This document shows positions 1 to 64,000 of a stretch of DNA of 64,000 nucleotides, in pieces. Below the pieces are notes generated by a model, which ran no database searches, had not been told where the DNA came from, and saw only the letters and a list, made by a program, of their open reading frames with translations. The translations under genes were made by a program, and so were the position numbers. Numbering within the stretch: the first letter of the stretch is position 1; every line of letters begins with the position of its first letter. This DNA is from Planctomycetota bacterium (GTDB taxonomy: Bacteria; Planctomycetota; PUPC01; DSUN01), in NCBI GenBank assembly GCA_041320515.1, contig JBGLNR010000001.1, positions 742,201 to 806,200 on the forward strand, in the 5' to 3' direction.

Positions 1-1
1 G

Positions 2-2134
2 AATCGTGGCTCCTATGTCTTCGCGTATGGCCTTTCGGAGGCGAACGCGGACGAGTGGGTCGCGCTGGCCAAGAAGGCCGGCTTCGCGCAGGTTCACATC
101 ATCAGCTTCGAGAAGTCGCTCGGCCACTACGAGCCGCGGCCGAACCTCTTCCCCAACGGCCTGGCCGGCCTGAAGGCCGTCGTGGACAAGATTCACGCCG
201 CCGGCATGCGGGCGGGCATGCACACGCTCACCGGCTGCATCTCGACCAACGACCCCTTTGCCACGCCCGTGCCCGACAAGCGGCTGGCGAAGGACGCCAC
301 GTTCATCCTCGCCGAGGCCATCACCGAGACCGACAAGGCCGTGCCCACCACGGTCGAGCCCAAGGGCTTCGACACCATGTGGGCCTACATGTCCCGGGGC
401 AACGCCGTCCAGATTGGCGACGAGCTGGTCCTCTTCAGCGGGCTGACGCCCACGGGTTTCACGGGCTGTACGCGCGGCGCATTCGGCACCAAGCCCATGC
501 CCCACGCCAAGGGCACACCCGTCCACAAGCTCTTCGTCCGCTACCAGGCATTCCAGCCCGACCCCAACTCGACGCTGGTGGACGACGTGGGGGAGTGCAT
601 CGCCCGCGTCTACAACACGTGCGGCTTCGACATGATCTATATGGACGGCGCGGAGGGGATGGCCGGCGGCTGGCCGGGGGTCGCGGCGATGCGGGCGGCG
701 GTCTTCAAGCGGCTCAATGGCCGCGTGCTCGTCGAGGCCAGCGAATGGGGCTACCACTCGTGGCCATTCCACTCGCGCATCGGCGCCTACGACTATCCGC
801 ACTGGGCGCTCAAGCGGTTCATTGACATCCACTGCGACCACAACGACGAGAACCGCGCGAGCAGCCTACTGCCCACCCAGCTCGGCTGGTGGGCCATCCT
901 CGGCCCGAGCGCCGACCACGACGCCGAGTTCCGCGACGAGATGGAGTACCTCTGCTGCAAGGCCCTGGCCACCGACGCCCCGATGTCCTTCCAGGGCGTA
1001 GGCGTCGGCAAGCAGCCCGCCAACGCCCGCCAGGATGAGTACCTGGAGATGATTGGCCGCTACGAACGCCTGCGCCTCGCCCGCTCCGTGCCCGAGGCCG
1101 TTCGCAAGCAACTGCGCACACCGAAGGCCGACTTCCGCCTCGCCGAGGCGAATGGCAAGCCCCAGTTCGTCCCAACCGATTACATCGCCCACAAGGTCAC
1201 CGGCGTCAAAGACGGCTCGGCGGCCTGGACGGTCAAGAACCGCTTCGCCGCCCAGCCGCTCCGCCTGCGCATTCAGGCCCTCTACTCCGCGGCGCCCTAC
1301 GACTCGCCCGATGCCGTGGTTCTTGCGAACTTCACCAAGGCCGACGAGTTGACGGCCAGCGCCGCGGCCAAGGGCGTCACGGCGGAATGGACGCCTATGG
1401 CCATTCGCGGCAACCGCCCAGGCCCGCCCGAGCCGTGCGCCGACCTCAAGGCCAAGAGCACCCTGGCCACCCGCGTCGGCTCGTGGGCAAAGCTCACCAA
1501 GACCTTCGCCCCGCCCCTCGACCTCCGCAAGCACGGCGCGCTCGGCCTCTGGGTCCAGGGCGACGGCAAGGGCCAACTCCTCAACTTCCAGCTCACCAAT
1601 CCCCCACAGTTCTGGGGCACGTTCGACGAGCACTACGTGGACGTTGACACGACGGCCTGGCGCTACGTCGAGCTGCACCTCCGCGAGCGCGACGCCGAGC
1701 GCTTCGGCGACTACACCTGGCCCTACGGCGGCATCTACGACGTCTATCGCTCGCCGCTCATCCGCAGCCACGTGAACGCGCTGAACCTCTACGTCAACAA
1801 CCTGCCGCCCAACGACACGGCAGCCTGCCTCATCGGCCAGGTCAAGGCCCTCCCCGTCGTCAAGGTCAAGCTCGCCAATCCCACGATCACCGTCGGCGGC
1901 GCGAGAGTCACCTTCCCCGTCGCCCTCGAAAGCGGCCAGTACATCGAGGTGGAGTCGGCGACCGACTGCCGGCTCTACGACGAGCGCGGCGCCCTCGTCC
2001 AGCAAGTCACGCCCCAGGGCGACGTGCCGGCCCTCGCCCCCGGCGACAACGCCTTCGTCTTCACCTGCGTCCCGCCCGAGGGCCACGCCGCAAGGGCAAG
2101 CGTGACGGTCATCACGCTGGGTCCGCCACTCTGA
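2..2134 (+). CDS. glycoside-hydrolase-like (GHL-type TIM barrel) protein, 5' end outside window
   Basis: Frame 2 is open from nt 2 (NRGSYVFAYGLSEANADEWVALAKKAGFAQVHI... precedes the listed 182..2134 ORF). GC3-biased codons. Patterns such as DKIHAAGMRAGMH and CGFDMIYMDGAEG resemble TIM-barrel glycosidase-like families. The function is inference. Confidence 0.6.
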   Translation, partial: NRGSYVFAYGLSEANADEWVALAKKAGFAQVHIISFEKSLGHYEPRPNLFPNGLAGLKAVVDKIHAAGMRAGMHTLTGCISTNDPFATPVPDKRLAKDATFILAEAITETDKAVPTTVEPKGFDTMWAYMSRGNAVQIGDELVLFSGLTPTGFTGCTRGAFGTKPMPHAKGTPVHKLFVRYQAFQPDPNSTLVDDVGECIARVYNTCGFDMIYMDGAEGMAGGWPGVAAMRAAVFKRLNGRVLVEASEWGYHSWPFHSRIGAYDYPHWALKRFIDIHCDHNDENRASSLLPTQLGWWAILGPSADHDAEFRDEMEYLCCKALATDAPMSFQGVGVGKQPANARQDEYLEMIGRYERLRLARSVPEAVRKQLRTPKADFRLAEANGKPQFVPTDYIAHKVTGVKDGSAAWTVKNRFAAQPLRLRIQALYSAAPYDSPDAVVLANFTKADELTASAAAKGVTAEWTPMAIRGNRPGPPEPCADLKAKSTLATRVGSWAKLTKTFAPPLDLRKHGALGLWVQGDGKGQLLNFQLTNPPQFWGTFDEHYVDVDTTAWRYVELHLRERDAERFGDYTWPYGGIYDVYRSPLIRSHVNALNLYVNNLPPNDTAACLIGQVKALPVVKVKLANPTITVGGARVTFPVALESGQYIEVESATDCRLYDERGALVQQVTPQGDVPALAPGDNAFVFTCVPPEGHAARASVTVITLGPPL

Positions 2135-2241
2135 GCCTCGCCTGAGGCAGGTTGTGACACTGCCATTCTACGCTTTCCTTTCTTCACCCATAGGTGTAGA
2201 ATAGCGTCAGAAGGCGATAGGAGAAGACGAAGGAGACCAAC

Positions 2242-2484
2242 ATGATGCCGTTCCCGAAGTGCCCTGTGTGCGGCGGAGAAATCGTCGAGAAAGAGGTGGA
2301 GGAGGTTCTCCGTGGCGGAGTCAACACCGCGGTCATGAGAGTCAGGGCGGAGGTCTGCCTCCACTGCGGCGAGCGGCTCTACTCTACAGAGACAGTCAGG
2401 CGGTTCAAGCAGATCGAGGCCAAGCTCGAACGCCAGGAGGTCGAGGAGTTCCAGCCCCTGGGCCACTCGTATCAGGTTGTGTGA
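2242..2484 (+). CDS. YgiT-type zinc-finger protein (MqsA N-terminal-like, no HTH domain)
   Basis: 80 aa with CPVCGG...19 aa...CLHCGE, the typical YgiT finger layout. AGGAGA Shine-Dalgarno-like motif upstream. Confidence 0.75.
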   Translation: MMPFPKCPVCGGEIVEKEVEEVLRGGVNTAVMRVRAEVCLHCGERLYSTETVRRFKQIEAKLERQEVEEFQPLGHSYQVV

Positions 2485-2512
2485 CCGCCCGACACACCTT
2501 GGAGGCGATGGG

Positions 2513-3298
2513 ATGAAAGTCTACGTCTGCACCGATCTGGAAGGCATCAGCGGCGTGACGCACTGGGACCAGACGCGGGAGATGACGACCGCGGCCTACC
2601 AGCACGCCCGCCACCTGCTCACCCGCGAGGTCAACGCCTGCGTCCAGGGCTGCCTCGACGGCGGGGCGAGCGAAATCGTGGTGATGGACGGCCACGGCGG
2701 CGGGTTCAACTTCGTGCCCGACGAACTCCACCCTGGCGCCACTTACGTGACCGGCCCGAACCGCCCGGCCATGCTCCCCGGCCTCGACGCCTCGTTCGCC
2801 GCGGCGATGCTGCTCGGCTACCACGCCATGGCGGGCACCCCCCAGGCCGTCCTCGCCCACACCCAGTCGTCGAAGGCCGGCTGCCGCTACTGGTACAACG
2901 GCCGCGAGAGCGGCGAGATCGCCCAGAGCGCCCTCGTCTGCGGCCACTACGGCGTCCCAGTCGTCCTCGTCACGGGCGACGAGGCGACTTGTGCCGAGGC
3001 CACGGCATTCCTCGGCGAGGCAGTCGCCACCGTGGCCGTCAAGAAGGGCATCAGCATCACCTGCTGCGAAATGGTGCCGCCCCAGCGTGCGTGGGAGCTG
3101 GTCCGCAAGGGCGCCGCCGACGCCCTGGGCCGCATCGCCCAGTGCAAGCCCTACACCCTCGACCTGCCCATCCAGGCCCGCCTGAGCTACCTCACCGCCG
3201 AGATCGCCGACACCGCCGGCTGCCGCCTCTCCAAGCGCGTGGACGCCACGACCTACGAGCGCACCATCGAGTCCCCGCTCGACATCGTCCGGTTCTGA
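2513..3298 (+). CDS. M55 family metallopeptidase (DppA-like D-aminopeptidase)
   Basis: The MKVYVCTDLEGISGV N-terminus is characteristic of peptidase M55. Start moved to the internal ATG at 2513 of the listed 2477..3298 ORF. Confidence 0.85.
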   Translation: MKVYVCTDLEGISGVTHWDQTREMTTAAYQHARHLLTREVNACVQGCLDGGASEIVVMDGHGGGFNFVPDELHPGATYVTGPNRPAMLPGLDASFAAAMLLGYHAMAGTPQAVLAHTQSSKAGCRYWYNGRESGEIAQSALVCGHYGVPVVLVTGDEATCAEATAFLGEAVATVAVKKGISITCCEMVPPQRAWELVRKGAADALGRIAQCKPYTLDLPIQARLSYLTAEIADTAGCRLSKRVDATTYERTIESPLDIVRF

Positions 3299-3508
3299 GG
3301 CGTGATGCGTGGAACGTGAAACGTGATGCGTGAGAAGAGGAGGCCGGCCAGGCGCCCATCTTGTCCGGTTTGGTCGCCGCCGCCCGTGCCCTCCCCGCCC
3401 TCGCCGCCGCCTGGGCCGCCCGTCATACCCGCGACGACCACCAGCCCAACTGAGCACGAGCCGCCCCGCCCCTATCCGCACTCGCCACGAGTCCGAAGCA
3501 GTTGCGCA

Positions 3509-5269
3509 TCATCTCCCCGGAACTCCTCTAAGCGCCGATAACGCCTCAGCGACCTCTCTGCCCTTGGCCTCGATGATGTCCATCAGCTCTTCCGGGGTGT
3601 GCGTGTCCACGACCGGCCGCTTGTTGGGGTTGACGGCCTTGAGGTCGTAGACGGCATCCTCGATCTCCTTGGCCTTGGCGGCCAGGGTTCTCGCCTCGCG
3701 CGACAGTTCCTTGCTCTTGGCTTGGGCGGCCTCAATGGCCTTGGCGTCGCGCGGCTCGGCCTTCTTGAGGTCCGCGACGCGCTGCGACCACTGCGCGGCT
3801 TCCCTGCCCTTCGCCGCGCTCTGGTCCTTGAACGGCTGGGCCTCCTCGGCAGCGACCCGCTTCCGCTCGTCCATGTCCACGGTCCAGGACAATTCGCTGT
3901 CGGCGCGCGTGGGAAGCAACCGCAGAAAGTCCTCGAAGTGCTTGAGCGTCAGCGGCGTCTTCTTGCGCACCTTGATGTCCGTCAGATCGTAGTACCAGAT
4001 CTTCAGCGTCGGCTGGCCTTTGGTGAAGAACACCAGGTTCGTCTTGACTCCCGCGCCCGCCGCGGTGAAGACGCCGGCGGGCAGGCTGACGAGGCACCAC
4101 AGGTCGCAGTCGTCGAGCAATTTCCGCTTGGTCTTGACGAAGGCATCTTCGTTCGTGCGGAACAGAAGCCCCTCGTCTATCACGATCCCGCACCGGCCGC
4201 CCTCGCGCAGGCTGCGGATGACGTGCTGGAGGAAAAGCACCTGGGTCGCGCCGGTCTTGTAGTCGAAGTTGGTCTGGGCTTCCTTGCCCTCTTTACCGCC
4301 GAAGGGCGGGTTGGTGAGAATGACGTCGAAGAACTGTGGCGCGCCCTCGAACAGGCCGCCGTAGGTTTCCCGCCCGGTGAGCGTGTTGCCGTGCCAGAGG
4401 TTCGGCTTGTCAATGCCGTGGAGCACCAGGTTCGCCGCCGCGATCGGGTAGGCAAGGTCCTCCTTCTCACGGCCCCAGAAGGTGCGTTGCTTGAGGGTCT
4501 CCAATTGCTCGGCAGTGGCGTCGTTGCCGAGACGGGCCGTCATGTGCAAGTAGCTCTGCGCCAGGAACCCGCCCGTGCCACAGCATGGGTCGTACACGGT
4601 CTCATCCGCCCTGGGGTCAACGGCTTGGACCATCGCCTTGATGACCTGGCGGGGGGTGAAGAACTGGCCCCCGTCGTTGCCCTTCTCGCCCATCTTCAGC
4701 AGCAGTCCCTCGTAGACCTGCGAGAGCGTGAAAACGTGGGTCGGGTCTATCGCCTCGGTGGTGAGCTGGTCCACCTTGTCCAGCACGTCGAGGAAGTTCC
4801 GCTCGGTGTCTATGCGCACCCGCTCGACGCCGGTCATGATTTCGCTGATGACCTTCTGGCGCGGCGAGGCGTCGGGCAGGTTCTCCAACCCCTTCAGGTG
4901 CGGCAGCAGGTCCGTGTTGACGAAGTCGAAGAAGGCATTTTGCGGCGCGTTCTGAAGCTCGACCCGCTTGTTGGTCTGCCCCACCGGCAAGGTCTCCGGC
5001 GGCGCTGCCCAATCTCGCCAGCGGTAGGGCGCTTCCAGCGAGGGACGGAACGGCACGCCCAGCGCCTCAGACTCCTGTTCCTCGCGGCTTTCCTTCTCGT
5101 CGAGGATGCGCAGGAAGAGAATCCAGGTGAGTTCGGGCACATACTGCATCGCCCCGGCGCAGTTCCCCCGCCGCATGATGTCGCAGATGCTCTTGACCGC
5201 CTGATCCACCGATTGCTGGGTGGTGTGGCGCTTGCCGTTCCCATCGTTGTTCTTGCGTCCCCGCGCCAT
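3509..5269 (-). CDS. hsdM: type I restriction-modification N6-adenine DNA methyltransferase subunit M
   Basis: HsdM N-terminal domain pattern, motif I DPCCGTGGFL, motif IV NPPFGGKEG, and a coiled-coil C-terminal tail. Abuts hsdS. Confidence 0.95.
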   Translation of the reverse strand: MARGRKNNDGNGKRHTTQQSVDQAVKSICDIMRRGNCAGAMQYVPELTWILFLRILDEKESREEQESEALGVPFRPSLEAPYRWRDWAAPPETLPVGQTNKRVELQNAPQNAFFDFVNTDLLPHLKGLENLPDASPRQKVISEIMTGVERVRIDTERNFLDVLDKVDQLTTEAIDPTHVFTLSQVYEGLLLKMGEKGNDGGQFFTPRQVIKAMVQAVDPRADETVYDPCCGTGGFLAQSYLHMTARLGNDATAEQLETLKQRTFWGREKEDLAYPIAAANLVLHGIDKPNLWHGNTLTGRETYGGLFEGAPQFFDVILTNPPFGGKEGKEAQTNFDYKTGATQVLFLQHVIRSLREGGRCGIVIDEGLLFRTNEDAFVKTKRKLLDDCDLWCLVSLPAGVFTAAGAGVKTNLVFFTKGQPTLKIWYYDLTDIKVRKKTPLTLKHFEDFLRLLPTRADSELSWTVDMDERKRVAAEEAQPFKDQSAAKGREAAQWSQRVADLKKAEPRDAKAIEAAQAKSKELSREARTLAAKAKEIEDAVYDLKAVNPNKRPVVDTHTPEELMDIIEAKGREVAEALSALRGVPGR

Positions 5270-5270
5270 G

Positions 5271-5882
5271 TCATATCTCCCCGCTGAAGGCCCGGCGCAG
5301 CAGGGCCGCCGGCAGGGCGTTGATCGTGTTCAGTTCTTCTTCCGCCGCCGCGCGGGCCTTCTCCACCGCCGCCATCTGCTCGCGCAACAGCCCCGCAATC
5401 CGCCGCTGCTCGGAAAGGGGCGGGAGGGGGACATGCATCTGCAGAAAGCTGCCCATATCCGCCCTTGGCATTCGAGATCCCGTCTTGTCTTGCATGGCGA
5501 AATCAACCGTTTCGCGGCGCCTCAGTAGCCATGCCAAGAACTCCCTGTCAACATCGTCCAAGGGAAGCAATGGGATCATCTCTGTAGTGCAGCGCCCCGG
5601 AGCATCGGGTAACGCCACCTTGTTCAGGTATGGCCGCAACTTGCCATAGAGCACATGGCGTTCATCGAAGCGAAACGTCGTGCTTTTCCCCTCGTCCTCA
5701 ACGCGTTCTAGCGGCGACTTCAGAATGCGCCCTGTCTCAGCCTCTATGTGTTCGAGACTGTAATAGGCGAGCGCACCTGCCTCACTGGAGAACGACTCTA
5801 CAATCTGCCTGTCTTGTCTGCACACGTCACCCAACTTGACCCATCGCCAGCCGTCGGGCAGGGTTTCATTCGCGTGCTTCAT
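5271..5882 (-). CDS. hsdS: type I R-M specificity subunit S, half-size (single target-recognition domain)
   Basis: 203 aa: LPDGWRWVKLGDV start, one TRD, then the conserved helical region PLPPLSEQRRIAGLL...ALLRRAF. 4-nt overlap with dinD upstream and adjacent to hsdM. Confidence 0.85.
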   Translation of the reverse strand: MKHANETLPDGWRWVKLGDVCRQDRQIVESFSSEAGALAYYSLEHIEAETGRILKSPLERVEDEGKSTTFRFDERHVLYGKLRPYLNKVALPDAPGRCTTEMIPLLPLDDVDREFLAWLLRRRETVDFAMQDKTGSRMPRADMGSFLQMHVPLPPLSEQRRIAGLLREQMAAVEKARAAAEEELNTINALPAALLRRAFSGEI

Positions 5883-6748
5883 TCCGGCCGCTCGTCACCG
5901 TGGGTTTCGAGTGGTTCGACCTGGGTGGGCAGCCTGCGTTGTTCGGATTGGAGCCGCCGCTCGATCTTCTTGACGTCCTCGGCTGGGGGCAGGGCCTCGG
6001 GGACGATGCCCCGGTCCACCAGGAGCTTGCGGACTTCCTGGTTGTTCCTGACGTGCTCGCCCGTGATCGTGGGTTCCGTGCGCAGACCGTTCTGGACGAT
6101 GTTGAAGTTGGTGATCTCGCTCGCGAAGTCCTTGGCCTTGATGGTGATGGTGGGGAGGAAGTCGGCCAGGGGGCGGCTCTTGGGCACGCGAAGCCTGTCC
6201 TTCATGTCCTGGGTGGTGCGCCCGCCGAAGAGGGCTTGGTCGCCCTTGCTGCGGATGCGTCCGAAGCTCTCGTTGTCGCCGATGCGGTCGAAGATGATCC
6301 CGGAGAGCTGCTTCTCCGACTGGGTGAGCTTCTTGCGGGCGCTGACGCGCTCGGCTTCGGCGAGGCGCCTCTCGATGATCTCCTGCCGGCGGGTCTGGAC
6401 GGCGAAGTAGGTCTGGGCGAAAGCGATCTCTTCTTTGGCCGGGTCGCCGTTCTGGGCGATCAGGTAGCAGGCGTAGCGGGTGAGGGCGATATCCTCGATC
6501 TCGCGCGTGGCCCCCGAGCCGACGGCGACCATTTTCGTGATGCCAAGAAAATGGTCTTTCGGGTCAAAGCCCGCGGTCGTGCAGGAGGTGATGGCCTTGT
6601 CAATGACTTTCGCGAAGTTCTCCCAGCGTGCGTAGCCGAGGAGCATCTGGAGGTCGCGGGCGCACCAGAACTCCGTACCGGTCTCCGGGAATCGCTGGAC
6701 CATGTCCTCGAAGCTGGCGTGCAGCCGGACGACGATCTCTCTGTCCAT
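5879..6748 (-). CDS. dinD: DNA-damage-inducible protein D (DinD / Bro-N-like)
   Basis: The stretch LTRYACYLIAQNGDPAKEEIAFAQTYFAVQTRRQE matches the hallmark DinD core (E. coli DinD has [35 protein letters not shown]). Confidence 0.9.
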   Translation of the reverse strand: MDREIVVRLHASFEDMVQRFPETGTEFWCARDLQMLLGYARWENFAKVIDKAITSCTTAGFDPKDHFLGITKMVAVGSGATREIEDIALTRYACYLIAQNGDPAKEEIAFAQTYFAVQTRRQEIIERRLAEAERVSARKKLTQSEKQLSGIIFDRIGDNESFGRIRSKGDQALFGGRTTQDMKDRLRVPKSRPLADFLPTITIKAKDFASEITNFNIVQNGLRTEPTITGEHVRNNQEVRKLLVDRGIVPEALPPAEDVKKIERRLQSEQRRLPTQVEPLETHGDERPE

Positions 6749-6768
6749 GTCGTGCCTCCTCGCCGCCG

Positions 6769-7854
6769 CTACGCGGCGAACATCCTGGTCTTGGTCTCGA
6801 TCAGCAGGTCGCGGGGGTTGCCGGCCATTTGCAGCGCGGCCAGGCCGCCGGCGGCTTTGACCTCCGGGGTCTGGAAGATCTGCGGGTTCTCCAGGCCGTC
6901 GGTGCCGCCGCGCTCGAACTGGCTGGCAATGGCCAGGATGGTGCCGGCGGCCTGGCCTGGCAGCGCGTTGATCCAGTCCTCGTGCTTGTAGGTGAAGGCC
7001 AACGTGCGGTCGTGGCGGGTGCGCGGGTTGATGCCCCAGCCGAGTTCGGCCAGCACGTCATAGAGGTCGTACTCTTCCTTCTCGTCCACCATAGTCTGGA
7101 CTTCTTGCACGAGACGCGCGGCGAGGCGGGCCTTGTAGTCCTCGATGGGCACGGGCATGGCCCGTCCGTCCACGTCGGCGACGATGAACCGGCCGGCGTC
7201 CGTAATGTGGACCTCGAAGCCCTCGACCATGAGGGTAGGCTCGGGTGGCACAGGGGCCGGAGGAGGTTGGGGGGATTCGCCTGGCTCGCGTGGGGGCTTG
7301 GAGATGAACTCTTCCCCGAATAGCCGGGTCGCATCTGTGTAGTCGTAGACGCGGAACATCAGCTTCTTCTCGGCGATGCGCGTGCCCCGCCCGACCATCT
7401 GGTAGAAGCTGATGGGGCTCTTGATATACCGGAAGAACACGATGTTCCGCACGCAGGGGACGTCAACGCCTGTGGTCAGGAGGTCCACCGTGGTGGCGAT
7501 GAAGTGGGAGCGGGACGAGGCGCGGAGATCGGGGAGCTGGTCGTTGCCGCTGCTGGCGGCGGTACACTTGAAGGCGTAGGAGTCGAGCCGCGGCTTGCCC
7601 TGCATGTCGCACCACTGGGCGTAGAGGTTGTTCATGCAGGCGGCCACGTCGTCGGCGTGGCGGTCGCGGGCGCAGAAAATGATGGACTTCTGCTCCGGGC
7701 CACCGGTCTCCAGCAGATAGCCGAACAGGTCATGGCACATGGCCAGCACGCGGTCCGGCAGGAGGATTCGGTCCTCAAACTGGTATTTCTCATAGAGGTC
7801 ATCAATCTGCTGGGGCGTGAGGGGCAGGCCCGTGATGGCGTCCACCGGGTTGCG
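6769..7854 (-). pseudogene. hsdR: type I restriction enzyme R subunit, C-terminal half only (helicase lobe 2 + EcoEI-R-type C-terminal domain)
   Basis: Helicase motifs V/VI (TTGVDVPCVRNIVFF, QMVGRGTRI) and a C-terminal R-subunit tail are present. The nuclease domain and the Walker A/DEAD lobe are absent. It reads in frame out of the heparinase-like sequence upstream. Confidence 0.8.
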
Positions 7855-9735
7855 GGCGGGCACGCGGTCGAGGACCGAGGCGCAGGGGCCGTCGCCGACC
7901 AGCACTTCGGTCTTGGGCGCGGCAGCCACTGTGAAATGGGTGGTGACGGTCTTGCCGGGGAACTGGACGCGAATGGGGCCGTCGGTGGAGCCGGCCTTGA
8001 GGTTCTGGAGGTACTCCGTGCCGACGAACTTGTCGGGGGCCTTGCCCGGCTCCTTCGCGGCGTCGCACTCGATGCCCGTGCCGCGGTTGTGGTAGACCCA
8101 GTCGAAGCGGTGCGGCTTCTCGGAGGCCAACTGGTCCACGACGAGCAGATAGGTCGGGGTCATGACGAGCAGGCGTGTGTGCTTGACGCCGGGATAGGCG
8201 GCGTCGCAACTGGCGGCCGCGGCGGCATACTCCTCGTTGGCGGCGAAGAGTTCCAGCTTGCCGCTGGCCGGCCGTTGGGGAAGCTTGTCCACGAGGACGG
8301 CGTTGTGGCTGAGCGTGGGCTTGTACCAGTTGCGGTGGATGGGGAGACGGTATGCCTGCGATGCGGCGCGGCCGGGGTCAACGCCCAGCTCCTCCTTGTG
8401 GCCGAAGAGGACGAAGGAGAGCTTGTCGAAGTGGCCGTGGAAGCCTCCGTAGGGTCCGAAGGTGAAGGCGGCGGTGAGGCCGGCCTCGCCCTTGGTGCGC
8501 AGGATGGCATGGCCCGCGCTGCGGAAGACCCTGCTTGTGAGGACCGGCGGCTCAGCCGTCACGCCCGTGTCGCGGCCGAACATCACGGATTGCCAGTGGG
8601 GCGCCGCCGGCAGGAGGGGCAGAAGCTCGGGGTCCTTCGTGGCGGCGTAGGCGTATTCCATCAGCCAGGCGGAGCCGCGGGCCGAGGCCCGCACGTCGTC
8701 GCCGAAGCGGGGCAGCGAGCCGTCGCTCATCGTGTAGTGGACCGGGAGGGTGAACATCTTCCGCAGCGTGGGATGGCTCCACAGGTCAATGCCAAGCCGC
8801 CGGGCGTATTCGGCGATGAGGGTCATGGCGTGGAGCGTGTAGAAGTGATAGCCCCAACTGTTCTCGTACCACATCCCTTCGTCGGACACGGAGACCTTCA
8901 TCTGCTCGGCGAAGCCGCAGTGGGGCTGGGCGATGGCCTTCTCGACCCAGGCCACGTCGCCCAGGACGGCTCCGCCCGCGATCATGCCCGCGTTGTGCCA
9001 GGTCTGCCAGTTGCCCTGGCCGCCCTTGTGCTTGTCCATGTTCTTGAGCATCGGGATGAGCAGGCCGTCGCGGATGGCCGCGCGGTCGGCGTCGGTGAGC
9101 GCCTCCCAGATGAGGTCGCACGCCGGCGCGATGTCGCTGGCCAGGCTCGCCGCCTCGTTGAGGGTCTGCTCGAAGAGGTGGCCGCCGGAGACGATGGTCC
9201 ACGGGCTGGGGCTGCGGCTCGCCGAGTGGTAGGGATACTTCAGGTAGCGCTCGGCGTAGCCGAGGAGCACCTTGGCCGCGAACTCCGCGTAGCGCTTCTC
9301 GCCCGTGAGGGCATAGGCCCAGGCGGCGTTCGAGGCGTTGCGGATGTTCGCGTAGTGCTGGTGCTCGTAGACCACGTCGTCGTACGGCTCGCCCGTGTAG
9401 ACCGTCTTGCAGCGGGGGCACTCGTGGTGGGTGTCGTCAATCGTCCTGAGGGCGAACTGGCATTTGTCGCACTGATACCACTGGTTGTGCTGTCCGCCGC
9501 GCGGCGGGAAGGCGATGGGCTTGGCGAGCGCGTCGTCGGCCTGCTTCACGACGCGCGCCACGGCGTCGTGGGCCGGCCCCGTGGCCTTGAGGGCCGCCCG
9601 CAGCCGACCCAACTCCTCGGGCGTGGCCGCGATGGCGGGGTACTTCAGGTCTTTGGGCAGTTGAACCGCCGGCGCCTTCCACTCTTCGGCGGCAGCCAGG
9701 GCGGTCACGAGGCCCAGGATCGCCAGCAGGCTCAT
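7855..9735 (-). CDS. heparinase II/III-like (alginate-lyase fold) secreted protein, 3'-truncated and fused to the hsdR remnant
   Basis: Signal peptide MSLLAILGLVTALAAA after an AAGGAGG SD (ATG at 9735). Zinc-ribbon insert CDKC...CPRC. Heparinase-type patterns (GGHLFEQT, HFDKLSF, LSHNAVLVD). The sequence stops matching at ...VLDRVPA, about 7855. Confidence 0.8.
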
Positions 9736-9825
9736 GGTCTTCACCTCCTTGCATCGCAGGATGCGCCCCCGTATTATAGCGGGCGGCAAAGGAATCACAA
9801 GGCGGCTTGTGTCAGGAGGCACGGG

Positions 9826-10677
9826 ATGGCCCGATCGTGTGCGGCGGTGGCGTGCTTTTTCGGACTACTCGCCGTGGCCACGGCAGGAGAAGCGAAGATG
9901 GCAGAGAAGCGAGGCGTGCTCCGACTCAACCTGCACACCCGCGTCGAGGAGCCGGCCGGCAGCGGCCAGTGGAAGGAAGTCGCCACAACGAAGGAACTCC
10001 TCCCCGCCGAGACGGCTCTCCTGCTGTGCGACGTGTGGGACGTCCACTGGTGCAAGGGGGCCAATGAGCGGCTGGCCAAGCTGCTGCCGCGCATGGCCGA
10101 GGTCGTCAAGTTCCTCCGCTCGAAGGGAGTCCAGATCATCCACGCGCCAAGCGACACGATGAAGTTCTACGAAGGCACGCCGCAGCGCAAGCGCGCCCAG
10201 GCCGCCCCGCAGGTGAAGCCGCCCGAGCCGAAGAAGCTGCCCGACCCGCCTCTGCCCATTGACGCCAGCGACCAGGGCTGCACCGAGGACCCGCCCTGCC
10301 GCGTCCACGGCCCCTGGCGGCGCGAGCACCCCGCCATCGAGGTTGCCGAGCAAGACGCCGTGACCGACAAGGGCGGCGAGGTGTACAGCCTCCTTCAGCA
10401 GCGCGGCATCAAGACCCTCATCATCTTCGGCGTGCACACCAACATGTGCGTCCTCCACCGCTCGTTCGCCATCAAGCAGATGACCCGCTGGGGCGTGCCG
10501 TGCGTGCTCGTGCGCGACCTCACCGACACGATGTACAACCCGAAGCGTCCGCCCCACGTGCCGCACGACCGCGGCACCGAGCTGGTGGTCGAGTTCATCG
10601 AGAAGCACTGGTGCCCCACCGTCCTCAGCGCCGACCTGCTGAGCCTGCGCCCCGCGGCACAAGCGGGCCAGCAATGA
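9826..10677 (+). CDS. isochorismatase-family cysteine hydrolase with signal peptide
   Basis: C-terminal 283 aa of the listed 7504..10677 ORF. ATG at 9826, hydrophobic leader MARSCAAVACFFGLLAVATA. IIFGVHTNMCVLHRSFAIKQM is a typical isochorismatase catalytic-Cys region. Confidence 0.8.
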   Translation: MARSCAAVACFFGLLAVATAGEAKMAEKRGVLRLNLHTRVEEPAGSGQWKEVATTKELLPAETALLLCDVWDVHWCKGANERLAKLLPRMAEVVKFLRSKGVQIIHAPSDTMKFYEGTPQRKRAQAAPQVKPPEPKKLPDPPLPIDASDQGCTEDPPCRVHGPWRREHPAIEVAEQDAVTDKGGEVYSLLQQRGIKTLIIFGVHTNMCVLHRSFAIKQMTRWGVPCVLVRDLTDTMYNPKRPPHVPHDRGTELVVEFIEKHWCPTVLSADLLSLRPAAQAGQQ

Positions 10678-10783
10678 CTTTGGGAGCGGAAGAGGTTAGA
10701 TGGCGTACCTGGCAGTCATGCCGCTTGCATTCCGGCTGGGCCGGGCTATACTACAGTGAATGCCGTGCCCCCGGACCCGCTGA

Positions 10784-11333
<550 letters not shown>

Positions 11334-11386
11334 GTAAGGTGGCCGCAGAACTCCAGAGTGCCTTTGGGTCGTCCAGAGACCAGCAT

Positions 11387-12796
11387 CTACTCCTTCTGGG
11401 CAGAAGCGGCCAAGCGGAAGCCAAAGTACAGGGGTACCATTCCCTCACCCTTGGCTGACGGTCCTGAGCCTCCTCGTGAAGCCGAACGGTAACACTGTGC
11501 AACGGCGGAACAGCAGCCGCCGCGGACCACACGGTATTTCCCAGCCTGAGGTCCCGTCGGATCCGTTGCGGGTTCGGGAGGTAGCTCACCCAACCAATCC
11601 TGGCACCACTCAAATACGTTGCCCGACATATCATAGAGGCCCCATGCGTTCGGCTTCTTCTGACCGACAACTTGAGGAGTACCAAACACGATGGTCTCGC
11701 CAGTCCGGACCAGATGCAGGGTCCCGCCGTCGCGCCCACTGTTACCCCGATGCCAAGCGATTTCGTCGAGGGAGGCGAAGCCCTCCTCTGCATCAGTAAG
11801 TTCCTTCCCGTTATGTAGTGCAGCGCCCGAGCCAGCTCTGCAGGCGTATTCCCATTCTGCTTCCGTGGGCATCCGGAACGCTTGGCCAGGGAACTTGGCG
11901 TTCAGCTTGGCAACGAATTGCTGGCAGTCGTCCCACGACACGTTCTCCACCGGCGCTTTCAATCCTGCCTTCTTGAACTTGGATGGGTTATTGCCCATCA
12001 TGGCTTCCCACTGCTCCTGTGTGATCTCATACTTCCCAATCCAGAAGCCCTTCGTGAGCGTCACCAGGTGTTCTGTCTCTTTCAGTAACTCATTATCCGA
12101 CCGCCCTTTCTCGTCCTTGGGGCTGCCCATTGTGAACTTCCCTGGTGGGCACCAGACCAACTCGATCGACACACCATTGCCGATATCGACCCTTCTCACG
12201 TTCTTCCCCTGAACCGCAGATACTTCTCCTGCCTTGGCCGCCGGTGCTGGATCGGTCGCTGTTGATGTGGCAGCAGGCAGGCCAAACCGCAGGGTGATCG
12301 GCTTGTGGTCAGGGAACTCCAGCACGGCCTCTGTCGCTTGCCGTGGAATGGGCCACAAGTTGAGAACAGGGCCGTCGGCGTTGAGGGAGCGACTCACAAC
12401 GTTCCCCATGGCATCTGACATGACGAGAAAGTCCATGTTCTTTCCCAACGCAAAGAGCCCACCCGAAGGAGTCGCGCCGGCAACCTTGAGTTGACCGGTA
12501 CGCATCACCTTGTCCCCGGACTTCATCTTCCGGATAACCAGAAACCCGACTTGTGACTTCTCGAACTGCTTCAGTGCCTCTTCTAGTTCTGAGACCCGCT
12601 CTGCCTCAAAGCCAGCGAGGCCCTTGATGGCCTTGAGTCCGCTTGTGCCATCCAGTCCAACCACGGCAAGCTCCAAGGGGATGGCGTCGGGGTTACTCAC
12701 CACCTCCACTCTTGAGTTGGCCGGACCCTTGGCCGCCGACGACTGGGCATCAGCACAGAGCCCGACAGCTGCGGTCACCAATGCGAATACGGTCAT
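11387..12796 (-). CDS. secreted protein with C-terminal formylglycine-generating-enzyme (FGE-sulfatase/SUMF1) domain
   Basis: FGE-domain motifs (VTLTKGFWIGKYEITQEQW, VENVSWDDCQQF, RMPTEAEWEYACRAG, NAWGLYDMSGNVFEWCQDW, RVVRGG). Start set at the ATG at 12796, which precedes the signal-like MTVFALVTAAVGLCADA; 12856 or 12994 are also possible. Visibly lower GC than its neighbours. Confidence 0.85.
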   Translation of the reverse strand: MTVFALVTAAVGLCADAQSSAAKGPANSRVEVVSNPDAIPLELAVVGLDGTSGLKAIKGLAGFEAERVSELEEALKQFEKSQVGFLVIRKMKSGDKVMRTGQLKVAGATPSGGLFALGKNMDFLVMSDAMGNVVSRSLNADGPVLNLWPIPRQATEAVLEFPDHKPITLRFGLPAATSTATDPAPAAKAGEVSAVQGKNVRRVDIGNGVSIELVWCPPGKFTMGSPKDEKGRSDNELLKETEHLVTLTKGFWIGKYEITQEQWEAMMGNNPSKFKKAGLKAPVENVSWDDCQQFVAKLNAKFPGQAFRMPTEAEWEYACRAGSGAALHNGKELTDAEEGFASLDEIAWHRGNSGRDGGTLHLVRTGETIVFGTPQVVGQKKPNAWGLYDMSGNVFEWCQDWLGELPPEPATDPTGPQAGKYRVVRGGCCSAVAQCYRSASRGGSGPSAKGEGMVPLYFGFRLAASAQKE

Positions 12797-13198
12797 CGCC
12801 AGTCTCGAGTTCACGTCTGTGTCTCCTACTGTCGCCGTTGTTCCAGTGTGCGGCATCGGGGCGACATCCAAGACGCCGAACAACAACTGGACAAGCTGTG
12901 TGCTACGTGCCTCCGAAGACCAGTATGCCTGCAACTTACAAAGTCGGGATGTGAGACGCGCTGGAACAAGTATAGTGTACCCCCCCCTTGTCAAGCGCGA
13001 CTTGAGCGATCCAGGGGAGGATGCTACAGGTAGGGGGCAGATCTACACTTCGGCTTCCCTTGCCGGCGGGATCGCACTTGATGGGACGGACGGGGGCTGT
13101 GGCGCAATGGGGCTTGCTAGTTGTGCCGGATGTGATACGATCGGGTGGGACATGAGCCCGGCGGAGCGCCGCTACTTTCGTTCCAGGAGGCGCGACTG

Positions 13199-13489
13199 AT
13201 GAAGAAGCAAACAAACAAGAGCGTTGTTCCAGGTTCCGCCGAGTACTACGATTCGCACGGGGTGCTGGACGACCTGGTGGATGAGCCGGTGGAGTTCAGC
13301 CTTGCAGAGGGTCTGCGGGAGGACATCCTTCATGGGCGTCGGCGGCGGCCGAAGAAGAACCTGTCGCTGAAGATTGATCCTCTCCACGAGCAGGCGATCC
13401 GGAAGCTGGCGACGATGCGGGCAGTGCCGTTCCAGACCCTGATCCGCCAGTGGATCGCCGAGCGTCTGGCCTCGGAACTGAAGTCCTGA
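13199..13489 (+). CDS. BrnA/CopG-like antitoxin, orphan (no adjacent toxin)
   Basis: Start at the MKKQ ATG at 13199. The C-terminal ...SLKIDPLHEQAIRKLATMRAVPFQTLIRQWIAERLASE matches the BrnA-type RHH tail. Confidence 0.7.
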   Translation: MKKQTNKSVVPGSAEYYDSHGVLDDLVDEPVEFSLAEGLREDILHGRRRRPKKNLSLKIDPLHEQAIRKLATMRAVPFQTLIRQWIAERLASELKS

Positions 13490-13530
13490 CGAAGCGGTTT
13501 CGCGTTTCGCGGCTCGCGTTGGGATCGGGG

Positions 13531-14328
13531 TCACGCCAACAACCGCCGGGCATTCTCCCACAGCAGCGCCGCCTCGCGCTCGGCCCCGAGGCCCAGGCTC
13601 AACAGGCGGTCCATCGCCACCTTCTGGCTCGACCAGGGCGAATCGGTGCCGAAGAGGAGATACTCCTTCGGGTGGCCGAGGAGAATCCCGCGGGCCTCGG
13701 CGTCGGTCATGAACTCCATCGAGTACGAGATTTCCATGTAGATGGGCCGGCCGAGCAGGTGCCGCCGCGACTCGGCCCAGTCCATCCACCCGCCCATGTG
13801 CGAGGTGACGAGGCGGAGCCGCGGAAAGCGGTCGAGGAGCCGCAGGATGCGCTCGGCGTCGCACTTGCGGATGCGGGGGAAGGCGGTGTCGAAGCCCGTG
13901 TGGCTCAGGTGGAGGAGGCCGCTGTCCTGGAGCCGCTCGTAGACGGGCACGAGGCGCGGGTCGTCCATCTCGAAGCCCTGGTAGTAGGGGTGCAGCTTGA
14001 TGCCCTTGAGCCCAGCCTCGCGCACCGCGTCAATCCGCCCGAGAGCCGCGGGGTCGAAGGGGTGGAACGAGGGGAAGGGGACGATGCGGTCGGACGCGAT
14101 GGCCTTGCACCATTTGAGAATCGAGGGGAACTGCTCGGGCTTCGTCGCGATGCAGGCCACGACAGAGGTCTCGATCCCCGCCTCATCCATTGAGCGCAGG
14201 AGGGAGCCAATCGTGCCGTCGAGCACGGCCTTGGCGTTGCCCGGCTGGGCCTCGAGCGTCGAGAGCGCCTTCGCCGCCAACCCATCGGGGAACGCATGCG
14301 TGTGGAAGTCAACCGCCTTCGGCGCCAT
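13531..14328 (-). CDS. amidohydrolase-2 family metal-dependent hydrolase (TIM barrel)
   Basis: Start MAPKAVDFHTHAFP (ATG at 14328) within the listed 13531..14631 ORF. Contains the HxH metal motif and the family-typical ...LLFGTDSPW near the C-terminus. Confidence 0.8.
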   Translation of the reverse strand: MAPKAVDFHTHAFPDGLAAKALSTLEAQPGNAKAVLDGTIGSLLRSMDEAGIETSVVACIATKPEQFPSILKWCKAIASDRIVPFPSFHPFDPAALGRIDAVREAGLKGIKLHPYYQGFEMDDPRLVPVYERLQDSGLLHLSHTGFDTAFPRIRKCDAERILRLLDRFPRLRLVTSHMGGWMDWAESRRHLLGRPIYMEISYSMEFMTDAEARGILLGHPKEYLLFGTDSPWSSQKVAMDRLLSLGLGAEREAALLWENARRLLA

Positions 14329-14424
14329 TCGTCCTGTGCTTCTCCTTCCGCGGGAGCGGGACTCTACCACGCTCGTTGCCTCGATGCAAGCGCGCGTGTG
14401 GGCGCCTTGCCCACCGTCCGACCC

Positions 14425-14481
14425 CCGATGCTGCGCCGCGCCCGTGTGCGGAAGATTCCATAGTTGTACAAGTGTGAAATG
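14425..14481. repeat. 57-bp intergenic repeat, copy A (contains palindrome TTGTACAA)
   Basis: CCGATGCTGCGCCGCGCCCGTGTGCGGAAGATTCCATAGTTGTACAAGTGTGAAATG is near-identical to copy B, 152 bp downstream. Confidence 0.9.
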
Positions 14482-14576
14482 TTCTGCCCACGGCCGGCGG
14501 GCGCGGCCTGGCGGGCCTGAGCGTTCCTTCCTGCCCCCACTCGCCGCGCCCCCGCGCCAATGAGAGCGCCCCAGCA

Positions 14577-14633
14577 CCGATGCTGTGCCGGGCCCGTGTG
14601 CAGAAGGTTGCATAGTTGTACAAGTGTGCAATC
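14577..14633. repeat. 57-bp intergenic repeat, copy B; ends 20 nt before the arsR-like start
   Basis: CCGATGCTGTGCCGGGCCCGTGTGCAGAAGGTTGCATAGTTGTACAAGTGTGCAATC. Confidence 0.9.
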
Positions 14634-14652
14634 ATCCTTCAGAGGAGAACCC

Positions 14653-15309
14653 ATGGACGAACTCATCGTGCGGGTGTCGCGCGGGGCGGCCTGTGTCACG
14701 AGGCTGCGCATCCTGGCGCGACTTGCCGGGGGTGAAGAGTTGACTCTGAGCCGCCTTGCAGGCGACCTGCGGCTCCGGCGGGACCTGGTGTGCACACACC
14801 TTGCGCGTCTCACCGCCGTGGGGCTCGTCCGGCGCCGCCGCTCCGGACGCCGGTGCTACTGCATCGCAGGCTCCCCCTATGGGCCGGACACTATCAGCGG
14901 CCAGGTGGCGTCGTGGCTTGGCGCTGCCTTGCGGGCGCACCGCGCGTCGCTGGATGCCACCCGCCTGCCGAAACGCGGCAGACGACGGGCGGTCGGCGGG
15001 TTGCCCCAGGTCTACGGCGCCCTTCTCGATGCGGCTACAGCCTTCACACACCCGCGTCGCATCCAGGCCCTGCGCCTGATTGCCTCCCGCACACTCACGG
15101 CCAGCGGGGAGTCCGCGCGCGAGTTGCGGATGTCCGCTCCCGCGCTGAGCAGGCACGTGGCCAAGCTGGTCCGCCGGGGGTACGTCAGCGCCTCGCGTGT
15201 GGGGCATCGTCTGTCCTGCCAACTTGCCGTCACGACCAAGACGCTGTATCATGCGCGACTGCTGGAGATCGTGCGGAGGCACTGGGACGAGCAGGGACCC
15301 AGTGCCTGA
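14653..15309 (+). CDS. ArsR-family transcriptional regulator with two tandem winged-helix domains
   Basis: ATG at 14653 after AGAGGAG. Two ArsR-like HTH units are visible (RLRILARLAGGEELTLSRLAGDLRL..., and RRIQALRLIAS...ESARELRMSAPALSRHVAKLVRRGYV). Confidence 0.75.
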   Translation: MDELIVRVSRGAACVTRLRILARLAGGEELTLSRLAGDLRLRRDLVCTHLARLTAVGLVRRRRSGRRCYCIAGSPYGPDTISGQVASWLGAALRAHRASLDATRLPKRGRRRAVGGLPQVYGALLDAATAFTHPRRIQALRLIASRTLTASGESARELRMSAPALSRHVAKLVRRGYVSASRVGHRLSCQLAVTTKTLYHARLLEIVRRHWDEQGPSA

Positions 15310-15348
15310 CGGCGCGTTCGCGGACACAGTGGGGTGGGTGTGGGAGAC

Positions 15349-15375
15349 TCCACAGTTGTACAGCTCTGCAAAGTT
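15349..15375. promoter_or_regulatory. third, partial copy of the TTGTACA core motif (CCACAGTTGTACAGCTCTGCAAAG)
   Basis: Shares the core (C)A(T/C)AGTTGTACA..T.TGCAA with the 57-bp repeats. Lies between arsR-like and the next gene. Confidence 0.5.
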
Positions 15376-15484
15376 CGTTTACCCCGCCGGCCCTGCACGC
15401 GGACGGCTTGTCCTCTCCTCGCAGCCCCGGCCCGTGGTGTTGGGCCGCGGGGGAAAGGGTGAGGGCGCGCACGCGGGCCGGACC

Positions 15485-17392
15485 ATGGCCGCGCCCGACA
15501 CGCGCCGCTCCCCCACCCCCTCCCCCCCTCCCTTCCAGGGAGTGGGCAGGGGGAGGGTAGGGCCGCGTGGTAGCTCCCAATCCCTCGCTCCACCGAGGCA
15601 GGCTCGGTGGGGGTGGGGGTGGGGGCGGGTGCTCTGGGCATCGCTTGGTTTCCTCTTGTGCGGGACCGCCTTCGCCGGTGAGGGCGTGACCGTGCTGGAG
15701 GCGGAGAAGCTGGTTGCGGGCAAGGGAGAGGTGTTCCGCCACAAAACGGCCTCGGGCGGCCAGGTGGCGATCGTGCGCTGGGGGCGGATGCTCGAGGCGT
15801 CGCCCATGCTGCCGCCCGGCCTCTACGAAGTCACCGCCTGGGTCTCCGCACACCCCGTCGAGCTGCTCCACCGCCTCGCCGTGACGTTCCAGGCCGGCGG
15901 CGAGCAGCGGACCGCTCAGGCCGCCTGGTTCGACCGCTCGGGCGTCTACATCCCGATCATCCTTCGCGTTGCTCACGGGGGCGGCCCGCTGCCGCTCGCG
16001 CTCGATGCCACAGGCGCCTCGGGCTTCGACGGCATGCGCCGCCAGAAGAGCGAGGAGGAGGCCGAGTACCTCAAGAAGCTGGAGAAGGACTTCCTGGGCA
16101 AGGGCTCCATCGAGAAGCCCGGCGGCGAGAGGGACGACGGCCTCGGCGAGCTGGAGGAGGGGAAGGACCTCCGCGCCCTCGGCCCGCAGGAGCCGTATGT
16201 TGCTTGTGACCGCATCGAGATCCGCAAGCTCGCCGACCTTGCGGCCATCGTCAGCGCGGTCCGCGTGGACAAGGTTCACTACCCCCCCGGGGACGAGGTC
16301 AGGGCTGAGGTGGATGTCAGCCAAATCGCGGAGTTGATCAACTCCGCGATTTGGCGCGAGTGCCGCATCACCGCCCTCGAAGTGCGGGAACGCTCCATTT
16401 GCCGCACCGTGTTCGAGAAGGACGTCCAGTTGGCCGAGGAGCCGACGACGCTCTCCTTCGCCTACAAGCCCGGCGATGCGGAGTTCGGGCGCGAACTCCT
16501 CGTCGTCGTGAGTCCAGGCGGAAAGGCTCTTGAGGTTGCGCCCGCAGGCCTGGCCGATCCCGTCAAGAGCTTCCCCGGCAGCCGCTCCGAGGTCTTCGGC
16601 GTCAGCCGCAACGTCTATCGCATCGGCATCACCGGCGCCTCGGGCGGCCACCACAAGGCGGGGATGACCGCCGCCGACTTCGCCAAGGTCATGCAGGCCA
16701 ACAAGCGGGCCTACGCCAATCACTTCGAGGTCTTCGCCTGGGCGCCGTGCGACTACTCGGAGATGACGCCCGACACGGAGTTCTTCCTCTCGGGCCAGAC
16801 GCAGTACCACGGCTCCGTGAGCGCCTTCAAGGCCCTTCTGGCCGAGGCCCACAAGGTGGGCGTCAAGGGCATCACCTACGGCAAGGCCTGCGCCGGCGGC
16901 ATCGCCGGCTGGGAGACGTTCCGCAAGCATCCCGACTTCTTCGGCATCGCTGCCTGGGCGGGCGTTAGCTCCGACCGCATCGGCGTCTTCAACTGCGAGC
17001 GCATGCTCCGCAACGAGCACTCCCTCGCCGGCCCCGAAAAGGGCGAATGGCAGGACTGGCAGTCCGCCTGGGTCAACGCCGCCTCCGACGCCGCGGTGGA
17101 CCTCGGCGCCGACGAGATCATCGCCAGCGCCCGAATGTTCGGCTGGGACGGCGTGCGCTGGGACGGCCATTTCGTGGGCAACATGGTCCGCTTCAAGAAG
17201 CGCGTAGACGCGGCCCTGCCCAACTTCATCCACGGCTACAACATCGCCTTCGCCAACCCAGGCTCCAAGCTCTTCCTGCCAGACAAGAACGTCGAGGACT
17301 TCCACGAGTGCGCCCGCGGCCACGGCCTGATGATGGACGAGAGCGTGCGCGACTGGAGCCACACCAATTTCTCGCCCGGCCACACGCGGCCA
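15485..17392 (+). CDS. secreted GHL-type TIM-barrel protein, 3'-truncated at a junction with mnmG
   Basis: N-terminal part of the listed 15197..18739 ORF. Start uncertain: ATG 15485, or GTG 15629 before the leader VLWASLGFLLCGTAFA. TIM-barrel glycosidase-like region (FEVFAWAPCDYSEM, KVGVKGITYGKACAGG, FGWDGVRWDGHF). Coding sense is lost at about 17385-17395, where the ORF becomes antisense of mnmG. Confidence 0.55.
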
Positions 17393-18607
17393 GACGAGCG
17401 GCTCGTCGCCCCGGGCCGCGAGGGCGGCGTTGATGCCGGCCATGATGCCCTGGGCCGCCGCCTCCTCGTAGCCCGACGTGCCGTTGATCTGCCCGGCGAG
17501 GAAGAGGCCGGGCAGCCGCTTCGTCTCCAGCGACGGCTGGGTCTGGTAGGGCGGCACGAAGTCGTAGGCAATGCCGTAGCCGTAGCGGACGATGTCGCAC
17601 TGCTCCAGGCCGCGAATGCTGCGGACCATCTCGACCTGGACCTCAGGCGGCAGTGTGTTGAACAGGCCGTTGGCGTAGACCTCGTGCGTGTGCTCCCCCT
17701 CGGGCTCCAGGAAGAGCTGGTGCGAGGTCTTCTCGGGGAAGCGGACGACTTTGGCCTCAATCGAGGGGCAGTAGCGCGGGACGGCTCCGACGGCTCGGCC
17801 CGACATTTCGGCGGAGCGGTGGGCGCTGGCCCGCACGATCTCGTGGGTCCGCTCGTTCGTGTGGGCCATGTAGCAGGGGATGTTGGGCCGCCGAATCTCC
17901 GCCGTGGAGAAGGAGAAAGGGCGGGCCGGATCGTCGCCGTGCTGCGGTTCGAGCACGCTGTAGTCAATCGTGCCGCCGTGAAGGCGGGGCGGCGTGTTGG
18001 TCGTGAGGCGGCCGACCTCGAAGCCCAGTCGCCGCAGGTCGTCGGAGATGCCGAGGGCCGGCGGCTCGCCCGCGCGGCCGGCGGGGGTCTGCTGCTCGCC
18101 CAGGTGGACCATGCCGTTGAGGAACGTGCCCGTGGTGAGGACGGTGCAGCGGCCGCGGCTCTCGACGCCGATGGTGTCGCGGACGCCGGTGCACCGGTCG
18201 CCCTCGACGAGCAGGCCGCAGACGCTCGCCTGGCGGAGCCACAGGTTCGGCTGCTCCTCGAGCAGGAGCTTCATCGTCCGCGAGTAGAGCCAGCGATCGG
18301 CCTGGGCGCGGGGCGAGTGGACGGCTGGGCCGCGGCCGCGGTTGAGCATGCGGAACTGGATGCCCGTCGCGTCGGTCACGACGCCCATCACGCCGCCGAG
18401 GGCGTCAATCTCGCGGACGAGTTGGCCTTTCGCCAGCCCGCCGATGGCCGGGTTGCAGGACATCTTGGCGATGGTGTCGAGGTTGATCGTCAGGAGCAGC
18501 GTCTTCGCGCCCAGGCGAGCGGCGGCGTGGGCCGCCTCGCAGCCCGCATGGCCCGCGCCGACCACAATCACGTCGAAAACACCGGGAGCTTGCGGCTTCC
18601 TGGTCAT
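17393..18607 (-). pseudogene. mnmG: tRNA uridine-5-carboxymethylaminomethyl synthesis enzyme MnmG, N-terminal ~405 codons only
   Basis: FDVIVVGAGHAGCEAA FAD motif through GLFLAGQINGTSGYEEAAAQGIMAGINAAL...GDEPLV. MnmG proteins are about 620 aa. After about 17393 the frame is antisense of the neighbouring gene, not MnmG-like. Confidence 0.85.
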
Positions 18608-19401
18608 CTGGTGACTCGCACGGTGGCGCCACGGCCGACGCCGAGGATGTCGGCGGCGGAGCGGCGGTTGGCGGAGACTTCGAGGAGGCCCGAGCTGCCG
18701 ATGACGGCGAGCAGCCTGCCCACGCCGGCGTCCGCGTAGGCGCGCTGAACGCCCTCGATGGTCGCATCAGCGATGCCCACTTCGAGCCTGGCGTCGCCCG
18801 TCGGGTCCAGCGCCGCGAGGTCCTGCCTCGAGATGTTGGTGACCAGGTTGCCGAAATGGTCCACGTGGACGACGCTGCCTTCGAGCACGTTGTCGGCCAC
18901 GCGGCGCGGGAGCGCCTCGTCGAGCGTCACGGGGTCGGCCACGGGCCGGCCCAGCTTCCCCACATCCACGCCGAGCGTCAGATGGGCGGCGACGGGCGCG
19001 AGGATGTCGCGGCCGTGGAACGTCATGCTCACAGGGTGCCTGAAGTAGGCCCCATTCGTCACGTTCACAAGCCGCGTCGGGGGCGACTGGGCGAGGGCGA
19101 CGCTCAGGAGCCCGTTGTCGGGGGCCAGGAGCACGTGCCCTTGCACCTCGGCGGCCAGGATGCGGCGCTCGCTCCCCACGCCGGGGTCAACGACGGCCAC
19201 GTGCACGGTGTGCGGCGGGAAGTAGCGGAACGACCACGCGAGCAGGTAGGCCGCCCCAACAATGTCGTGCGGCAGCACGTCGTGCGACACGTCCACCAGC
19301 AACGCATCGGGGTTCACGCTGAGCGCGGCGCCCTTCATTGCGGCCACATAGGGGTCCGCCGTGCCGAAGTCGGTGAGGAACGTGATACAGCCTCGGCTCA
19401 C
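18604..19401 (-). CDS. SAM hydroxide adenosyltransferase family protein (DUF62, chlorinase/fluorinase-like)
   Basis: ITFLTDFGTADPYVAAMKG, VDPGVGSERR and VDHFGNLVTN are family hallmarks. The GTG start overlaps the GT39 stop (GTGA), and the stop overlaps the mnmG start (ATGA). Confidence 0.85.
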   Translation of the reverse strand: MSRGCITFLTDFGTADPYVAAMKGAALSVNPDALLVDVSHDVLPHDIVGAAYLLAWSFRYFPPHTVHVAVVDPGVGSERRILAAEVQGHVLLAPDNGLLSVALAQSPPTRLVNVTNGAYFRHPVSMTFHGRDILAPVAAHLTLGVDVGKLGRPVADPVTLDEALPRRVADNVLEGSVVHVDHFGNLVTNISRQDLAALDPTGDARLEVGIADATIEGVQRAYADAGVGRLLAVIGSSGLLEVSANRRSAADILGVGRGATVRVTR

Positions 19402-21317
19402 GGGAGCCCTCCCCAGGTCGCGGCCACGGCCTCGCCTCCCGTGTGCTCGAAGAGGTAGATCTCGGGATTCACGTACTGCACGTCCTCGGGCAGCGTGGGC
19501 ATTGGGCCGGTCAGCGGCGGGCCGGCGACGGCGAAGCGGCGCACGCGATAGGCGCCGCTCGCCAGCAGGGCGCGGACGAAGCGGCTCCGTTCGTCCGAAG
19601 CCCCCTGCCCTACTGGTATTGTACCCAATTGGAGGCTGCTCGTCACAAAAAAGTCGTGCGGCGTCGCCAGCAGGCGATGGGCGTCCAGGGGCGGGCCGCC
19701 ATCGGCCAGGACGACGAGTCGCTTCCTGCCGCCTTGAAGGCGGCTCTCCACGTCGAGCGGCGGCATGTCGTACTGCCACGGCCACTCGGTCACGGCGACC
19801 ACTGCGTCAGCGGGCACGTGCGTCGCGATCCACTCGCCGGCAACGGTCCGGACATTCTCTGTGGCGTAGAGCTGCGCCCAGCCCCAGCTTACGACGGCCG
19901 CCGGCCCAATCACGACGAGGAGCGCCACGGCGGCCACAGCCGCCCGCACCCCTCGGTGGCACAGGCACCCTTCGGCGGCCTCAGGGCAGGTCCTTGCCTG
20001 TGCGCCCCACAGGCGGGACGCCTGTGCCACCAAGTGCCACGTCGCCATCAGCCCCCGCGCGCCCAGGAGCGCCAGGCAGGGGAGCAGGCCGACGTAGTAG
20101 CGGGAATACGCCCGCCCGTCCACCCCCACGACCACTGCCCACACGAAGAGCCACGCCAGGAGCAGCCAATCATCGTCCCTCCGCCGCACGAGCGCCCACA
20201 CGACGCCCACGCCCACCACGACCGCAAGTGGCCACGTGACCAGCGCCGGCAGCATCCCCGGCAGGTGCGTCGCCCACCCGAACGAGGCGAGCCGCGCGAA
20301 CAGGCCGCCCGACACGTGCCCCGTCTCCGCCTGGAAGTGCTGGAGGAACTGGTCGGCCCGCAGCAGGTGGTAGGGGCTGGTGAGGCCGAAGACCGCAATC
20401 ATCATGATGAACGACACGCCCACGCCCGTCGCCGCCTCGCCCCAGGTGTCCTCCTCCCGCCGCACGCGGAGGAAGGCCGCCAGCGGGATGAGCGCCCACA
20501 GCACGACCGCGAAGAACTGGAACGCCACGCACAGCCCCGCCGCCGCGCCCGCCACGTCGTACCACTTGGCCGTCCCTGTCTCGTTCAGCTTCCGGCAGGC
20601 GAGGAAGAAGAGCACGGCGGCGAGAGCCATGCAGGTGTCGCGGGTCAGGTTGTGGGCGTGAATGCCCAGCGCAGGCATGGCGGCGAGCAGGCCCATCGCC
20701 ACGAGGCCCGTCGCCCCGCCCATCTTCGCCCCCGCCTTCCACACGAGGAGCAGGGCGCCCACGGCGGCCAGGAGCGACAGGGCGCGCCCCACGAGATACA
20801 GCCGCCCCATCTCGCCCGGGTGGTCGTAGTAGAACGCCACGTCGCGTTCCAGCCGCACGGCGCCGAGGAGCCAGCACGCCCCCTCGACCGCGCCGACGAG
20901 ATAGGTGTGGAGCGCGGGATAGATGTAACTCCCGGGGTCGAAGTCGAGTTGCCCTGGCCGCATGTCGGCCAGGCTCTTGAGCACCTGGTACTCGTCGGGG
21001 TGATAGGAGCGGAGCGGATTGAAAATGTCGCGGCGGCGGCGAATCTGCTCCCACTTCGCTGGGTCGAGCCCTGGCGGCAGCTTGGGCGCCACGCCGTGGG
21101 AGGGACGCTGCTCCCAGAGGCCCGCTCCACCCGCCAGTGCTTCGGGGAGGCGCGCCTTCAGCTTCGCCGCCCCTTCGAGGCGTGCCCGCGTCGCGCTCGG
21201 CACCCCCCACCCCAGCCCCCACAGCGCCAGCCCGCAGAACGCGGCCACAATCCCCCCGCCGACCGCCCACGGCAGCCACGAGTGGCTCTGCCCGCCGCCT
21301 TCCATCTCATTGCTCAT
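19398..21317 (-). CDS. GT-C fold glycosyltransferase (family 39 / ArnT-PMT-like), polytopic membrane protein
   Basis: Many hydrophobic helices and a GT39-like loop pattern. Start set at the ATG at 21317 (MSNEMEGG). Carries an in-frame hairpin-repeat insertion at 19955..20030. Confidence 0.75.
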   Translation of the reverse strand: MSNEMEGGGQSHSWLPWAVGGGIVAAFCGLALWGLGWGVPSATRARLEGAAKLKARLPEALAGGAGLWEQRPSHGVAPKLPPGLDPAKWEQIRRRRDIFNPLRSYHPDEYQVLKSLADMRPGQLDFDPGSYIYPALHTYLVGAVEGACWLLGAVRLERDVAFYYDHPGEMGRLYLVGRALSLLAAVGALLLVWKAGAKMGGATGLVAMGLLAAMPALGIHAHNLTRDTCMALAAVLFFLACRKLNETGTAKWYDVAGAAAGLCVAFQFFAVVLWALIPLAAFLRVRREEDTWGEAATGVGVSFIMMIAVFGLTSPYHLLRADQFLQHFQAETGHVSGGLFARLASFGWATHLPGMLPALVTWPLAVVVGVGVVWALVRRRDDDWLLLAWLFVWAVVVGVDGRAYSRYYVGLLPCLALLGARGLMATWHLVAQASRLWGAQARTCPEAAEGCLCHRGVRAAVAAVALLVVIGPAAVVSWGWAQLYATENVRTVAGEWIATHVPADAVVAVTEWPWQYDMPPLDVESRLQGGRKRLVVLADGGPPLDAHRLLATPHDFFVTSSLQLGTIPVGQGASDERSRFVRALLASGAYRVRRFAVAGPPLTGPMPTLPEDVQYVNPEIYLFEHTGGEAVAATWGGLP

Positions 21318-21408
21318 GCCAGCCGCCTCGCTCTGCCTCCCTGAGCCCCCATGATAAGCGCGCCGCCCTGCGAAATCAATCCCGCCCTCCCCTGTTGCCA
21401 GAGCGGCG

Positions 21409-21520
21409 CAATGTGGCTCAAAGTTGCCCAAAGTTGCTCGATGTGGCTCAAACGCCGTTTGGCGATTCTCGCCCTTCCGGCTCAGTGTTGCTCAATGTGG
21501 ATCAATGTGGCTCAACATTG
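21409..21520. repeat. cluster of ATGTGGCTCAA-type short direct repeats
   Basis: Three exact ATGTGGCTCAA copies plus degenerate copies (AGTTGCCCAA, AGTTGCTCGA, TGTTGCTCAA, ATGTGGATCAA), upstream of the GT39 operon start. Confidence 0.85.
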
Positions 21521-21565
21521 CGCCACGCGCCGCGCCGTGGGGGGAGGGGGGGCGCCGCCGGAATC

Positions 21566-21662
21566 GCCGATAGGGCCGATAGGACGGATAGGACCGATAG
21601 GACGAAGCGAGGATGCCTTTGCGCGTGTCCTATCGGTCCTATCCGCCCTATGCGTCCTACCG
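21566..21662. repeat. long imperfect palindrome built from GATAGGAC-type tandem motifs
   Basis: Left arm GCCGATAGGGCCGATAGGACGGATAGGACCGATAGGACG. Right arm GTGTCCTATCGGTCCTATCCGCCCTATGCGTCCTACCG. Confidence 0.9.
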
Positions 21663-21872
21663 CTTCCGTCTTACCCCGAACACCGAACACCGTTCTCCCT
21701 CTTCCCCTCCACCTATGTATACGGCTCGCGTCCGACGCCTCGCCAGTAGCTCCGGGGCTTATGGCGCGGGGGCGGGTTGCAGGGGGTTGTGGTTACAACA
21801 CTTCGGGTGGGAAAGCTCGACGCAAGAAAATCTTTCTGTACTGCCAAATGTCCGCTTACATACGCTTTGGCC

Positions 21873-22679
21873 TCAATCGTCGCGCACGCGGACGCCGGGC
21901 GCCAGGCGATAGCCGCCGACCACTCCGCGCGCGGAGAGCAGGACACAGTGTGCCAGGTTCTCCCCCGTGAACTTGCGGATTCTCCGCCGCAGGTTGTCGG
22001 CGGCCTGCCCCCAGTTGACCCCGTGCTCATTCGTCGGCGTCACCTCGCCATGGCCGCGGCGCTGGGCGAGGAGTTCGAGGAACTCCAGCTCGCGGCCCAT
22101 CGGCAGGGCGATGCGGGCGCCGTCAATCGAAAGCACCTGGCGGCCGCGGTAGAAGGTGACGCGGTGGGGCACCCGCTCCTTGTGAGGGAGGGCAGGGAGG
22201 CGGGCCGCCTCGAACAGCGCGCTCAGCGGCGGGCGATCCGCGTCGGCCGGCAGGTCGCGGAGGAAGCCGCAGATGGCGTCGAACTCATTCCGGTTGCGCG
22301 GCACGCGCGGCCTGCCGCGTCCCCAGGGCAAGTCGGCCCCGTGCAACGCCAGCACGTCGGCGGCAAGGTCAATCCCCGCCCGCAGCGCCTCGCGGAATGG
22401 ATGCCACGGCACGCGCGGCGGCTCCTTCTCTGGGTGCGCCTCGAGGAAACCGAGCAGCACTTCCGTTGAGCGCCCACCCGCGTCGTGGACGCTGGCGATG
22501 AACCGTAGCGTGCTCCACGCCGCGGCCTCGGGCTGCCACGTGGAGCCCAGTTCGCCGCGCCAGCGCGTGCGGCGCAGCCGCTCGTGCTCCAGCGCCAGCA
22601 CGGCATAGGTGTGATAGGCGTCGGCCACCACCTGCTGCCGTGCCAGACGGGCGATTGTGCCGCGCGGAGTTCCCTGCAT
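21873..22679 (-). CDS. hypothetical protein with C-terminal OmpR/CadC-like winged-helix
   Basis: 268-aa ORF with GC3 bias. The C-terminal RVTFYRGRQVLSIDGARIALPMGRELEFLELLAQRRG...NLRRRIRKF resembles a trans_reg_C wHTH. The N-terminal domain is unrecognised. Confidence 0.5.
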   Translation of the reverse strand: MQGTPRGTIARLARQQVVADAYHTYAVLALEHERLRRTRWRGELGSTWQPEAAAWSTLRFIASVHDAGGRSTEVLLGFLEAHPEKEPPRVPWHPFREALRAGIDLAADVLALHGADLPWGRGRPRVPRNRNEFDAICGFLRDLPADADRPPLSALFEAARLPALPHKERVPHRVTFYRGRQVLSIDGARIALPMGRELEFLELLAQRRGHGEVTPTNEHGVNWGQAADNLRRRIRKFTGENLAHCVLLSARGVVGGYRLAPGVRVRDD

Positions 22680-22736
22680 GTTCTCATTCCTCTCGGCCCC
22701 CGAGACGGCACTGGCGGCCTGGCCTTACCACTCGTA

Positions 22737-23123
22737 TCAGACCACCCGAGGGAGTTGCGGGAGCAGGTCGAAGTGGCCGTCGCGGGAGTAGAGGAAGAGG
22801 CCGTGCTGCTCGACCAACGCGGCGATCCAGATGTCGTTGGTCGGGATGGGGGTGGCCTGCTGCCGAAGCTGGCGGAAGAGGTGGGCGTAATGGCGCGTGG
22901 TGTCCTCATCAGGATAGAGGACGGCGACCCTCGGACGGTTGAGGAAGCGGGCGAGAACGCTTTCGTTCTGTAGAGAGCGCGTGCCGCACAGGAAACCCGC
23001 GCGCAACTCGGCGAGGGTGACAAAGGGGAGGAGAACCCGCTCTGCCGCGCGGACCCGATCGACGACTTCCGGCACCGCCAGGCAGAAGTCGCGGTAGCGA
23101 TTGGTGTCTATCGCCATCCTCAC
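22737..23123 (-). CDS. vapC: PIN-domain toxin VapC
   Basis: MAIDTN... acidic PIN residues and ...PTNDIWIAA.... Sits immediately downstream of a small antitoxin gene. Confidence 0.85.
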   Translation of the reverse strand: MRMAIDTNRYRDFCLAVPEVVDRVRAAERVLLPFVTLAELRAGFLCGTRSLQNESVLARFLNRPRVAVLYPDEDTTRHYAHLFRQLRQQATPIPTNDIWIAALVEQHGLFLYSRDGHFDLLPQLPRVV

Positions 23124-23132
23124 GGCATGGCC

Positions 23133-23375
23133 TCACTTCCACAGGTCGGGGTCCACCGAGTCCATCTCCCGCACTGCTTCGTCAAAGGCAGGATCATCAA
23201 CCCACGTGCCCGCCAGGTCGTCAAGGTCGTGGTAGACGGGCTGGTCTTCAGCGAGGCCGAGGCCGCGGGCCATTGCGTCGAGGGCGGCCTGGTTCAGGCT
23301 CGACCCCTCTTGCCTGGCCTTGCGGCGAATGGCGTCGTTGAGTCTCCTGGGGATTCCGCGCAGGGTATACTGCAT
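23133..23375 (-). CDS. vapB: VapB/FitA-like (Arc/RHH-type) antitoxin
   Basis: MQYTLRGIPRRLNDAIRRKARQEGSSLNQAALDAM is an RHH-type N-terminus. Start taken at the internal ATG at 23375. Confidence 0.7.
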   Translation of the reverse strand: MQYTLRGIPRRLNDAIRRKARQEGSSLNQAALDAMARGLGLAEDQPVYHDLDDLAGTWVDDPAFDEAVREMDSVDPDLWK

Positions 23376-23556
23376 GGGTGACTCCTCTCTGCGCATTCAT
23401 TATATGCTCTACATGCAGGCAAGTCAACTCCCCGCCCTGCCCCTTCCCCAGCCAGCTCATCGGCCCGGAGTCGAGCAGCCCGCGGTGCGAGGTCCCGCGG
23501 GCTGCTGAGGTGTCCATTGCCGGCACAGCCGAGGGCGGCTGTGCCACACGCCGGGG

Positions 23557-24579
23557 TCACTTGGTGTAGTAGGCGATCATTTGCTTGCAGGTGACGGGCT
23601 TGATCTTGCCGGCGTTGCCGGCCTGGCCGAAGGCGACCATGCGGTCAACGCAGATGGCCTTCATGCCCTCGCGGGCGGGGCCGAGGTAGTCGCGGGGGTC
23701 GAACTTGTCGGGGGTGACGGCGAAGACTTCGCGGATGGCGGCGGTGATGGCCAGGCGGTTATCGGTGTCCACGTTGATCTTGCGGACGCCGTTCTGGATG
23801 CCGCGCTTGACCTCCTCGACGGGCACGCCCCACGAGGGCTTGAGGCTGCCGCCATACTGGTTGATCTTGGCCTTGAGGTCCTGCGGGACGGCTGACGAGC
23901 CGTGCATGACCATGTGGCAGTTGGGCAGGCGCTTGTGGATTTCGAGGATGACGTCCATCCGCAGCACGTCGCCCGTCGGGGGCTTGCTGAACTTGTAGGC
24001 GCCGTGGCTGGTGCCGATGGCGACGGCCAGGGCATCCACGCCCGTGGCGGCGACGAACTCGCCGGCCTGGGCGGGGTCGGTGAGGTGCTTCATCGCCTCG
24101 TCGCCGGTCAGGCCGGCGCCGTGGCCGTCCTCGATGCCGCCGAGGCAGCCCAGCTCGCCCTCGACGGTGATGCCGCGGGCGTGGGCGGCGGCAACGACCT
24201 TCTTCGTCACGGCCACGTTGTACGCGAGGTCGGCGGGGCTCTTCCCGTCCTCCTTGAGCGAGCCGTCAATCATCACGGAGGTGAAGCTCTGCTCGATGGC
24301 GCTCATGCAGGTGTCGCACGAGTTGCCGTGGTCGAGGTGCATGGCGATGGGAATGGCGGGGTAGAGTTCGGCGGCTGCGAGCATGAGGTGGCGGAGGTAG
24401 GCATCGTTGGTGTACTTGCGGGCGCCGCGCGATGCCTGGATGATCACGGGCGAATCGGTCTCTTTCGCCGCGAGCATGATGGCCTGAATCTGCTCCATGT
24501 TGTTCACGTTGAACGCGGCCAGGCCGTAGCCGTTCTCCGCCGCGTGGTCGAGCAGTGCTCGCATAGGAACGAGTGGCAT
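23557..24579 (-). CDS. fba: class II fructose-1,6-bisphosphate aldolase
   Basis: ATG at 24579 after GGAAGGAGG. Motifs [40 protein letters not shown] and VMHGSS. Confidence 0.95.
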
Positions 24580-24730
24580 GTCGAACCTCCTTCCAAGGGT
24601 GATTGAGGCGTCCCTGCCGGGCAGGCCCCCCGCCCGACGCCCCCCATTCTGCCAGAAAGGGGGGCGCAATGCAACCGCCAATCGGCCGTCGAGTATGGCC
24701 CCCATTCCTGGTGCTGTGCGGCAGTGGCAG

Positions 24731-24828
24731 GCCCCAACCCTCCCCCTGCCCCCTCCCTGAGAGGGAGGGGGGTGCCCTGACCCCTCTCCCTTCCAGGGAG
24801 AGGGTTAGGGAGAGGGTCGGGGTCAGGA
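24731..24828. repeat. double-hairpin GGGAGG-type REP-like element (type A)
   Basis: CCCTCCCTGAGAGGGAGGG and CCCTCTCCCTTCCAGGGAGAGGG hairpins. About 85 nt near-identical to 49209..49295; related copies at 15510..15562 and 54297..54408. Confidence 0.9.
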
Positions 24829-24959
24829 GCTGGCAGCAAGCTCACCAGGACTGCGGGCCATACTCTCGACCGCCCGGCCCCCCGCCGGGACTTGCGCGCG
24901 GGGCGGCTGGGTGGTATGGTGTGCGTCAGTGGGACGGGGCGCAGGAGAGGAGAGGCGGC

Positions 24960-25385
24960 ATGACGGACCCGAACTGCATTTTCTGCAAGATACTCGCCGG
25001 GCAGATTCCCTCGGAGCGGGTGTACGAGGACGAGCAGGCCGTGGCGTTCCTGGACATCAATCCCGTGGCCCCCGGCCACGCTCTGCTGGTGCCGCGGAGC
25101 CACCACGCGAACCTGCTGGAGACGCCGCACGAGGTGCTCTCGGCCCTGATGGCCGCGGCGCCCAAGGTGGCGGCGGCGTTGCTGAAGGCCACGGGGGCCG
25201 AGGGCTTCAACTTCGTGCAGTTCAACGGCGCCTGCTCGGGCCAGGTGGTTTTCCACATCCACTTCCACATCATCCCGCGACGGCCGGGCGACGGCGTGAG
25301 CTTCGCGTGGCGCCAGAGGAAGTACGGCCCAGGCGAAATGGCCGCCCTCGGCGCGCGCGTGCGCGAGGCGTTGGGAAGCGAGTGA
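24960..25385 (+). CDS. HIT-family nucleotide hydrolase/transferase
   Basis: CIFCKI..., and the histidine triad HIHFHIIPR. Confidence 0.9.
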   Translation: MTDPNCIFCKILAGQIPSERVYEDEQAVAFLDINPVAPGHALLVPRSHHANLLETPHEVLSALMAAAPKVAAALLKATGAEGFNFVQFNGACSGQVVFHIHFHIIPRRPGDGVSFAWRQRKYGPGEMAALGARVREALGSE

Positions 25386-25399
25386 CTCGAGGACAGGGC

Positions 25400-26728
25400 A
25401 TGCGCTCGGGCATCTGGTCGCTGCGGCGAAAGCTGTTCATCGCGCTCCTGGTGATGATGACGTTCCTGCCCCTCGTCGTCTACCTCTACTCGCGCGAGCA
25501 GGGCCGGAAGGAGGCGGCGCAGCGGCTCACTGCCCACGTCGAGCGCAGCGTGAGCCGCGCGCTCGAGATAACGAGCCAGCTCGAGTCGGTCATCGAGAAG
25601 TCTGCCCCGGACTCCAAGGATGTCCGCGAGGCGATGGAGCGGCTGGTGGGCAGGGACTCTGCGATCGCCTACCTTCAGTTGGCCGACAGCGCGAAGCGGG
25701 TGGTGAACTCCACACCTGGCGCCCCGATGCGTGAGACGCTGCCGCCCGAGGCCGTGCCGCACGCCCCCGGGGAGCTGGCGGCGCCCGAGGTGGTGCCCGA
25801 GTACGTCATGGGCGTCCGCCTCTCCGAGGCCAAACGCGGCCACCTCCTCATCGGCGTGTCCACCCGCGTGCTCGACGAGCAGCTCAGCCAGTTCCAGGAG
25901 CCCTGGCGCTGGTCCTCGATTCAGATCACGGTCATCTGCGTGGCCATCCTGGCCGTGTTCTCGGCCTACATCGTGCTCCTGCACGAGCGCGCGCGCGGCC
26001 TGGCGGCCCAGCTCCAGGAGGAGAGCCGCCTGGTCTACGTGGGCACGCTGGCCGCCAGCATCGCCCACGAAGTGCGCAACCCCCTCAGCTCGATGAAGAT
26101 AAACGCGCAGATGATCGAGCGGAAGCTGGCCGAGCTGGCCGACCCCGCCCAGGCCGACTACTTCCGCGGCAAGGTCGAACGCATCAAGGGCGAGATCGAG
26201 CGCCTCGAGGACTCGGTGAACCACTTCCTCGCCTTCTCGCGCCCCGCGCCCTTGCAGCCCAAGCCCTCGCGCCTGGGCGACGTGGTGGACAGCGTGCTCG
26301 AGCTGCTCCAGCCCCAGTGCCAGGCGAATGGGGTGCAACTGGTCCGCCGCCACGCGCGCGGCCTGCCCCCCGTCGCACTCGACCCCCGCCAGTTCGTCCA
26401 GGCCATCCAGAACCTCGTCCTCAACGCCATCCAGGCCCTCGGCCGCGGCGGCACCATCACCGTCACCACCGAGGCCACGCCCGACGGCGCCGCCGTCTCC
26501 GTCGCCGACAACGGCCCGGGCATCCCCAAGGACATCCAGGACCACATCTTCGAGGTCTTCTTCACCACCCGCGAGGGCGGCACGGGCCTCGGCCTCAACA
26601 TCGTCAGCCGCATCGTCGAGGAGCACCACGGCAAGCTCACCGTCGAGAGCGAGCCGGGCAAGGGCACCACCTTCCGCATCGAGCTGCCCCGCGCCGACGC
26701 CGCGCCCGACCCAGGCAAGAGCGCCTGA
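25400..26728 (+). CDS. membrane sensor histidine kinase (HisKA + HATPase_c)
   Basis: TM leader, H-box ASIAHEVRNPL, N/G boxes (LNAIQA, DNGPGIP, GTGLGL). Confidence 0.9.
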   Translation: MRSGIWSLRRKLFIALLVMMTFLPLVVYLYSREQGRKEAAQRLTAHVERSVSRALEITSQLESVIEKSAPDSKDVREAMERLVGRDSAIAYLQLADSAKRVVNSTPGAPMRETLPPEAVPHAPGELAAPEVVPEYVMGVRLSEAKRGHLLIGVSTRVLDEQLSQFQEPWRWSSIQITVICVAILAVFSAYIVLLHERARGLAAQLQEESRLVYVGTLAASIAHEVRNPLSSMKINAQMIERKLAELADPAQADYFRGKVERIKGEIERLEDSVNHFLAFSRPAPLQPKPSRLGDVVDSVLELLQPQCQANGVQLVRRHARGLPPVALDPRQFVQAIQNLVLNAIQALGRGGTITVTTEATPDGAAVSVADNGPGIPKDIQDHIFEVFFTTREGGTGLGLNIVSRIVEEHHGKLTVESEPGKGTTFRIELPRADAAPDPGKSA

Positions 26729-27000
26729 CCCGCAGGCACGGACCCGATCGTGGGGGAAAGGGCGCCCGCCGCGCCCTTCCACCACAACTGGGGGCCATGC
26801 TCCAGCCGGATGGGTGCAGTAACGGGTTTGCGCAGGTTCCAGGGATGGCCCAGCCCCTCGCGGGCGGCGGACTAAAGCCCACGGCGATGCCTTGAGAGCC
26901 GTGGGGCACTTGCGCTCCGTTGCATCGCTTGCGTCGCCGCGCCTTGCATCCGCCCCGCTGACGCCGGCAACGCAGCCCGCGTGGGTTCTGAGATAGTTTC

Positions 27001-28530
27001 TTAGCGCCAGTAGTGGCGCTCGGTGCTGCGGTACTGGATGGCTTCGGTGACGTGTTCGAGACGGATGCGGTCGTCGCCGGCCAGGTCGGCGATGGTGCGG
27101 GCAACCTTGAGGATGCGGGTGTAGCTGCGGGCGCTGAAGGCGTGCTGGGTCATCGCCTGTTCGAGCAGGGCCTCGGTGTCGGCGTCGAGCTGGCAGTGCT
27201 TGTGGAGGTGGCGGTTGGTCATGCGGGCGTTGGTGCTGATGCGTTCGCCGGCGAACCGGCGGCGCTGGCGGTCCCGAGCGGCGGTGACTTCCTCTCTCAT
27301 CTGGGCGCTGGAGGCCCCTGGCCGGCGGTCCCTGAGGTCGCGGTAGGGGACGCGTGGGACTTCGATGTGGATGTCAATGCGGTCGAGGAGCGGGCCGCTG
27401 ATTCGGGACATGTAGCTGCGGATCTGGCCGAGCATGCAGCGGCAGTCGCGTGCCGGGTCGCCCAGGTTGCCGCAGGGGCAGGGGTTCATGGCGGCGGCGA
27501 CGAGGACCTCGGCGGGGAACTTGACGCTCATGAGCGCGCGCGAGACCGTGATGGAGCCGTTCTCGATGGGCTGGCGGAGGGTTTCGAGGGTTGACCTGGT
27601 GAACTCGGGCAGTTCGTCGAGGAAGAGGATGCCCTTGTGCGCGAGGCTGACTTCGCCTGGGCGCGGGTAGGAGCCGCCGCCGACCAGGGCGGGGGTGCTG
27701 GCGGTGTGGTGTGGGTCGCGGAAGGGGCGGGTGGCGACCAGGGGCTGGCCAGAGGGGATTTCGCCGGCGACGCTGTGGACCTTCGTGACCTCGAGGGCCT
27801 CGTCGAGGGTGAGGGGCGGGAGGATGGTGGGGAGGCGCTTGGCGAGCATGGTCTTGCCGCTGCCGGGCGGGCCGATCATGAGGACGTTGTGGTGGCCAGC
27901 GGCGGCCACGAGGAGGGCGCGCTTGGCGTGTTCCTGGCCCTTCACGTCGGTGAAATCCACGTCGTATTGGGCGGTCTGGGCAAGGAGGGAAGCGATGTCC
28001 ACGCCCTTGGGCTCGATGTGCAGGCGTTCGGTGGCCAGCCCCGCGGCGTCGTCGAGGGTTCGGACGGGGTAGACCTTGAGGCCTTCGACGACGGCGGCCT
28101 CGGCCGCGTTGGCCTCGGGCACGATGAAGGCCAGGCCTGCTTCGCGGACGGCGATGGCCATTGGCAGGACGCCCCGGACGGGGCGCACCGCGCCATCGAG
28201 GGCCAGCTCGCCTACCATGGCGAAGCGCTCGAGGCATCCGGCGAGGACCTGGTCGTCGGCCGCGAGGAGGCCGATGGCGATGGGCAGGTCGTAGGCGGGG
28301 CCTTCCTTGCGGGTGTCGGCGGGGGCGAGGTTGATGGTGATGCGGCCGACGGGCCAGCGATAGCCGCAGTTGGTGACGGCGGCCTGGACTCGGTCGGTGG
28401 ATTCCTTGACAGCGGCGTCGGGGAGACCGACGACTGCGGTGTAGCGGAGGCCGTGCGCGACGTTGCACTCGACCGCGATGGGGTAGGCCTCGATGCCCAG
28501 GACGCCGACCGAGGCGACTTTGGCGAACAC
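27001..28530 (-). CDS. comM: YifB/ComM family Mg-chelatase-like AAA+ ATPase
   Basis: Lon-like N-domain, Walker A GPPGSGKT and LFLDELPEF; full-length 509 aa. Confidence 0.95.
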   Translation of the reverse strand: MFAKVASVGVLGIEAYPIAVECNVAHGLRYTAVVGLPDAAVKESTDRVQAAVTNCGYRWPVGRITINLAPADTRKEGPAYDLPIAIGLLAADDQVLAGCLERFAMVGELALDGAVRPVRGVLPMAIAVREAGLAFIVPEANAAEAAVVEGLKVYPVRTLDDAAGLATERLHIEPKGVDIASLLAQTAQYDVDFTDVKGQEHAKRALLVAAAGHHNVLMIGPPGSGKTMLAKRLPTILPPLTLDEALEVTKVHSVAGEIPSGQPLVATRPFRDPHHTASTPALVGGGSYPRPGEVSLAHKGILFLDELPEFTRSTLETLRQPIENGSITVSRALMSVKFPAEVLVAAAMNPCPCGNLGDPARDCRCMLGQIRSYMSRISGPLLDRIDIHIEVPRVPYRDLRDRRPGASSAQMREEVTAARDRQRRRFAGERISTNARMTNRHLHKHCQLDADTEALLEQAMTQHAFSARSYTRILKVARTIADLAGDDRIRLEHVTEAIQYRSTERHYWR

Positions 28531-28605
28531 GGCGGCTCCTTGCCACGTGGGTTGGCAAGATCATACCGGGGCACTCGCTGTTGTGTCAAGACGGGAAGGG
28601 CCAGC

Positions 28606-28845
28606 GAAGCCCCGGCTCGCCGAAGCGCCCATCTGTATCAACCCAGTGAGGGAGGAAGTGATACAGATGGGCGTGTGCGGCCCAAGAAGCCCACGGATCG
28701 CCAAAGCGCCCATCTGTATCAACCCAGTGAGGGAGGAAGTGATACAGACAGGCGTGCGCGGCCCAGGAAGCCCCCGGTTCGCCAAAGCGCCTGTCTGTAT
28801 CAGCTCCCGGCGGGGCAGAGGTGATACAGACAGGCGGGGCAGGGG
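28606..28845. repeat. three tandem ~80-bp units, each a TGTATCA...TGATACA hairpin
   Basis: Units begin at 28606, 28686 and 28767. See the finding at this position for arm sequences and compensatory substitutions. Confidence 0.9.
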
Positions 28846-28874
28846 AGGGGGGGCGTGGCTCCTGAGATGGTCCC

Positions 28875-30125
28875 TCAGGCGTAGTGCATGCCGCGCGGGA
28901 CGACGACGATGCCCTTGGTGGTGACGGTGTAGCGGCGCGCATCGGCCTCGGGGTCGAGGCCGATCTGCGTGCCATCGGGGATTTCGACCGCTTTGTCAAC
29001 GATGGCGCGGTGGATGACGCAGCCGCGGCCGATGGTGCAGTCGTCCATGATGATGGATTCGGTGACGCGGGCGCCTTCCTCGACGCGGACGTTTGGGGAG
29101 AGGACGGAGCGCTCGACGTGGCCGCCGCTGACGATGCAGCCTGGGCTCATAAGGGAGTTGATGGCGAGGCCGTGGCGGCCGCCGGGGCCTTCCTCGTTGA
29201 AGACGGTCTTGGCCGGGGGATACTGGAGCGGGGCGGCGCGAATGGGCCAGTCGGCATCGTAGAGGTTGAACAGGGGATCCACCTCCACGAGGTCCATATT
29301 CGCCTCCCAATAGGCGTCGCGGGTGCCGATGTCGCGCCAGTACTTCTGCGGCTTGCGGTTCTCGTCCTTGAAGTCGTGGGCGTAGACGGCGCGTTGCTTG
29401 ATCATGCGGGGGATGATGTTTCTGCCGAAGTCGCGCTCGGTCTCAGGGGAGGTCTTGAAGTTCTCGGCGACCTGGCGGACGAGTTCGGGGGTGTTGAAGA
29501 GGTAGACGCCCATCGAGGCGAGGCAGAGGTCGGGCGAGCCTGGGATGGCGGGCGCGTTGGGGTCCTTCTCGCGGAAGTCCACGATGCGGGCGTCGCGGTC
29601 CACGACGGCGACGCCGAGTCGGGCCGCTTCCTCCCTGGGCACTGGGATGCAGGCGATGGTGAGGTCGGCGCTCTTCTCGAGGTGGAAGTCGAGCATGGCG
29701 CGGTAGTTCATCTTGTAGATGTGGTCGCCGGCGAGGACGAAGGTGAGGTGGGGGCGCTCCTGCTCGAGGGTGTAGATGTTCTGGTAGATGGCGTCGGCGG
29801 TGCCGAGGTACCAGGAGGTGCCGGTGCGCTGCTGGGGGGGGATGCAGCGGATGAACTCGCCAAGCTCGTGGCTCAGGATGTCCCAGCCGAAGTGGACGTG
29901 GTAATCGAGGGAGCTGCTCTTGTACTGTGTGAGGACGAAGACGCGGCGGAGGCCTGAGTTGACGCAGTTGGAGAGGGTGAAATCGATGATGCGGTAGATG
30001 CCGCCGAAGGGGACGGCGGGCTTGGCCCTGTCGCGGGTGAGGGGGTGGAGGCGCTCGCCCTGGCCGCCGGCGAGGATCATGGCGATGACCTTCAGGCGCG
30101 GGCCGTGGGAGGTGGCGATGGACAT
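28875..30125 (-). CDS. glgC: glucose-1-phosphate adenylyltransferase
   Basis: ILAGGQGERLHPLTRDRAKPAVPFGG motif and a left-handed beta-helix C-terminus. ATG at 30125. Confidence 0.95.
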   Translation of the reverse strand: MSIATSHGPRLKVIAMILAGGQGERLHPLTRDRAKPAVPFGGIYRIIDFTLSNCVNSGLRRVFVLTQYKSSSLDYHVHFGWDILSHELGEFIRCIPPQQRTGTSWYLGTADAIYQNIYTLEQERPHLTFVLAGDHIYKMNYRAMLDFHLEKSADLTIACIPVPREEAARLGVAVVDRDARIVDFREKDPNAPAIPGSPDLCLASMGVYLFNTPELVRQVAENFKTSPETERDFGRNIIPRMIKQRAVYAHDFKDENRKPQKYWRDIGTRDAYWEANMDLVEVDPLFNLYDADWPIRAAPLQYPPAKTVFNEEGPGGRHGLAINSLMSPGCIVSGGHVERSVLSPNVRVEEGARVTESIIMDDCTIGRGCVIHRAIVDKAVEIPDGTQIGLDPEADARRYTVTTKGIVVVPRGMHYA

Positions 30126-30141
30126 GGGGTGCCTCCGGGGG

Positions 30142-30516
30142 TCAGGGGTTCTTGGCCTTGGAGCGGTTGGCGAGGACGCGGCGGACCTCGGCCCTGAGTT
30201 CGGACTGGTCGGAGGACTTGATGACATAGGCGTCGGCCGCCCAGGCCATGAAGCTCTCGCGGTAGGTGCCGTACGCCGTGTGGAGGATGACGGGGATGCG
30301 GCTGTTCTCGGCCAGGATGCGGCCGAGGGCCTCGATGCCGTCCATCTGCGGCATGGCCACGTCGAGCACCACGAGGTCGGGCGGCCGGGCCTGGACGGCC
30401 TCGAGGGCCTCGGGGCCGCTGCCGGCGACCGCGACCTGGTGTCCGTCCAGGCGCAGCTCCTCGGCGAAGAGGATCTGCTGGTTCTTGTCGTCCTCGACGA
30501 GCAGGATGTTGGCCAT
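30142..30516 (-). CDS. single-domain response regulator (CheY-like receiver)
   Basis: ILLVEDD..., phospho-acceptor context DLVVLDVAMPQMDG, and a conserved K-containing end. Confidence 0.9.
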   Translation of the reverse strand: MANILLVEDDKNQQILFAEELRLDGHQVAVAGSGPEALEAVQARPPDLVVLDVAMPQMDGIEALGRILAENSRIPVILHTAYGTYRESFMAWAADAYVIKSSDQSELRAEVRRVLANRSKAKNP

Positions 30517-30534
30517 AAGCGAGTCTCCTGGGGG

Positions 30535-33255
30535 TTAGGAGTGGGCGTTGTCCTTGGGGATTGGGAGTGTGACGGTGACGGAGCTTCCCGCGCCGGGCTT
30601 GGAGCGGACGATGATGTCTCCGCCGTGGTCCTGGATGATCTTCTGGCAGACGGAGAGGCCGAGGCCGGTGCCGCCCGGCTTGGTGGTGAAGAAGGGCTGG
30701 AACATGCTCTCGAGCACGCTCTCGGTCATGCCCTGGCCAGTGTCGGCGATGGCGATCTCCACGCGGTCACCCAGGGCTCGGGTGAGGACGGTGAGTTCGC
30801 CGCCGTGGGGCATGGATTCGATGGCGTTCTGGTACAGGTTGAGGAGCACCTGGCGCATCTGGTCGGGGTCGAAGCGGAGGATGGGGCAGCGAGGGTCCAG
30901 GCTCTTGTGGAGGATGATCTTGCGCTCGGCGAAGACGTGCTCGTGGAAGGCGCAGAGGGCTTCCACGGACTCGTTGATGTCGCGCTCGCGGCACACCGGG
31001 CTGCCGGGCTTCGTGAAGTTCATCACGTTGGCCAGGATTTGCTCGAGGCGCTCGACCTCTTCGAGGATGATTCGGGCGTTGCGCTCGACCTTGGGCGCGT
31101 CGCCGGGCGCGCGCAGCATGGCGCGGGTGAAGCCGCCGATGGTGGCCAGTGGGTTGCGGATTTCGTGGGCCACGTGGGCGGCCAGGCGGCCCACGACGGC
31201 CAGGCGTTCGGACCGGACAAGCCGGTCGCGCGTCTCCTCGAGTTCGTTGAGCTGTTCCTCGAGGCGCTTGTAGGCGGCCGCGGCGGAGATGGCGAGGCCG
31301 GCCTGGTTCGCATAGGTCTGGAGGACTTGGACCTCGTGCTCGCCGAGCGGGTGGCTGCTGAAGACGTTGTCGGCCAGGATTGCCCCGAGGGCGGTGTCGC
31401 GGGCGATGAGGGGGACGCAGACGAACTGGCGCGCGCCGAGGAGCGAGCGGAGGTGGGGGGTGACGCCGGGGTCGGCCTCGGCATCGGTGACGAGGACGGC
31501 GTGCTGTTCGGTGAGGGCGCGAATCGGGACCTGATTCGTGTCGGAGAGGGGGATGCGGATCTGGCGCGCCAGGTAGCGCATCGCCGTGTCGGTGGACGCG
31601 TGCGGGTGGTCGAAAAGGGCCAGGATGTCGTCGAGCGTCTGCGCGCGCTGGGCCAGCTCGCGCCAGATGTGGGCCGCCTCCTCGGGGGAGGCTGGGCCGA
31701 CGCCGAGGCGGCCTTCGAGCATGGTGCGGTCGTCGTTGACGAGGAGCAGGATGGCGCGGTTGAAGCCGAGGCCGGGGCCGGCCGTGACGCACGTGAGGAC
31801 GAGGTGGAGGAGGCGGTCGAGTTCGACCACCCCCTGCATGACCTCGCTGAGGCGGCGCAGGAGGGCGAGCTGCTCGACGTTGCGCGCGTGCTCGGTGACG
31901 TCGAACGCGAGCATGATGATCTCGCGGACCTGACCCGCGTGGTCGCGGACCGGAGCGAAGATGTGCTCGTAGTGGCGGGGGCCGCGCGAGGGGTCGTGGT
32001 GGACCTGGATGTCGGTGTGAATCTCGCCGGTGTCGAAGGTGGCCTGAGCCATGCACTCGGGACAGGGGGCCGTGGGGTTGGCGTGGACGACGTGGCACTT
32101 CTGCCCGACGACGCTGTGGCCGCCGCCGAACCAGGCGTTGAGGCTCCTGTTGCTCCACAGGATCGTCAGGTCGCGGCCAACCAGGGCGACGCCTGCCCCC
32201 ATGGCCGACACGATGTCGTCGAGTTCCTGCTTCTCGCGGACCGTCTCGTCCACCAGCCGCGTGTTCTCGATGGCCTGGGCCATCAGGTCGGAGAGGGTTT
32301 CGATGGCCATCACGTCAATCTGGTCGAACGCGCCGATCTCGGTGCACTCGACGTTGATGACGCCGGCGGCTTGGCCCGCGAGCTTGATGGGGACGGCGAG
32401 TTCGGCCTTCGACGCCCTCTCGCCCTCGAAGGCGACGACGTAGTGGGGGTCGTGCGCCACGTCGTTGGCCACGACGGTCGCGCAGGCGTCGGCGGCGTAG
32501 CCGACGATGCCGACGCCGAGGGGCTGGCGGTAGCCGATGGCGGAGGCGGCGTGGTAGGCCCCGGCCTGGGCGCTGAGGACCACCTCGCGGGCCGCGCGGT
32601 CCACCATGAAGAGCGAGACGTCGTAGTAGTCGAACTGCTGTTGGATGAGCGTGGCGGTGCGGCTGAGCAGGGTGGGCAGGTCGAAGGTGGCGAGGGCGTG
32701 GCGTGCGACCTGGTTGATGATGGCGAGGTGGTTGGCGCGCTTGCGCTCGGCGGCGAAGAGCTTGGCGTGGTCGAGCGCGATGGCCACCTGCTCGGCCACG
32801 GCGTGGAGCAGCTCCGCCTCGGTGCCGCTGAAGGGGCGCGGCTCGCGGCGGGCGAAGGCCAGCGCGCCCAGCACGCGGTTGGCCGAGACGAGGGGGAGGG
32901 CGATGCACGAGACCACGCCCTCCTCCGCGAGGGGGTGGTCGGCGGGAAAGCGGGGGTCGGCCCGCAGGTCGGCCACGGCGATGGTCTGCCGCGCGCGCGT
33001 GACCTCGCCCAGGATGTGGCCGTCGAGAGGGATGAGGCTGCCGGTGGGCCGCGTGGTGCCGGGGGTGGCCACCGGCACGAGGAGGCGCAGGCGCTCCCCC
33101 GTGCCATCGAGGAGGCCAAGGACCAGGCGGTCGAAGGCGACCAGCCGGCGCGTCTCGCGGGCCACCACGTCGAGGATCTCGCCCAGCTCGAGCGTGGCGT
33201 TGATGATCTTCGAGATCTCGTAGATCCCGCTCAGCCACTCGCGTGTGATAGCCAT
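30535..33255 (-). CDS. multi-sensor (GAF/PAS) histidine kinase
   Basis: ATG at 33255 (MAITREWLSGIYEISK). Repeated GAF-like segments, H-box AHVAHEIRNPL, and HATPase motifs DTGQGM and GTGLGL. Confidence 0.9.
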   Translation of the reverse strand: MAITREWLSGIYEISKIINATLELGEILDVVARETRRLVAFDRLVLGLLDGTGERLRLLVPVATPGTTRPTGSLIPLDGHILGEVTRARQTIAVADLRADPRFPADHPLAEEGVVSCIALPLVSANRVLGALAFARREPRPFSGTEAELLHAVAEQVAIALDHAKLFAAERKRANHLAIINQVARHALATFDLPTLLSRTATLIQQQFDYYDVSLFMVDRAAREVVLSAQAGAYHAASAIGYRQPLGVGIVGYAADACATVVANDVAHDPHYVVAFEGERASKAELAVPIKLAGQAAGVINVECTEIGAFDQIDVMAIETLSDLMAQAIENTRLVDETVREKQELDDIVSAMGAGVALVGRDLTILWSNRSLNAWFGGGHSVVGQKCHVVHANPTAPCPECMAQATFDTGEIHTDIQVHHDPSRGPRHYEHIFAPVRDHAGQVREIIMLAFDVTEHARNVEQLALLRRLSEVMQGVVELDRLLHLVLTCVTAGPGLGFNRAILLLVNDDRTMLEGRLGVGPASPEEAAHIWRELAQRAQTLDDILALFDHPHASTDTAMRYLARQIRIPLSDTNQVPIRALTEQHAVLVTDAEADPGVTPHLRSLLGARQFVCVPLIARDTALGAILADNVFSSHPLGEHEVQVLQTYANQAGLAISAAAAYKRLEEQLNELEETRDRLVRSERLAVVGRLAAHVAHEIRNPLATIGGFTRAMLRAPGDAPKVERNARIILEEVERLEQILANVMNFTKPGSPVCRERDINESVEALCAFHEHVFAERKIILHKSLDPRCPILRFDPDQMRQVLLNLYQNAIESMPHGGELTVLTRALGDRVEIAIADTGQGMTESVLESMFQPFFTTKPGGTGLGLSVCQKIIQDHGGDIIVRSKPGAGSSVTVTLPIPKDNAHS

Positions 33256-33353
33256 CGCGTGTCCATCCAGAAGACGGGGACATTCTGCTCTCCGCCCCCA
33301 AGGGGGGCGCCGAAGGCCGCTTCGCGGGAAAGCAGAATGTCCCCTTTTCGTCG

Positions 33354-34862
33354 TCAGGCGCAGGCGAGCCGGTACAGTTGCTGGTACTCCCGCGCACTCG
33401 CGTCCCACGACCAGTCCTGGGCCATGCCAATCTGCATGAGGCGGCGCCACGCGCGCGGGTTGCTGTAGACGCGCAGGGCGCGCCGGATGCAGTGGAGCAG
33501 GGCCGCCGCCGAGTAGCTCTCGAAGCTGAACCCGTTGGCCGTGCCCTTGGCCAGGCCCGTCGGCGTGCAGTTGGCGATCGTGTCGGCCAGCCCGCCGGTC
33601 CTGCGAACGACCGGCACCGTGCCGTACTTCAGGCTGTAGAGCTGGTTGAGGCCGCACGGCTCGTAGCGCGAGGGCATGAGGAACATGTCGCAGCCCGCCT
33701 CGATCTGGTGGGCGAGGGTGTTGTTGAACGCCAGTTGAATGCTGAAGCGGTCGGGGCACTCCCTGCCCGCGGCGGCCAGGAGGTCCTGAAGCTCGCGGGT
33801 GCCGGTGCCGAGCAGCACGAACTGGAGGTCGAGGCGCGCCAGGTCGGGCAGGATGGCGGCGACGAGGTCGAGGCCCTTCTGGACGTCGAGGCGCGAGATG
33901 AGGCCCAGGAGCGGCACGTCGCGGGCCGGCAGGCCGCACTTCTCCTGGAGCGCCCGCTTGCAGGCGGCCTTGCCCGCCAGTGGTGTCGCATCTTCAATTC
34001 GCACGTGGCCGCTATGTGCCAATTTAAGATGCGACACCGGGCCGTAGTTCGCGGGCAGCAGCGGGTCGGTCGCCGGGTTCCACACAGCGTAGTCAATCCC
34101 GTTGAGGATGCCGTGGAGGTGCTGGGCGCGGCTGGCGAGCACGCCTTCGAGGCCGCAGCCGAGTTCCTGTGTCTGGATCTCGAGCGCGTAGCGCTTCGAC
34201 ACGGTGTTGAGGCGGTCGGCGTGGACGATGCCGCCCTTGAGGAGGTTGAGCTTGCCGTAGAACTCCAGCTCCCGCCAGTTGAAGTGCCCCTCGGGCAGGC
34301 CGGTGAGGGCGAACGCCTCGCGCGGGAACGTGCCCTGGTACGCCAGGTTGTGCAGCGTGAGGAGCGAGCGGGCGTGGGCGTAGAACGGGTCGGCCGCGTG
34401 CGTGGCCTTGAGGTAGACGGGCACCAGGGCCGTCTGCCAGTCGTTGCAGTGATAGACATCGGGCGGCCAGTTGAGCGCCTTGGTGGCTGCCAGCACGGCC
34501 TTGGCGAAGAAGATAAACCTCTCGGCGTTGTCGGGATAGTCCCCGGCCGGCGTGCCGTAGAGCTGCTCGCGGCCGAAGAAGGGAGGGGCGTCCACCAGGT
34601 AGACGGGCACCTCGCTGTCGGGCAGCGTCGTGCGCAGGAGGGGCGCGGCGATGGTGTCGCCGCCGAGGGATACAGAGAGCTGAACGCCGGTGCCCCGCAC
34701 CTGGCCGGCGAACTTCTCGCGCGTCTGGCGGTAGTAGGGGAGGATGAGCGCCACGTCCTCGCCCAATGCCCGAAGGGACTTGGGGACAGCTCCCGCCACG
34801 TCGGCCAGGCCGCCGGTCTTGGCGAAGGGGACGGCTTCCGCGGTCACGAACAGGATTCTCAC
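33354..34862 (-). CDS. glgA: glycogen synthase (ADP-glucose type, GT5)
   Basis: GTG start at 34862 after GGAGG. ILFVTAEAVPFAKTGGLADV (KTGGL motif) and the C-terminal PSRYEPCGLNQLY. Confidence 0.95.
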   Translation of the reverse strand: MRILFVTAEAVPFAKTGGLADVAGAVPKSLRALGEDVALILPYYRQTREKFAGQVRGTGVQLSVSLGGDTIAAPLLRTTLPDSEVPVYLVDAPPFFGREQLYGTPAGDYPDNAERFIFFAKAVLAATKALNWPPDVYHCNDWQTALVPVYLKATHAADPFYAHARSLLTLHNLAYQGTFPREAFALTGLPEGHFNWRELEFYGKLNLLKGGIVHADRLNTVSKRYALEIQTQELGCGLEGVLASRAQHLHGILNGIDYAVWNPATDPLLPANYGPVSHLKLAHSGHVRIEDATPLAGKAACKRALQEKCGLPARDVPLLGLISRLDVQKGLDLVAAILPDLARLDLQFVLLGTGTRELQDLLAAAGRECPDRFSIQLAFNNTLAHQIEAGCDMFLMPSRYEPCGLNQLYSLKYGTVPVVRRTGGLADTIANCTPTGLAKGTANGFSFESYSAAALLHCIRRALRVYSNPRAWRRLMQIGMAQDWSWDASAREYQQLYRLACA

Positions 34863-34890
34863 AATCTGCCTCCGTGGTAATGGACAACGA

Positions 34891-35080
34891 GTGAGGGGTG
34901 ACGAGTGGCGAGTGGCAAGTGGCAAGTGAAAGGGGAGCCGGAACTACACAGCGTGGCCACTCGCTGCGCGCCACAGTGGCGCGCCGTATTCCACTTGCCA
35001 TCCGTCACTTGCCGCTCGGCACTTCGCACTCTCCACTCCTCACTTGTCACTTGTCACTTGTCACTCGTCACTTCTCACTT
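34891..35080. repeat. long imperfect palindrome of GTGACAAGTG / CACTTGTCAC-type tandem motifs
   Basis: Left arm GTGAGGGGTGACGAGTGGCGAGTGGCAAGTGGCAAGTGAAAG. Right arm CACTTGCCATCCGTCACTTGCC...CACTTGTCACTTGTCACTTGTCACTCGTCACTTCTCACTT. A related motif run is at 49125..49165. Confidence 0.9.
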
Positions 35081-35086
35081 CCCCCC

Positions 35087-36085
35087 TCAGGCCTCGGTGG
35101 TGCGGAGGAACTCGGCGGCGGCCTCGGGCGGCACGGGGTTGATGTAGAAGCCCGTGCCCCACTCGAAGCCGGCCACCTTGGTCAGCCGCGGTATGATCTC
35201 GATATGCCAATGGTAGTGCTCGATAGGCCCCACGTCAAACGGGGTGGTATGGATGATGTAGTTGTAGGCGGGCATGCTCAGGGCGTTCTCGATCTTGGAC
35301 AGGGTGGTCTTCAGGCAGCGGGCCAGGGCCTCGGCGTCGTGCCGCGATATGTCCTCGAAGTGCGACATGTGGCGCTTCGGCACGATCCAGGTCTCGAACG
35401 GGAACCGCGCCGCGTAGGGCTCGTAGGCCAGGAAGCTGTCGCTGTCCAGCACCACGCGGTCGCCGTCCTCCAGCTCCTGGCTCACGATGTCGCAGAAGAT
35501 GCAGCGCCCGCGGTAGCCGAGGAAGGTCTTCCCGCCCCGCATCTCGTCCGCCACCGTGCGGGGCACCGTGGGCAGCACGATGATCTGCGAATGCGTGTGG
35601 TCCAGCGACGCGCCCGCCGTCTTCCCGACGTTCTTGAAGACCATGCCGTAGGTGAACCGCACGTCGCGCTTGAGGTCCGCCAGCCGGTCGCGGTAGGCCC
35701 ACAGGACCTCCTGTATCTGCTCGACGCTGAGGGCGGTGAGGGAGACGGCGTGCTGCGGCGTTTCGACGATGACCTCGTGCGCGCCGATGCCGTTCATGCG
35801 GTCGTAGACGCCGACGCCGCGCTTGTCGAGGTTCCCCTCGATCTGGAGGGCTGGGAACTTGTTGGGCACGACGCGCACGCGCCAGCCGGGGCGGTTGGGC
35901 GCCGTGCCGTGGGCACGGTAGGCGATGATCTCGGGCGGCGTCTTGTCCTCGTTCCCCCCGCAGAACGGGCAGAAGGTGGGCGTTGGCTCCTTCGGCTCGA
36001 CCGCGAAGTCGGTCGGCCGTTTCGCGCGTTCCGTGGCGATGATCACCCACCGCCCGATGATCGGGTCCTTGCGAAGCTCCGGCAT
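35087..36085 (-). CDS. galT: GalT-family nucleotidyltransferase (galactose-1-phosphate uridylyltransferase / ADP-glucose phosphorylase-like)
   Basis: ATG at 36085 after AAGGAG. Zinc site CPFCGGNE and active-site SLDHTHSQ (HxHxQ). Confidence 0.85.
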
Positions 36086-36106
36086 CAAGTGCTCCTTCGA
36101 AGAAGG

Positions 36107-36231
36107 GTGATTGGATGGTTGGATGGTTGGATGGTTGGATGAATGGATGAATGTCAGGCATCCACCCATCCGTTCATCCACTCATCCGACCATTCACCCA
36201 TCCATTCATCCACTCATCCATTCATCCATTC
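36107..36231. repeat. long imperfect palindrome of GGATGG/TGGATGA-type tandem motifs
   Basis: GATTGGATGGTTGGATGGTTGGATGGTTGGATGAATGGATGAATG ... CATCCACCCATCCGTTCATCCACTCATCC...CATCCATTCATCCACTCATCCATTCATCCATTC. Confidence 0.9.
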
Positions 36232-36234
36232 GGT

Positions 36235-39162
36235 CTACACCTGCCACATCTCCCGCTCGAAGTCGGGAGTTGGAATGTCGAATGCCAGGTTGCCCCTGGT
36301 CGGGGCGCGCTCCACCAGCGTGTCGCCGTCGAGCAGGCGCACGTGGAAGCGCGCCGTCTCGCCGGGGCGGAAGCCCAGCTCCTCGAAGGGGCAGGCCACC
36401 TCGGCCAGGTCGGCGGTCCGCATGTCGGCGTCAACCCGCCAGACCGCCTCTGGGTTCTCAAAGCGGAACGTATCCCTGATGCGGCCCAGAACCCAAGAAC
36501 GCAGATCGCTGAAGAACACCGTCGCGTCGTGGCCCCCGGCAATCCAGAGCCGCCGTGCAAGCTCTGCCATCAGGTCCGACTTCAAGTCGGGGAAGAGGAC
36601 GTGCTTCCCTGTATCTCGTTCGAGCCAGTCGTGCAGCACTCCCTCGTAGATGTCGGCGGCCTTGACCCGCTCGCCGCTGTTGGCCCTACGCTCCAGGTGG
36701 TCCAGGTGGGACGCGATCATGGCGAGGAGGACGGGCCGCTTCCCAAGGTCTACAAGATCGTGGATGCGCCCCATGAACTCGAATGCCTCATCGGCCTCAT
36801 GCCCAAGAACCTTGCGGAGATAGGCGCGGATGCGTGCTTCGTCGAAAGGTTGGAGATAGGCTATGGAGAAGTCGCCCGCCTCGAAGCCCTCGCGGGTGCG
36901 AACGCCTCCGCCACCGCCCTGGAGTTTCTCCAGCTCGTTGGCGCGATCGAGGAAGTAGTGGGTACGACACGTAACCAGGACCTTTCCCTGAGAGTCGGCC
37001 GGCGCGGCAGACCGAATCTGGCGCATCAACTCCGTCGCCTGCGCGTCGGTGAGGTGAACTGAATGTTCGTCGAAGCCGTCGAAGATCAGCACCACGTGGC
37101 CTCGCCGAACCGCGGCTAAGACACCACCCGAAGGTAACTCGCCGAATCCTGCCTCCTTCAACAGGTGGTCAAGCATCTCCTCGAGCCTGGGAACCCGCTC
37201 TTCCCTCCACACGGGGAGGTTCCGCATGTCGAGATAGAGTGGCACGGGCAAGCTCCGCTCGCCTCGCTCCCGAAGTTCGAGCAGCATCGCGCTCCACATG
37301 CGGCTGAGAAAGGACTTGCCGACCCCGTAGTCGCCCAAGATTGCGCAGAAGCGGACATCCGGCATCCGCACCCAGTCGAGAAGGTACAGGCGCCCTTCCT
37401 CCGCCGAACTGACCTCCGACCCTTTGAGCGGCGTGACCTGTGGCGACACGTAGTGGTCTGGCTGGTAGAGCCTCTCGCGTCTATCGTGAAGGACTCGTTC
37501 GCTGACTTGCCCTGCCCTGGCCCAGGCGTCGAGGTGCGATCGGAGCCCCACTGGGGTCACCTGCTCCCACCCCAAGGTGCCCAGTCGGTTCTTGACCACG
37601 AGTAGATCCAGGTCGCGAACCTTCTCGCCCGCCATGGGCGAGCCCTTGCCCTGCTCGTCGAAGATGCCCACCACCAGATCCTTGTCCCTTCCGAAGCACT
37701 TCCCGGGGATGCTGATAAGGAAGACGCGGCCTCGGTTCTCTGAGCGGATGCGGGGCCTGTGCTCTGTGGGGACGAAATCGCGCACGATGCGGCTAGCCTC
37801 GGCTAGCACCGGGCTGGCGAGGATGTGGCCGCCCCGCAGGCCGAAACTCCGCAGGTCCGCCGTCCAACCGTCCCATGGGCTACCTGGGGTCAGGATGTGT
37901 CCCTGGCCCAGAAGCGTCCCATGCTGCTCTGCTGTCCAGTGGCGCCGCAGGAAGTGGAGGTAGCTCTCGCTCTCGACCCCCTCGACCAGCAGCGGCTTGC
38001 CGGCCAGGCTGTACGACGCGATGTCGCGGACGACCGCTTCTGCATCCTTCTCCCGGTACTTCATGAGTTCCTGGAAGAGCGCGAAGTCCACCTTGGACAG
38101 CTCGGCGTGGGCGGAGAGTTCGTATCGTACCTCGCGCTGTAGTTCGTTGACATCGTCGAAGCAGAGGCGGAGGCCAAAACCCTCAACAAGCTGCTTGATC
38201 AGTGGTACGTGCCCTTTGGCCGTGGATTCGCTGATCTCGAAGAGGACGTTCGTCTGCCACTTGTCGCGGTACGTGTCGAGGAAGCGCTCGAGGACATCGC
38301 TCTCCAACAGCGGAGGATCGAGGTTGATGGTGAAGAGCAACTGCTGGGGACTCGCGTTCGGGGCGAGGCGGGTCTCGGAGCGGAGGGTGCTGGCGGATTC
38401 AAAGGCTGCCAGGGTGATGAGGAAGCGAAGGAGAGCAGGGCTAACCTTGCCCTCGAAGCGCTTCTCGATCTCGCCGAATGCCTGGCCATTCATCCCGAGG
38501 GCGAGGCACTCGAAGCCGAGGACCATGGGCACGGGGGTCTGGGGGACGATCTGGACGATCGGCTCGAGCTTCGTGCAGAGGTTGCTGAGGAAAGTGCGGT
38601 CCTCGGGGGCGAGCGCCGTCCACTCGTCAGGCGCGAAGCGCTCCGCGAAGCGGGTGAGTGTGTCGGGGAAGCGAACGGCCGGCAGGCCGATGGTGACTTC
38701 CTGAGCAACGTACTCCGCGGACGGGGTGCCGGGGAACTCCCTGCGATGCTCGCGCTCGATGACCTCCGTTGCCTTGCGCGCTTCCTCGTCTTCCGCTCGC
38801 CTCGCGAGTTCCTCAGGTGTGAGGACCTCCTCGAACCAAACCCGTTTCTGCGCGGCAGGGCTGTTGTCCTGGGGATTGCACATGACGAGGCGGAGCCCCT
38901 GAGCCTCGAAGTGCTCGTTGAGGCGTTTCTTGAAGCCGCGGTAGTTGCTCTGAGCCTTCGACTCCTCGTCCTCGGGCCATACGGCGGCCAGAACGCTCTC
39001 CATCGGCACGTCGCAGCGCCGCGCGAAGAGAGTTCGAAGAACCTCCGCCTTCGGCGCATCGTGCCGCCCGAGAACGCCCTTCCCGAGCAGAGCGCCGAGC
39101 CCGTCCCGGATGCGGCCCGCATCTTCCAGCCTCACGCTCACCTGTTCCGTTCCTTCCGCCAT
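36235..39162 (-). CDS. wHTH - EAL-domain - NACHT (STAND) NTPase fusion protein, 975 aa; extreme C-terminus possibly of foreign (GH57-like) origin
   Basis: - N-terminal OmpR-like wHTH (SVLAAVWPEDEE...YRGFKKRLNEHF).
- EAL fold with all usual catalytic positions, about nt 37870-38550: GFECLAL, TINLD, FEISES, CFDDV, SKVD, VEGVESE, GQGH.
- NACHT Walker A GDYGVGKS (about 37312-37335), Walker B VVLIFDGFDE (about 37065-37092), VLVTCRTHYF. Confidence 0.8.
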   Translation of the reverse strand: MAEGTEQVSVRLEDAGRIRDGLGALLGKGVLGRHDAPKAEVLRTLFARRCDVPMESVLAAVWPEDEESKAQSNYRGFKKRLNEHFEAQGLRLVMCNPQDNSPAAQKRVWFEEVLTPEELARRAEDEEARKATEVIEREHRREFPGTPSAEYVAQEVTIGLPAVRFPDTLTRFAERFAPDEWTALAPEDRTFLSNLCTKLEPIVQIVPQTPVPMVLGFECLALGMNGQAFGEIEKRFEGKVSPALLRFLITLAAFESASTLRSETRLAPNASPQQLLFTINLDPPLLESDVLERFLDTYRDKWQTNVLFEISESTAKGHVPLIKQLVEGFGLRLCFDDVNELQREVRYELSAHAELSKVDFALFQELMKYREKDAEAVVRDIASYSLAGKPLLVEGVESESYLHFLRRHWTAEQHGTLLGQGHILTPGSPWDGWTADLRSFGLRGGHILASPVLAEASRIVRDFVPTEHRPRIRSENRGRVFLISIPGKCFGRDKDLVVGIFDEQGKGSPMAGEKVRDLDLLVVKNRLGTLGWEQVTPVGLRSHLDAWARAGQVSERVLHDRRERLYQPDHYVSPQVTPLKGSEVSSAEEGRLYLLDWVRMPDVRFCAILGDYGVGKSFLSRMWSAMLLELRERGERSLPVPLYLDMRNLPVWREERVPRLEEMLDHLLKEAGFGELPSGGVLAAVRRGHVVLIFDGFDEHSVHLTDAQATELMRQIRSAAPADSQGKVLVTCRTHYFLDRANELEKLQGGGGGVRTREGFEAGDFSIAYLQPFDEARIRAYLRKVLGHEADEAFEFMGRIHDLVDLGKRPVLLAMIASHLDHLERRANSGERVKAADIYEGVLHDWLERDTGKHVLFPDLKSDLMAELARRLWIAGGHDATVFFSDLRSWVLGRIRDTFRFENPEAVWRVDADMRTADLAEVACPFEELGFRPGETARFHVRLLDGDTLVERAPTRGNLAFDIPTPDFEREMWQV

Positions 39163-39216
39163 CTCGGTCCCCCTGTCCGAACATTCTCGGCTGTCTGACT
39201 GGCTGTCGCGCTCGCT

Positions 39217-39456
39217 TCAGTTGTTCTCCCACAGCGCGGCGCCGAGGCGCCTGAGCGCCGCCTCAATGTGGGCCAGGGCGGCTCGGGTGACCGGGGTCTG
39301 TGGGGCGCTGCTGAGAAAGCCGCAGGCTGCCCTGAGTTCCTCGACAGCCGAGCGCTTCTTCGTCGCGTCCTTGGTCATCATCTTCAGCAGGTCGCCGGCG
39401 AAGCACTCCCCGCGCTTGAGTTCGCACCAGGCGTTCGGCCTTTCGACTGTCAGCAT
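39217..39456 (-). CDS. small hypothetical protein (79 aa) immediately upstream of the EAL-NACHT gene
   Basis: ATG at 39456 preceded by AGGAGA. Ends 54 nt before the NACHT start. No recognisable motif; probably all-helical. Confidence 0.4.
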   Translation of the reverse strand: MLTVERPNAWCELKRGECFAGDLLKMMTKDATKKRSAVEELRAACGFLSSAPQTPVTRAALAHIEAALRRLGAALWENN

Positions 39457-39916
39457 CGTGCCTCTCCTGACCCTTGGGTGCCACCGTGGACGACGCAGGG
39501 CTCGCACACAACGCGCGTAGCTCGCGTTGACTGCGTTACAACATAATATCACAGACGCAGGGTTTGTCAAGTGGTCTTGCGGCGGTAATTTCGCGCCCGT
39601 TGAGAGTTCTGGGGCCACGATCCGCAAACACCCGTCGCGGCGCTTGGGTGCTGCGCAGAATGGGGGGCACATCCTCAAGTGTCAGTTACGAATGTCCCGC
39701 CTCACCTTGCGGACGGCCCGCGCAGATTCGCCAGGGAACGCGTTCGGCCAGAGCGACGGCTTGCACTCTTGTTGGCGCGGCGGCAGTAGGGGCCGCCGCG
39801 ATCATCGTGACCTACAATGCGGCGCATTGCAGGGACTCCGATGTCCCTCGCTACGGTTGGGCGGCGATGACGCCGCAGGAGTTTGTGTCTCGCTATCCCA
39901 TCGAGGAGGCATAGTG

Positions 39917-40186
39917 ATGGCTACTCTGTCGCTGCGCGTGCGGGATGGCCTGAAGCGCAAGGTGGCGGCACTGGCCGAGCGCGAGGGGGTGTCGCTGAAC
40001 AACTACATCAACGCGACGCTGGCCGCAACGGTCGCTCAGGAGGAGACGCTGGCGTTCTTCGACGAGCGGCTGCGCGGGATGGACCTTCCCGCCGTTCACC
40101 GCCGCGTGATGGGCTTCATGGACAAGGCGCGGCCCGGCAAGGAACCGGCAGTCGAAGAGGTCGAGAGAGCCATCCGAGGGAGGTAG
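39917..40186 (+). CDS. RHH (CopG/HicB-C-terminal-like) antitoxin-type DNA-binding protein, orphan
   Basis: ATG at 39917 after GAGGAGG. MATLSLRVRDGLKRKVAALAEREGVSLNNYINATLA is a typical ribbon-helix-helix N-terminus. Confidence 0.7.
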   Translation: MATLSLRVRDGLKRKVAALAEREGVSLNNYINATLAATVAQEETLAFFDERLRGMDLPAVHRRVMGFMDKARPGKEPAVEEVERAIRGR

Positions 40187-40283
40187 GCAGCGCCCCAGCC
40201 CTCTCGGTGGGAAGGGGAGGTTGGGTTGGCTTAAGTTGCAAAGTTGCGGCCTGACCCCAGGGCCGGCAAAGGAGGTCGACTCT

Positions 40284-40455
40284 GGCGAGTCTGGGCGAGA
40301 CTGAGCCGGAATGGGGAGAATCGCCAATCCGCGTGTCGGCAAGGCGGCGAGTCTGGGCGAGACTGGGCAGGAAGGCCGAGAATCGCCAATCCTGGGCGCC
40401 GGAAATCGAGAAAGCCGCGCGAATCTGAGCCGGAAGGCCGAGGATGGCCAAATGG
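40284..40455. repeat. ~61-bp tandem repeat, about 2.6 copies
   Basis: GGCGAGTCTGGGCGAGACTG(A/G)GC...GAGAATCGCCAATCC occurs at 40284 and 40345, with a degenerate third copy. CCGGGAAGGTTGGGGA is also repeated at about 40513 and 40607. Confidence 0.85.
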
Positions 40456-40781
40456 CAGGATGCGTGGGCCGATGTCTGGCCCGTTGGCCAGAGAAGGGTC
40501 CGCCCGCGAGAGCCGGGAAGGTTGGGGAGGTTGGGAGGGTTGCAGCATGTTGTGGTTCAACCAGCCAGCGCACACAAGAGCTTGTGGAAAGGTGGCAGGG
40601 GCTAGAACCGGGAAGGTTGGGGAGCTTGGAGCCGTTGGCAAGTGCTGTCGGCGCGTCTGCCGGGCACACGAACTGCAAAATCCCTTTGACTTCCCCCGGG
40701 CGCGGCGCTATAAGTAGAGGAATGCCGGCAGGGGACGGCGAATCGAGTGCGACGGCAACCCGACTGGAAAGGCGTCTCGAT

Positions 40782-43700
40782 ATGAGGAGCCGAAGGCTCG
40801 TCTGGTGCGTCGCGGCGGCGGTTGTCGCGGCGCTGGCCGTCGCGGCGTCCGCGTGGGGGCTGGCGGGCGCGGCACGTCCCGCCGAACAATGCCTGGTCCA
40901 CGGCCAAGTGGCAGGCGCCGATGGCGCGCCCGTGGCCGGCGTGACCGTGCGGTTCTCCACGGGCTTGCCGCCACAGGTGACGGACAAGGATGGCCGCTAC
41001 GAGGTGCTTGCGCCCAGCGATGGCGAGCCGTGCGTCGTGACGCCAGCCAAGGCGGGCTGCGACTTCGTGCCCGCCGAGCGGCGCGTGTGGCTCTCGGGCG
41101 ACGCGGCCGAGGCGAGCTTCCAGGCACAGCCCCAGCGCAGCGCGAAGATGGACGACGCGCCCGTGCCAAACCCCCTGGCGGCGATGGCCGTCACCTACTT
41201 CGTTATCAATGACGACGCGGAGTACACGACGACCCGCACCGTGACGCTGAACAATGTGTGCGACGGGGCGCCCACCCACTACCAGGCGAGCGAGCTGCCC
41301 GGCTTCACCGGCGCCACCTGGCTCCCCTACTCCGCCGCCCCCACGTTCGACCTTTCCGCCGGCAACGACGCCAAGACCGTCTACTTCCGCGTTGGCGACG
41401 CCGGCGGCATCTCCAGCGGAGCGTCCGACTCCATCATCCTCAACGAGCCGGTCGTGGTCGTGCTGACGGTGAACGGCCCGGTGAAGACGGGCTGGGCCTG
41501 GCCCGCGGCCGAGGAGGACTGGTATGCCTTCACCGCGGCCGCCACCGCCGAGCACACGATCGAGACCTGGGCCGGCACCCTCGACGACAACGAGATGGCG
41601 CTCTATGCCGCCGACCAGACGACGCTGCTCGAGGAAGACCACGACTCGGGCGAGGGGACGTGCGCCAAGATCGTCCGCACCCTCGACCCCGGCGCCTACT
41701 TCGTCCGCGTCCGCGCCCATCTCGCCGGCGCCACGGGCACCTACACCATCCGCGTCACCACGGGCGACACGACGGTGGCCATCCTCGACCCCCACGGCGA
41801 TCCGACGGCGACCACGCAGCTCGACGTGGGGAACGCCGAGGTCGTCTTCTCGACGAGCACCCCGGGCACGCTCGAGATCATCTGCCGCTTCGCCGTCAAG
41901 CCGGGCGCCGTCGCCGGCATCACGGACAAGGTTCGGGCCTGCATCGAGCCGGTCGGCGCCGCCGCCCTCCAGTGGCTCACGCCCAGCGACACGAGCGCCA
42001 CCTGGGCCGACTCCCCGGCCGGCCGCCCCGCCACCGCCCACACCACGATGGGCAAGGCCACCTACGACCCCATCGCCGACCGCTACGAGGTCAAGGCAGT
42101 CTTCACCGGCCTGCCGACCGACAACAGCGGCTTCGGCCCGAAGACGCTCTGGGCGCAAGTCGTGGACGGCGCGGCCGTCGTCGCCGAGGCCGAGCAGCCC
42201 CTCGAAGTCTTCTTCCCCAAGCTCGGCGCCAACAATTCAGGCACGGGCGTCAACCAGGGACCCAACTGGTTCTACTACTGGAAGACCGGCAACGTCTGCG
42301 GCGCCACCACGGGCTGGGAATACGCGGTCAGCCCCGACTTCGGCTTCTACGTCCCCGGCGAGAACCACGTCAACCTCTGCGACGCCGCCCCCACCGTGAA
42401 CACCGGCCCCGAGCACTACGAGAACGACCTCGGCGACGGCATCGAGATCGCCGGCCAGGGCATCGGCCCCCACTGCGCATCCGAAACCATCGCCCACGAA
42501 GAACTCCACAAGTGGATCTTCGAAACCTGGGCGCCTCTCATCGCCGCCGACGAGGCCGACGGCGAGACCGACGGCGACGACTACGACGACCCCGACGACG
42601 ATGGCGTGCCCAACATCCACGAGGACGGCTTCCTCGCCCTAACCACCGACACGAACGACCCCGACACCTATAACATGGGCGGCACCTACGCCACCTACGG
42701 CGACCAGGAAATCCGCTGCCGCAAGACCGAACTCGACACCGGCCTCACCGTCACCGACGCCGACGACTGGGCCTACCCCGGCACCAACTCCTGTCCCCCA
42801 TACCCCCTGGTCGAGGCCCAGCTCCCCGACCCCGAGGAAGGGGAGCCAGACGAGGACCTGGACCACCTGGGCAACCCCGGCGACGACACCATCGTCCACG
42901 AGGGCACAGGGGTCCCCAACACCCAGGACGCCTACGGCGGCGCCGGCAACGACAGCATCCGCCAGAACGGCCGGGGCGGCGCCGACACCCAGACCGCCTA
43001 CGGCGGCAGCGGCGACGACACCATCATCCAAACCGGCGGCCGCGGCGACGACACCCAGCTCGCCAACGGCGGCAGCGGAAACGACCTCATCACCCAGCAC
43101 GCCGCACGCGGCAACGACACTAGCCAGGCCAACGGCGGCACCGGCGACGACACCATCATCCAGCGCGGCCGCCGCGGCAGCGACACCGTGGCCGCCGACG
43201 GCGGCGACGGCGACGACACCATCCGCCAGGATGGCAGGCGCGGCGCCGACTCCTTGCTCGCCACAGGCGGCGGCGGCAACGACCTGATCTTCCAGGGCGC
43301 CGGCCGTGGCAACGACTCCCTCACCGCCTCCGGCGGCGACGGCGACGACCAGATCACCCAGATCGGCAACAGCGGCAACGACTCGCTCACCTACGACCTC
43401 AGCCCCGGCAACGACCAGGCCTCCCTCATCGGCGGCAGCGGCCGTGACACCCTCACCATCCACTCCAACAGCCAGAGCTTCACCCTCCTCGACACCCGCG
43501 GCAACATCCTCTACCAGCAGGGCACAGGCGGCTCCACCATCGTCGTCCTGGGGATCGAGGACCTCACCGTCATCGGCGACGACGGCATCACCCCCGTCTA
43601 CACCGCATCCAAGCAGAACGTCCGCCTCCCCCTCGCCAACCCAACGAGAGGGACCCCGAGGGCCTACGTCGGCCCCACGCGCCTGCACGCCCTCCGCGGC

Positions 43701-43949
43701 GCCCACACCCATCCCACGCCGCACGCCCGAACCGACGCGGCAGACGACACCCCACCCGATGCCCAGGGCCAGACCCCCCTCCACGTCGCCGCCCGCGCCG
43801 GGGACCTCGCCACCACCACACGCCTCCTCGAACTTGGCGCCGACCCCAACGCCAAGGACAAGGACGGCACGACCCCGCTCCGCCTCACCATCGAAGCCGG
43901 CCACACCCAGATAGCCGACCTTCTGCGGCAGCGCGGCGCGAGACAGTGA
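40782..43949 (+). CDS. large secreted multidomain protein: CarboxypepD_reg-like, PPC-like, HExxH metalloprotease-like, 7 x 22-aa GG.G.D repeats, C-terminal ankyrin repeats
   Basis: - ATG at 40782 with leader MRSRRLVWCVAAAVVAALAVAASA.
- VHGQVAGADGAPVAGVTVRF; EEDWYAFTAAATAEHTIE...YTIRV; IAHEELHKW.
- Asp-rich DGDDYDDPDDDGVPN.
- Repeats A(Y/N)GG(S/A)G(N/D)D.I.Q.G.RG.DT...
- Ankyrin TPLHVAARAGDL...GADPNAKDKDGTTPL. Confidence 0.75.
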   Translation: MRSRRLVWCVAAAVVAALAVAASAWGLAGAARPAEQCLVHGQVAGADGAPVAGVTVRFSTGLPPQVTDKDGRYEVLAPSDGEPCVVTPAKAGCDFVPAERRVWLSGDAAEASFQAQPQRSAKMDDAPVPNPLAAMAVTYFVINDDAEYTTTRTVTLNNVCDGAPTHYQASELPGFTGATWLPYSAAPTFDLSAGNDAKTVYFRVGDAGGISSGASDSIILNEPVVVVLTVNGPVKTGWAWPAAEEDWYAFTAAATAEHTIETWAGTLDDNEMALYAADQTTLLEEDHDSGEGTCAKIVRTLDPGAYFVRVRAHLAGATGTYTIRVTTGDTTVAILDPHGDPTATTQLDVGNAEVVFSTSTPGTLEIICRFAVKPGAVAGITDKVRACIEPVGAAALQWLTPSDTSATWADSPAGRPATAHTTMGKATYDPIADRYEVKAVFTGLPTDNSGFGPKTLWAQVVDGAAVVAEAEQPLEVFFPKLGANNSGTGVNQGPNWFYYWKTGNVCGATTGWEYAVSPDFGFYVPGENHVNLCDAAPTVNTGPEHYENDLGDGIEIAGQGIGPHCASETIAHEELHKWIFETWAPLIAADEADGETDGDDYDDPDDDGVPNIHEDGFLALTTDTNDPDTYNMGGTYATYGDQEIRCRKTELDTGLTVTDADDWAYPGTNSCPPYPLVEAQLPDPEEGEPDEDLDHLGNPGDDTIVHEGTGVPNTQDAYGGAGNDSIRQNGRGGADTQTAYGGSGDDTIIQTGGRGDDTQLANGGSGNDLITQHAARGNDTSQANGGTGDDTIIQRGRRGSDTVAADGGDGDDTIRQDGRRGADSLLATGGGGNDLIFQGAGRGNDSLTASGGDGDDQITQIGNSGNDSLTYDLSPGNDQASLIGGSGRDTLTIHSNSQSFTLLDTRGNILYQQGTGGSTIVVLGIEDLTVIGDDGITPVYTASKQNVRLPLANPTRGTPRAYVGPTRLHALRGAHTHPTPHARTDAADDTPPDAQGQTPLHVAARAGDLATTTRLLELGADPNAKDKDGTTPLRLTIEAGHTQIADLLRQRGARQ

Positions 43950-43970
43950 GCTGCTTCCGCGTCCACCCCC

Positions 43971-44000
43971 TTGCAAGTCCCCCTGCCGATCCCGTATAAT
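43971..44000 (+). promoter_or_regulatory. sigma70-like promoter for the tRNA (TTGCAA - 18 nt - TATAAT)
   Basis: TTGCAA at 43971-43976 and TATAAT at 43995-44000. The tRNA 5' end is 17 nt downstream. Confidence 0.5.
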
Positions 44001-44016
44001 CCCAGGGAAGGCACAA

Positions 44017-44093
44017 GGGCCCTTAGCTCAGTTGGTCAGAGCAGGGGACTCATAATCCCCCGGCCGTCCGTTCGAATCGGACAGGGCCCACCA
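44017..44093 (+). tRNA. tRNA-Met (anticodon CAT; could be tRNA-Ile2 if lysidine-modified), encoded CCA
   Basis: Manual cloverleaf: acceptor GGGCCCT/AGGGCCC, D arm GCTC-AGTTGGTCA-GAGC, anticodon arm GGGGA-CTCATAA-TCCCC, T arm GTCCG-TTCGAAT-CGGAC, then ACCA. Confidence 0.95.
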
Positions 44094-45376
44094 GAATCAT
44101 ACCCGCGCGGATCACCTATTCTCGCCACCATACGCAATCCAGTTCCCGATTCGTCAACTTCGGCTTCTGCCCCATCATCAGCCTGTGGCAAGCCGTAGCA
44201 AACCACGTCTTGACCCGAATCTACTGTACCCCGCACTGTACTGGTCGGGGCCTCCAACGCGGGAACCATCCCCAGCGCCGTCGCTTTGTCCTGCAAGGCC
44301 ACGTGGGAGTAGACGCCCAACGTCAGCTTCGGGTCGCTGTGGCGCGCGAGTTCCTGGCACAGCTTCACGTTGATACCGCTGCGCACGAGGCGGGATACGA
44401 AGGTGTGTCTCAGGCTATGGAAGTCCGCCACGCCCGCCGGCACTTCGACCTCGACCCCTGCCGCCTTCAGGTCCGCATGGGCCGCCTCAAGGTCCGCTTT
44501 CAGCAGGTCCGCCGTCCGCGCCAGCTTCCCGAACACGGGGACGCCAGCCGCCTTGCCCACGAGCCACGGCCCCAGCACGTCGGCCAGGCCACGAGGCAGG
44601 GGTTGAACGTCGCGCCGCCGCCGCTTGGAGTAGCCGGCCTCGACTGTCACCGTGGGCGGGTCGGCGGCCAGGGCGAAGCTCTCGGGCGTCAAGCTGGCAA
44701 GCTCCCCCGCCCTCAGGCCCGTGCCCACGGCCACGGCATACAGCATCGCCCGGTCGGGGCCGTCCATGCCCAGCGCGGGGCCGCTCTCATAGGTCACGCG
44801 AAGCAGGGCCGATAGCTCTGTGTCGCTCAGGGCCCGCCGCACGAGGCGCCGATCTTCCTCGACGTTGTAGCCCTTCAGGGCCACGAGGGAATGACTGCGC
44901 GTCCGCCCCTCCCGCCAGAGCCACGCGGCGAAGTGCTTGATCGACGTCAGGTGCGCGTTCGCCGTCCGATGGGACACCTTGCCCTCTGCGATCATCGTTC
45001 CCACGGCGCGTTGCACGGGCGACGGCGCCAGGTCGCTCAGGCGGGCCGCCCCCGTGGCCGCCACGAGGCGTTGCAGATGGGTCTCAGTGCGGGCGACGTG
45101 CTTGACCGTGCCCCCGCTCGCCCGCAGGGTTGCCAGGAAGTCCTTGACGTGCTGGGCCAGGGGCTTCGCTTCCTCGGCGGCCAGGCGCTCCACCACAGGA
45201 TCAAACCTCCCCTTCCGCCGAAGCATCGCGTCACCCTCTAACTGGTTTGCCAACTCTTGGGCCTTCTTCAGGTCGCGGCCGGCGTAGACGGTCTTCCGCA
45301 GGCCGGGGCGTTCGGAGTACTCCACGAAGTACCCGCCCTTGCCCTTCCGCCCCCCTCGCTTGAAGATGCTCGCCAC
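44036..45376 (-). CDS. int: tyrosine site-specific integrase; 3' end of the ORF overlaps the tRNA
   Basis: GTG start at 45376 after AAGGAG (VASIFKRGG...). Catalytic-domain motifs AVGTGLRAGEL, HSLRHTFVS and LGVYSHV. The ORF runs 58 nt into the tRNA 3' half. Confidence 0.9.
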   Translation of the reverse strand: MASIFKRGGRKGKGGYFVEYSERPGLRKTVYAGRDLKKAQELANQLEGDAMLRRKGRFDPVVERLAAEEAKPLAQHVKDFLATLRASGGTVKHVARTETHLQRLVAATGAARLSDLAPSPVQRAVGTMIAEGKVSHRTANAHLTSIKHFAAWLWREGRTRSHSLVALKGYNVEEDRRLVRRALSDTELSALLRVTYESGPALGMDGPDRAMLYAVAVGTGLRAGELASLTPESFALAADPPTVTVEAGYSKRRRRDVQPLPRGLADVLGPWLVGKAAGVPVFGKLARTADLLKADLEAAHADLKAAGVEVEVPAGVADFHSLRHTFVSRLVRSGINVKLCQELARHSDPKLTLGVYSHVALQDKATALGMVPALEAPTSTVRGTVDSGQDVVCYGLPQADDGAEAEVDESGTGLRMVARIGDPRGYDSGGPCPIRTDGRGIMSPLL

Positions 45377-45380
45377 TGGT

Positions 45381-45620
45381 CTACTCCTTCTTTCCCTTGG
45401 GCCGCCGCACCGCCTCGATACCGAGATAGGCGGCCAGACGGTCGGCCATGTCCAGGCGAAGTCGAAGCCTGCCGTGCAGGAACCGGAACAACGATGGGTG
45501 GGCAACGCCGCTCGCCCGCGACACCGGACGAAGGCCGTGCTTCTCGATGGCCTCCCGTAGGGCCTCTCGCAGCACGTCGCTCAGTGGTGTCGGCTTGTCG
45601 TCACTCGTCGGCATCGCCAA
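45381..45620 (-). CDS. small HTH DNA-binding protein upstream of the integrase (excisionase/regulator-like)
   Basis: 79 aa. RPVSRASGVAHPSLFRFLHGRLRLRLDMADRLAAYLGIE resembles an XRE-type HTH. Its stop lies 2 nt upstream of the integrase GTG start (45376). Confidence 0.65.
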   Translation of the reverse strand: MAMPTSDDKPTPLSDVLREALREAIEKHGLRPVSRASGVAHPSLFRFLHGRLRLRLDMADRLAAYLGIEAVRRPKGKKE

Positions 45621-46109
45621 CCCTCAGCCCCGTCCCCGGATAGACTTATACCACACCTTGCACGGCTTGTCAAGCCCCGTCCTCAGATTTCGCTTCCCAC
45701 TCGCCGCAGCCATCCTCGTCGGGCACCATCTGCGGCCACGTGGTTTCCCCCACATCCTGCCCGCTGAGCAGAACGCCGGGGGCATGGCGTTGGCACACCT
45801 CCCAGTCGTTCCAACCGTCACCCGCTCGACCGTTTGGACTCCACAGGATCAGGTGTCGGCACGTTCTGCAATGCTGTTTCTTCCGTGGTTTCGTCGTCAC
45901 GTAAAGGCAGGACTCCGAACCAGGAGAGCGACCCGTTTGGAGTCCTGCCTTCAGGCAGTCCTCGCCCCAATGGGCCGAATGGCTGGAAGCCATTCAGGAT
46001 ATGGCGTCCCGACGCGGAGCATCGGGACGATGGGCCAGCCGTGGCACCCCGTTAGCCTCCCGAAGGCATTGGAACCTTCGGGAGGGGAGGCGCGCTGTTC
46101 GGGTCGGGG

Positions 46110-46550
46110 TCAACTCGGGGGCAGGAGCTTGCGGGTCGCCTTGTCCCACCGGACCTGTCGTTTTTCGAGGCGGTGGGTGTCGTGGCAGTCGGTGCAGACT
46201 TTCTTGGCCTTCGGCGTGGCGACGAGGTTGAGGGTGTGCATGTCCTGGGCGGCGAGGGTCTTGGGCTCGTGGCACTTGAGGCAGGCGGGGGCGATCCTGT
46301 CGCGCGGGTAGATGAGGTCGGGGGCGAGTTCGTGGGATTCGCTGCCGCAGTGGTCGTCGGAGGGGCCGTGGCATTTTTCGCAGCCGACGCCGTGGCGGGC
46401 GTGGTGGACGGCGAATTTCTCCTCGGCGTAGTTGATGTGGCAGACGTGGCAGCGGTCGTTGTTGGCAGGCGCGACTCTGGGGCCGAGGAGGGTGCAGGCG
46501 CCGGCGGCAACAAGAAGCAACGCTATCGCTGTCTGGGCTATGCGCCTCAC
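46110..46550 (-). CDS. tetraheme c-type cytochrome (secreted/lipoprotein-like)
   Basis: Leader MRRIAQTAIALLLVAAGAC. Four CxxCH motifs: CHVCH, CEKCH, CLKCH, CTDCH. Confidence 0.85.
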   Translation of the reverse strand: MRRIAQTAIALLLVAAGACTLLGPRVAPANNDRCHVCHINYAEEKFAVHHARHGVGCEKCHGPSDDHCGSESHELAPDLIYPRDRIAPACLKCHEPKTLAAQDMHTLNLVATPKAKKVCTDCHDTHRLEKRQVRWDKATRKLLPPS

Positions 46551-46568
46551 CTGGCTCGCCCTCTCTCC

Positions 46569-46668
46569 GATCGTCCTCGTCCTCGTCCGTCGTCCTCATT
46601 CTCGATTCGGATCGATGGAATCGAATGAATCGAGGGGATCGAGGACGAGGACGAGGGACGAGGACGAG
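46569..46668. repeat. long imperfect palindrome of CGTCCTCG / CGAGGACG tandem motifs with a nested central palindrome
   Basis: GATCGTCCTCGTCCTCGTCCGTCGTCCTC ... ATTCGATTCGGATCGATGGAATCGAATGAAT ... GAGGACGAGGACGAGGGACGAGGACGAG. Lies between the AKR stop and the cytochrome start. Confidence 0.9.
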
Positions 46669-46676
46669 TCAAGGGG

Positions 46677-47792
46677 TCACACGTATTCCCATTCCCTCAG
46701 CCACTCGTAGCCTGGGGGCAGGTTGGCCCAGGCGTCTTGCATGGCGTCGTGAAGGAGCCTGCGTTCGGCCTGGGTGAGGGCCTTGCCCTCCTTGCGTTCC
46801 TTGACGGCGAGGGCCACGTTGTCCACCTGGTGGGTGGTGATGAGGCCGGGGATGGGGGCGGTGAGGGCGGTGTTCTCGAGGAGCTTGCGAATGGCGAGGC
46901 GGCCGATCTTGTCGTCTTCCTCGGCGTCGGGGCCGTTGGGCACGCCACGGCCCTTGAACAGGGAGCCGCTGGCGTAGGGCTTGATGCCGAAGTAGCCGAC
47001 CTGGCATTCCCTCAGGGTGTCGAAGAGGCTGTCGGTCGGGGCCTTCTTGGTCTCGGGCGTGCAGGGGGTGACCACGATGTCCACGATCTGGGGATAGGCC
47101 TTGATCAGCTTCTGGATGTGCGTGCGGTCGTGGGAGGAGAAGCCTGTGAAGCGGGCCTTGCCCTGCTTCTTGGCGGTTTCGAGGGCCTTCATCATCTGCT
47201 CGACCTCGCCGTCGGTGTGCTGGCTCGAGCGCTCGTGCATGGTGATGCGCCAAAGCTCCACGTGGTCGAGGCCGCAGTCCTTCATCCCCTTGTCGAGGGT
47301 CTCCATGAGCTTGTCGCAGGTGCGGAAGCCGCCGTTGCGCAGCTCGTGCTCGTACCAGGACCAGGCGAGGTACATCTTGTCGCGTCGGCCCTTGAGGGCC
47401 TGGCTGTAGGCGAGCACCTCCTCGACGGTGCAGGCGTCGATCCAGTTCATGCCGACTTCGATCATGCGGCTGACCACGTCGTGGCGGTTCTTCTGGAAGC
47501 TGGGCTCCTTGATGTCCACGCCCCAGATGCCCTTGGTGCTGATGCCTGCGGGGAGGACCTTGGCGATCTGCTTGCAGTGGCCACCAAGGGCGACGGCGGA
47601 GACCAGGAGGCCGGTCTTGCCGCAGGCGCGGTACTCCATGTTCTCGTTGTAGTTGACGATCTTCGACTTGTCCACCTCCGGCGGCTTGGCGTCGGCAGCC
47701 GCGGCCACGGCGGGCACTGCGGCGGCGACGGCGGCGGTGGCGACCGCGGTGTCGCGCACGAACTCCCGGCGGGTCAGCTTGCTCCTCGGCAT
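46677..47792 (-). CDS. aldo/keto reductase with twin-arginine (Tat) signal
   Basis: SKLTRREFVRDTAVATAAVAAA Tat-like leader, followed by an AKR-like TIM-barrel sequence. Confidence 0.8.
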   Translation of the reverse strand: MPRSKLTRREFVRDTAVATAAVAAAVPAVAAAADAKPPEVDKSKIVNYNENMEYRACGKTGLLVSAVALGGHCKQIAKVLPAGISTKGIWGVDIKEPSFQKNRHDVVSRMIEVGMNWIDACTVEEVLAYSQALKGRRDKMYLAWSWYEHELRNGGFRTCDKLMETLDKGMKDCGLDHVELWRITMHERSSQHTDGEVEQMMKALETAKKQGKARFTGFSSHDRTHIQKLIKAYPQIVDIVVTPCTPETKKAPTDSLFDTLRECQVGYFGIKPYASGSLFKGRGVPNGPDAEEDDKIGRLAIRKLLENTALTAPIPGLITTHQVDNVALAVKERKEGKALTQAERRLLHDAMQDAWANLPPGYEWLREWEYV

Positions 47793-47935
47793 CGCGACCT
47801 CCTTCTTCCCCTCAAAGGGCGACCGACTCCCCCTTACGCGAAGCCATTGTAGGCCGGGGGCACTGCCGCGTCAAGGGGTTTCGGGCAAATAGGCATTGAA
47901 CCGGTCGTGGTGGGGCTATATACTCATGGCTCCCG

Positions 47936-49159
47936 TTGTCCCCTCAGGAGCGCGCCGCGGTGTGGATTCTGATTTTGCTGTTCGGGCTGAGCTGTGCGGT
48001 GATCGGCTGGACGTGCTTCGGGTACTACATCTACCTGCGGTGCCAGTCGCTCCTGCGGCCGCGGCCAGTCGGGCCGGTGGACTGCGCGGACCTGCCGCTC
48101 GTGTCGGTGGTCGTGCCCTGCTACAACGAGAAGGCCGAGATCGTCGCGAAGTACATCAACCTTCGGGAGCAGGACTATCCGAAGGAGCGGCTGGAGATCG
48201 TGTTCGCCGACGGCGGCTCGACAGATGGGACGCCCGAGCTGATCGCCGCGCAGGCCAAGGATGACCCGACGGTCCGGGTGGTCGCGTGCCCGGAGAAGGG
48301 GAAGATCAGCCAGCTCAACCACGTGCTGCCCCAGCTTCGCGGGAGCATCGTGGTGAACACTGACGTTGACGGGCAGATGGAGAGGGACACGATTTCGGCC
48401 CTGGTGCGGGAGTTCTATCGGGACGAGAGCGTGGGGGTGGTGGGGGCCTACACGTATCCCGCGAAGCCGCTGGAGGTGGACCGCTGCTACTGGGCGGGGC
48501 AGAACCGCGGGCGGCTGCTGGAGAGCGACGTGCATGCGTCCAGCATCGTCATCGCCGTGTGCTATGCCTTCCGCCGCGAGCTGATCCCTGCGTTCCCGCC
48601 CGACGTGGTGGCGGACGACATCTACGTGGCGTTCGAGGCGAACACGCGGGGCCTCCGCACGGTGTACTCGCGCGACGCGGTGGTGGCCGAGGTGCGCGGG
48701 CCGGCCACGACCGAGCAGTTCTTCGCGCACAAGTTCCGCAAGTCGAATGCCTTCCTGCGCGAGGCCCTTCGCTTCCTCTACCGCGTGCCCGAGATGCCGA
48801 AGGGCTGGAAGATGATCTACAGCACGAAGGTGGCCCAGCTCCTGCTCCTGCCCTGGGCAGGCGTGTGGGCGCTCCTGCTCGGGGCGTCGCTCCTCACGCT
48901 GGGGCGCTACGACGTGGTGCTCGTGGGCGTGGCGTTCCTCCTCCTGCTCCTCATCCTCACGAGCGCCACGTTCCGCCGCATCCCGCTGCCGGAGGGGGGC
49001 GGGGACTCCGATTTCCTGACGATGCTCGTCACGTACGTGTACAGCAACGTCCTGCTCCTGGTCACGGGGCTGTCGTATCCCTTCTATCGGCAGACGAGCA
49101 GCTACGCCAAGGTGGGGCGCCAAGCGAGTGACAAGGGACAAGTGGCAAGTGACAAGTGA
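47936..49159 (+). CDS. family 2 glycosyltransferase with N- and C-terminal TM segments
   Basis: VSVVVPCYNEK, ADGGSTDGT and a D.D region. Start uncertain (TTG at 47936 per the ORF track). The last codons (DKGQVASDK) are formed by the GTGACAAGTG repeat. Confidence 0.85.
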   Translation: MSPQERAAVWILILLFGLSCAVIGWTCFGYYIYLRCQSLLRPRPVGPVDCADLPLVSVVVPCYNEKAEIVAKYINLREQDYPKERLEIVFADGGSTDGTPELIAAQAKDDPTVRVVACPEKGKISQLNHVLPQLRGSIVVNTDVDGQMERDTISALVREFYRDESVGVVGAYTYPAKPLEVDRCYWAGQNRGRLLESDVHASSIVIAVCYAFRRELIPAFPPDVVADDIYVAFEANTRGLRTVYSRDAVVAEVRGPATTEQFFAHKFRKSNAFLREALRFLYRVPEMPKGWKMIYSTKVAQLLLLPWAGVWALLLGASLLTLGRYDVVLVGVAFLLLLLILTSATFRRIPLPEGGGDSDFLTMLVTYVYSNVLLLVTGLSYPFYRQTSSYAKVGRQASDKGQVASDK

Positions 49160-49208
49160 CAAGTGGGTATGCCCCCATTCATGGGGCATCTCGCCGGGCA
49201 CAGGGTCC

Positions 49209-49295
49209 GACCCTCCCCCTACCCCCTCCCTGAGAGGGAGGGGGGTGCCTTGACCCCTCTCCCTTCCAGGGAGAGGGTAGGGAGAGGGTTGGGCC
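49209..49295. repeat. type A double-hairpin REP-like element
   Basis: Near-identical to 24731..24828. Confidence 0.9.
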
Positions 49296-49391
49296 CGGGA
49301 ACTGCCGGCAAGCTCACCCGAATTGGGGGCCAGGCTCGAGAGACAAGTGGCGAGGGGCGATGGGAGGCAGGCGGGGCTGGGGGGCGTGACG

Positions 49392-50426
49392 ATGGCGACT
49401 CCGCGAGCGGCCCCCGAGCAGGCGGCGCCCGGGTGGCACGACCTGTCGGGTCTGCTGCGCTGCTCCCGATGCCTGTCCGGCCCTCTCGACGCCGCGCCCG
49501 AGGGCCTGCGCTGCCGCTCGTGCGGCGCCGAACACCGCGTGGCCGACGGCGTACTCGTCATGGCGTCCCCGGCTGCGCCCCTGCACGACACTGGGGGTGG
49601 CACACACAGGCGGGACGCCTGTGCCACTGCGCCGCGCGAGGGCGTGGTGGAGCGGGAACGCGAGGATTGGGAGCGGAACGCCGAGTTCTACCTTCGCGAG
49701 CCGCGTTCGCCGCTGTTCAGCCTGCTGCACGCGGCGAAGCGGCGCACCTACGCGCTACATCGGGAGCGCCGTCTTGTCGTGCTCGACCTGGGCGGCGGCA
49801 CGGGCTACTTCTCGCGCGAGCTGGCGGCCCAGGGCCACGTGGCGGTGACGCTGGACTTCTCGGCCCGCATGCTGCGCCTGGGGCGCGAGGCATACGGGTT
49901 GCCTCTGGCGATGCAATGCGCCGTGCCGCCCCTGCCGTTCGCCGACGCGAGCCTGGACGCGGTGGTGGTCAACGGCGTGCTGCACCACTGCAAGGCGCAG
50001 GACGCTTTGGCGGCCACGGTGGGCGAGATTCATCGGGCGCTCAAGCCCGGCGGCCTGCTGCTGGCCTACGACCGCAACGGGGCGTTCCTCGGGCGGCACC
50101 TGCACCACTTCGTGCTGCGGGTGAAGCGGGCGCTGGAGCGGCGCCGGCGCTTCGGCGCCTCGTCGTCGGGCGCCGAACCCGATTTCAACGACGCCGACCT
50201 GCGGACGCTCACCGACGCCGGCTTCGCCATCGAGCGGCGGCGCTACGTCTCCACGCTCTGGACCTTCAGCGCCATCGTGGCGACGAACTGCGTGGAGTAT
50301 GCCGGCCTGCCCCGCCTTGCCCAGGCGTTGCGCTACCTCGCCTGGCCGCTGGCCCTGGCGAGCGAATGGTCGGCGCCGTTCAAAGCCGTCACCGTCGAGC
50401 AGTGCCTGCGGCTGCGCAAGACGTAG
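49392..50426 (+). CDS. class I SAM-dependent methyltransferase with N-terminal Trm112-like zinc ribbon
   Basis: CSRC...CRSCG ribbon and motif I VLDLGGGTGYF. Probable ATG at 49392. An in-frame type B hairpin lies at 49597..49627. Confidence 0.8.
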   Translation: MATPRAAPEQAAPGWHDLSGLLRCSRCLSGPLDAAPEGLRCRSCGAEHRVADGVLVMASPAAPLHDTGGGTHRRDACATAPREGVVEREREDWERNAEFYLREPRSPLFSLLHAAKRRTYALHRERRLVVLDLGGGTGYFSRELAAQGHVAVTLDFSARMLRLGREAYGLPLAMQCAVPPLPFADASLDAVVVNGVLHHCKAQDALAATVGEIHRALKPGGLLLAYDRNGAFLGRHLHHFVLRVKRALERRRRFGASSSGAEPDFNDADLRTLTDAGFAIERRRYVSTLWTFSAIVATNCVEYAGLPRLAQALRYLAWPLALASEWSAPFKAVTVEQCLRLRKT

Positions 50427-50435
50427 GGAGAGCCG

Positions 50436-51839
50436 ATGGCCCCGGCCGAAGACAAGACACGCCTCCTCCTCGTGTGGCCCGCGGTGGCTGGGGCGCAGTT
50501 GCACGGCTTCCTGCCCCTGGGCCTCGGCTACCTGGCGGCGAACCTGCCCGCCGAGTGCGAGGCGCGGTTGTGGGACGGCGTGCTGAGCCGCCGCCCCAAC
50601 ACCGAGGTGGCGGCCGAGGCCGAGCGGTTCCAGCCCCACGCGGTTGGCCTTTCGGTGTGGCACTACAACCTGCCCGGCGCGCGCGAGGCGGTCGCGGCGG
50701 TCCGGCGGCGCTTCCCCTCGCTCCCCCTCATCGCGGGCGGGCCGACCGTGTCGGGCCTGGGCGCACGGCTGTTCGAGACGCTCGACGTGGACTACGGCTC
50801 CGTGGGGGAGGGGGAGTGGTCGCTGCCGCAGTTCCTGACCCTTCTGCGGCGCGGCGGGCTCACCGAGGCGGCGAAGCGCGAGGTGCCGGGCCTCGTCTGG
50901 CGCGACGCCGCGGGCGCCCCCGTGGCGAACCCGCCGCGCTGGGAGGCGCTCGACGGTCTGAAGCCGTGCGACTACGCGTTCATCCGCCTGGACGCCTACC
51001 TGGCCGCCGGCTACCGCTACGGCCTGCACCGCAAGGCCCGCCGCACCGCCCCCATTCACACCACGCGCGGCTGCCCGTTCCCCTGCGAATACTGCTCGGC
51101 CCGGCTCATCAGCGGCACCCGCGTCCGCACGCGGCCCATCGAGTCGGTCGCCGCCGAAATCCGCCAACTTCACGAGCGGTTCGGCATTGACGGCTTCAAC
51201 CTGATTGACGACAACTTCACGTTCCACCAGGACTACGCGAAGGGCCTCTGCCGCGCCATCATTGGCCTGGGCCTGAAGGGCGTGTCGTTTTGCGCGCCCA
51301 ACGGCATCAAGGTCGAGTGCCTGGACGGCGAATTGCTCGGCCTGATGAAGGAGGCGGGCTGGCAGGCCCTGTTCATCGCGCCCGAGAGCGGCAGCGAGCG
51401 CACCCTCGAGCGGATGCGCAAGAAGGTGCACCTGCCCACGGTGCGCCAGAAGCTGGGCCTCATCCGCGAGGCCGGCCTCAAGGTCTTCGGCTTCTTCATC
51501 CTCGGCTATCCGGGCGAGACGGCCGACGATTTCCGGCAGACCATCGCCTTCGCGTGCCGCAACGCCTTCGACTGGGCGACGTTCACCTGCTTCCAGCCCC
51601 TGCCCGGCACGCCCGTGTGCGAGCGGCTGGTGGCGGAGGGCGAGATCGCCGCGGCGCCCGAGGGCGTGGACTACTACCAAGTGACATACGCGCCGCGGGG
51701 CTTCACCGTGCGCCAGATGCGGCGGTGGCGGCTCCGGGCGCTCCTGCGGTTCTACACCAGTTCGCCGGCGCGGCTCGCCCGCGCGCTGGCGAGCTATTCC
51801 CCGTGGCGTGTGCTGCGGTTCCTCCTGAAGCTGCGGTGA
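50436..51839 (+). CDS. B12-binding-domain radical SAM enzyme
   Basis: N-terminal Rossmann-like B12 domain and the cluster motif RGCPFPCEYCS. Confidence 0.9.
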   Translation: MAPAEDKTRLLLVWPAVAGAQLHGFLPLGLGYLAANLPAECEARLWDGVLSRRPNTEVAAEAERFQPHAVGLSVWHYNLPGAREAVAAVRRRFPSLPLIAGGPTVSGLGARLFETLDVDYGSVGEGEWSLPQFLTLLRRGGLTEAAKREVPGLVWRDAAGAPVANPPRWEALDGLKPCDYAFIRLDAYLAAGYRYGLHRKARRTAPIHTTRGCPFPCEYCSARLISGTRVRTRPIESVAAEIRQLHERFGIDGFNLIDDNFTFHQDYAKGLCRAIIGLGLKGVSFCAPNGIKVECLDGELLGLMKEAGWQALFIAPESGSERTLERMRKKVHLPTVRQKLGLIREAGLKVFGFFILGYPGETADDFRQTIAFACRNAFDWATFTCFQPLPGTPVCERLVAEGEIAAAPEGVDYYQVTYAPRGFTVRQMRRWRLRALLRFYTSSPARLARALASYSPWRVLRFLLKLR

Positions 51840-51845
51840 GTCCCG

Positions 51846-53786
51846 ATGGAGCATGTCGCTGCAATCGGCCAGGGCGTCCTCGGGCTTCTGGTTCTCACGG
51901 TCCCGGGCATGATCCTTCTCCTGGGCCTCTCGCGGCGGCGGCTGCCCGAGTGGCCGTTCGCGCTCGTGCTGGCCGCGTCGTTCGTGCTTTCGTGTCTCGT
52001 GGTCGCCGCGTGGCAGGCGGCGTCGTTGGCGGTTCTCGGCCCGGCCGCGTCGCGGTTCGCGGCTTGGGCCTTCGCCGCCGTGCTGTGCCTGTGGCTGGCG
52101 CGAACCGGGGGACGGGCCGTCGCTGCCGCGGTTCGCCAGTTGGGCGCGTGGGAGAGGCGCTCGCTGGCGGCTCTCGGGGCCATCCTGGCGTTCTGGCTGC
52201 TGGCCATGCCGCTGTCTCCGTACCCGGGCCAGATCACGATGGAGCTTGGCGATCCGCCCATCTACTATCGCGCGGCAAGCTCGCTGGCGGCTGGGAGGGG
52301 CTGGGAGGCGGGCTACTTCGAGGCGAGTTGGCCCGGCGGCCGCGTCTCGTACGTGGCGAGCCACCCGGCTCCTGCGCTCCTCGCCACCCACTTCCTGCAA
52401 CTGTTCGGGACCAATTGGCGCTCGCTCGAGGTGTGCAGCGCGATCGCCGGCGTCGTGCTCATCTACCTGGCCGCATCGCTCATCTGGACGGCTCGCCCAT
52501 CGGTGCCGGACGGGGCTCACGTGCTGGCCTCCGTGCTGGCCGTCGGCGTCATCCCCGCCCACTTTGTGCTGTTCGGCCTCGGGGTCGTGACCGCTCCCAG
52601 CGCCCTGGCGTTCCTGTGCTGCGTGGCCTGCGGAACTGTGGTCGGAGTCGCGAGGTCCGAAAGGCGGCTCCTTGCCGGCGCGGCGCTCGTTCTGATGCTC
52701 GTGTGGCGGCCGGAGTCGAGCGTGCTTGCGGCGTTGCTCCTGGCCGTCTGGGCCATTCGCGGTCTCTGGGAGAGGAGCGGTTCTCGTCGAGCGGTTCGCG
52801 CCGCCGCGCTGGCGGTGGCGGCGGGGGGACTGGCTCTGCTCTGGTGGCAGCTCCCCCCGGTGATGGACCGCGTGACGTCGAAGTGGCAGACCCTGTGGGT
52901 CTGTCACCTGAGATTCGACGGCGCCAGCCGACGCTTCGTGCCCATGTACGAGCCGTGGGAGGAGGTGTCCCGGGCCACCGGCCGTGCGAATTTCCTGGGA
53001 GAGGGCGCGCTCGATGCGGTGCGGAACCGGGAGATCGGCCGCGAGGTGCAGGCCCACCCCCTGGCGTTTGCGCGGTACCTGCTCGGGGAACTGCCGTCGC
53101 TCGCGCACGTCTTCGTGCGGGCGATCACTGTCCCTCAGTATGGCTGGGCGTGGCTCCGTGGGTGGCCTGCGACAGTGGTGGCCGGGGCACTGCTCGCGCT
53201 GGTGTGGCTGAGCCCGGGGGGCCGGTGTATCGCGGCGGCGATTGTGGCGTACTTCCTGGCGATGGCGGCGATCCGCCACGGCGCGGACGTGAGGCACATG
53301 CTCACGGTGTCCCCGGCGGTCGTGGCCCTCGCCGCGCGCTTCGCATGGGTGAGGTGGGGCGGCGCGCTCGAGCGGCTCGGGTCGAGGCGAGGGTTCGTGG
53401 CCGCCGGCGCCGGCGCGATGCTGGTCCTGGCCGTCTTGGGGGGCAGGAGCATCGTGAGGCTCCGCACCTACTGGCCCAACCGCAGCTACCAGGGGATTCT
53501 CCGCGACATCGAGAGGCTCACCTCGCCCCAGGACCTCGTCGCGACGACTTACCCTTTCCTCGTGACGTGCATGACGGGCCGCCGGAGCGTGGGCGGCGCC
53601 TGGCTGACGGAGTGCCTGGACCTGATTATCGAGACACGCTCGCCCGACCTCATTGCGGTTGACGACAACGTGCTGCCGAACTACGGCCCGCTTCTGGCCA
53701 AGGGCGGCCATGTCCCCGGCTATGAGCCGATTGTGCATAACCGAGCGGAGCGGTATATTCTATACCGGCGCGTCGCGCGCGAGTGA
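51846..53786 (+). CDS. polytopic membrane protein, GT-C/ArnT-like (putative glycosyltransferase)
   Basis: 646 aa with more than 10 hydrophobic segments and a soluble C-terminal domain. The family call is tentative. Confidence 0.55.
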   Translation: MEHVAAIGQGVLGLLVLTVPGMILLLGLSRRRLPEWPFALVLAASFVLSCLVVAAWQAASLAVLGPAASRFAAWAFAAVLCLWLARTGGRAVAAAVRQLGAWERRSLAALGAILAFWLLAMPLSPYPGQITMELGDPPIYYRAASSLAAGRGWEAGYFEASWPGGRVSYVASHPAPALLATHFLQLFGTNWRSLEVCSAIAGVVLIYLAASLIWTARPSVPDGAHVLASVLAVGVIPAHFVLFGLGVVTAPSALAFLCCVACGTVVGVARSERRLLAGAALVLMLVWRPESSVLAALLLAVWAIRGLWERSGSRRAVRAAALAVAAGGLALLWWQLPPVMDRVTSKWQTLWVCHLRFDGASRRFVPMYEPWEEVSRATGRANFLGEGALDAVRNREIGREVQAHPLAFARYLLGELPSLAHVFVRAITVPQYGWAWLRGWPATVVAGALLALVWLSPGGRCIAAAIVAYFLAMAAIRHGADVRHMLTVSPAVVALAARFAWVRWGGALERLGSRRGFVAAGAGAMLVLAVLGGRSIVRLRTYWPNRSYQGILRDIERLTSPQDLVATTYPFLVTCMTGRRSVGGAWLTECLDLIIETRSPDLIAVDDNVLPNYGPLLAKGGHVPGYEPIVHNRAERYILYRRVARE

Positions 53787-53801
53787 CGGGCGCCGCGCCA
53801 C

Positions 53802-55331
53802 GTGGAACATGGCGGGCCATTGCCAGTGAGAGCGCTCCTCCTTTCTGCCCCCTTCGTGCCCGAGTACATGCGGAATGCCCGCTGCGACTTCGTGTCGCTC
53901 TCGGCCACGCAATGGTATCCCATTCTCCTCGGCTACTGCGGCGCGTGGCTCGAGGCCCAAGGCCACGCGGTCAAGCTGGTGGATGCTCCCGCCCACTACC
54001 TGGACCACGAGGCCACGCGGCGGATCGTCCGCGAGTTCCGCCCCGATCTGCTCGTGCTATACACCGGCCGCCTGAGCGAGCAGAACGACCTGGATTTCGC
54101 CGAGCCGCTCGTCGAGGAGCTGGGCTGCGACGCCGTGATCGTCGGCCCCTTCGCCTCGATTGGCCCCGAGGCCACGCTCTCGAAGGCCCGCGTCATCACC
54201 AAACTCGTCGTCGGCCAGTTCGAGCACCCCGTGGCCGAACTGGCCGCGGGGCGCCCCCACGCCGAAGTGCGCAATCTGGTGTATAGGACAAGTGCCTCGC
54301 CCTCCCAACCCCTCTCCCTTCCAGGGAGAGGGCAGGGTGAGGGTTGGGGTCTGGGACTGCACGGGCCCCAACCCTCCCCCCACCCCCTCCCTGAGAGGGA
54401 GGGGGGTGATGCTATCGTCCGCAACCCAGTCCGCCCCTATCTCACGACTGAGGAGCTGGACGCCATTCCCTTCGTCTCGCGCTTCCTGGCGAGCCAGGTG
54501 GACCTCCGGCGCTACAAGACGCCCTCCGAGCTGTTCCCCTACATGGACCTCCTGACCGGCCGCGGCTGCTGCTACGGCCACTGCACGTATTGCCTCTGGG
54601 TCCACACCTACGTCTGCGGCACGAACTACAGCGTCCGCTCGATTGGCAACGTGATCGAGGAGTTCCGCTTCATCGACCGCGAGCTGCCGCACGTGCGCTC
54701 GGTGATGATTCAGGACGACACGTTTCCCGAGGCCCGCGCCCGCGAGTTCAGCGAGGCGAAGCTCGCGGCGGGCCTTCGCCTCCCCTGGTCGTGCTACGCC
54801 CGCGGCAACATGGGCCTCGACGTGCTCAAGCTGATGAAGCGGGCCGGCTGCCGCAACCTGCACGTCGGCTACGAATCGGGCGACCCCGAGGTGCTCCAGC
54901 GCATCAAGAAAGGCGTCACGGTCGAGCGCATGACGGAGTTCACCGACGACGCCAAGCGGGCCGGCCTGCGCATCCACGGCGACTTCGCCGTCGGCTTCCC
55001 GGGCGAGACGCCTGAGTCGTTCGAGAAGACCATCGCCTGGGCGAAACGGCTCGACCCCTACACCGCTCAGTTCCAGCTCATGATCCCCTTTCCCGGCACG
55101 CCCTATCATGACATGATGAAGGAGCAGGGGTGGCTGAACGCGCGGGGCGAGCCCGACATGCCGCAGTTCCCGAACGAGCGGATTCGCGCGATGGCGAAGC
55201 GGGCCTACCGCCGCTTCTACCTCACGCCCCGCTACCTGTGGAAGTGCCTCTGCCACCCCTACGACCGCGTGCTACTGCGGCTGAAGACCATGGTGCGGGC
55301 CATTCCCGCCATGTTCTGGCGACGTTGGTGA
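53802..55331 (+). CDS. B12-binding-domain radical SAM enzyme carrying an in-frame REP-like insertion
   Basis: Cluster motif GRGCCYGHCTYCLW. Residues ...[37 protein letters not shown]... are encoded by the type A repeat at 54297..54408. Confidence 0.9.
   Translation: MEHGGPLPVRALLLSAPFVPEYMRNARCDFVSLSATQWYPILLGYCGAWLEAQGHAVKLVDAPAHYLDHEATRRIVREFRPDLLVLYTGRLSEQNDLDFAEPLVEELGCDAVIVGPFASIGPEATLSKARVITKLVVGQFEHPVAELAAGRPHAEVRNLVYRTSASPSQPLSLPGRGQGEGWGLGLHGPQPSPHPLPEREGGDAIVRNPVRPYLTTEELDAIPFVSRFLASQVDLRRYKTPSELFPYMDLLTGRGCCYGHCTYCLWVHTYVCGTNYSVRSIGNVIEEFRFIDRELPHVRSVMIQDDTFPEARAREFSEAKLAAGLRLPWSCYARGNMGLDVLKLMKRAGCRNLHVGYESGDPEVLQRIKKGVTVERMTEFTDDAKRAGLRIHGDFAVGFPGETPESFEKTIAWAKRLDPYTAQFQLMIPFPGTPYHDMMKEQGWLNARGEPDMPQFPNERIRAMAKRAYRRFYLTPRYLWKCLCHPYDRVLLRLKTMVRAIPAMFWRRW
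54297..54408. repeat. type A double-hairpin REP-like element inside a CDS
   Basis: CCCCTCTCCCTTCCAGGGAGAGGG ... CCCTCCCTGAGAGGGAGGGG. Hairpin order is swapped relative to the copy at 24731. Confidence 0.9.
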
Positions 55332-55416
55332 GGAGTGTGTGGTGACGGATTTGCGCGGCTGGGCACACTAGAAACCAAACCCAGCGGTCGGCGGACTCTA
55401 CGTCCAGGGCCGCCAC

Positions 55417-56172
55417 GTGGACCCCTGGGGCTACACGTGGGAGAACATCGCCGAAGGCATGGACGCCTATCCCGCCGTCCACAACGTCCCGACGCGGGCG
55501 GACGTTCACACGCTCAAGGCGCCCGAGGTCCACGACGGCATGCCCCACGGCTTCATGTACATGCGCCTCTTCTACCTGCGCGGCTTCGAGGAGCTGATGG
55601 TGGACTTCGCCGAGGAGCCGCCCGAACTCCAAATGCTCATTGACATCGTGCTCGACTACAACGTGAAGGAACTCGAGTACAAGATCGAGCAAATGAAGCC
55701 TGGCGAGAAGATGGTGTACTTCGGCGACGACCTCGGGATGCAGCACGCGTTGCCGATGGGGCCGTACAAGTGGCGGAAGTACCTCAAGCCCTGCTTCATG
55801 AAGCTCTACCGCCGCTGCAAAGAGGTCGGCTGGTGGGTCTACATGCACACCGACGGCCATTGCTGGGAGATCATCCCCGACCTCAAGGAATGCGGCGTAG
55901 ACGTCATCAACCCCCAGTTCCGCGCGAACGGCCTCGACAACCTGGTCCTCACCTGCAAGGGGAGCATCTGCGTGAGCCTGGACCTCGACCGGCAGATGAT
56001 GCCCTTCGTCGGCCCTGCGGAGCTTGACGCCCACATCCGCGAGTGCGTCTCGCGGCTCGGCGCGCCGGAGGGCGGGCTGTGGATCAGTGCCGAGGTCGGC
56101 CCCGACGTCCCCCTCGAGAACGTCGAGGCCATCTGCGCCGCCCTCGAGGAGTACCGCGCCTACTTCCGCTGA
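55417..56172 (+). CDS. uroporphyrinogen-decarboxylase (URO-D/MtaA-like) family protein, probably 5'-truncated
   Basis: GTG start per the ORF track. The frame is open and coding-like back to a TAG at 55368 with no earlier start. URO-D-like C-terminal two-thirds (VYFGDDLGMQ, MHTDGH, VINPQ). Family members are usually about 330-360 aa. Confidence 0.6.
   Translation: MDPWGYTWENIAEGMDAYPAVHNVPTRADVHTLKAPEVHDGMPHGFMYMRLFYLRGFEELMVDFAEEPPELQMLIDIVLDYNVKELEYKIEQMKPGEKMVYFGDDLGMQHALPMGPYKWRKYLKPCFMKLYRRCKEVGWWVYMHTDGHCWEIIPDLKECGVDVINPQFRANGLDNLVLTCKGSICVSLDLDRQMMPFVGPAELDAHIRECVSRLGAPEGGLWISAEVGPDVPLENVEAICAALEEYRAYFR
56080..56172. repeat. direct repeat copy 1 (native 3' end of the URO-D-like gene)
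   Basis: TGGATCAGTGCCGAGGTCGGCCCCGACGTCCCCCTCGAGAACGTCGAGGCCATCTGCGCCGCCCTCG... recurs at 56823. Confidence 0.9.
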
Positions 56173-56336
56173 GAGGAACCCCGCGCCGTCACCCCCGACA
56201 CCTGCCACCCGACACCCAACACCGACTTCGTCCGCGCCCCCCCTACAGCTTGTGGCTCACGCCGTGCCACACCACATCTTGCAGACTCGGCAGACTCGGC
56301 AGAGTCGGCAGGTTGCTCGGGCGGCGGTGCCAGGCA

Positions 56337-56480
56337 TTAACCAATCAGCCGAGTCGGGCGCCACATGTCGTGGCTGGTCACACTACACACCACAATCAAC
56401 CCCTGCAGCTCGCCCAACTCGTCCAAGTGAGCACCTCTGCGGCGGGGGTGCCTCGCCAGCTCAATGTGATCCCATGGGGT
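56337..56480 (-). pseudogene. RelE/ParE-family toxin remnant downstream of phd
   Basis: The frame following the phd stop reads ...IELARHPRRRGAHLDELGELQGL..., like the central ...ENPRPRGAKKLKG.L.G... of RelE/ParE. There is no start codon and the C-terminus is degenerate. Confidence 0.35.
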
Positions 56481-56483
56481 AGC

Positions 56484-56690
56484 TCAGAGCCGCCCCTCCT
56501 TCTTCAGGCCCGCGCGAATGTCGGCATATGGCCGGAAGCTGCCCCCTGCGCGCACCGCCTCGTCGAGTGCCAGGGCGTCCTCCAGCTCCTCCACGTGGCG
56601 GAGCAGGCGGCGGTAGGCCCGCACGTCCAGCATCACCGCCGTGGGCCGCCCGTCCCCGGCGACCACGTACCGCTCTTTCAGATCGATCAT
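56484..56690 (-). CDS. Phd/YefM-family antitoxin
   Basis: MIDLKERYVVAGDGRPTAVMLDVRAYRRLLRHVEELEDALAL is a typical Phd/YefM fold sequence. Confidence 0.8.
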   Translation of the reverse strand: MIDLKERYVVAGDGRPTAVMLDVRAYRRLLRHVEELEDALALDEAVRAGGSFRPYADIRAGLKKEGRL

Positions 56691-56822
56691 CGCTCACGCC
56701 TCCTGCGGCAACTCGCCAAGCTCCGCCACGTTAGCTACGCGTCGTCAAGCCCCTTGTCGCTCCACATCCCTATCATACGGCCCTGCCCTTTCCGCCACAA
56801 GCCGCTTGTTCACAGCGGCCCC

Positions 56823-56915
56823 TGGATCAGCGCCGAGGTCGGCCCCGACGTCCCCCTCGAAGACGTCGAGGCCATCTGCGCCGCCCTCGGAAGACACCAA
56901 GCCTACTTCAGATGA
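56823..56915. repeat. direct repeat copy 2 (displaced duplicate of the URO-D-like 3' end, including a stop)
   Basis: 67 nt with 3 mismatches to 56080..56146, then a diverged tail encoding ...GRHQAYFR* versus ...EEYRAYFR*. Confidence 0.9.
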
Positions 56916-57100
56916 TCACCACCCATGCTCTGGTGCAGCCGTTGAGGGGGCCTATTCGAGCTGGCCGCTTCGGGAAGCGGCCAGCTCGAGGCACTCCCGC
57001 ACCAGTTGACAACGGGACGCGCAACGAATAGAGTGGGCGTGTATGGCAGGCTAGGGTACGGGCGTTGTGGAATCGCGCTTTGGGGCCACGGGGTAGCCGG

Positions 57101-58573
57101 ATGAAGTTCCTCATCGACACGAATGTCTTCATACCCCTTGAACCTGCCGGTGAATCGGACATCCAAGCCCGTACGACAGGGGCCGTCGAGCTTGCGCGCC
57201 TCGTCGCCATGGCCAGGGGCCAACTGTATGTGCATCCGGCGCAGCGCGAGGATATCGAGCGCGACCGCAACGAAGAGCGGCTGAGACTGAGAAGGATGCT
57301 CTTTGGCAAGTACCCGTGTCTCCCAATGCCCCCCGCCATCTCGCCCGAGTTGGAGGCCAAGGTCGGCCATGCCGAGCCGGGGTCGAATGATTGGGTGGAC
57401 CACCAGCTACTGGCGGGTCTTCACGCCGATGCCGTAGACTTCCTCGTCACGGACGACCTCCGGCTTCGCAAGAAAGCCGGCCGGCTCGGACTGGGAAGGC
57501 GTGTTGCCTCAGTTGCTGAGGCGGTCTCCATTGTCAGCGACCTCTTCGACACTGTGCCGGCTCCTCCTCCGGCAGTGCAGAGCGTCAAGGCATACTGCCT
57601 CAACCAGACGGACCCGATCTTCGATGGCCTGCGGAAGGACTACCCCGGTTTCGATAGCTGGCTTGCCAAGTGTAAGCGAGAGCACAGGCAGGCGTGGATG
57701 ATCAGTGTGACAGGAACGACCGGGCTGGCCGCCGTTTCCATCGTCAAGTCAGAGGGTTCCGTCAGTTTCCTGCCAGGTGTGAAGGTCCTGAAAGTCTGCA
57801 GTTTCAAGGTCTCCGAACGATGCAACGGCTTCCGTTTCGGCGAATTGCTTCTCAAGGCGATCTTCACCTACGCGGAAGACAACGGGTACGATTGGCTCTA
57901 CGTGACAGTGTTCGAGAAGTACCCGTCGCTGCTCTCGTTCCTACAGGAGTTCGGTTTCGAGGCAGTAGATCATAGGACCGAGTTGGGCGAGAGCTGCTTG
58001 GCAAAGCCAATGCGGTTCACACAGGCCGAATTCAGCGCCCTCGCGCCTCTGGCGTTCAATATCCGGTTTGGCCCGTCTGCCGCCAGGTTCGTCGGGGCCC
58101 CCACGTTCGTAGTGCCGATTCTGCCCATGTACCACTCGGTGCTCTTCCCCGAAGCAGAGAAGCAGCTTGAGCTGATGCCGGGCGTTCATCCGTGCGGGAA
58201 TAGCATCAGGAAGGCTTACCTCTCCAGGGGGCCGATACGGACGATCACCCCAGGCGCGAACCTGCTCTTCTATCGCTCGGAGGACAAACAGCACGTCGTG
58301 ATGACAGGCGTCGCAGAGGACACGCTCGTATCGTCCTCCCCTGAAGTCATCGCGAGGTACGTGGGCAAGCGCACTGTCTACACCTATGACGAGATCCGTC
58401 GAATGTGTCAGCGCGACGTGCTGGCCATCTTGTTCAGGCAGTCCCGCACTATTCGGACCCCGATTCGCCTGGACGAGCTTCGAGCCTGTGGTGTCCTCTC
58501 CGCCGCTCCGCAGTCCATCGTCACCGTGCCTGAGGAGGCAAAGGAATGGCTTCAGACCCGGGTGCTAGGGTAG
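57101..58573 (+). CDS. PIN domain - GNAT acetyltransferase - ASCH/PUA-like domain fusion protein (490 aa)
   Basis: - PIN: MKFLIDTNVFIPLEP ... DFLVTDD.
- GNAT: ...KVCSFKVSERCNGFRFGELLLKAIFTYAEDNGYDWLYVTVFE...LQEFGFE.
- C-terminal about 170 aa is colinear with the downstream ASCH protein (VPILP.../...PQSIVTV versus LPIRP.../...PQSFAYL).
- Visibly lower GC than the flanks. Confidence 0.75.
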   Translation: MKFLIDTNVFIPLEPAGESDIQARTTGAVELARLVAMARGQLYVHPAQREDIERDRNEERLRLRRMLFGKYPCLPMPPAISPELEAKVGHAEPGSNDWVDHQLLAGLHADAVDFLVTDDLRLRKKAGRLGLGRRVASVAEAVSIVSDLFDTVPAPPPAVQSVKAYCLNQTDPIFDGLRKDYPGFDSWLAKCKREHRQAWMISVTGTTGLAAVSIVKSEGSVSFLPGVKVLKVCSFKVSERCNGFRFGELLLKAIFTYAEDNGYDWLYVTVFEKYPSLLSFLQEFGFEAVDHRTELGESCLAKPMRFTQAEFSALAPLAFNIRFGPSAARFVGAPTFVVPILPMYHSVLFPEAEKQLELMPGVHPCGNSIRKAYLSRGPIRTITPGANLLFYRSEDKQHVVMTGVAEDTLVSSSPEVIARYVGKRTVYTYDEIRRMCQRDVLAILFRQSRTIRTPIRLDELRACGVLSAAPQSIVTVPEEAKEWLQTRVLG

Positions 58574-59001
58574 CTCTGTTACCCATTCGCCCCAGATTCG
58601 CCCGTTCAATCATGAGTGGTCAGAAAAAGGTCGAGTTCCGCAAAGTCAGGTTCAGGAGGAATGTCTCGCACGTCGTTGTCTATGCCAGTAGCCCCGTCAA
58701 GCGGGTGCTTGGCTACTTTCATGTAGCTGAGATACATGAAGCACCGCCGGCGGTTCTGTGGGCTCGCTACGCAGATGTAGGCGGGCTGGACCGCGACGAG
58801 TTCTGGGCCTATTACGCGTCCACGGGCGAGGGCGTGGCAATTGGCATCGGAGAAGTAAGAGGCCTAGTCGAGCCGCTGCCCCTCAGCACACTCGGCTCCC
58901 GGATGCGGGCACCACAGAGCTTCGCGTATCTCGCCGATGGGGCGTTCAACAAGCTCCTTGACCGCCTGCAACGCCGCGCGGGGGCGGGCCATAGCCCATA
59001 G
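58546..59001 (+). CDS. ASCH-domain (PUA-like fold) protein
   Basis: 151 aa. LLPIRPRFARSIMSGQKKVEFRK... is a typical ASCH N-terminus. 28-nt overlap with the upstream gene. Confidence 0.7.
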   Translation: MASDPGARVALLPIRPRFARSIMSGQKKVEFRKVRFRRNVSHVVVYASSPVKRVLGYFHVAEIHEAPPAVLWARYADVGGLDRDEFWAYYASTGEGVAIGIGEVRGLVEPLPLSTLGSRMRAPQSFAYLADGAFNKLLDRLQRRAGAGHSP

Positions 59002-59134
59002 ATCCCCGGGACCGCACCCGGAGAGTTCGGGGGGCCGGATAACTGGCAGATCCTATGCTCGCCCCCCTGGACATCACAGCGCGTGGGGTCTCACGTCGCC
59101 TTGGCAGATGGATGCCGTCGCGAACGCGCGCCGC

Positions 59135-60466
59135 TCAGGTAGCCGTGTCCAGCACGGTCGCGCCTTCCTTCAGCGGGAATGCGCAGTAGGTGGCCTTGCC
59201 CTCGACGAGGTAGGTGCCGCTGCGGAAGTCGCGGCGGGAGGCGACTTGGCGGAGGTCGGCGCCGCCCACCTTGACCCCCTTTGCCACGCAATCGTCGAGC
59301 TTGAGGGTGAAGTTCGCCGTGGGGAACTTGGTGGTGATGGTGACCCGGTCGTGTGGCACAGGCGCCCCCGCCTGTGCATCCACAGCCGAGGGCGGCTGTG
59401 CCACATGCCCCACAGCCGGGGCGGCTGTGCTACACGCAATGTCGGACAGTTCGCGGGCCATCCAGTAGTGGCCGATCTCGGAGTTCTTCATCCAGAGGGT
59501 CTTCGTCTTGTCGGGGTCGTAGGCATCGAGGCGGCGCTTGACGGTCTTGAGGACGCCGAAGCCGAATTCCTCGCCCTCGAAGTAGAAGCCGGGCCAGTGG
59601 CCGCAGAGGACGCAGGGGAGTTCCTTCTCGAGGACGGCGGGCAGGCGCCCGCCCTTGAGGTCCTCGGTGATGAAGCGGTCGGGGTCGCCCTTGTCGAAGC
59701 CTGTCCACGAGCCGAACCAGTCGCCGGCGCAGGCCCAGACGCTGGCGATGGCGATGCCCTTGTCCTTCTGCACGTGCCAGAGGGGGACGCTCGGGGGCTT
59801 CTTGTCGTCGAGCCACAGGAAGTAGAATGGCCGCGGGTTGTTGTTCACGCGGAGCGCGGCGTCGAGGATGGCCTTCGAGTAGGCCGCCTCCTTTTTCTTG
59901 CCGAATGCGCCGGGGCTGGTGACGCCCTCGCAGGGGATGCCGGCGTTCTTGAGAAGCTGCATCGCCGTGGCGATGTAGTCGGTGAGCGGCTCGACGGGCG
60001 GGTCGTACCACTCGACTTGCTCCCACTGGTTCGTGAGCGTCATCGTCTTGATGTCCACGACGTGCGAGTGGGTGAGCATTTCGGGCGTGAGGTCGAAGTT
60101 GGGCCAGATGATCTCTTTCGTGAGCTTCAGCCAGTCGGTGAGCAGGTGGCGCGGGTGGTCGGGGAAGCCCTGGTCAACTCGCCCCTGGCCGGCGGGGAAG
60201 GGGACGAATGAGAACTTGCCGCGAATGCCCTGCTCGCCGCACCACTCGCCCCACTTCTTCGCGAAGTCCACGGGGATGGTGCGGGAGAGCTTGGGCACGA
60301 TGGGATTGCCCTCCCAGCGGGCCGGCGGCAGGTCGGGGCGGTGCTTCGGCCGCCAGGCGAGCCATTGTTGCATCCAGTAGTAGGTCAGGTTGATGACGGG
60401 GCACGAGTCGTCAATGATCAGCGACAGGGGCGTGCGAAGGAGGGGGTTGCAGACGGTGGCGTTCAT
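59135..60466 (-). CDS. conserved hypothetical protein (possible carbohydrate-active/deacetylase-like fold) with an in-frame triple-hairpin insertion
   Basis: 443-aa ORF with good GC3 bias. Residues ...STAAPAVGHVAQPPSAVDAQAGAPVPHD... are encoded by the type B repeats at 59353..59436. Function not recognised. Confidence 0.6.
   Translation of the reverse strand: MNATVCNPLLRTPLSLIIDDSCPVINLTYYWMQQWLAWRPKHRPDLPPARWEGNPIVPKLSRTIPVDFAKKWGEWCGEQGIRGKFSFVPFPAGQGRVDQGFPDHPRHLLTDWLKLTKEIIWPNFDLTPEMLTHSHVVDIKTMTLTNQWEQVEWYDPPVEPLTDYIATAMQLLKNAGIPCEGVTSPGAFGKKKEAAYSKAILDAALRVNNNPRPFYFLWLDDKKPPSVPLWHVQKDKGIAIASVWACAGDWFGSWTGFDKGDPDRFITEDLKGGRLPAVLEKELPCVLCGHWPGFYFEGEEFGFGVLKTVKRRLDAYDPDKTKTLWMKNSEIGHYWMARELSDIACSTAAPAVGHVAQPPSAVDAQAGAPVPHDRVTITTKFPTANFTLKLDDCVAKGVKVGGADLRQVASRRDFRSGTYLVEGKATYCAFPLKEGATVLDTAT
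59353..59436. repeat. three consecutive type B hairpins (CACAGGCG-N5-CGCCTGTG, CACAGCCG-N4-CGGCTGTG, CACAGCCG-N3-CGGCTGTG)
   Basis: The same hairpin family occurs at 19955..20030, 23518..23556 and 49597..49627. 63544..63615 is a related long inverted repeat. Confidence 0.9.
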
Positions 60467-60647
60467 CGGCGTTCTCGCTTTGCGGCAAGGGCACTCCCGG
60501 AATGCAGTATAGCCGGGAACACGGCGATTTCAAGCGGCGGAGCAGGCGCATTCTGGCCTTGCGGGACCGCTGGCCTCGGAATAGAATGGTGGGATGGGGA
60601 GCAGGGGCCGCGTCCTTTTGGGCCGAGTCACGAGGGATCACACGCCG

Positions 60648-63600
60648 ATGAGCAGGATCAGAATCGTCGCTGTCACCGTCCTTCTGGCCGTCTTCGGTAC
60701 GGCCGCTGTGCGCGGGGCCGAGGCACAGCCCGCCCCGGCCAAGAAATCGTTGCGGGCGCTGCTCGACGCGCCGCTGCTGTTCACCAAGCGCCACTCGTAC
60801 ACGGGCATCCACATCTACGACACGTTCTACAAGTGGCCTCCGGGCGGCGGCGGAATCTACATCTGCGACAACCCCTCGGCCCCGGCCGCAGAATGGAAGC
60901 TCCGCCCCGTCATTGACCCGACGACCCCCAAGACCCTCGGCGTCGGGGTGTACACCCACCCCGAACTGTCCTGGGACGCGAAGAAGCTGCTGTTCTGCTT
61001 CAAGGGCGAGGCGAGCGGCTCGACGAGCATCTACGAGATCGGGGTGGACGGCACGGGCCTGCGGCAGGTGACCGACCCGCGCCCCTGCCTGGCCAGTCAC
61101 AAGGGCGGCGGCGCCGGCATCCACGACATCGCGCCCTGCTACCTGCCCGACGGCCGCATCCTCTTCATGACCACACGGCCCAGCGGACTCGTCCCCTGCA
61201 ACAACACCGGCGTGAACCTCCTGCACGTGATGAATGCCGACGGCTCGGACATCCACCCCATCTCGGTCAACAACGTCAACGAGTTCGACCCCTGCGTGAT
61301 GCCCGACGGCCGCATCCTGCACGGCCGCTGGGAGTACGTGGACAAGAACGCGCTCACCCAGCAAAGCCTCTGGACGATCTTCCCCGACGGCACGCACGAG
61401 ACGGCGCTCTTCGCCAACAACATGGTTCACCCCGAGGCCACGCTCGACGCCCGGCCCGTGCCCGAGGCCCCCCACCTGATCGCCTCGACCTTCGCGCCCC
61501 ACAACTCCACGCCCACCGGCACCGTGGCCATCATCAACACCCACGTGAGCAAGAACAGCCCCGACGCCATCTACAACTTCGAGACGCCGAACCACCCCAC
61601 GAACGACCACGGCCCATCGTGCGAGCCCTGGCCCCTCTCGAAGGACGTGCTCCTCTACAGCGGCCGGCCGCCCGGCGCCAAGCGCAACGCGCTGATGATG
61701 ATTGACCGCCAGGGCAACCGCGAGGCCGTTTTCTCCGACGCCGAGTTCTCCTGCCACGCGCCCATGCTCGTCAAGCCGCGCCCCGTGCCCCCCATCCTCG
61801 CCGCGAGCACCGCTCGCGAGAAGACGACCGGCCGCTTCCTCGTCCTCGACGTCTACCAGGGCCTCCTCGAGCACGGCGTCCAGCGCGGCGAGGTCAAGCA
61901 GCTCCGCGTCATCGAGGAAACCTCCCGCGTCAGCCCCACGCCCGGCGGCGCGATGAACCAGACCTTTCTGATGAGCGGCGTGCTGGCCTGGAGCGCCAAG
62001 AACTACCTCGGCGTCGTCCCCGTCGAACCCGACGGGACAGCCTATTTCGAGGCGCCCTCGGGCCGCGCGCTCTACCTCCAGGCCCTCGACGCCGACGGGC
62101 GCCTCGTCCAGTCCATGCGCACCTTCGTTCAGGCCGCACCCGGCGCCACCAGAACCTGCATCGGCTGCCACGAGCACAAGTACTCCACCCCAGTCAACAG
62201 CAACCGGATCCAGGCGCTCCAGCGCGAGGCGAGCAGGCCCGCCCCCGAGTCCTGGGGCAGCGGCTTCATTGACTATCCGAGCATGGTCCAGCCCATCCTC
62301 AACAAGCACTGCGTGAGCTGCCACGGCGGCGAGAAGGGCTTCGCAGGCCGCCTCGACCTCACGGGCGGCTGGACCGAGCACTTCACCAACAGCTACGAAA
62401 ACCTCATCAGCCGCCGCGAGACGCAGGTGGTGGCCCACCTGATCGCGGGCATTGACTGCATGAACGGGACGGCGCTCTACTCCGTGCCGATTCGCCCGCC
62501 GCGCTTCCACGGCTCGGGCGCCGCGCCCCTCGCCACGGAACTCGTCGGCCGCCACAAGGAGCAGGGGCGCATCCCCGAACTCTCGCGCGCCGAACGCGAC
62601 CTGATCATGGCCTGGATTGACACCAACGGCCTGTTCCACGGCACGTGGGACTACACGCAGCACGGCTGCTCCTCCAAGGCGTGGCCGGGCATCCAGAAGT
62701 CCCTTCAGGCCGAGATGAGCGCGGCAAGCTGCAACAAGTGCCACACCTACTTCGATGGCGACTGGTTCAACCTCGAGCGCCCCGAGTTCAGCCGCATCCT
62801 CCGCGCCCCCCTCGCCGCGGGGAAGGACGGCTACGGAACGGCGATGTGCCGCGACCGCAAGATCGACCCGACGCGGAAGCGAGTCTTCGTCCTGCGCACG
62901 GGCTATGCCCACGGCGTGACGCCGGTTGACAGCTTCAAGGCCCCGCCGCCCGCACCGGTGCCGGAGGACGACGGCAAGCCGGTCGTCTCCTTCGCCTCGA
63001 CCGCCGACCCGCACTACCAGGCGATGCTGGCCCTCATCCAGAACGGCCGCCGCGCCGCCCTCGCCGCCCCGCGGGCCGACATGCCAGGGGCGAAGCTCCT
63101 CCCCGGCGCTCACCGCCAGTTCATCCCGACCCCCATCCCCGACCCCCTGCCGACTCTGAACGCCACAGTGGACGCCGATTGCATCGTCCGCCTCTCCTGG
63201 GAGCGCTCGGCCCGCACCATCGGCCTTTCGGCCGAACTCCACCGCGGCAAGACGCCCGACTTCACCGCAGGCAAGGACACGTTGCTCGTCGAAACCGCCC
63301 TCTTCCAGCACGACGACCCCGGCGCGGAGCCAGGCCCCCAGCACTACGCCCTCTTCCTCTGCTCGTCCGAGCGCCAGAGCAAGCCCATCCGCGCCACCGC
63401 CACCGTCCCCGCCCCGCCCCCGCCGCCCGCCCCCGTCGGCCTCAAGGCCACGCCGGCCCCGGGCCGAGTTGACCTCGCCTGGCAGGAGGCGCCCGGCGCG
63501 CGCGCCCGCTACAACGTCTATCGCGCGAAGGCAGGTGCTGGGACTGTGGGCGGGGGCTCTGCCCCCCGCGAGAAGGAGCAGGGGAAGACGCGGGGCACGG

Positions 63601-64000
63601 AGGCCCCGCCCACAGCGTCCCTGCCCCGCGAGACCGAGTTCCAGCGCTTGACGCCCGAGCCGACGCCCGAGCTGCGCTACAGCGACACCACGGCCCCCGA
63701 CAGCGTGCAGCACAGCTACACTGTGAGAGCCGTGAGCGCCCGCGGCGCCGAGAGCGAGGCCTCCGCCCCCGCCACCGCCGCGCCTCTCGCCGAGGTGAAG
63801 GAGCCCGTTTTCACCGCCTCATTCGCCGAGAACGCCGAGGCCGCCCTCTTCGGCGGCGGCAAGGCGAAGGGCACGCTCCACGGCGGGGCCAAGGTGGCCA
63901 ACGGTGCGCTCGACGTGGCGGCCGGCGGCCACGCGACGTTCGACCACCGCCCGGAGTTCGACCTCGGCCAGCGCCTCACCGTCGAGCTGTGGGTGAACAT
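60648..64000 (+). CDS. large secreted protein: TolB/HzsA-middle-domain-like beta-propeller, two CxxCH motifs, FN3-like and LamG-like C-terminal modules; 3' end outside window
   Basis: Not in the ORF track because no stop is reached. ATG at 60648 (MSRIRIVAVTVLLAVFGTAAVRGAEA). The frame stays open to 64000. Contains NEFDPCVMPDGRILHGRWEYVDKNA, TCIGCHEHK and CVSCHGG. Confidence 0.7.
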   Translation, partial: MSRIRIVAVTVLLAVFGTAAVRGAEAQPAPAKKSLRALLDAPLLFTKRHSYTGIHIYDTFYKWPPGGGGIYICDNPSAPAAEWKLRPVIDPTTPKTLGVGVYTHPELSWDAKKLLFCFKGEASGSTSIYEIGVDGTGLRQVTDPRPCLASHKGGGAGIHDIAPCYLPDGRILFMTTRPSGLVPCNNTGVNLLHVMNADGSDIHPISVNNVNEFDPCVMPDGRILHGRWEYVDKNALTQQSLWTIFPDGTHETALFANNMVHPEATLDARPVPEAPHLIASTFAPHNSTPTGTVAIINTHVSKNSPDAIYNFETPNHPTNDHGPSCEPWPLSKDVLLYSGRPPGAKRNALMMIDRQGNREAVFSDAEFSCHAPMLVKPRPVPPILAASTAREKTTGRFLVLDVYQGLLEHGVQRGEVKQLRVIEETSRVSPTPGGAMNQTFLMSGVLAWSAKNYLGVVPVEPDGTAYFEAPSGRALYLQALDADGRLVQSMRTFVQAAPGATRTCIGCHEHKYSTPVNSNRIQALQREASRPAPESWGSGFIDYPSMVQPILNKHCVSCHGGEKGFAGRLDLTGGWTEHFTNSYENLISRRETQVVAHLIAGIDCMNGTALYSVPIRPPRFHGSGAAPLATELVGRHKEQGRIPELSRAERDLIMAWIDTNGLFHGTWDYTQHGCSSKAWPGIQKSLQAEMSAASCNKCHTYFDGDWFNLERPEFSRILRAPLAAGKDGYGTAMCRDRKIDPTRKRVFVLRTGYAHGVTPVDSFKAPPPAPVPEDDGKPVVSFASTADPHYQAMLALIQNGRRAALAAPRADMPGAKLLPGAHRQFIPTPIPDPLPTLNATVDADCIVRLSWERSARTIGLSAELHRGKTPDFTAGKDTLLVETALFQHDDPGAEPGPQHYALFLCSSERQSKPIRATATVPAPPPPPAPVGLKATPAPGRVDLAWQEAPGARARYNVYRAKAGAGTVGGGSAPREKEQGKTRGTEAPPTASLPRETEFQRLTPEPTPELRYSDTTAPDSVQHSYTVRAVSARGAESEASAPATAAPLAEVKEPVFTASFAENAEAALFGGGKAKGTLHGGAKVANGALDVAAGGHATFDHRPEFDLGQRLTVELWVN

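Follow-up and report, generated by a model that had tools for sequence, protein, structure and literature searches.

The 975-aa ORF on the minus strand of the window (positions 36235–39162 of the 64-kb stretch of DNA that was analyzed) probably unites, in frame, an NLR-like gene acquired by horizontal transfer, of which the 5′ 2.75 kb remain, with the last 58 codons of a resident GH57 glycoside hydrolase gene. In its intact form the acquired gene would encode a sensor-triggered NACHT-EAL phosphodiesterase, and the copy in the window is likely a relic. The ORF comprises residues 1–917 from the NACHT gene, residues 918–975 from the GH57 gene and the stop codon. The first-pass annotation had correctly reported a 975-aa ORF, and its STAND/NLR-like reading of the EAL and NACHT domains holds; the intact product that it assumed is contradicted by the GH57 tail, the missing end of the winged-helix domain (WHD) and the absence of the whole sensor. 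It had also raised a chimeric ORF as an objection, and a chimera is what was found, with NACHT-family homology ending at residue 917 and a GH57 sequence behind it. Two truncated genes appear to have been fused here, either naturally or in the assembly, and a truncated fusion, instead of an intact regulator, is what the annotation of the ORF should record.

The recombination junction lies at 36411/36412: close relatives are syntenic at the nucleotide level from 36412 on, and homology to the NACHT family ends with codon 917 (36412–36414). BLASTP aligns the 1651-aa homolog P0002 (61% identity) as far as residue 917; beyond it, P0002 and the family consensus run on through the motif TFLxRD..FAHxSFxEFFLAR, pentapeptide repeats and WD40 repeats. 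The window ORF is cut inside the WHD, ahead of the TFLxRD...FAHxSFxEFF segment with its conserved histidine, and the C-terminal repeats of the sensor are absent from it. Full-length genomic relatives measure 1,500–1,893 aa (family range to about 1,900) and carry a pentapeptide and WD40 sensor.

Downstream of the junction, the last 58 GH57 codons (36238–36411, minus strand) are read in their native frame. The tail, whose origin was traced through galT-syntenic metagenome loci, shares 91% amino acid identity with residues 638–695 of the GH57 protein from relative L174 (E = 1.4e-28) and has a counterpart in seven more galT-syntenic loci. Searched against Pfam and PDB sequences, the 58 residues returned only noise, and the tail was modeled with a pLDDT below 50. 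At the nucleotide level, identity to L174 is about 90% from 36412 on through the conserved glycogen cluster galT-glgA-HK-RR-glgC flanking the junction, the first gene of which is the galT-like gene at 35087–36085 (minus strand). Two opposed arrays of 8-nt repeats (36111–36228) lie between the stop codon of the ORF and galT. Close relatives encode an intact GH57 of 695–716 aa upstream of galT. Here the glycogen cluster has lost this gene from its usual position, and the remaining 637 codons, together with the upstream genes of L174, are absent from the 64-kb window, as is any remnant of pentapeptide or WD40 repeats. An origin of the tail as a frameshifted remnant of the 3′ part of the NACHT gene was considered and rejected, both on the lack of such repeats and on the native, high-GC3 frame of the tail. 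GC3 is 0.93 in the tail, 0.81 in the NACHT body and 0.90–0.92 in core genes, and the lower GC content noticed at first proved to be a modest drop (0.63–0.65 in the NACHT locus vs. 0.66–0.71 in the flanks).

The N-terminal domain (residues 28–123; 38794–39081, minus strand) affiliates with Pfam NNH6 (PF22737, E = 6.5e-13), as do all 21 family members, and not with Trans_reg_C as the proposed OmpR-like winged helix would. Its predicted secondary structure follows a helix-strand-helix-helix-hairpin topology. The putative EAL-like phosphodiesterase domain (residues 150–455; 37798–38715, minus strand) and an alpha/beta linker without family assignment (residues 456–589; 37396–37797, minus strand), which is kept in the NACHT-type family members, precede the P-loop. 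The NACHT NTPase (residues 590–917; 36412–37395, minus strand) continues through a helical domain into just the beginning of the WHD. Its recognition as NACHT was sound: PF05729 matched residues 605–788 with 29.2 bits (cut-off 26.7), and the Walker A (GDYGVGKS, 610–617), Walker B (LIFDGFDE, 692–699) and TCR motifs were present, and so was the sensor-1 residue R733 that is invariant across the family. The PDB folds closest to the full model were NOD2 (E = 3e-9) and NLRC4, representing the NLR-type NBD-HD fold. The ORF matched no PADLOC model, and NCBIfam gave one weak match to EruA (E = 0.035).

The EAL-like domain was modeled by AF2 with a pLDDT of 93.5, and its top 50 fold matches in the PDB were EAL domains without exception (50/50). 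Foldseek comparisons with canonical EAL domains reached a probability of 1.0 and E values down to 7e-11. The catalytic set, mapped onto TBD1265 via a profile alignment, is complete (E218, N280, E309, E312, D336, D337, K357, E394, E397 and Q420), and the positions are kept in 74–83 of the 83 family domains, with the exception of E397 (54/83). Fold matches and conservation thus agree with the initial claim of an EAL fold with all canonical catalytic positions; the profile itself fell short, as Pfam EAL (PF00563) scored 23.8 bits under a cut-off of 31.3 on the window ORF and 17–28 bits on relatives scanned one by one. The arginine of the EALxR motif is gone (ECLAL, L222), and loop 6 is not kept, with DDVNELQRE aligned to DDFGTGYSS of MorA. 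The EALxR arginine and the loop 6 motif DFG(T/A)GYSS are c-di-GMP contact and regulatory motifs. Because these motifs are replaced, c-di-GMP appears doubtful as the substrate, and so does the earlier idea of c-di-GMP degradation.

An exhaustive HMMER search recovered the EAL-like domain in 115 clusters, 22 of which are fused to this NACHT type. Word-indexed homology searches gave two matches for the protein, three for the domain profile and none for the 58-aa tail; genome contigs were searched with a profile from a nine-sequence alignment, and the matches did not include the window's own genome. The family is found in about 16 species-level genomes of Planctomycetota, Nitrospirota, Thermodesulfobacteriota, Magnetococcales and Gammaproteobacteria. 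Members without NACHT are joined to TIR_2 (12), TPR-S (11), MAP3K_TRAF_bd (3), kinase (3) and caspase (2) domains and further to FGE-sulfatase, PNP and DUF4062, and GGDEF and PAS domains occur in 1 of the 88 scanned. The association with TIR, TPR-S, caspase, kinase, FGE-sulfatase and PNP favors a role of the domain in conflict or immunity. An enrichment in defense islands was not borne out, since no neighbor gene recurred among the 91 neighbors of 13 loci and PADLOC matches to them were scattered. The homologs reside mainly among ordinary chromosomal genes, with scattered TA, DpdF and AbiL-type matches.

The claim that an EAL effector in this architecture is uncharacterized agrees with the literature as far as its text was accessible. 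The term 'EAL' is absent from the accessible text and supplements of Kibby et al. (2022) and from the accessible main text of Kaur et al. (2020, 2021); of the accessible publications naming both 'EAL domain' and 'NACHT', none is about a fusion by title, and one uses the two terms apart. An EAL-type domain in the effector position hence appears undescribed in the searchable literature.

Two neighboring genes had been considered as possible parts of the module. The 79-aa ORF (39217–39456, minus strand) indeed lies 54 nt upstream of the NACHT ORF and is called as a gene in two assemblies, and it constitutes a singleton cluster without family match. As a conserved partner it was ruled out: tblastn of its product against 173 loci found nothing, L007 has an unrelated 83-aa membrane-like ORF upstream, L001 has none, and the ORF accompanies 0 of the homologs examined. 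The RHH gene (HicB/RelB-like antitoxin, 89 aa; 39917–40186, plus strand) had been described as an orphan, but it is the intact antitoxin of a PIN-RHH pair with a truncated toxin, and it is not a conserved partner either. Of the PIN_3 toxin gene, 34 codons at the 3′ end are left (39810–39911, plus strand), with nucleotide homology to L178 from 39791, and this scar (39791–39911) sits 3.4 kb from the junction. The RHH protein is 91% identical to the antitoxin of relatives, and PIN_3-RHH pairs are whole in L178–L182. Both the 79-aa ORF and the RHH gene are bystanders. At the proposed boundary of the accessory stretch, the tRNA-Met gene (44017–44093, plus strand) is present. The tyrosine-recombinase gene (about 44111–45376, minus strand) is located beyond it, on the 3′ side, and therefore the NACHT gene is not inside the integrase-defined island. 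A search of the window for an attR-like copy of the tRNA 3′ end was negative.

The intact gene order would be NNH6, EAL-like phosphodiesterase, NACHT NTPase, and pentapeptide repeats with WD40 propellers, from which an illegitimate recombination or deletion may have taken the distal WHD segment and the whole sensor along with the first 637 GH57 codons. In the retained 917 codons, 4 of 112 family-invariant positions are changed, the fewest among nine sequences; each of the four substitutions is conservative, and the catalytic and P-loop residues are all intact. Since these codons are undecayed, either the truncation is very recent or the product is still selected. Most likely, the window copy is a relic of recent origin, either non-functional or deregulated.

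By analogy with bacterial NACHT proteins and Avs, a trigger would be bound by the WD40/pentapeptide sensor of the intact protein, nucleotide exchange and oligomerization of the NACHT module would follow, and the N-terminal EAL-like domains would be brought together. This would turn on a two-metal phosphodiesterase that probably acts on another nucleotide instead of, or in addition to, c-di-GMP. In canonical EAL enzymes activity requires dimers, and this dependence makes the activation mechanism directly testable. The data show the domain identities, the chimeric junction with its truncation, and how the family is distributed and fused to other domains; from them we infer this mechanism and the substrate class, as well as an immune role of the family and the loss of function in the window copy. 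More tentatively, and with somewhat less than even confidence, the EAL-like domain may constitute an unrecognized class of immune or conflict effectors, i.e. phosphodiesterases switched by the oligomerization of NACHT, TIR or other scaffolds and acting on a non-c-di-GMP messenger or an essential nucleotide. EAL enzymology would then be linked to bacterial NLR/TIR-type immunity. The window copy has no ADP-locking histidine segment, and without this autoinhibitory part of the WHD and without the sensor it could be a naturally 'unlocked' allele. Among bacterial NLR-like proteins, effectors that act as nuclease, NADase or protease or that cleave nucleotides are known; for these proteins, an EAL-type phosphodiesterase would be a new output chemistry. 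At least 115 clusters contain the domain, with TIR, caspase, kinase and TPR-S among its partners, so one biochemical characterization would annotate the whole family.

It is rather unlikely that the truncated fusion is itself functional, as a sensor-less NACHT-EAL enzyme, constitutive or differently regulated, that is kept by selection, e.g. as a housekeeping nucleotide phosphodiesterase. Such a product would fit the conserved sites, which have no surplus of changes, and the whole catalytic, Walker A/B and sensor-1 residues, and the in-frame junction leaves the ORF open to the native stop codon. Truncated copies also recur in the family (L014, 1122 aa; L016, 1280 aa), and bacterial NACHT proteins become hyperactive when the WHD histidine is lost (Kibby et al. 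2022). However, the cut falls within the folded WHD instead of between domains, the added 58 residues are foreign and of low pLDDT, in-frame joining by accident has a 1-in-3 chance, and the undecayed sequence is equally expected after a recent event. Moreover, homology and genome-contig searches did not find the same truncated form in a second genome. An assembly artefact, in which unrelated regions were mis-joined at 36411/36412 and the true NACHT gene is full length elsewhere, is highly improbable. A single assembly contains the junction; the independent MAG contig L183 breaks off 121 nt away from it, in the way that assembly graphs end close to branch points; and the contig index records no gene position for the exact 975-aa product. 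Against a mis-join, the source contig extends over 5.97 Mb, it is collinear for kilobases on both sides of the junction, and neither a pentapeptide/WD40 remnant nor the GH57 5′ part turns up elsewhere in the 64-kb window. The adjacent PIN truncation is shared by an independent assembly (99.94% identical), so real rearrangement scars exist in this region.

Slightly less likely than a functional fusion is that the family consists of STAND-type transcription regulators such as SARP/AfsR and XssQ, with NNH6 as a DNA-binding winged helix of the OmpR type, an EAL-like domain that senses or turns over a nucleotide signal, and no immune role. A relationship of NNH6 to winged helices is weakly suggested by its predicted topology, which fits such a fold, and by three of six profile matches to the AfsR wHTH (E = 0.07–0.3, aligned on helices 2–3); yet none of the 21 NNH6 sequences matched Trans_reg_C or BTAD in Pfam, and hhalign to an approximate sequence of a PhoB DNA-binding domain gave a probability of 0.13. 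Kibby et al. (2022) list wHTH domains among the NACHT adaptors, but their Table S1 also contains NNH6+PNPase+NACHT+WD40 in clade 11, where an enzyme likewise follows NNH6. A NACHT-type regulator, XssQ, is reported in the literature, and the mainly chromosomal neighborhoods would suit a regulator, but no conserved target operon lies beside the homologs, and the fusions to TIR, caspase, TPR-S and kinase are those of conflict systems.

Canonical EAL phosphodiesterases (PF00563; TBD1265, RocR, YahA/PdeL and MorA) share with the EAL-like family the TIM-barrel-like fold and the metal-binding and catalytic residues E, N, ExxE, DD, KxD, EGxE and QG. In contrast, the EAL-like family scores under the Pfam gathering threshold, replaces EALxR by E-C-L-A-L without the arginine, YQP by LEP and loop 6 DFG(T/A)GYSS by DD-x-N-x-W/L, and has an additional helical segment at its N terminus in which FP and W residues are conserved. 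Its partners are TIR, NACHT, TPR-S and caspase domains, whereas those of canonical EAL domains are GGDEF, PAS and REC. SARP/AfsR regulators (OmpR-type wHTH, BTAD, NB-ARC and TPR) resemble the family in a small N-terminal helical domain, weakly AfsR-like here, a STAND NTPase and repeats, but the family has no Trans_reg_C or BTAD match, a NACHT instead of an NB-ARC module, and an inserted EAL-like enzyme. Compared with PIN-RHH type II toxin-antitoxin systems, the neighboring pair has an intact RHH but only the last 34 codons of its PIN_3 toxin. Avs/AVAST and other STAND antiviral ATPases follow the same logic of sensor repeats, STAND NTPase and oligomerization-activated effector; here a NACHT module supplies the NTPase, and the effector would cleave the phosphodiester of a small nucleotide, whereas theirs are nucleases, SIR2 or proteases. 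The tripartite layout of the NLR-related antiphage proteins known as bNACHT (effector, NACHT, C-terminal repeats) is present in the full-length homologs with their pentapeptide and WD40 repeats, while the window ORF is devoid of the repeats. In architecture the family closely resembles bNACHT clade 11 (NNH6, effector, NACHT, pentapeptide/WD40), to which Table S1 of Kibby et al. (2022) assigns NNH6 architectures. The resemblance includes NNH6, the NACHT motifs, the NLR-like fold, the single-gene organization, an enzyme between NNH6 and NACHT (cf. NNH6+PNPase+NACHT) and, in the full-length homologs, the pentapeptide and beta-propeller sensor. The window copy differs in lacking the WHD end and the sensor, and the family in having an EAL-like phosphodiesterase, an enzyme outside the effector types listed by Kibby et al. 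(2022). Taken in its intact form, the family is most plausibly a previously undescribed variant of the bacterial NLR-like systems.

An open reading frame of 975 codons (36235–39162) lies on the reverse strand of the window, and its codon-position GC (0.69/0.42/0.82) is typical of a genuine coding sequence. The neighbouring core genes have a higher GC3 (galT 0.92, glgA 0.90), a difference compatible with a foreign origin of the frame. Pfam assigned residues 28–123 to NNH6, the "NACHT N-terminal helical domain 6" (E 6.5e-13), and residues 605–788 to NACHT (29.2 bits, cut-off 26.7), with a sub-threshold EAL match in between (residues 248–407, 23.8 bits, cut-off 31.3). PADLOC returned nothing for the product and NCBIfam only noise. 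The first-pass annotation had read the N-terminus as an OmpR-like winged helix; Pfam places NNH6 there instead and found no match to Trans_reg_C in the 975-aa product. Likewise, all 21 NNH6 sequences tested matched Pfam NNH6 and none matched Trans_reg_C. The evidence for NNH6 as a winged helix points both ways: among PDB sequences its profile weakly matched the winged helix of the SARP regulator AfsR (E 0.07–0.3), and its predicted topology of helix, strand, helix, long helix and hairpin is compatible with that fold, but an hhalign comparison with an approximate sequence of the PhoB DNA-binding domain remained below significance. The NACHT motifs noticed earlier are borne out, as Walker A (GDYGVGKS), Walker B (LIFDGFDE) and the sensor-1 arginine (TCR) are invariant across the family and the Pfam match lies above its cut-off. 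The best matches of the model of the full-length reading frame (pLDDT 82.6) were NOD2 and NLRC4.

An exhaustive HMMER search with residues 1–590 against 1.84 billion representative proteins recovered an EAL-like family of 115 clusters at E ≤ 1e-3, 86 of them at E ≤ 1e-10. In an alignment of 83 near-complete domains (window residues 150–455), the canonical EAL catalytic positions were nearly invariant: E218 (79/83), N280 (78/83), E309 (80/83), E312 (74/83), D336 (77/83), D337 (78/83), K357 (83/83), E394 (77/83), G395 (82/83), Q420 (82/83) and G421 (79/83), with E397 weaker (54/83). The family profile matched solved EAL enzymes, foremost TBD1265 (E 3e-8), followed by MorA, BifA, YahA/PdeL, DosP and RocR, with the N, ExxE, DD, KxD, EGxE and QG motifs in register. 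An AlphaFold2 model of the domain built from 40 sequences reached a pLDDT of 93.5 and a pTM of 0.91, and all 50 of its 50 best PDB fold matches were EAL domains (probability 1.0). Since motif conservation, profile matches and fold matches agree, the original motif reading was correct, and from the sequence we infer a putatively active, metal-dependent phosphodiesterase. In contrast to canonical EALs, every member scanned individually scored below the Pfam EAL cut-off (17–28 bits), the arginine of EALxR is replaced (E-C-L-A-L) and loop 6, DFG(T/A)GYSS, reads DD-V-N-E-L. In EAL enzymes this arginine and loop 6 make contacts to c-di-GMP and link catalytic activity to dimerisation; therefore, the substrate may be other than c-di-GMP.

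The window gene is a truncated and chimeric fusion, and not the intact giant protein of 975 aa initially proposed. Its closest relative, P0002 (1651 aa, 61% identical), aligns with residues 1–917; beyond this point P0002, like the family consensus, continues through TFLVRD...FAHKSLMEFF into pentapeptide repeats and WD40 blades, and intact genomic copies of the gene encode 1,500–1,893 aa. The C-terminal 58 residues bear no relation to the NACHT family, have a GC3 of 0.93 and were modelled with a pLDDT below 50. They match the 3′ end of the gene directly upstream of galT in seven galT-syntenic loci (E 3e-11 to 1e-7), a GH57 glycoside hydrolase. Close relatives (galT at least 90% identical) share the order GH57 (695 aa)-galT-glgA-histidine kinase-response regulator-glgC, and the tail is 91% identical to residues 638–695 of a relative's GH57 (E 1.4e-28). 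Neither the remaining 637 GH57 codons nor the relative's genes upstream of GH57 occur in the 64-kb window, and nucleotide homology of about 90% to the relative begins exactly at 36412, a position that is also the third base of NACHT codon 917. Together these three observations fix the junction, at which the two parents share at most about two bases of possible microhomology. At the glycogen cluster the window genome has lost its GH57 except for 58 codons. The remainder of this cluster (28874–36411; galT-glgA-GAF/PAS histidine kinase-response regulator-glgC) is collinear with the Planctomycetota MAG contigs L174/L177 at about 90% nucleotide identity. The metagenome JGI 3300020109 yields both L174 (galT at least 90% identical) and the full-length P0002 (loci L001/L002); there the NACHT homologue lies elsewhere, flanked by genes for a PQQ propeller and a DUF4139 protein, and GH57 is complete. 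Short arrays flank galT (36111–36228 and 35004–35081), consisting of the 8-nt repeats TTGGATGG and CATCCACT in opposed orientation together with 7-nt tandem repeats; 8-mers of this kind are also found in L178 (11269–11339), a contig from a related metagenome source, and the arrays look like intergenic simple repeats specific to the lineage.

The retained part of the window allele shows no decay: it carries four changes at 112 family-invariant sites, all conservative and the lowest number among nine sequences. Thus, either the truncation happened recently or the product still serves a purpose. As the gene is interrupted within a folded domain and carries a foreign tail, we lean towards a recent relic. 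The allele lacks the sensor and the segment of the NACHT winged-helix domain bearing the ADP-locking histidine, and by analogy its product would be either inert or deregulated. Split or shortened NNH6-EAL-NACHT homologues were also present in L010 (10001–14193), L014, L016 and L026 (1206+191, 1122, 1280 and 575 aa), and decay or truncation seems common in this gene type.

The surroundings were also reinterpreted. The 79-aa reading frame upstream (39217–39456), considered a partner of the module in the first-pass annotation, is a singleton cluster without family match, and no counterpart was present upstream of any homologue examined. The supposedly orphan RHH gene (39917–40186) encodes a protein that shares 91% identity with the antitoxin of the PIN_3-RHH pair that relatives carry (complete in contigs L178–L182); directly upstream of the intact RHH, just the last 34 codons of the PIN_3 toxin gene remain, with homology starting at 39791. 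The segment 36412–39790 is thus bounded by two truncated genes, GH57 and PIN_3. Placement of the NACHT gene in an integrase-bounded stretch is not supported, as the tyrosine recombinase (about 44111–45376) is encoded 3′ of tRNA-Met, whose 3′ end its reading frame overlaps (44017–45620), and the NACHT gene lies on the 5′ side, outside a would-be integrase island. A search of the window for an attR repeat of the tRNA end found none. The relative orientation of tRNA and integrase is opposite in a close relative (L178, 3508–4885), indicating a rearrangement hotspot. Between RHH and tRNA-Met, a large protein is encoded on the forward strand (40311/40809–43949), also present in contig L183. It has a Pfam PPC match just under the cut-off, C-terminal Pfam ankyrin repeats and, read by eye, a signal-peptide-like start and many GGxGxD-type repeats; it is probably secreted. 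The independent MAG contig L183 (GCA_041308305.1, JBFZBT010000962.1) corresponds to window positions 36533–45902 with 99.94% identity and confirms the order integrase-ankyrin protein-RHH-79-aa frame-NACHT as well as the PIN scar. It stops 121 nt away from the NACHT/GH57 junction, which is therefore seen in one assembly (5.97-Mb contig); this end may represent an assembly-graph branch, e.g. strain heterogeneity at the junction.

Within the wider family, 22 of the 115 clusters combine the EAL-like domain with the NACHT type of the window protein, 12 of these with a detectable NNH6. About 16 loci in species-representative genomes matched from the N-terminus through NACHT, in Magnetococcales, Brocadiaceae, Planctomycetaceae, Nitrospirota, Thermodesulfobacteriota and one gammaproteobacterium. 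Partners in the other 88 clusters were TIR_2 (12), TPR-S (11), MAP3K_TRAF_bd (3), protein kinase (3) and caspase (2), with single cases of FGE-sulfatase, PNP_UDP_1, HD and DUF4062. Partners of this kind are typical of NTP-dependent conflict systems (Kaur et al., PMC7159879, PMC8195603). Among the 91 genes neighbouring the homologue at 13 loci, no family occurred more than three times and no conserved partner gene emerged, and defence-type neighbours were only scattered (MNT/HepT, VapBC, HicAB, DpdF, AbiLi); this looks like a single-gene system. A sizeable subfamily of two-domain proteins of about 470–590 aa joins TIR_2 to the EAL-like domain (P0011, P0014, P0015, P0021, P0050, P0117–P0119; loci L011–L013), a pairing of TIR and phosphodiesterase without description in the papers examined. 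They are encoded singly and in unremarkable chromosomal surroundings (Thermoanaerobaculia and others).

Domain order and family partners are observed, and activation can be proposed by analogy. Canonical EAL enzymes work as dimers, and activation by proximity would thus suit an EAL-type enzyme. On the model of the NACHT and Avs proteins characterised in bacteria (Kibby et al. 2022), the repeat sensor would bind a trigger, the NACHT module would then oligomerise and the N-terminal enzyme would become active by proximity. NCBI names one homologue 'EAL protein'. In the accessible portions of the text and supplements of Kibby et al. and of the main text of both Kaur et al. papers the term 'EAL' is absent; among the three publications found to mention both 'EAL domain' and 'NACHT', none concerns such a fusion by its title, and in one of them the terms stand apart. 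NNH6 architectures sit in NACHT clade 11, which includes NNH6+PNPase+NACHT+WD40 (Kibby et al., bioRxiv 10.1101/2022.07.19.500537, Table S1), so that NNH6 precedes an enzyme there too. We place the family among the bacterial NLR-like systems, with an effector of a new type, the EAL-like enzyme that follows NNH6.

Follow-up and report, generated by a model that had tools for sequence, protein, structure and literature searches.

The window, i.e. the whole stretch of 64,000 nucleotides that was analysed, contains two genes on the same strand that share positions 58546-58573 in the list of open reading frames (28 nt). A preliminary description of this DNA, made from the letters alone, had proposed a two-gene, translationally coupled layout with a 28-nt overlap, and both ORFs and their overlap were confirmed. 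The features of the locus are collected in Table 1. Because MKFLIDTN was found to be the conserved N-terminus among 41 homologues, the ATG at 57101 was taken as the real start of gene 1. The sequence upstream of this start contains a candidate promoter, proposed by consensus match, in which 10 of 12 consensus positions are matched; it was the sole promoter-like match in region 56100-59300, where shuffled sequences would be expected to give 0.3. All motifs quoted in the preliminary description were also recovered, namely DTNV (aa 6-9), FLVTDD (aa 114-119), GFRFGELLLKAI, FGFE and VPILP...PQSI in gene 1, and LPIRP...PQSF in gene 2, and its four domain calls (PIN, GNAT and PUA/ASCH-like in gene 1, ASCH in gene 2) held up.

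Table 1. Positions in the window of the genes, domains and other features of the locus.
Feature	Position	Strand	Description and basis
Direct repeat, 101 nt	56072-56172 and 56815-56915		84% identical; duplicates the 3′ end of the URO-D-like gene
Orphan Phd/YefM-like antitoxin ORF	56484-56690	-	E 6e-6
Candidate sigma-70-like promoter	57006..57034	+	TTGACA, 17-nt spacer, TAGAGT; 67 nt 5′ of the gene 1 ATG
Gene 1	57101-58573	+	490 aa; alternative TTG start of the same ORF at 57065
PIN-like nuclease domain, gene 1 aa 1-155	57101..57565	+	Pfam in relatives, fold matches, conserved acidic residues
GNAT-fold domain, gene 1 about aa 160-320	57578..58060	+	Pfam, Foldseek, profile against PDB; atypical motif A
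C-terminal PUA-like (ASCH/EVE-type) domain, gene 1 about aa 325-490	58073..58570	+	Foldseek, hhalign, conservation
Shine-Dalgarno sequence GAGGAGG for gene 2	58531..58537	+	Within gene 1 near its 3′ end, 8 nt upstream of the gene 2 ATG; read from the sequence
Gene 2	58546-59001	+	151 aa; stand-alone ASCH protein

Genes for a radical SAM protein, a URO-D-like protein and a 443-aa protein without assigned function neighbour the pair in the window, together with the orphan antitoxin ORF, and no other defence genes, phage genes, Rfam families or tRNA genes were found near the locus. The GC content was 0.57-0.62 over positions 57500-59000 compared to 0.64-0.72 in the flanks, in agreement with the lower GC noted for the module in the preliminary description. 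The same description placed the module beside a toxin-antitoxin remnant and an insertion footprint; the pair does adjoin both, but it lies outside the segment bracketed by the direct repeat. The Phd/YefM-like ORF is located 410 nt from gene 1 and no toxin ORF was found beside it. As a partner of the PIN domain it was ruled out, being encoded on the opposite strand and not conserved upstream of gene 1 in other loci. For the 443-aa gene downstream of the pair, the nearest homologue (83% identity, in a Planctomycetes MAG) was shown to have entirely different neighbours, and because of this the comparison is silent on insertion of the pair.

The gene 1 product has more than 1100 full-length homologues, and its AF2 model (pLDDT 88.3) was the basis of the Foldseek matches of the GNAT-fold and C-terminal domains. 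Within the N-terminal PIN-like domain, D6, D100 and D119 were invariant in alignments of homologues and D51 and D55 nearly so, while E14 was invariant in 20 aligned N-terminal domains and at least 90% conserved in the 41 full-length homologues. Pfam PIN_3 matched 9 of 41 family members (best E 9e-7). The best Foldseek matches of the N-terminal model were all PIN-like (VapC15, VapC4, PAE2754, SMG6 and HARP), and all were weak (E 0.03-0.1, TM about 0.5-0.58). Since a sequence profile of this domain detected no PIN in PDB, the PIN call rests on Pfam matches in relatives, the weak fold matches and the acidic residues. Proteins with a PIN-GNAT-PUA organization were previously assigned to the families PIN_15 and PIN_17 (Matelska et al., 2017; PMC5499597).

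For the GNAT-fold domain, Pfam Acetyltransf_1 matched all 41 family members (best E 5.5e-9), and the gene 1 product of the window alone gave E 0.009, under Pfam's cut-off. Foldseek matched the domain in the AF2 model to PaiA, NatD, TacT and AtaT (E 1e-5 to 1e-7), and comparison of its profile with PDB detected PaiA (E 9.5e-5) and aligned motif A to that of Naa50. Motif A reads N-G243-F-R245-F-G247, i.e. x-G-x-R-x-G, compared to the canonical Q/R-x-x-G-x-G/A, with an invariant arginine in place of the central glycine and an unconserved first position (Q/R). The core residues K231, K236, E248 and F284-G285-F286 were strongly conserved across homologues. Judged from these alignments, the GNAT loop of gene 1 is atypical yet strictly conserved. 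Since motif A is atypical, and since Matelska et al. (PMC5499597) regard this domain without canonical motif A as degenerate and probably inactive, a role of the domain as an acetyl writer is uncertain.

The C-terminal domain of gene 1 showed its best Foldseek match to ZmASCH (5guq/5gus; E 4e-7, TM 0.73-0.77) and was nearer to ZmASCH than to EVE in the fold search; matches to Pfam EVE were weak and were obtained for 6 of the 41 members, and the sequence profile of the domain gave no meaningful match in PDB. The domain lacks the ASCH Lys/Glu dyad, the catalytic Lys/Glu/Arg residues are not conserved, and it bears a conserved insert, GN[SA][IL]RKAYL. Because the ASCH catalytic residues have been lost, the domain looks like a reader, and we regard it as a putative reader or targeting module. 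Gene 2 had been proposed to be paralogous to this domain. The two were found to be related remotely, by fold and by hhalign of the C-terminal domain against the gene 2 family (probability 63%, E 6.9e-5, 132 columns), but at the level of BLASTP nothing significant was obtained between them (E 22).

The closest solved homologue of gene 2 was ZmASCH from Zymomonas mobilis (PDB 5GUQ/5GUS), with E 8e-13 over 135 residues against 5gus. The octapeptide G25-x-K27-x-x-E30-x-R32 of gene 2 fits the pattern G-x-K-x-x-[E/T]-x-R of ASCH amidohydrolases of the YqfB/TthASCH type, and G-x-K-x-x-E-x-R is common to gene 2 and ZmASCH. In an alignment of 29 gene 2 family sequences, K27, E30, R32, Y46, W72, Y89 and Q124 were invariant, the first three also in GevA (see below) and ZmASCH. 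Thus, where the preliminary description had assigned a reader or eraser role to both ASCH-like domains, the catalytic Lys/Glu/Arg residues are kept invariant in gene 2 but not in the C-terminal domain of gene 1. According to the literature on other ASCH proteins, the equivalent lysine and glutamate are essential for hydrolysis of N4-acetylcytidine (ac4C), and ASCH proteins are able to remove ac4C from tRNA. For ZmASCH, studied as an isolated protein, two activities were reported in vitro, namely removal of tRNA ac4C and, with Mg2+, cleavage of single-stranded RNA (ssRNA), while free ac4C was not hydrolyzed and the ac4C level of tRNA was not reduced in vivo. Its functional residues Tyr47, Lys53 and Ser128 were all found in the alignment with gene 2, although only the tyrosine column (Y46 of gene 2) was invariant in the family. 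Since ZmASCH was inactive on free ac4C and in vivo but cleaves ssRNA in vitro, gene 2 could, by analogy, be a nuclease rather than an eraser.

Comparison with PADLOC showed that the gene 1 product matches PDC-M11A (PDLC04421) with E 7.8e-173 (residues 1-488 against positions 1-484 of 486 in the profile), and that gene 2 matches PDC-M11B (PDLC04424) over its full length (E 1.7e-41). The two genes are adjacent in the expected A-then-B order with no structural difference from PDC-M11, and by these profile matches the window pair is the PADLOC candidate anti-phage system PDC-M11. It had been put forward as undescribed, which did not hold. Besides the PADLOC entry, the PIN-GNAT-PUA/EVE and ASCH operon has been described computationally (Matelska et al., 2017, PMC5499597; Bell, Koonin and colleagues, 2020, PMC7641849), and both papers credit Iyer, Aravind and colleagues (2013, PMC3763556) with the first description. 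The window therefore adds one more instance of an already catalogued candidate defence cassette. In the searchable literature PDC-M11 was found only as a match in one E. coli O157:H7 genome, with no phenotype found there, and no experimental study of the PIN-GNAT-PUA/ASCH family or its mode of action was found. The window pair shares with the published (PIN)-GNAT-EVE and ASCH operons the PIN-GNAT-PUA-like fusion, the second PUA-like/ASCH protein in the operon, the sporadic spread and the GNAT domain without canonical motif A, but type I restriction-modification (RM) genes do not adjoin it, an AAA_17 ATPase is absent and its ASCH protein is not fused to HTH.

A PIN-less relative of the pair was found in lambdoid E. 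coli prophages, where it is labelled in GenBank as GevT toxin and GevA antitoxin (Escherichia phage PhiR47_2, PV340567.1) and directly follows cI. GevA showed 40% identity to gene 2 (E 1e-31), and GevT aligned to gene 1 with 25% identity across the GNAT and PUA-like domains (E 1e-18). The gene order is the same, the genes overlap by 23 nt, and both proteins match the same PADLOC families as the window pair. In contrast to gene 1, GevT has no N-terminal PIN domain, and whereas GevTA is a prophage pair, the window pair is chromosomal in a high-GC, probably planctomycete, MAG. Of 5426 complete E. coli genomes, 275 (about 5%) contained GevTA DNA. The toxin and antitoxin roles of GevTA are the depositor's annotation; no paper on GevTA was found in the searchable literature.

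In a scan of species-representative genomes the family was found to be rare, with 171 matches in 185,579 species genomes (about 0.1%) scattered over about 20 phyla; at E <= 1e-30 it comprised 595 clusters among 1.84 billion representative proteins. Of the 77 complete loci, 76 had a gene 2 homologue directly downstream of gene 1. The one exception (L066) contained a different, non-orthologous ASCH protein that has the same G-x-K-x-x-E-x-R octapeptide and occupies the same overlapping position, so that an ASCH partner of either kind was present 3′ of gene 1 in all 77 loci, from about 20 phyla. Among 82 loci, 46 had an overlap of exactly 28 nt between the genes, and in 74 its length was 25-34 nt. 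The present analysis contributes the universal presence of the ASCH partner, its single non-orthologous replacement, the triad kept in gene 2 and lost in gene 1, and the atypical GNAT loop.

The pair also occurred on plasmids of rhizobia, actinobacteria and haloarchaea and in psiM100, an archaeal provirus, and on plasmids ZmASCH-like genes were seen to adjoin GNAT fusion genes. The genomic contexts of the family loci varied. Type I RM subunits were the commonest neighbours, yet they were found at only about 10% of the surveyed loci; a recurrent association with type I RM was also reported by Bell et al. (2020; PMC7641849). Among 265 flanking ORFs no conserved third gene was detected, with ORF calling crude enough for weak associations to escape. 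Neighbours of plasmid homologues were annotated as HTH-domain proteins, and gene 2 homologues were named "predicted transcriptional regulator" in several sources.

We consider it fairly probable (about 60%) that the two genes form a self-contained cassette which is transferred horizontally and acts as a toxin-antitoxin-like defence module. The mobile toxin or defence-type reading proposed earlier fits with the PDC-M11 assignment, the spread over about 20 phyla, the occurrence on plasmids and in proviruses, the type I RM neighbours and the GevT/GevA labels. Toxicity, the nature of the substrate, acetyl transfer and anti-phage activity are features that we infer, and which gene is toxin and which antidote is proposed by analogy with the GenBank label of a relative. 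Gene 1 would be the effector, with its PUA-like reader docking it on a nucleic acid, perhaps a modified one, for which tRNA or another RNA is the most plausible candidate, and the GNAT-fold domain and/or the PIN nuclease would then damage that target. Gene 2 would be the antidote, kept in fixed proportion to gene 1 by the conserved overlap together with a strong ribosome-binding site of its own. In uninfected cells it would restrain gene 1 by hydrolyzing an acyl mark with the conserved Lys/Glu/Arg pocket or, alternatively, by binding the same substrate or binding the effector directly.

A more specific, and still doubtful, form of the toxin-antitoxin reading is that of a writer and an eraser. 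The GNAT domain, guided by the catalytically dead reader, would N-acylate a base of tRNA, of another RNA or possibly of DNA, after which the PIN domain may cut the marked molecule; the ASCH protein would remove the acyl group as a DarG-like catalytic antitoxin, and infection by a phage would shift the balance in favour of the mark. If this were true, the pair would be the first toxin-antitoxin system based on acetylation of nucleic acid in which the antitoxin is an eraser; a physiological role would thereby be found for the deacetylase activity of bacterial ASCH proteins, and phage defence would be connected with the chemistry of RNA acetylation through this family. In DarTG, too, the gene of the toxin precedes that of its partner, the toxin writes a mark on nucleic acid and a hydrolase domain of the antitoxin removes it. 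The likeness is one of function only and not of homology, DarT being an ADP-ribosyltransferase and DarG a macrodomain protein. With the GNAT type II toxins the window pair shares the fold (Foldseek matches to TacT1, 7ak8, and AtaT2, 7f37, both at about E 2e-5) and the proposed toxin role. However, TacT, AtaT and ItaT consist of one domain (about 170 aa), have a canonical acetyl-CoA loop and are encoded downstream of a DNA-binding RHH antitoxin, whereas the GNAT domain of the window lies in the middle of a three-domain fusion, has an atypical motif A and has its ASCH partner downstream. VapBC systems differ in that the cognate antitoxin is encoded immediately upstream on the same strand, and none was found there in the window.

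The association with type I RM would also suit an accessory of modification-dependent restriction, in which both PUA-like domains would read modified bases of phage DNA, in the manner of the EVE, SRA and YTH domains of type IV restriction enzymes, and the PIN domain would cut. The GNAT domain would then be a degenerate structural or regulatory spacer, and gene 2 would bind DNA as a specificity factor or as a regulator of the operon. In support of this, Bell et al. (PMC7641849) reported ASCH domains fused to HTH and HsdS and a recurrent association with type I RM, and argued that ASCH binds modified DNA in these operons; in the loci surveyed here, no other neighbours were as frequent as type I RM subunits. 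The HTH-domain annotations beside plasmid homologues, the naming of gene 2 homologues as transcriptional regulators and the atypical motif A of a GNAT domain called degenerate (PMC5499597) point in the same direction. However, PIN-less GNAT-PUA and ASCH pairs exist and are labelled as toxin-antitoxin, so that the core function does not need the nuclease, and the strong conservation of the GNAT core would not be expected for a mere spacer. In addition, gene 2 has no HTH domain and keeps the hydrolase-type Lys/Glu/Arg triad invariant, and the published literature typically describes PIN domains of the VapC type as RNases. An accessory of this kind is therefore judged unlikely.

The ssRNA cleavage by ZmASCH in vitro with Mg2+ raises the question of reversed roles, in which gene 2 would be a toxic ssRNA-cleaving ASCH RNase and gene 1 its regulator, sensor or neutralizer. 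The presence in gene 2 of the three ZmASCH residues, of which only the tyrosine column is invariant, would agree with this, as would an A. baumannii GNAT/HTH pair, quoted in PMC5499597, that works opposite to expectation. Such a reversal is nevertheless improbable: the ASCH partner is labelled antitoxin by GenBank depositors, its non-orthologous replacement in L066 is more easily reconciled with a generic antidote, enzymatic or binding, than with a specialized toxin, and a large, highly conserved protein of three domains would be an unusual antitoxin. Hardly to be expected is a vertically inherited writer and eraser of acetyl groups on tRNA or rRNA that serves housekeeping or stress-related RNA modification and has no conflict function. 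The GNAT fold does resemble the acetyltransferase domains of TmcA and NAT10, among many other GNATs, and the removal of tRNA ac4C by ASCH proteins would be compatible with such a role, but the helicase and tRNA-binding domains of TmcA/NAT10 are absent from gene 1. Besides, housekeeping genes would not be expected in so few species-representative genomes and clusters scattered over so many phyla, nor does such a role agree with the GC dip in the window, the varied genomic contexts of the family or its occurrence on plasmids and in a provirus.

The two overlapping forward-strand ORFs reported in the preliminary description were accurately observed, and all motifs that it quoted were found in the proteins of the window. 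Gene 1 encodes a 490-aa fusion of PIN-like, GNAT-like and PUA-like domains, and its end overlaps the start of gene 2, which encodes a 151-aa stand-alone ASCH protein, by 28 nt. The ATG was taken as the start of gene 1, because MKFLIDTN is the conserved N-terminus in 41 aligned homologues. The description of the module as undescribed was wrong: in PADLOC-DB, gene 1 matches PDC-M11A over its full length (E 7.8e-173) and gene 2 matches PDC-M11B (E 1.7e-41), the two components of a candidate anti-phage system. Besides, PIN_15 and PIN_17 proteins fused to GNAT-like and PUA-like domains were described by Matelska et al. (2017; PMC5499597), who credit Iyer et al. (2013) with having described them earlier, as a system that might acetylate nucleic acids. 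Bell et al. [quoted passage not shown] No experimental study of the pair or its relatives was found in the searchable literature. The module thus adds a further member to a candidate system that had been catalogued before.

Coordinates of the gene pair and of neighbouring features in the window
Feature	Position	Strand	Basis or remark
B12-binding radical SAM protein (509 aa), then short URO-D-family protein (251 aa)	53802-56172	+	URO-D-like gene at 55417-56172
101-nt direct repeat	56072-56172 and 56815-56915		84% identical
Phd/YefM-like antitoxin ORF	56484-56690	-	E 6e-6; upstream of the pair
Perfect 16-bp inverted repeat	56956-56989		TCGAGCTGGCCGCTTC/GAAGCGGCCAGCTCGA, 2-nt spacer
Putative promoter-like site	57006-57034		TTGACA-17-TAGAGT
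Gene 1	57065 (TTG) or 57101 (ATG)-58573	+	ORF table
Shine-Dalgarno sequence of gene 2	8 nt 5′ of gene 2 ATG	+	GAGGAGG, within gene 1 coding region; sequence read
Gene 2	58546-59001	+	ORF table
Convergent downstream gene (443 aa)	59135-60466	-	

The domain reading proposed from the sequence (PIN, GNAT, ASCH-like) proved to be good, and it was clearer from family-wide Pfam searches and fold matches than from the window proteins alone, for which GNAT and ASCH gave weak Pfam matches (E 0.009 and 0.012) and PIN gave none. Acetyltransf_1 was detected in all 41 homologues (best E 5.5e-9), PIN_3 in nine (best E 8.9e-7) and EVE in six (best E 0.0026). The AF2 model of full-length gene 1 was confident (pLDDT 88.3, pTM 0.75). 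Foldseek searches with it matched the C-terminal domain to ZmASCH, an ASCH protein of Zymomonas mobilis (5guq/5gus; E 4e-7, TM 0.73-0.77), and the middle domain to many GNATs, including PaiA, NatD, TacT1 and AtaT2. For the N-terminal domain (pLDDT 85), the top fold matches were all PIN-like (VapC15, VapC4, PAE2754, SMG6, VapC11 and HARP/PRORP) and statistically weak (E 0.03-0.1, TM 0.5-0.58), and a sequence profile of this domain found no PIN in PDB. The PIN acidic residues D6, D100 and D119 were invariant in the aligned homologues, and D51 and D55 nearly so; E14 was invariant in 20 aligned N-terminal domains and at least 90% conserved in the 41 full-length homologues. The T117-x-D119 motif lies after strand 4, as in VapC-type PINs.

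Gene 2 is clearly homologous to ZmASCH (E 8e-13 across 135 residues). Seven residues (K27, E30, R32, Y46, W72, Y89 and Q124) were invariant in 29 gene 2 relatives, GevA of an Escherichia phage and ZmASCH included, and the first three belong to the ASCH octapeptide G-x-K-x-x-E-x-R, of which the Lys and Glu are essential for N4-acetylcytidine hydrolysis in tRNA in other ASCH proteins. BLASTP found no similarity between the gene 1 C-terminal domain and gene 2; profile-profile comparison with the gene 2 family aligned 132 columns (E 6.9e-5, probability 63%). According to this alignment, the positions matching the catalytic Lys and Glu are freely variable among gene 1 family members, with Q355 alone fixed. 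The domain also contains an 11-residue insert bearing the family signature GN[SA][IL]RKAYL. Since the catalytic residues are variable in the fused copy and kept in the free one, the fused copy has the appearance of a reader (binding) module, whereas gene 2 retains a predicted hydrolase-type pocket.

Motif A of the gene 1 family aligned as x-G243-F-R245-F-G247 with R-G-I-G-I-G of Naa50, so that an invariant Arg stands in place of the central Gly and conservation is lacking at the first Q/R position. This is in line with the view that the GNAT-like domain is degenerate and probably inactive (Matelska et al., 2017; PMC5499597). However, the loop and the core residues K231, K236, E248 and F284-G285-F286 are strictly conserved in the family, and acyl transfer by the predicted GNAT domain may or may not occur.

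Over 1100 full-length homologues of gene 1, about 490 aa long, were found; at E ≤ 1e-30 they made up only 595 clusters in a set of 1.84 billion representative proteins, and 171 relatives were found in a scan of 185,579 species-representative genomes. The 80 loci surveyed out of these 171 represented about 20 phylum-level lineages, including Chloroflexota, Planctomycetota, Actinomycetota, Verrucomicrobiota, Desulfobacterota, Acidobacteriota, Armatimonadota, Myxococcota, Gemmatimonadota, Spirochaetota, Bacteroidota, Cyanobacteria, Nitrospirota and Omnitrophota. Of the 77 loci that were not truncated at a contig end, 76 had a gene 2 homologue directly 3′ of gene 1. In the exception, from a Planctomycetaceae MAG (L066), the usual orthologue was missing and a different ASCH protein (7383-7913, forward strand; PF04266, E 8e-7; octapeptide GSKIWELR) overlapped the gene 1 end likewise, a replacement of the partner by a non-orthologous ASCH protein. 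Overlap lengths in 82 loci were mostly 28 nt (46 loci), followed by 34 nt (17), 31 nt (7) and 25 nt (4). The flanking genes were diverse, the matches of 265 ORFs spanning over 130 Pfam families on each side, and no conserved third gene was found among them. Type I RM subunits were the commonest neighbours, some Fic, integrase and Schlafen/AlbA_2 proteins were also present, and one locus was found inside an HsdR-AbiE-HsdM-HsdS operon. These results support an autonomous, horizontally moving two-gene cassette whose products need to be produced together. Relatives adjoining ZmASCH-like genes were also carried by rhizobial, actinobacterial and haloarchaeal plasmids. On alphaproteobacterial plasmids (Ensifer, Rhizobium and Azospirillum; H43, H44 and H52), an ASCH or HTH-ASCH gene preceded the PIN-GNAT-PUA gene, whereas the window and the 80 genome loci have the opposite order.

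Relatives were also found in viral elements. In Escherichia phage PhiR47_2 (L010, 3956-5384), a pair labelled "GevT toxin" and "GevA antitoxin" in GenBank is located directly after cI. Gene 2 shares 40% identity with GevA (E 1e-31). The alignment of GevT covers gene 1 residues 167-456 (E 1e-18), and GevT, unlike gene 1, contains no PIN domain. GevT and GevA both match the PDC-M11 HMMs. Of 5426 complete E. coli genomes, 275 contained the GevTA DNA (at least 99% identical); O157:H7 strains were among them, and there PGAP names the two genes "hypothetical protein" and "ASCH domain-containing protein". The searchable literature yielded no publication on GevT/GevA. The archaeal provirus psiM100 of Methanothermobacter (L091) carries a complete PIN-GNAT-PUA and ASCH pair, ORFD (2501-3979) and ORF5 (3957-4346), overlapping by 23 nt, with 33% identity between ORF5 and gene 2. 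The larger part of ORFD falls inside the "inserted fragment IFa" of the annotation, which sets psiM100 apart from psiM2, and ORF5 is annotated as common to both.

The reading that we favour, with a probability of about 0.6, is that gene 1 is an effector and gene 2 its antidote: the dead PUA-like domain would target gene 1, the damage itself would come from the PIN and/or GNAT domain of gene 1, and gene 2 would counteract it. The toxin-antitoxin or defence interpretation draws on guilt by association (PADLOC listing and RM neighbours), the fact that the PIN-less form immediately follows cI in a lambdoid prophage, the depositor's toxin and antitoxin labels, and the toxin roles already known for PIN and GNAT domains. 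Lambda has rexAB directly after cI. An exchange of the toxin and antidote roles seems improbable, and a modification-dependent, DNA-targeting accessory function is unlikely, if less so. A housekeeping RNA modification pair is effectively excluded by the sporadic distribution.

Catalytic acyl erasure by gene 2 would be the most interesting point about the pair, and we regard it as doubtful. The invariant triad and the one locus with a non-orthologous ASCH replacement favour it; it is weakened by the atypical GNAT loop and by the properties of ZmASCH, which cleaves ssRNA in vitro and is a poor deacetylase except in an in vitro tRNA assay. The PDC-M11 family is still a worthwhile experimental target.

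In the window, GC content was 0.57-0.62 across 57500-59000 compared to 0.64-0.72 in the flanks. The 101-nt repeat is a duplication of the URO-D-like gene's 3′ end. The sole recognisable gene of the 642-nt segment bracketed by it is the orphan Phd/YefM-like antitoxin, beside which no toxin ORF was found. The repeat and bracketed segment resemble the footprint of an integration event that hit the gene's 3′ end and brought in a replacement for it; the PIN-GNAT-ASCH pair is located just outside. Between the duplicated 3′ end and the promoter-like site lies the 16-bp hairpin, which has no T-tract and may thus represent either a terminator stem that has been displaced or an operator. The 251-aa URO-D-family protein matched the URO-D profile in its C-terminal half only, and together with the radical SAM gene it may form a methyltransferase-type pair unrelated to the PIN-GNAT-ASCH pair. 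The 443-aa downstream protein gave no Pfam match and belongs to a widespread uncharacterised family. MAGs of Planctomycetes, Armatimonadetes, Poribacteria and Verrucomicrobia contain over 700 homologues at E ≤ 1e-30, of which the 120 best listed show identities of 60-83%. The closest relative of the 443-aa gene adjoins a MazE/PIN pair.
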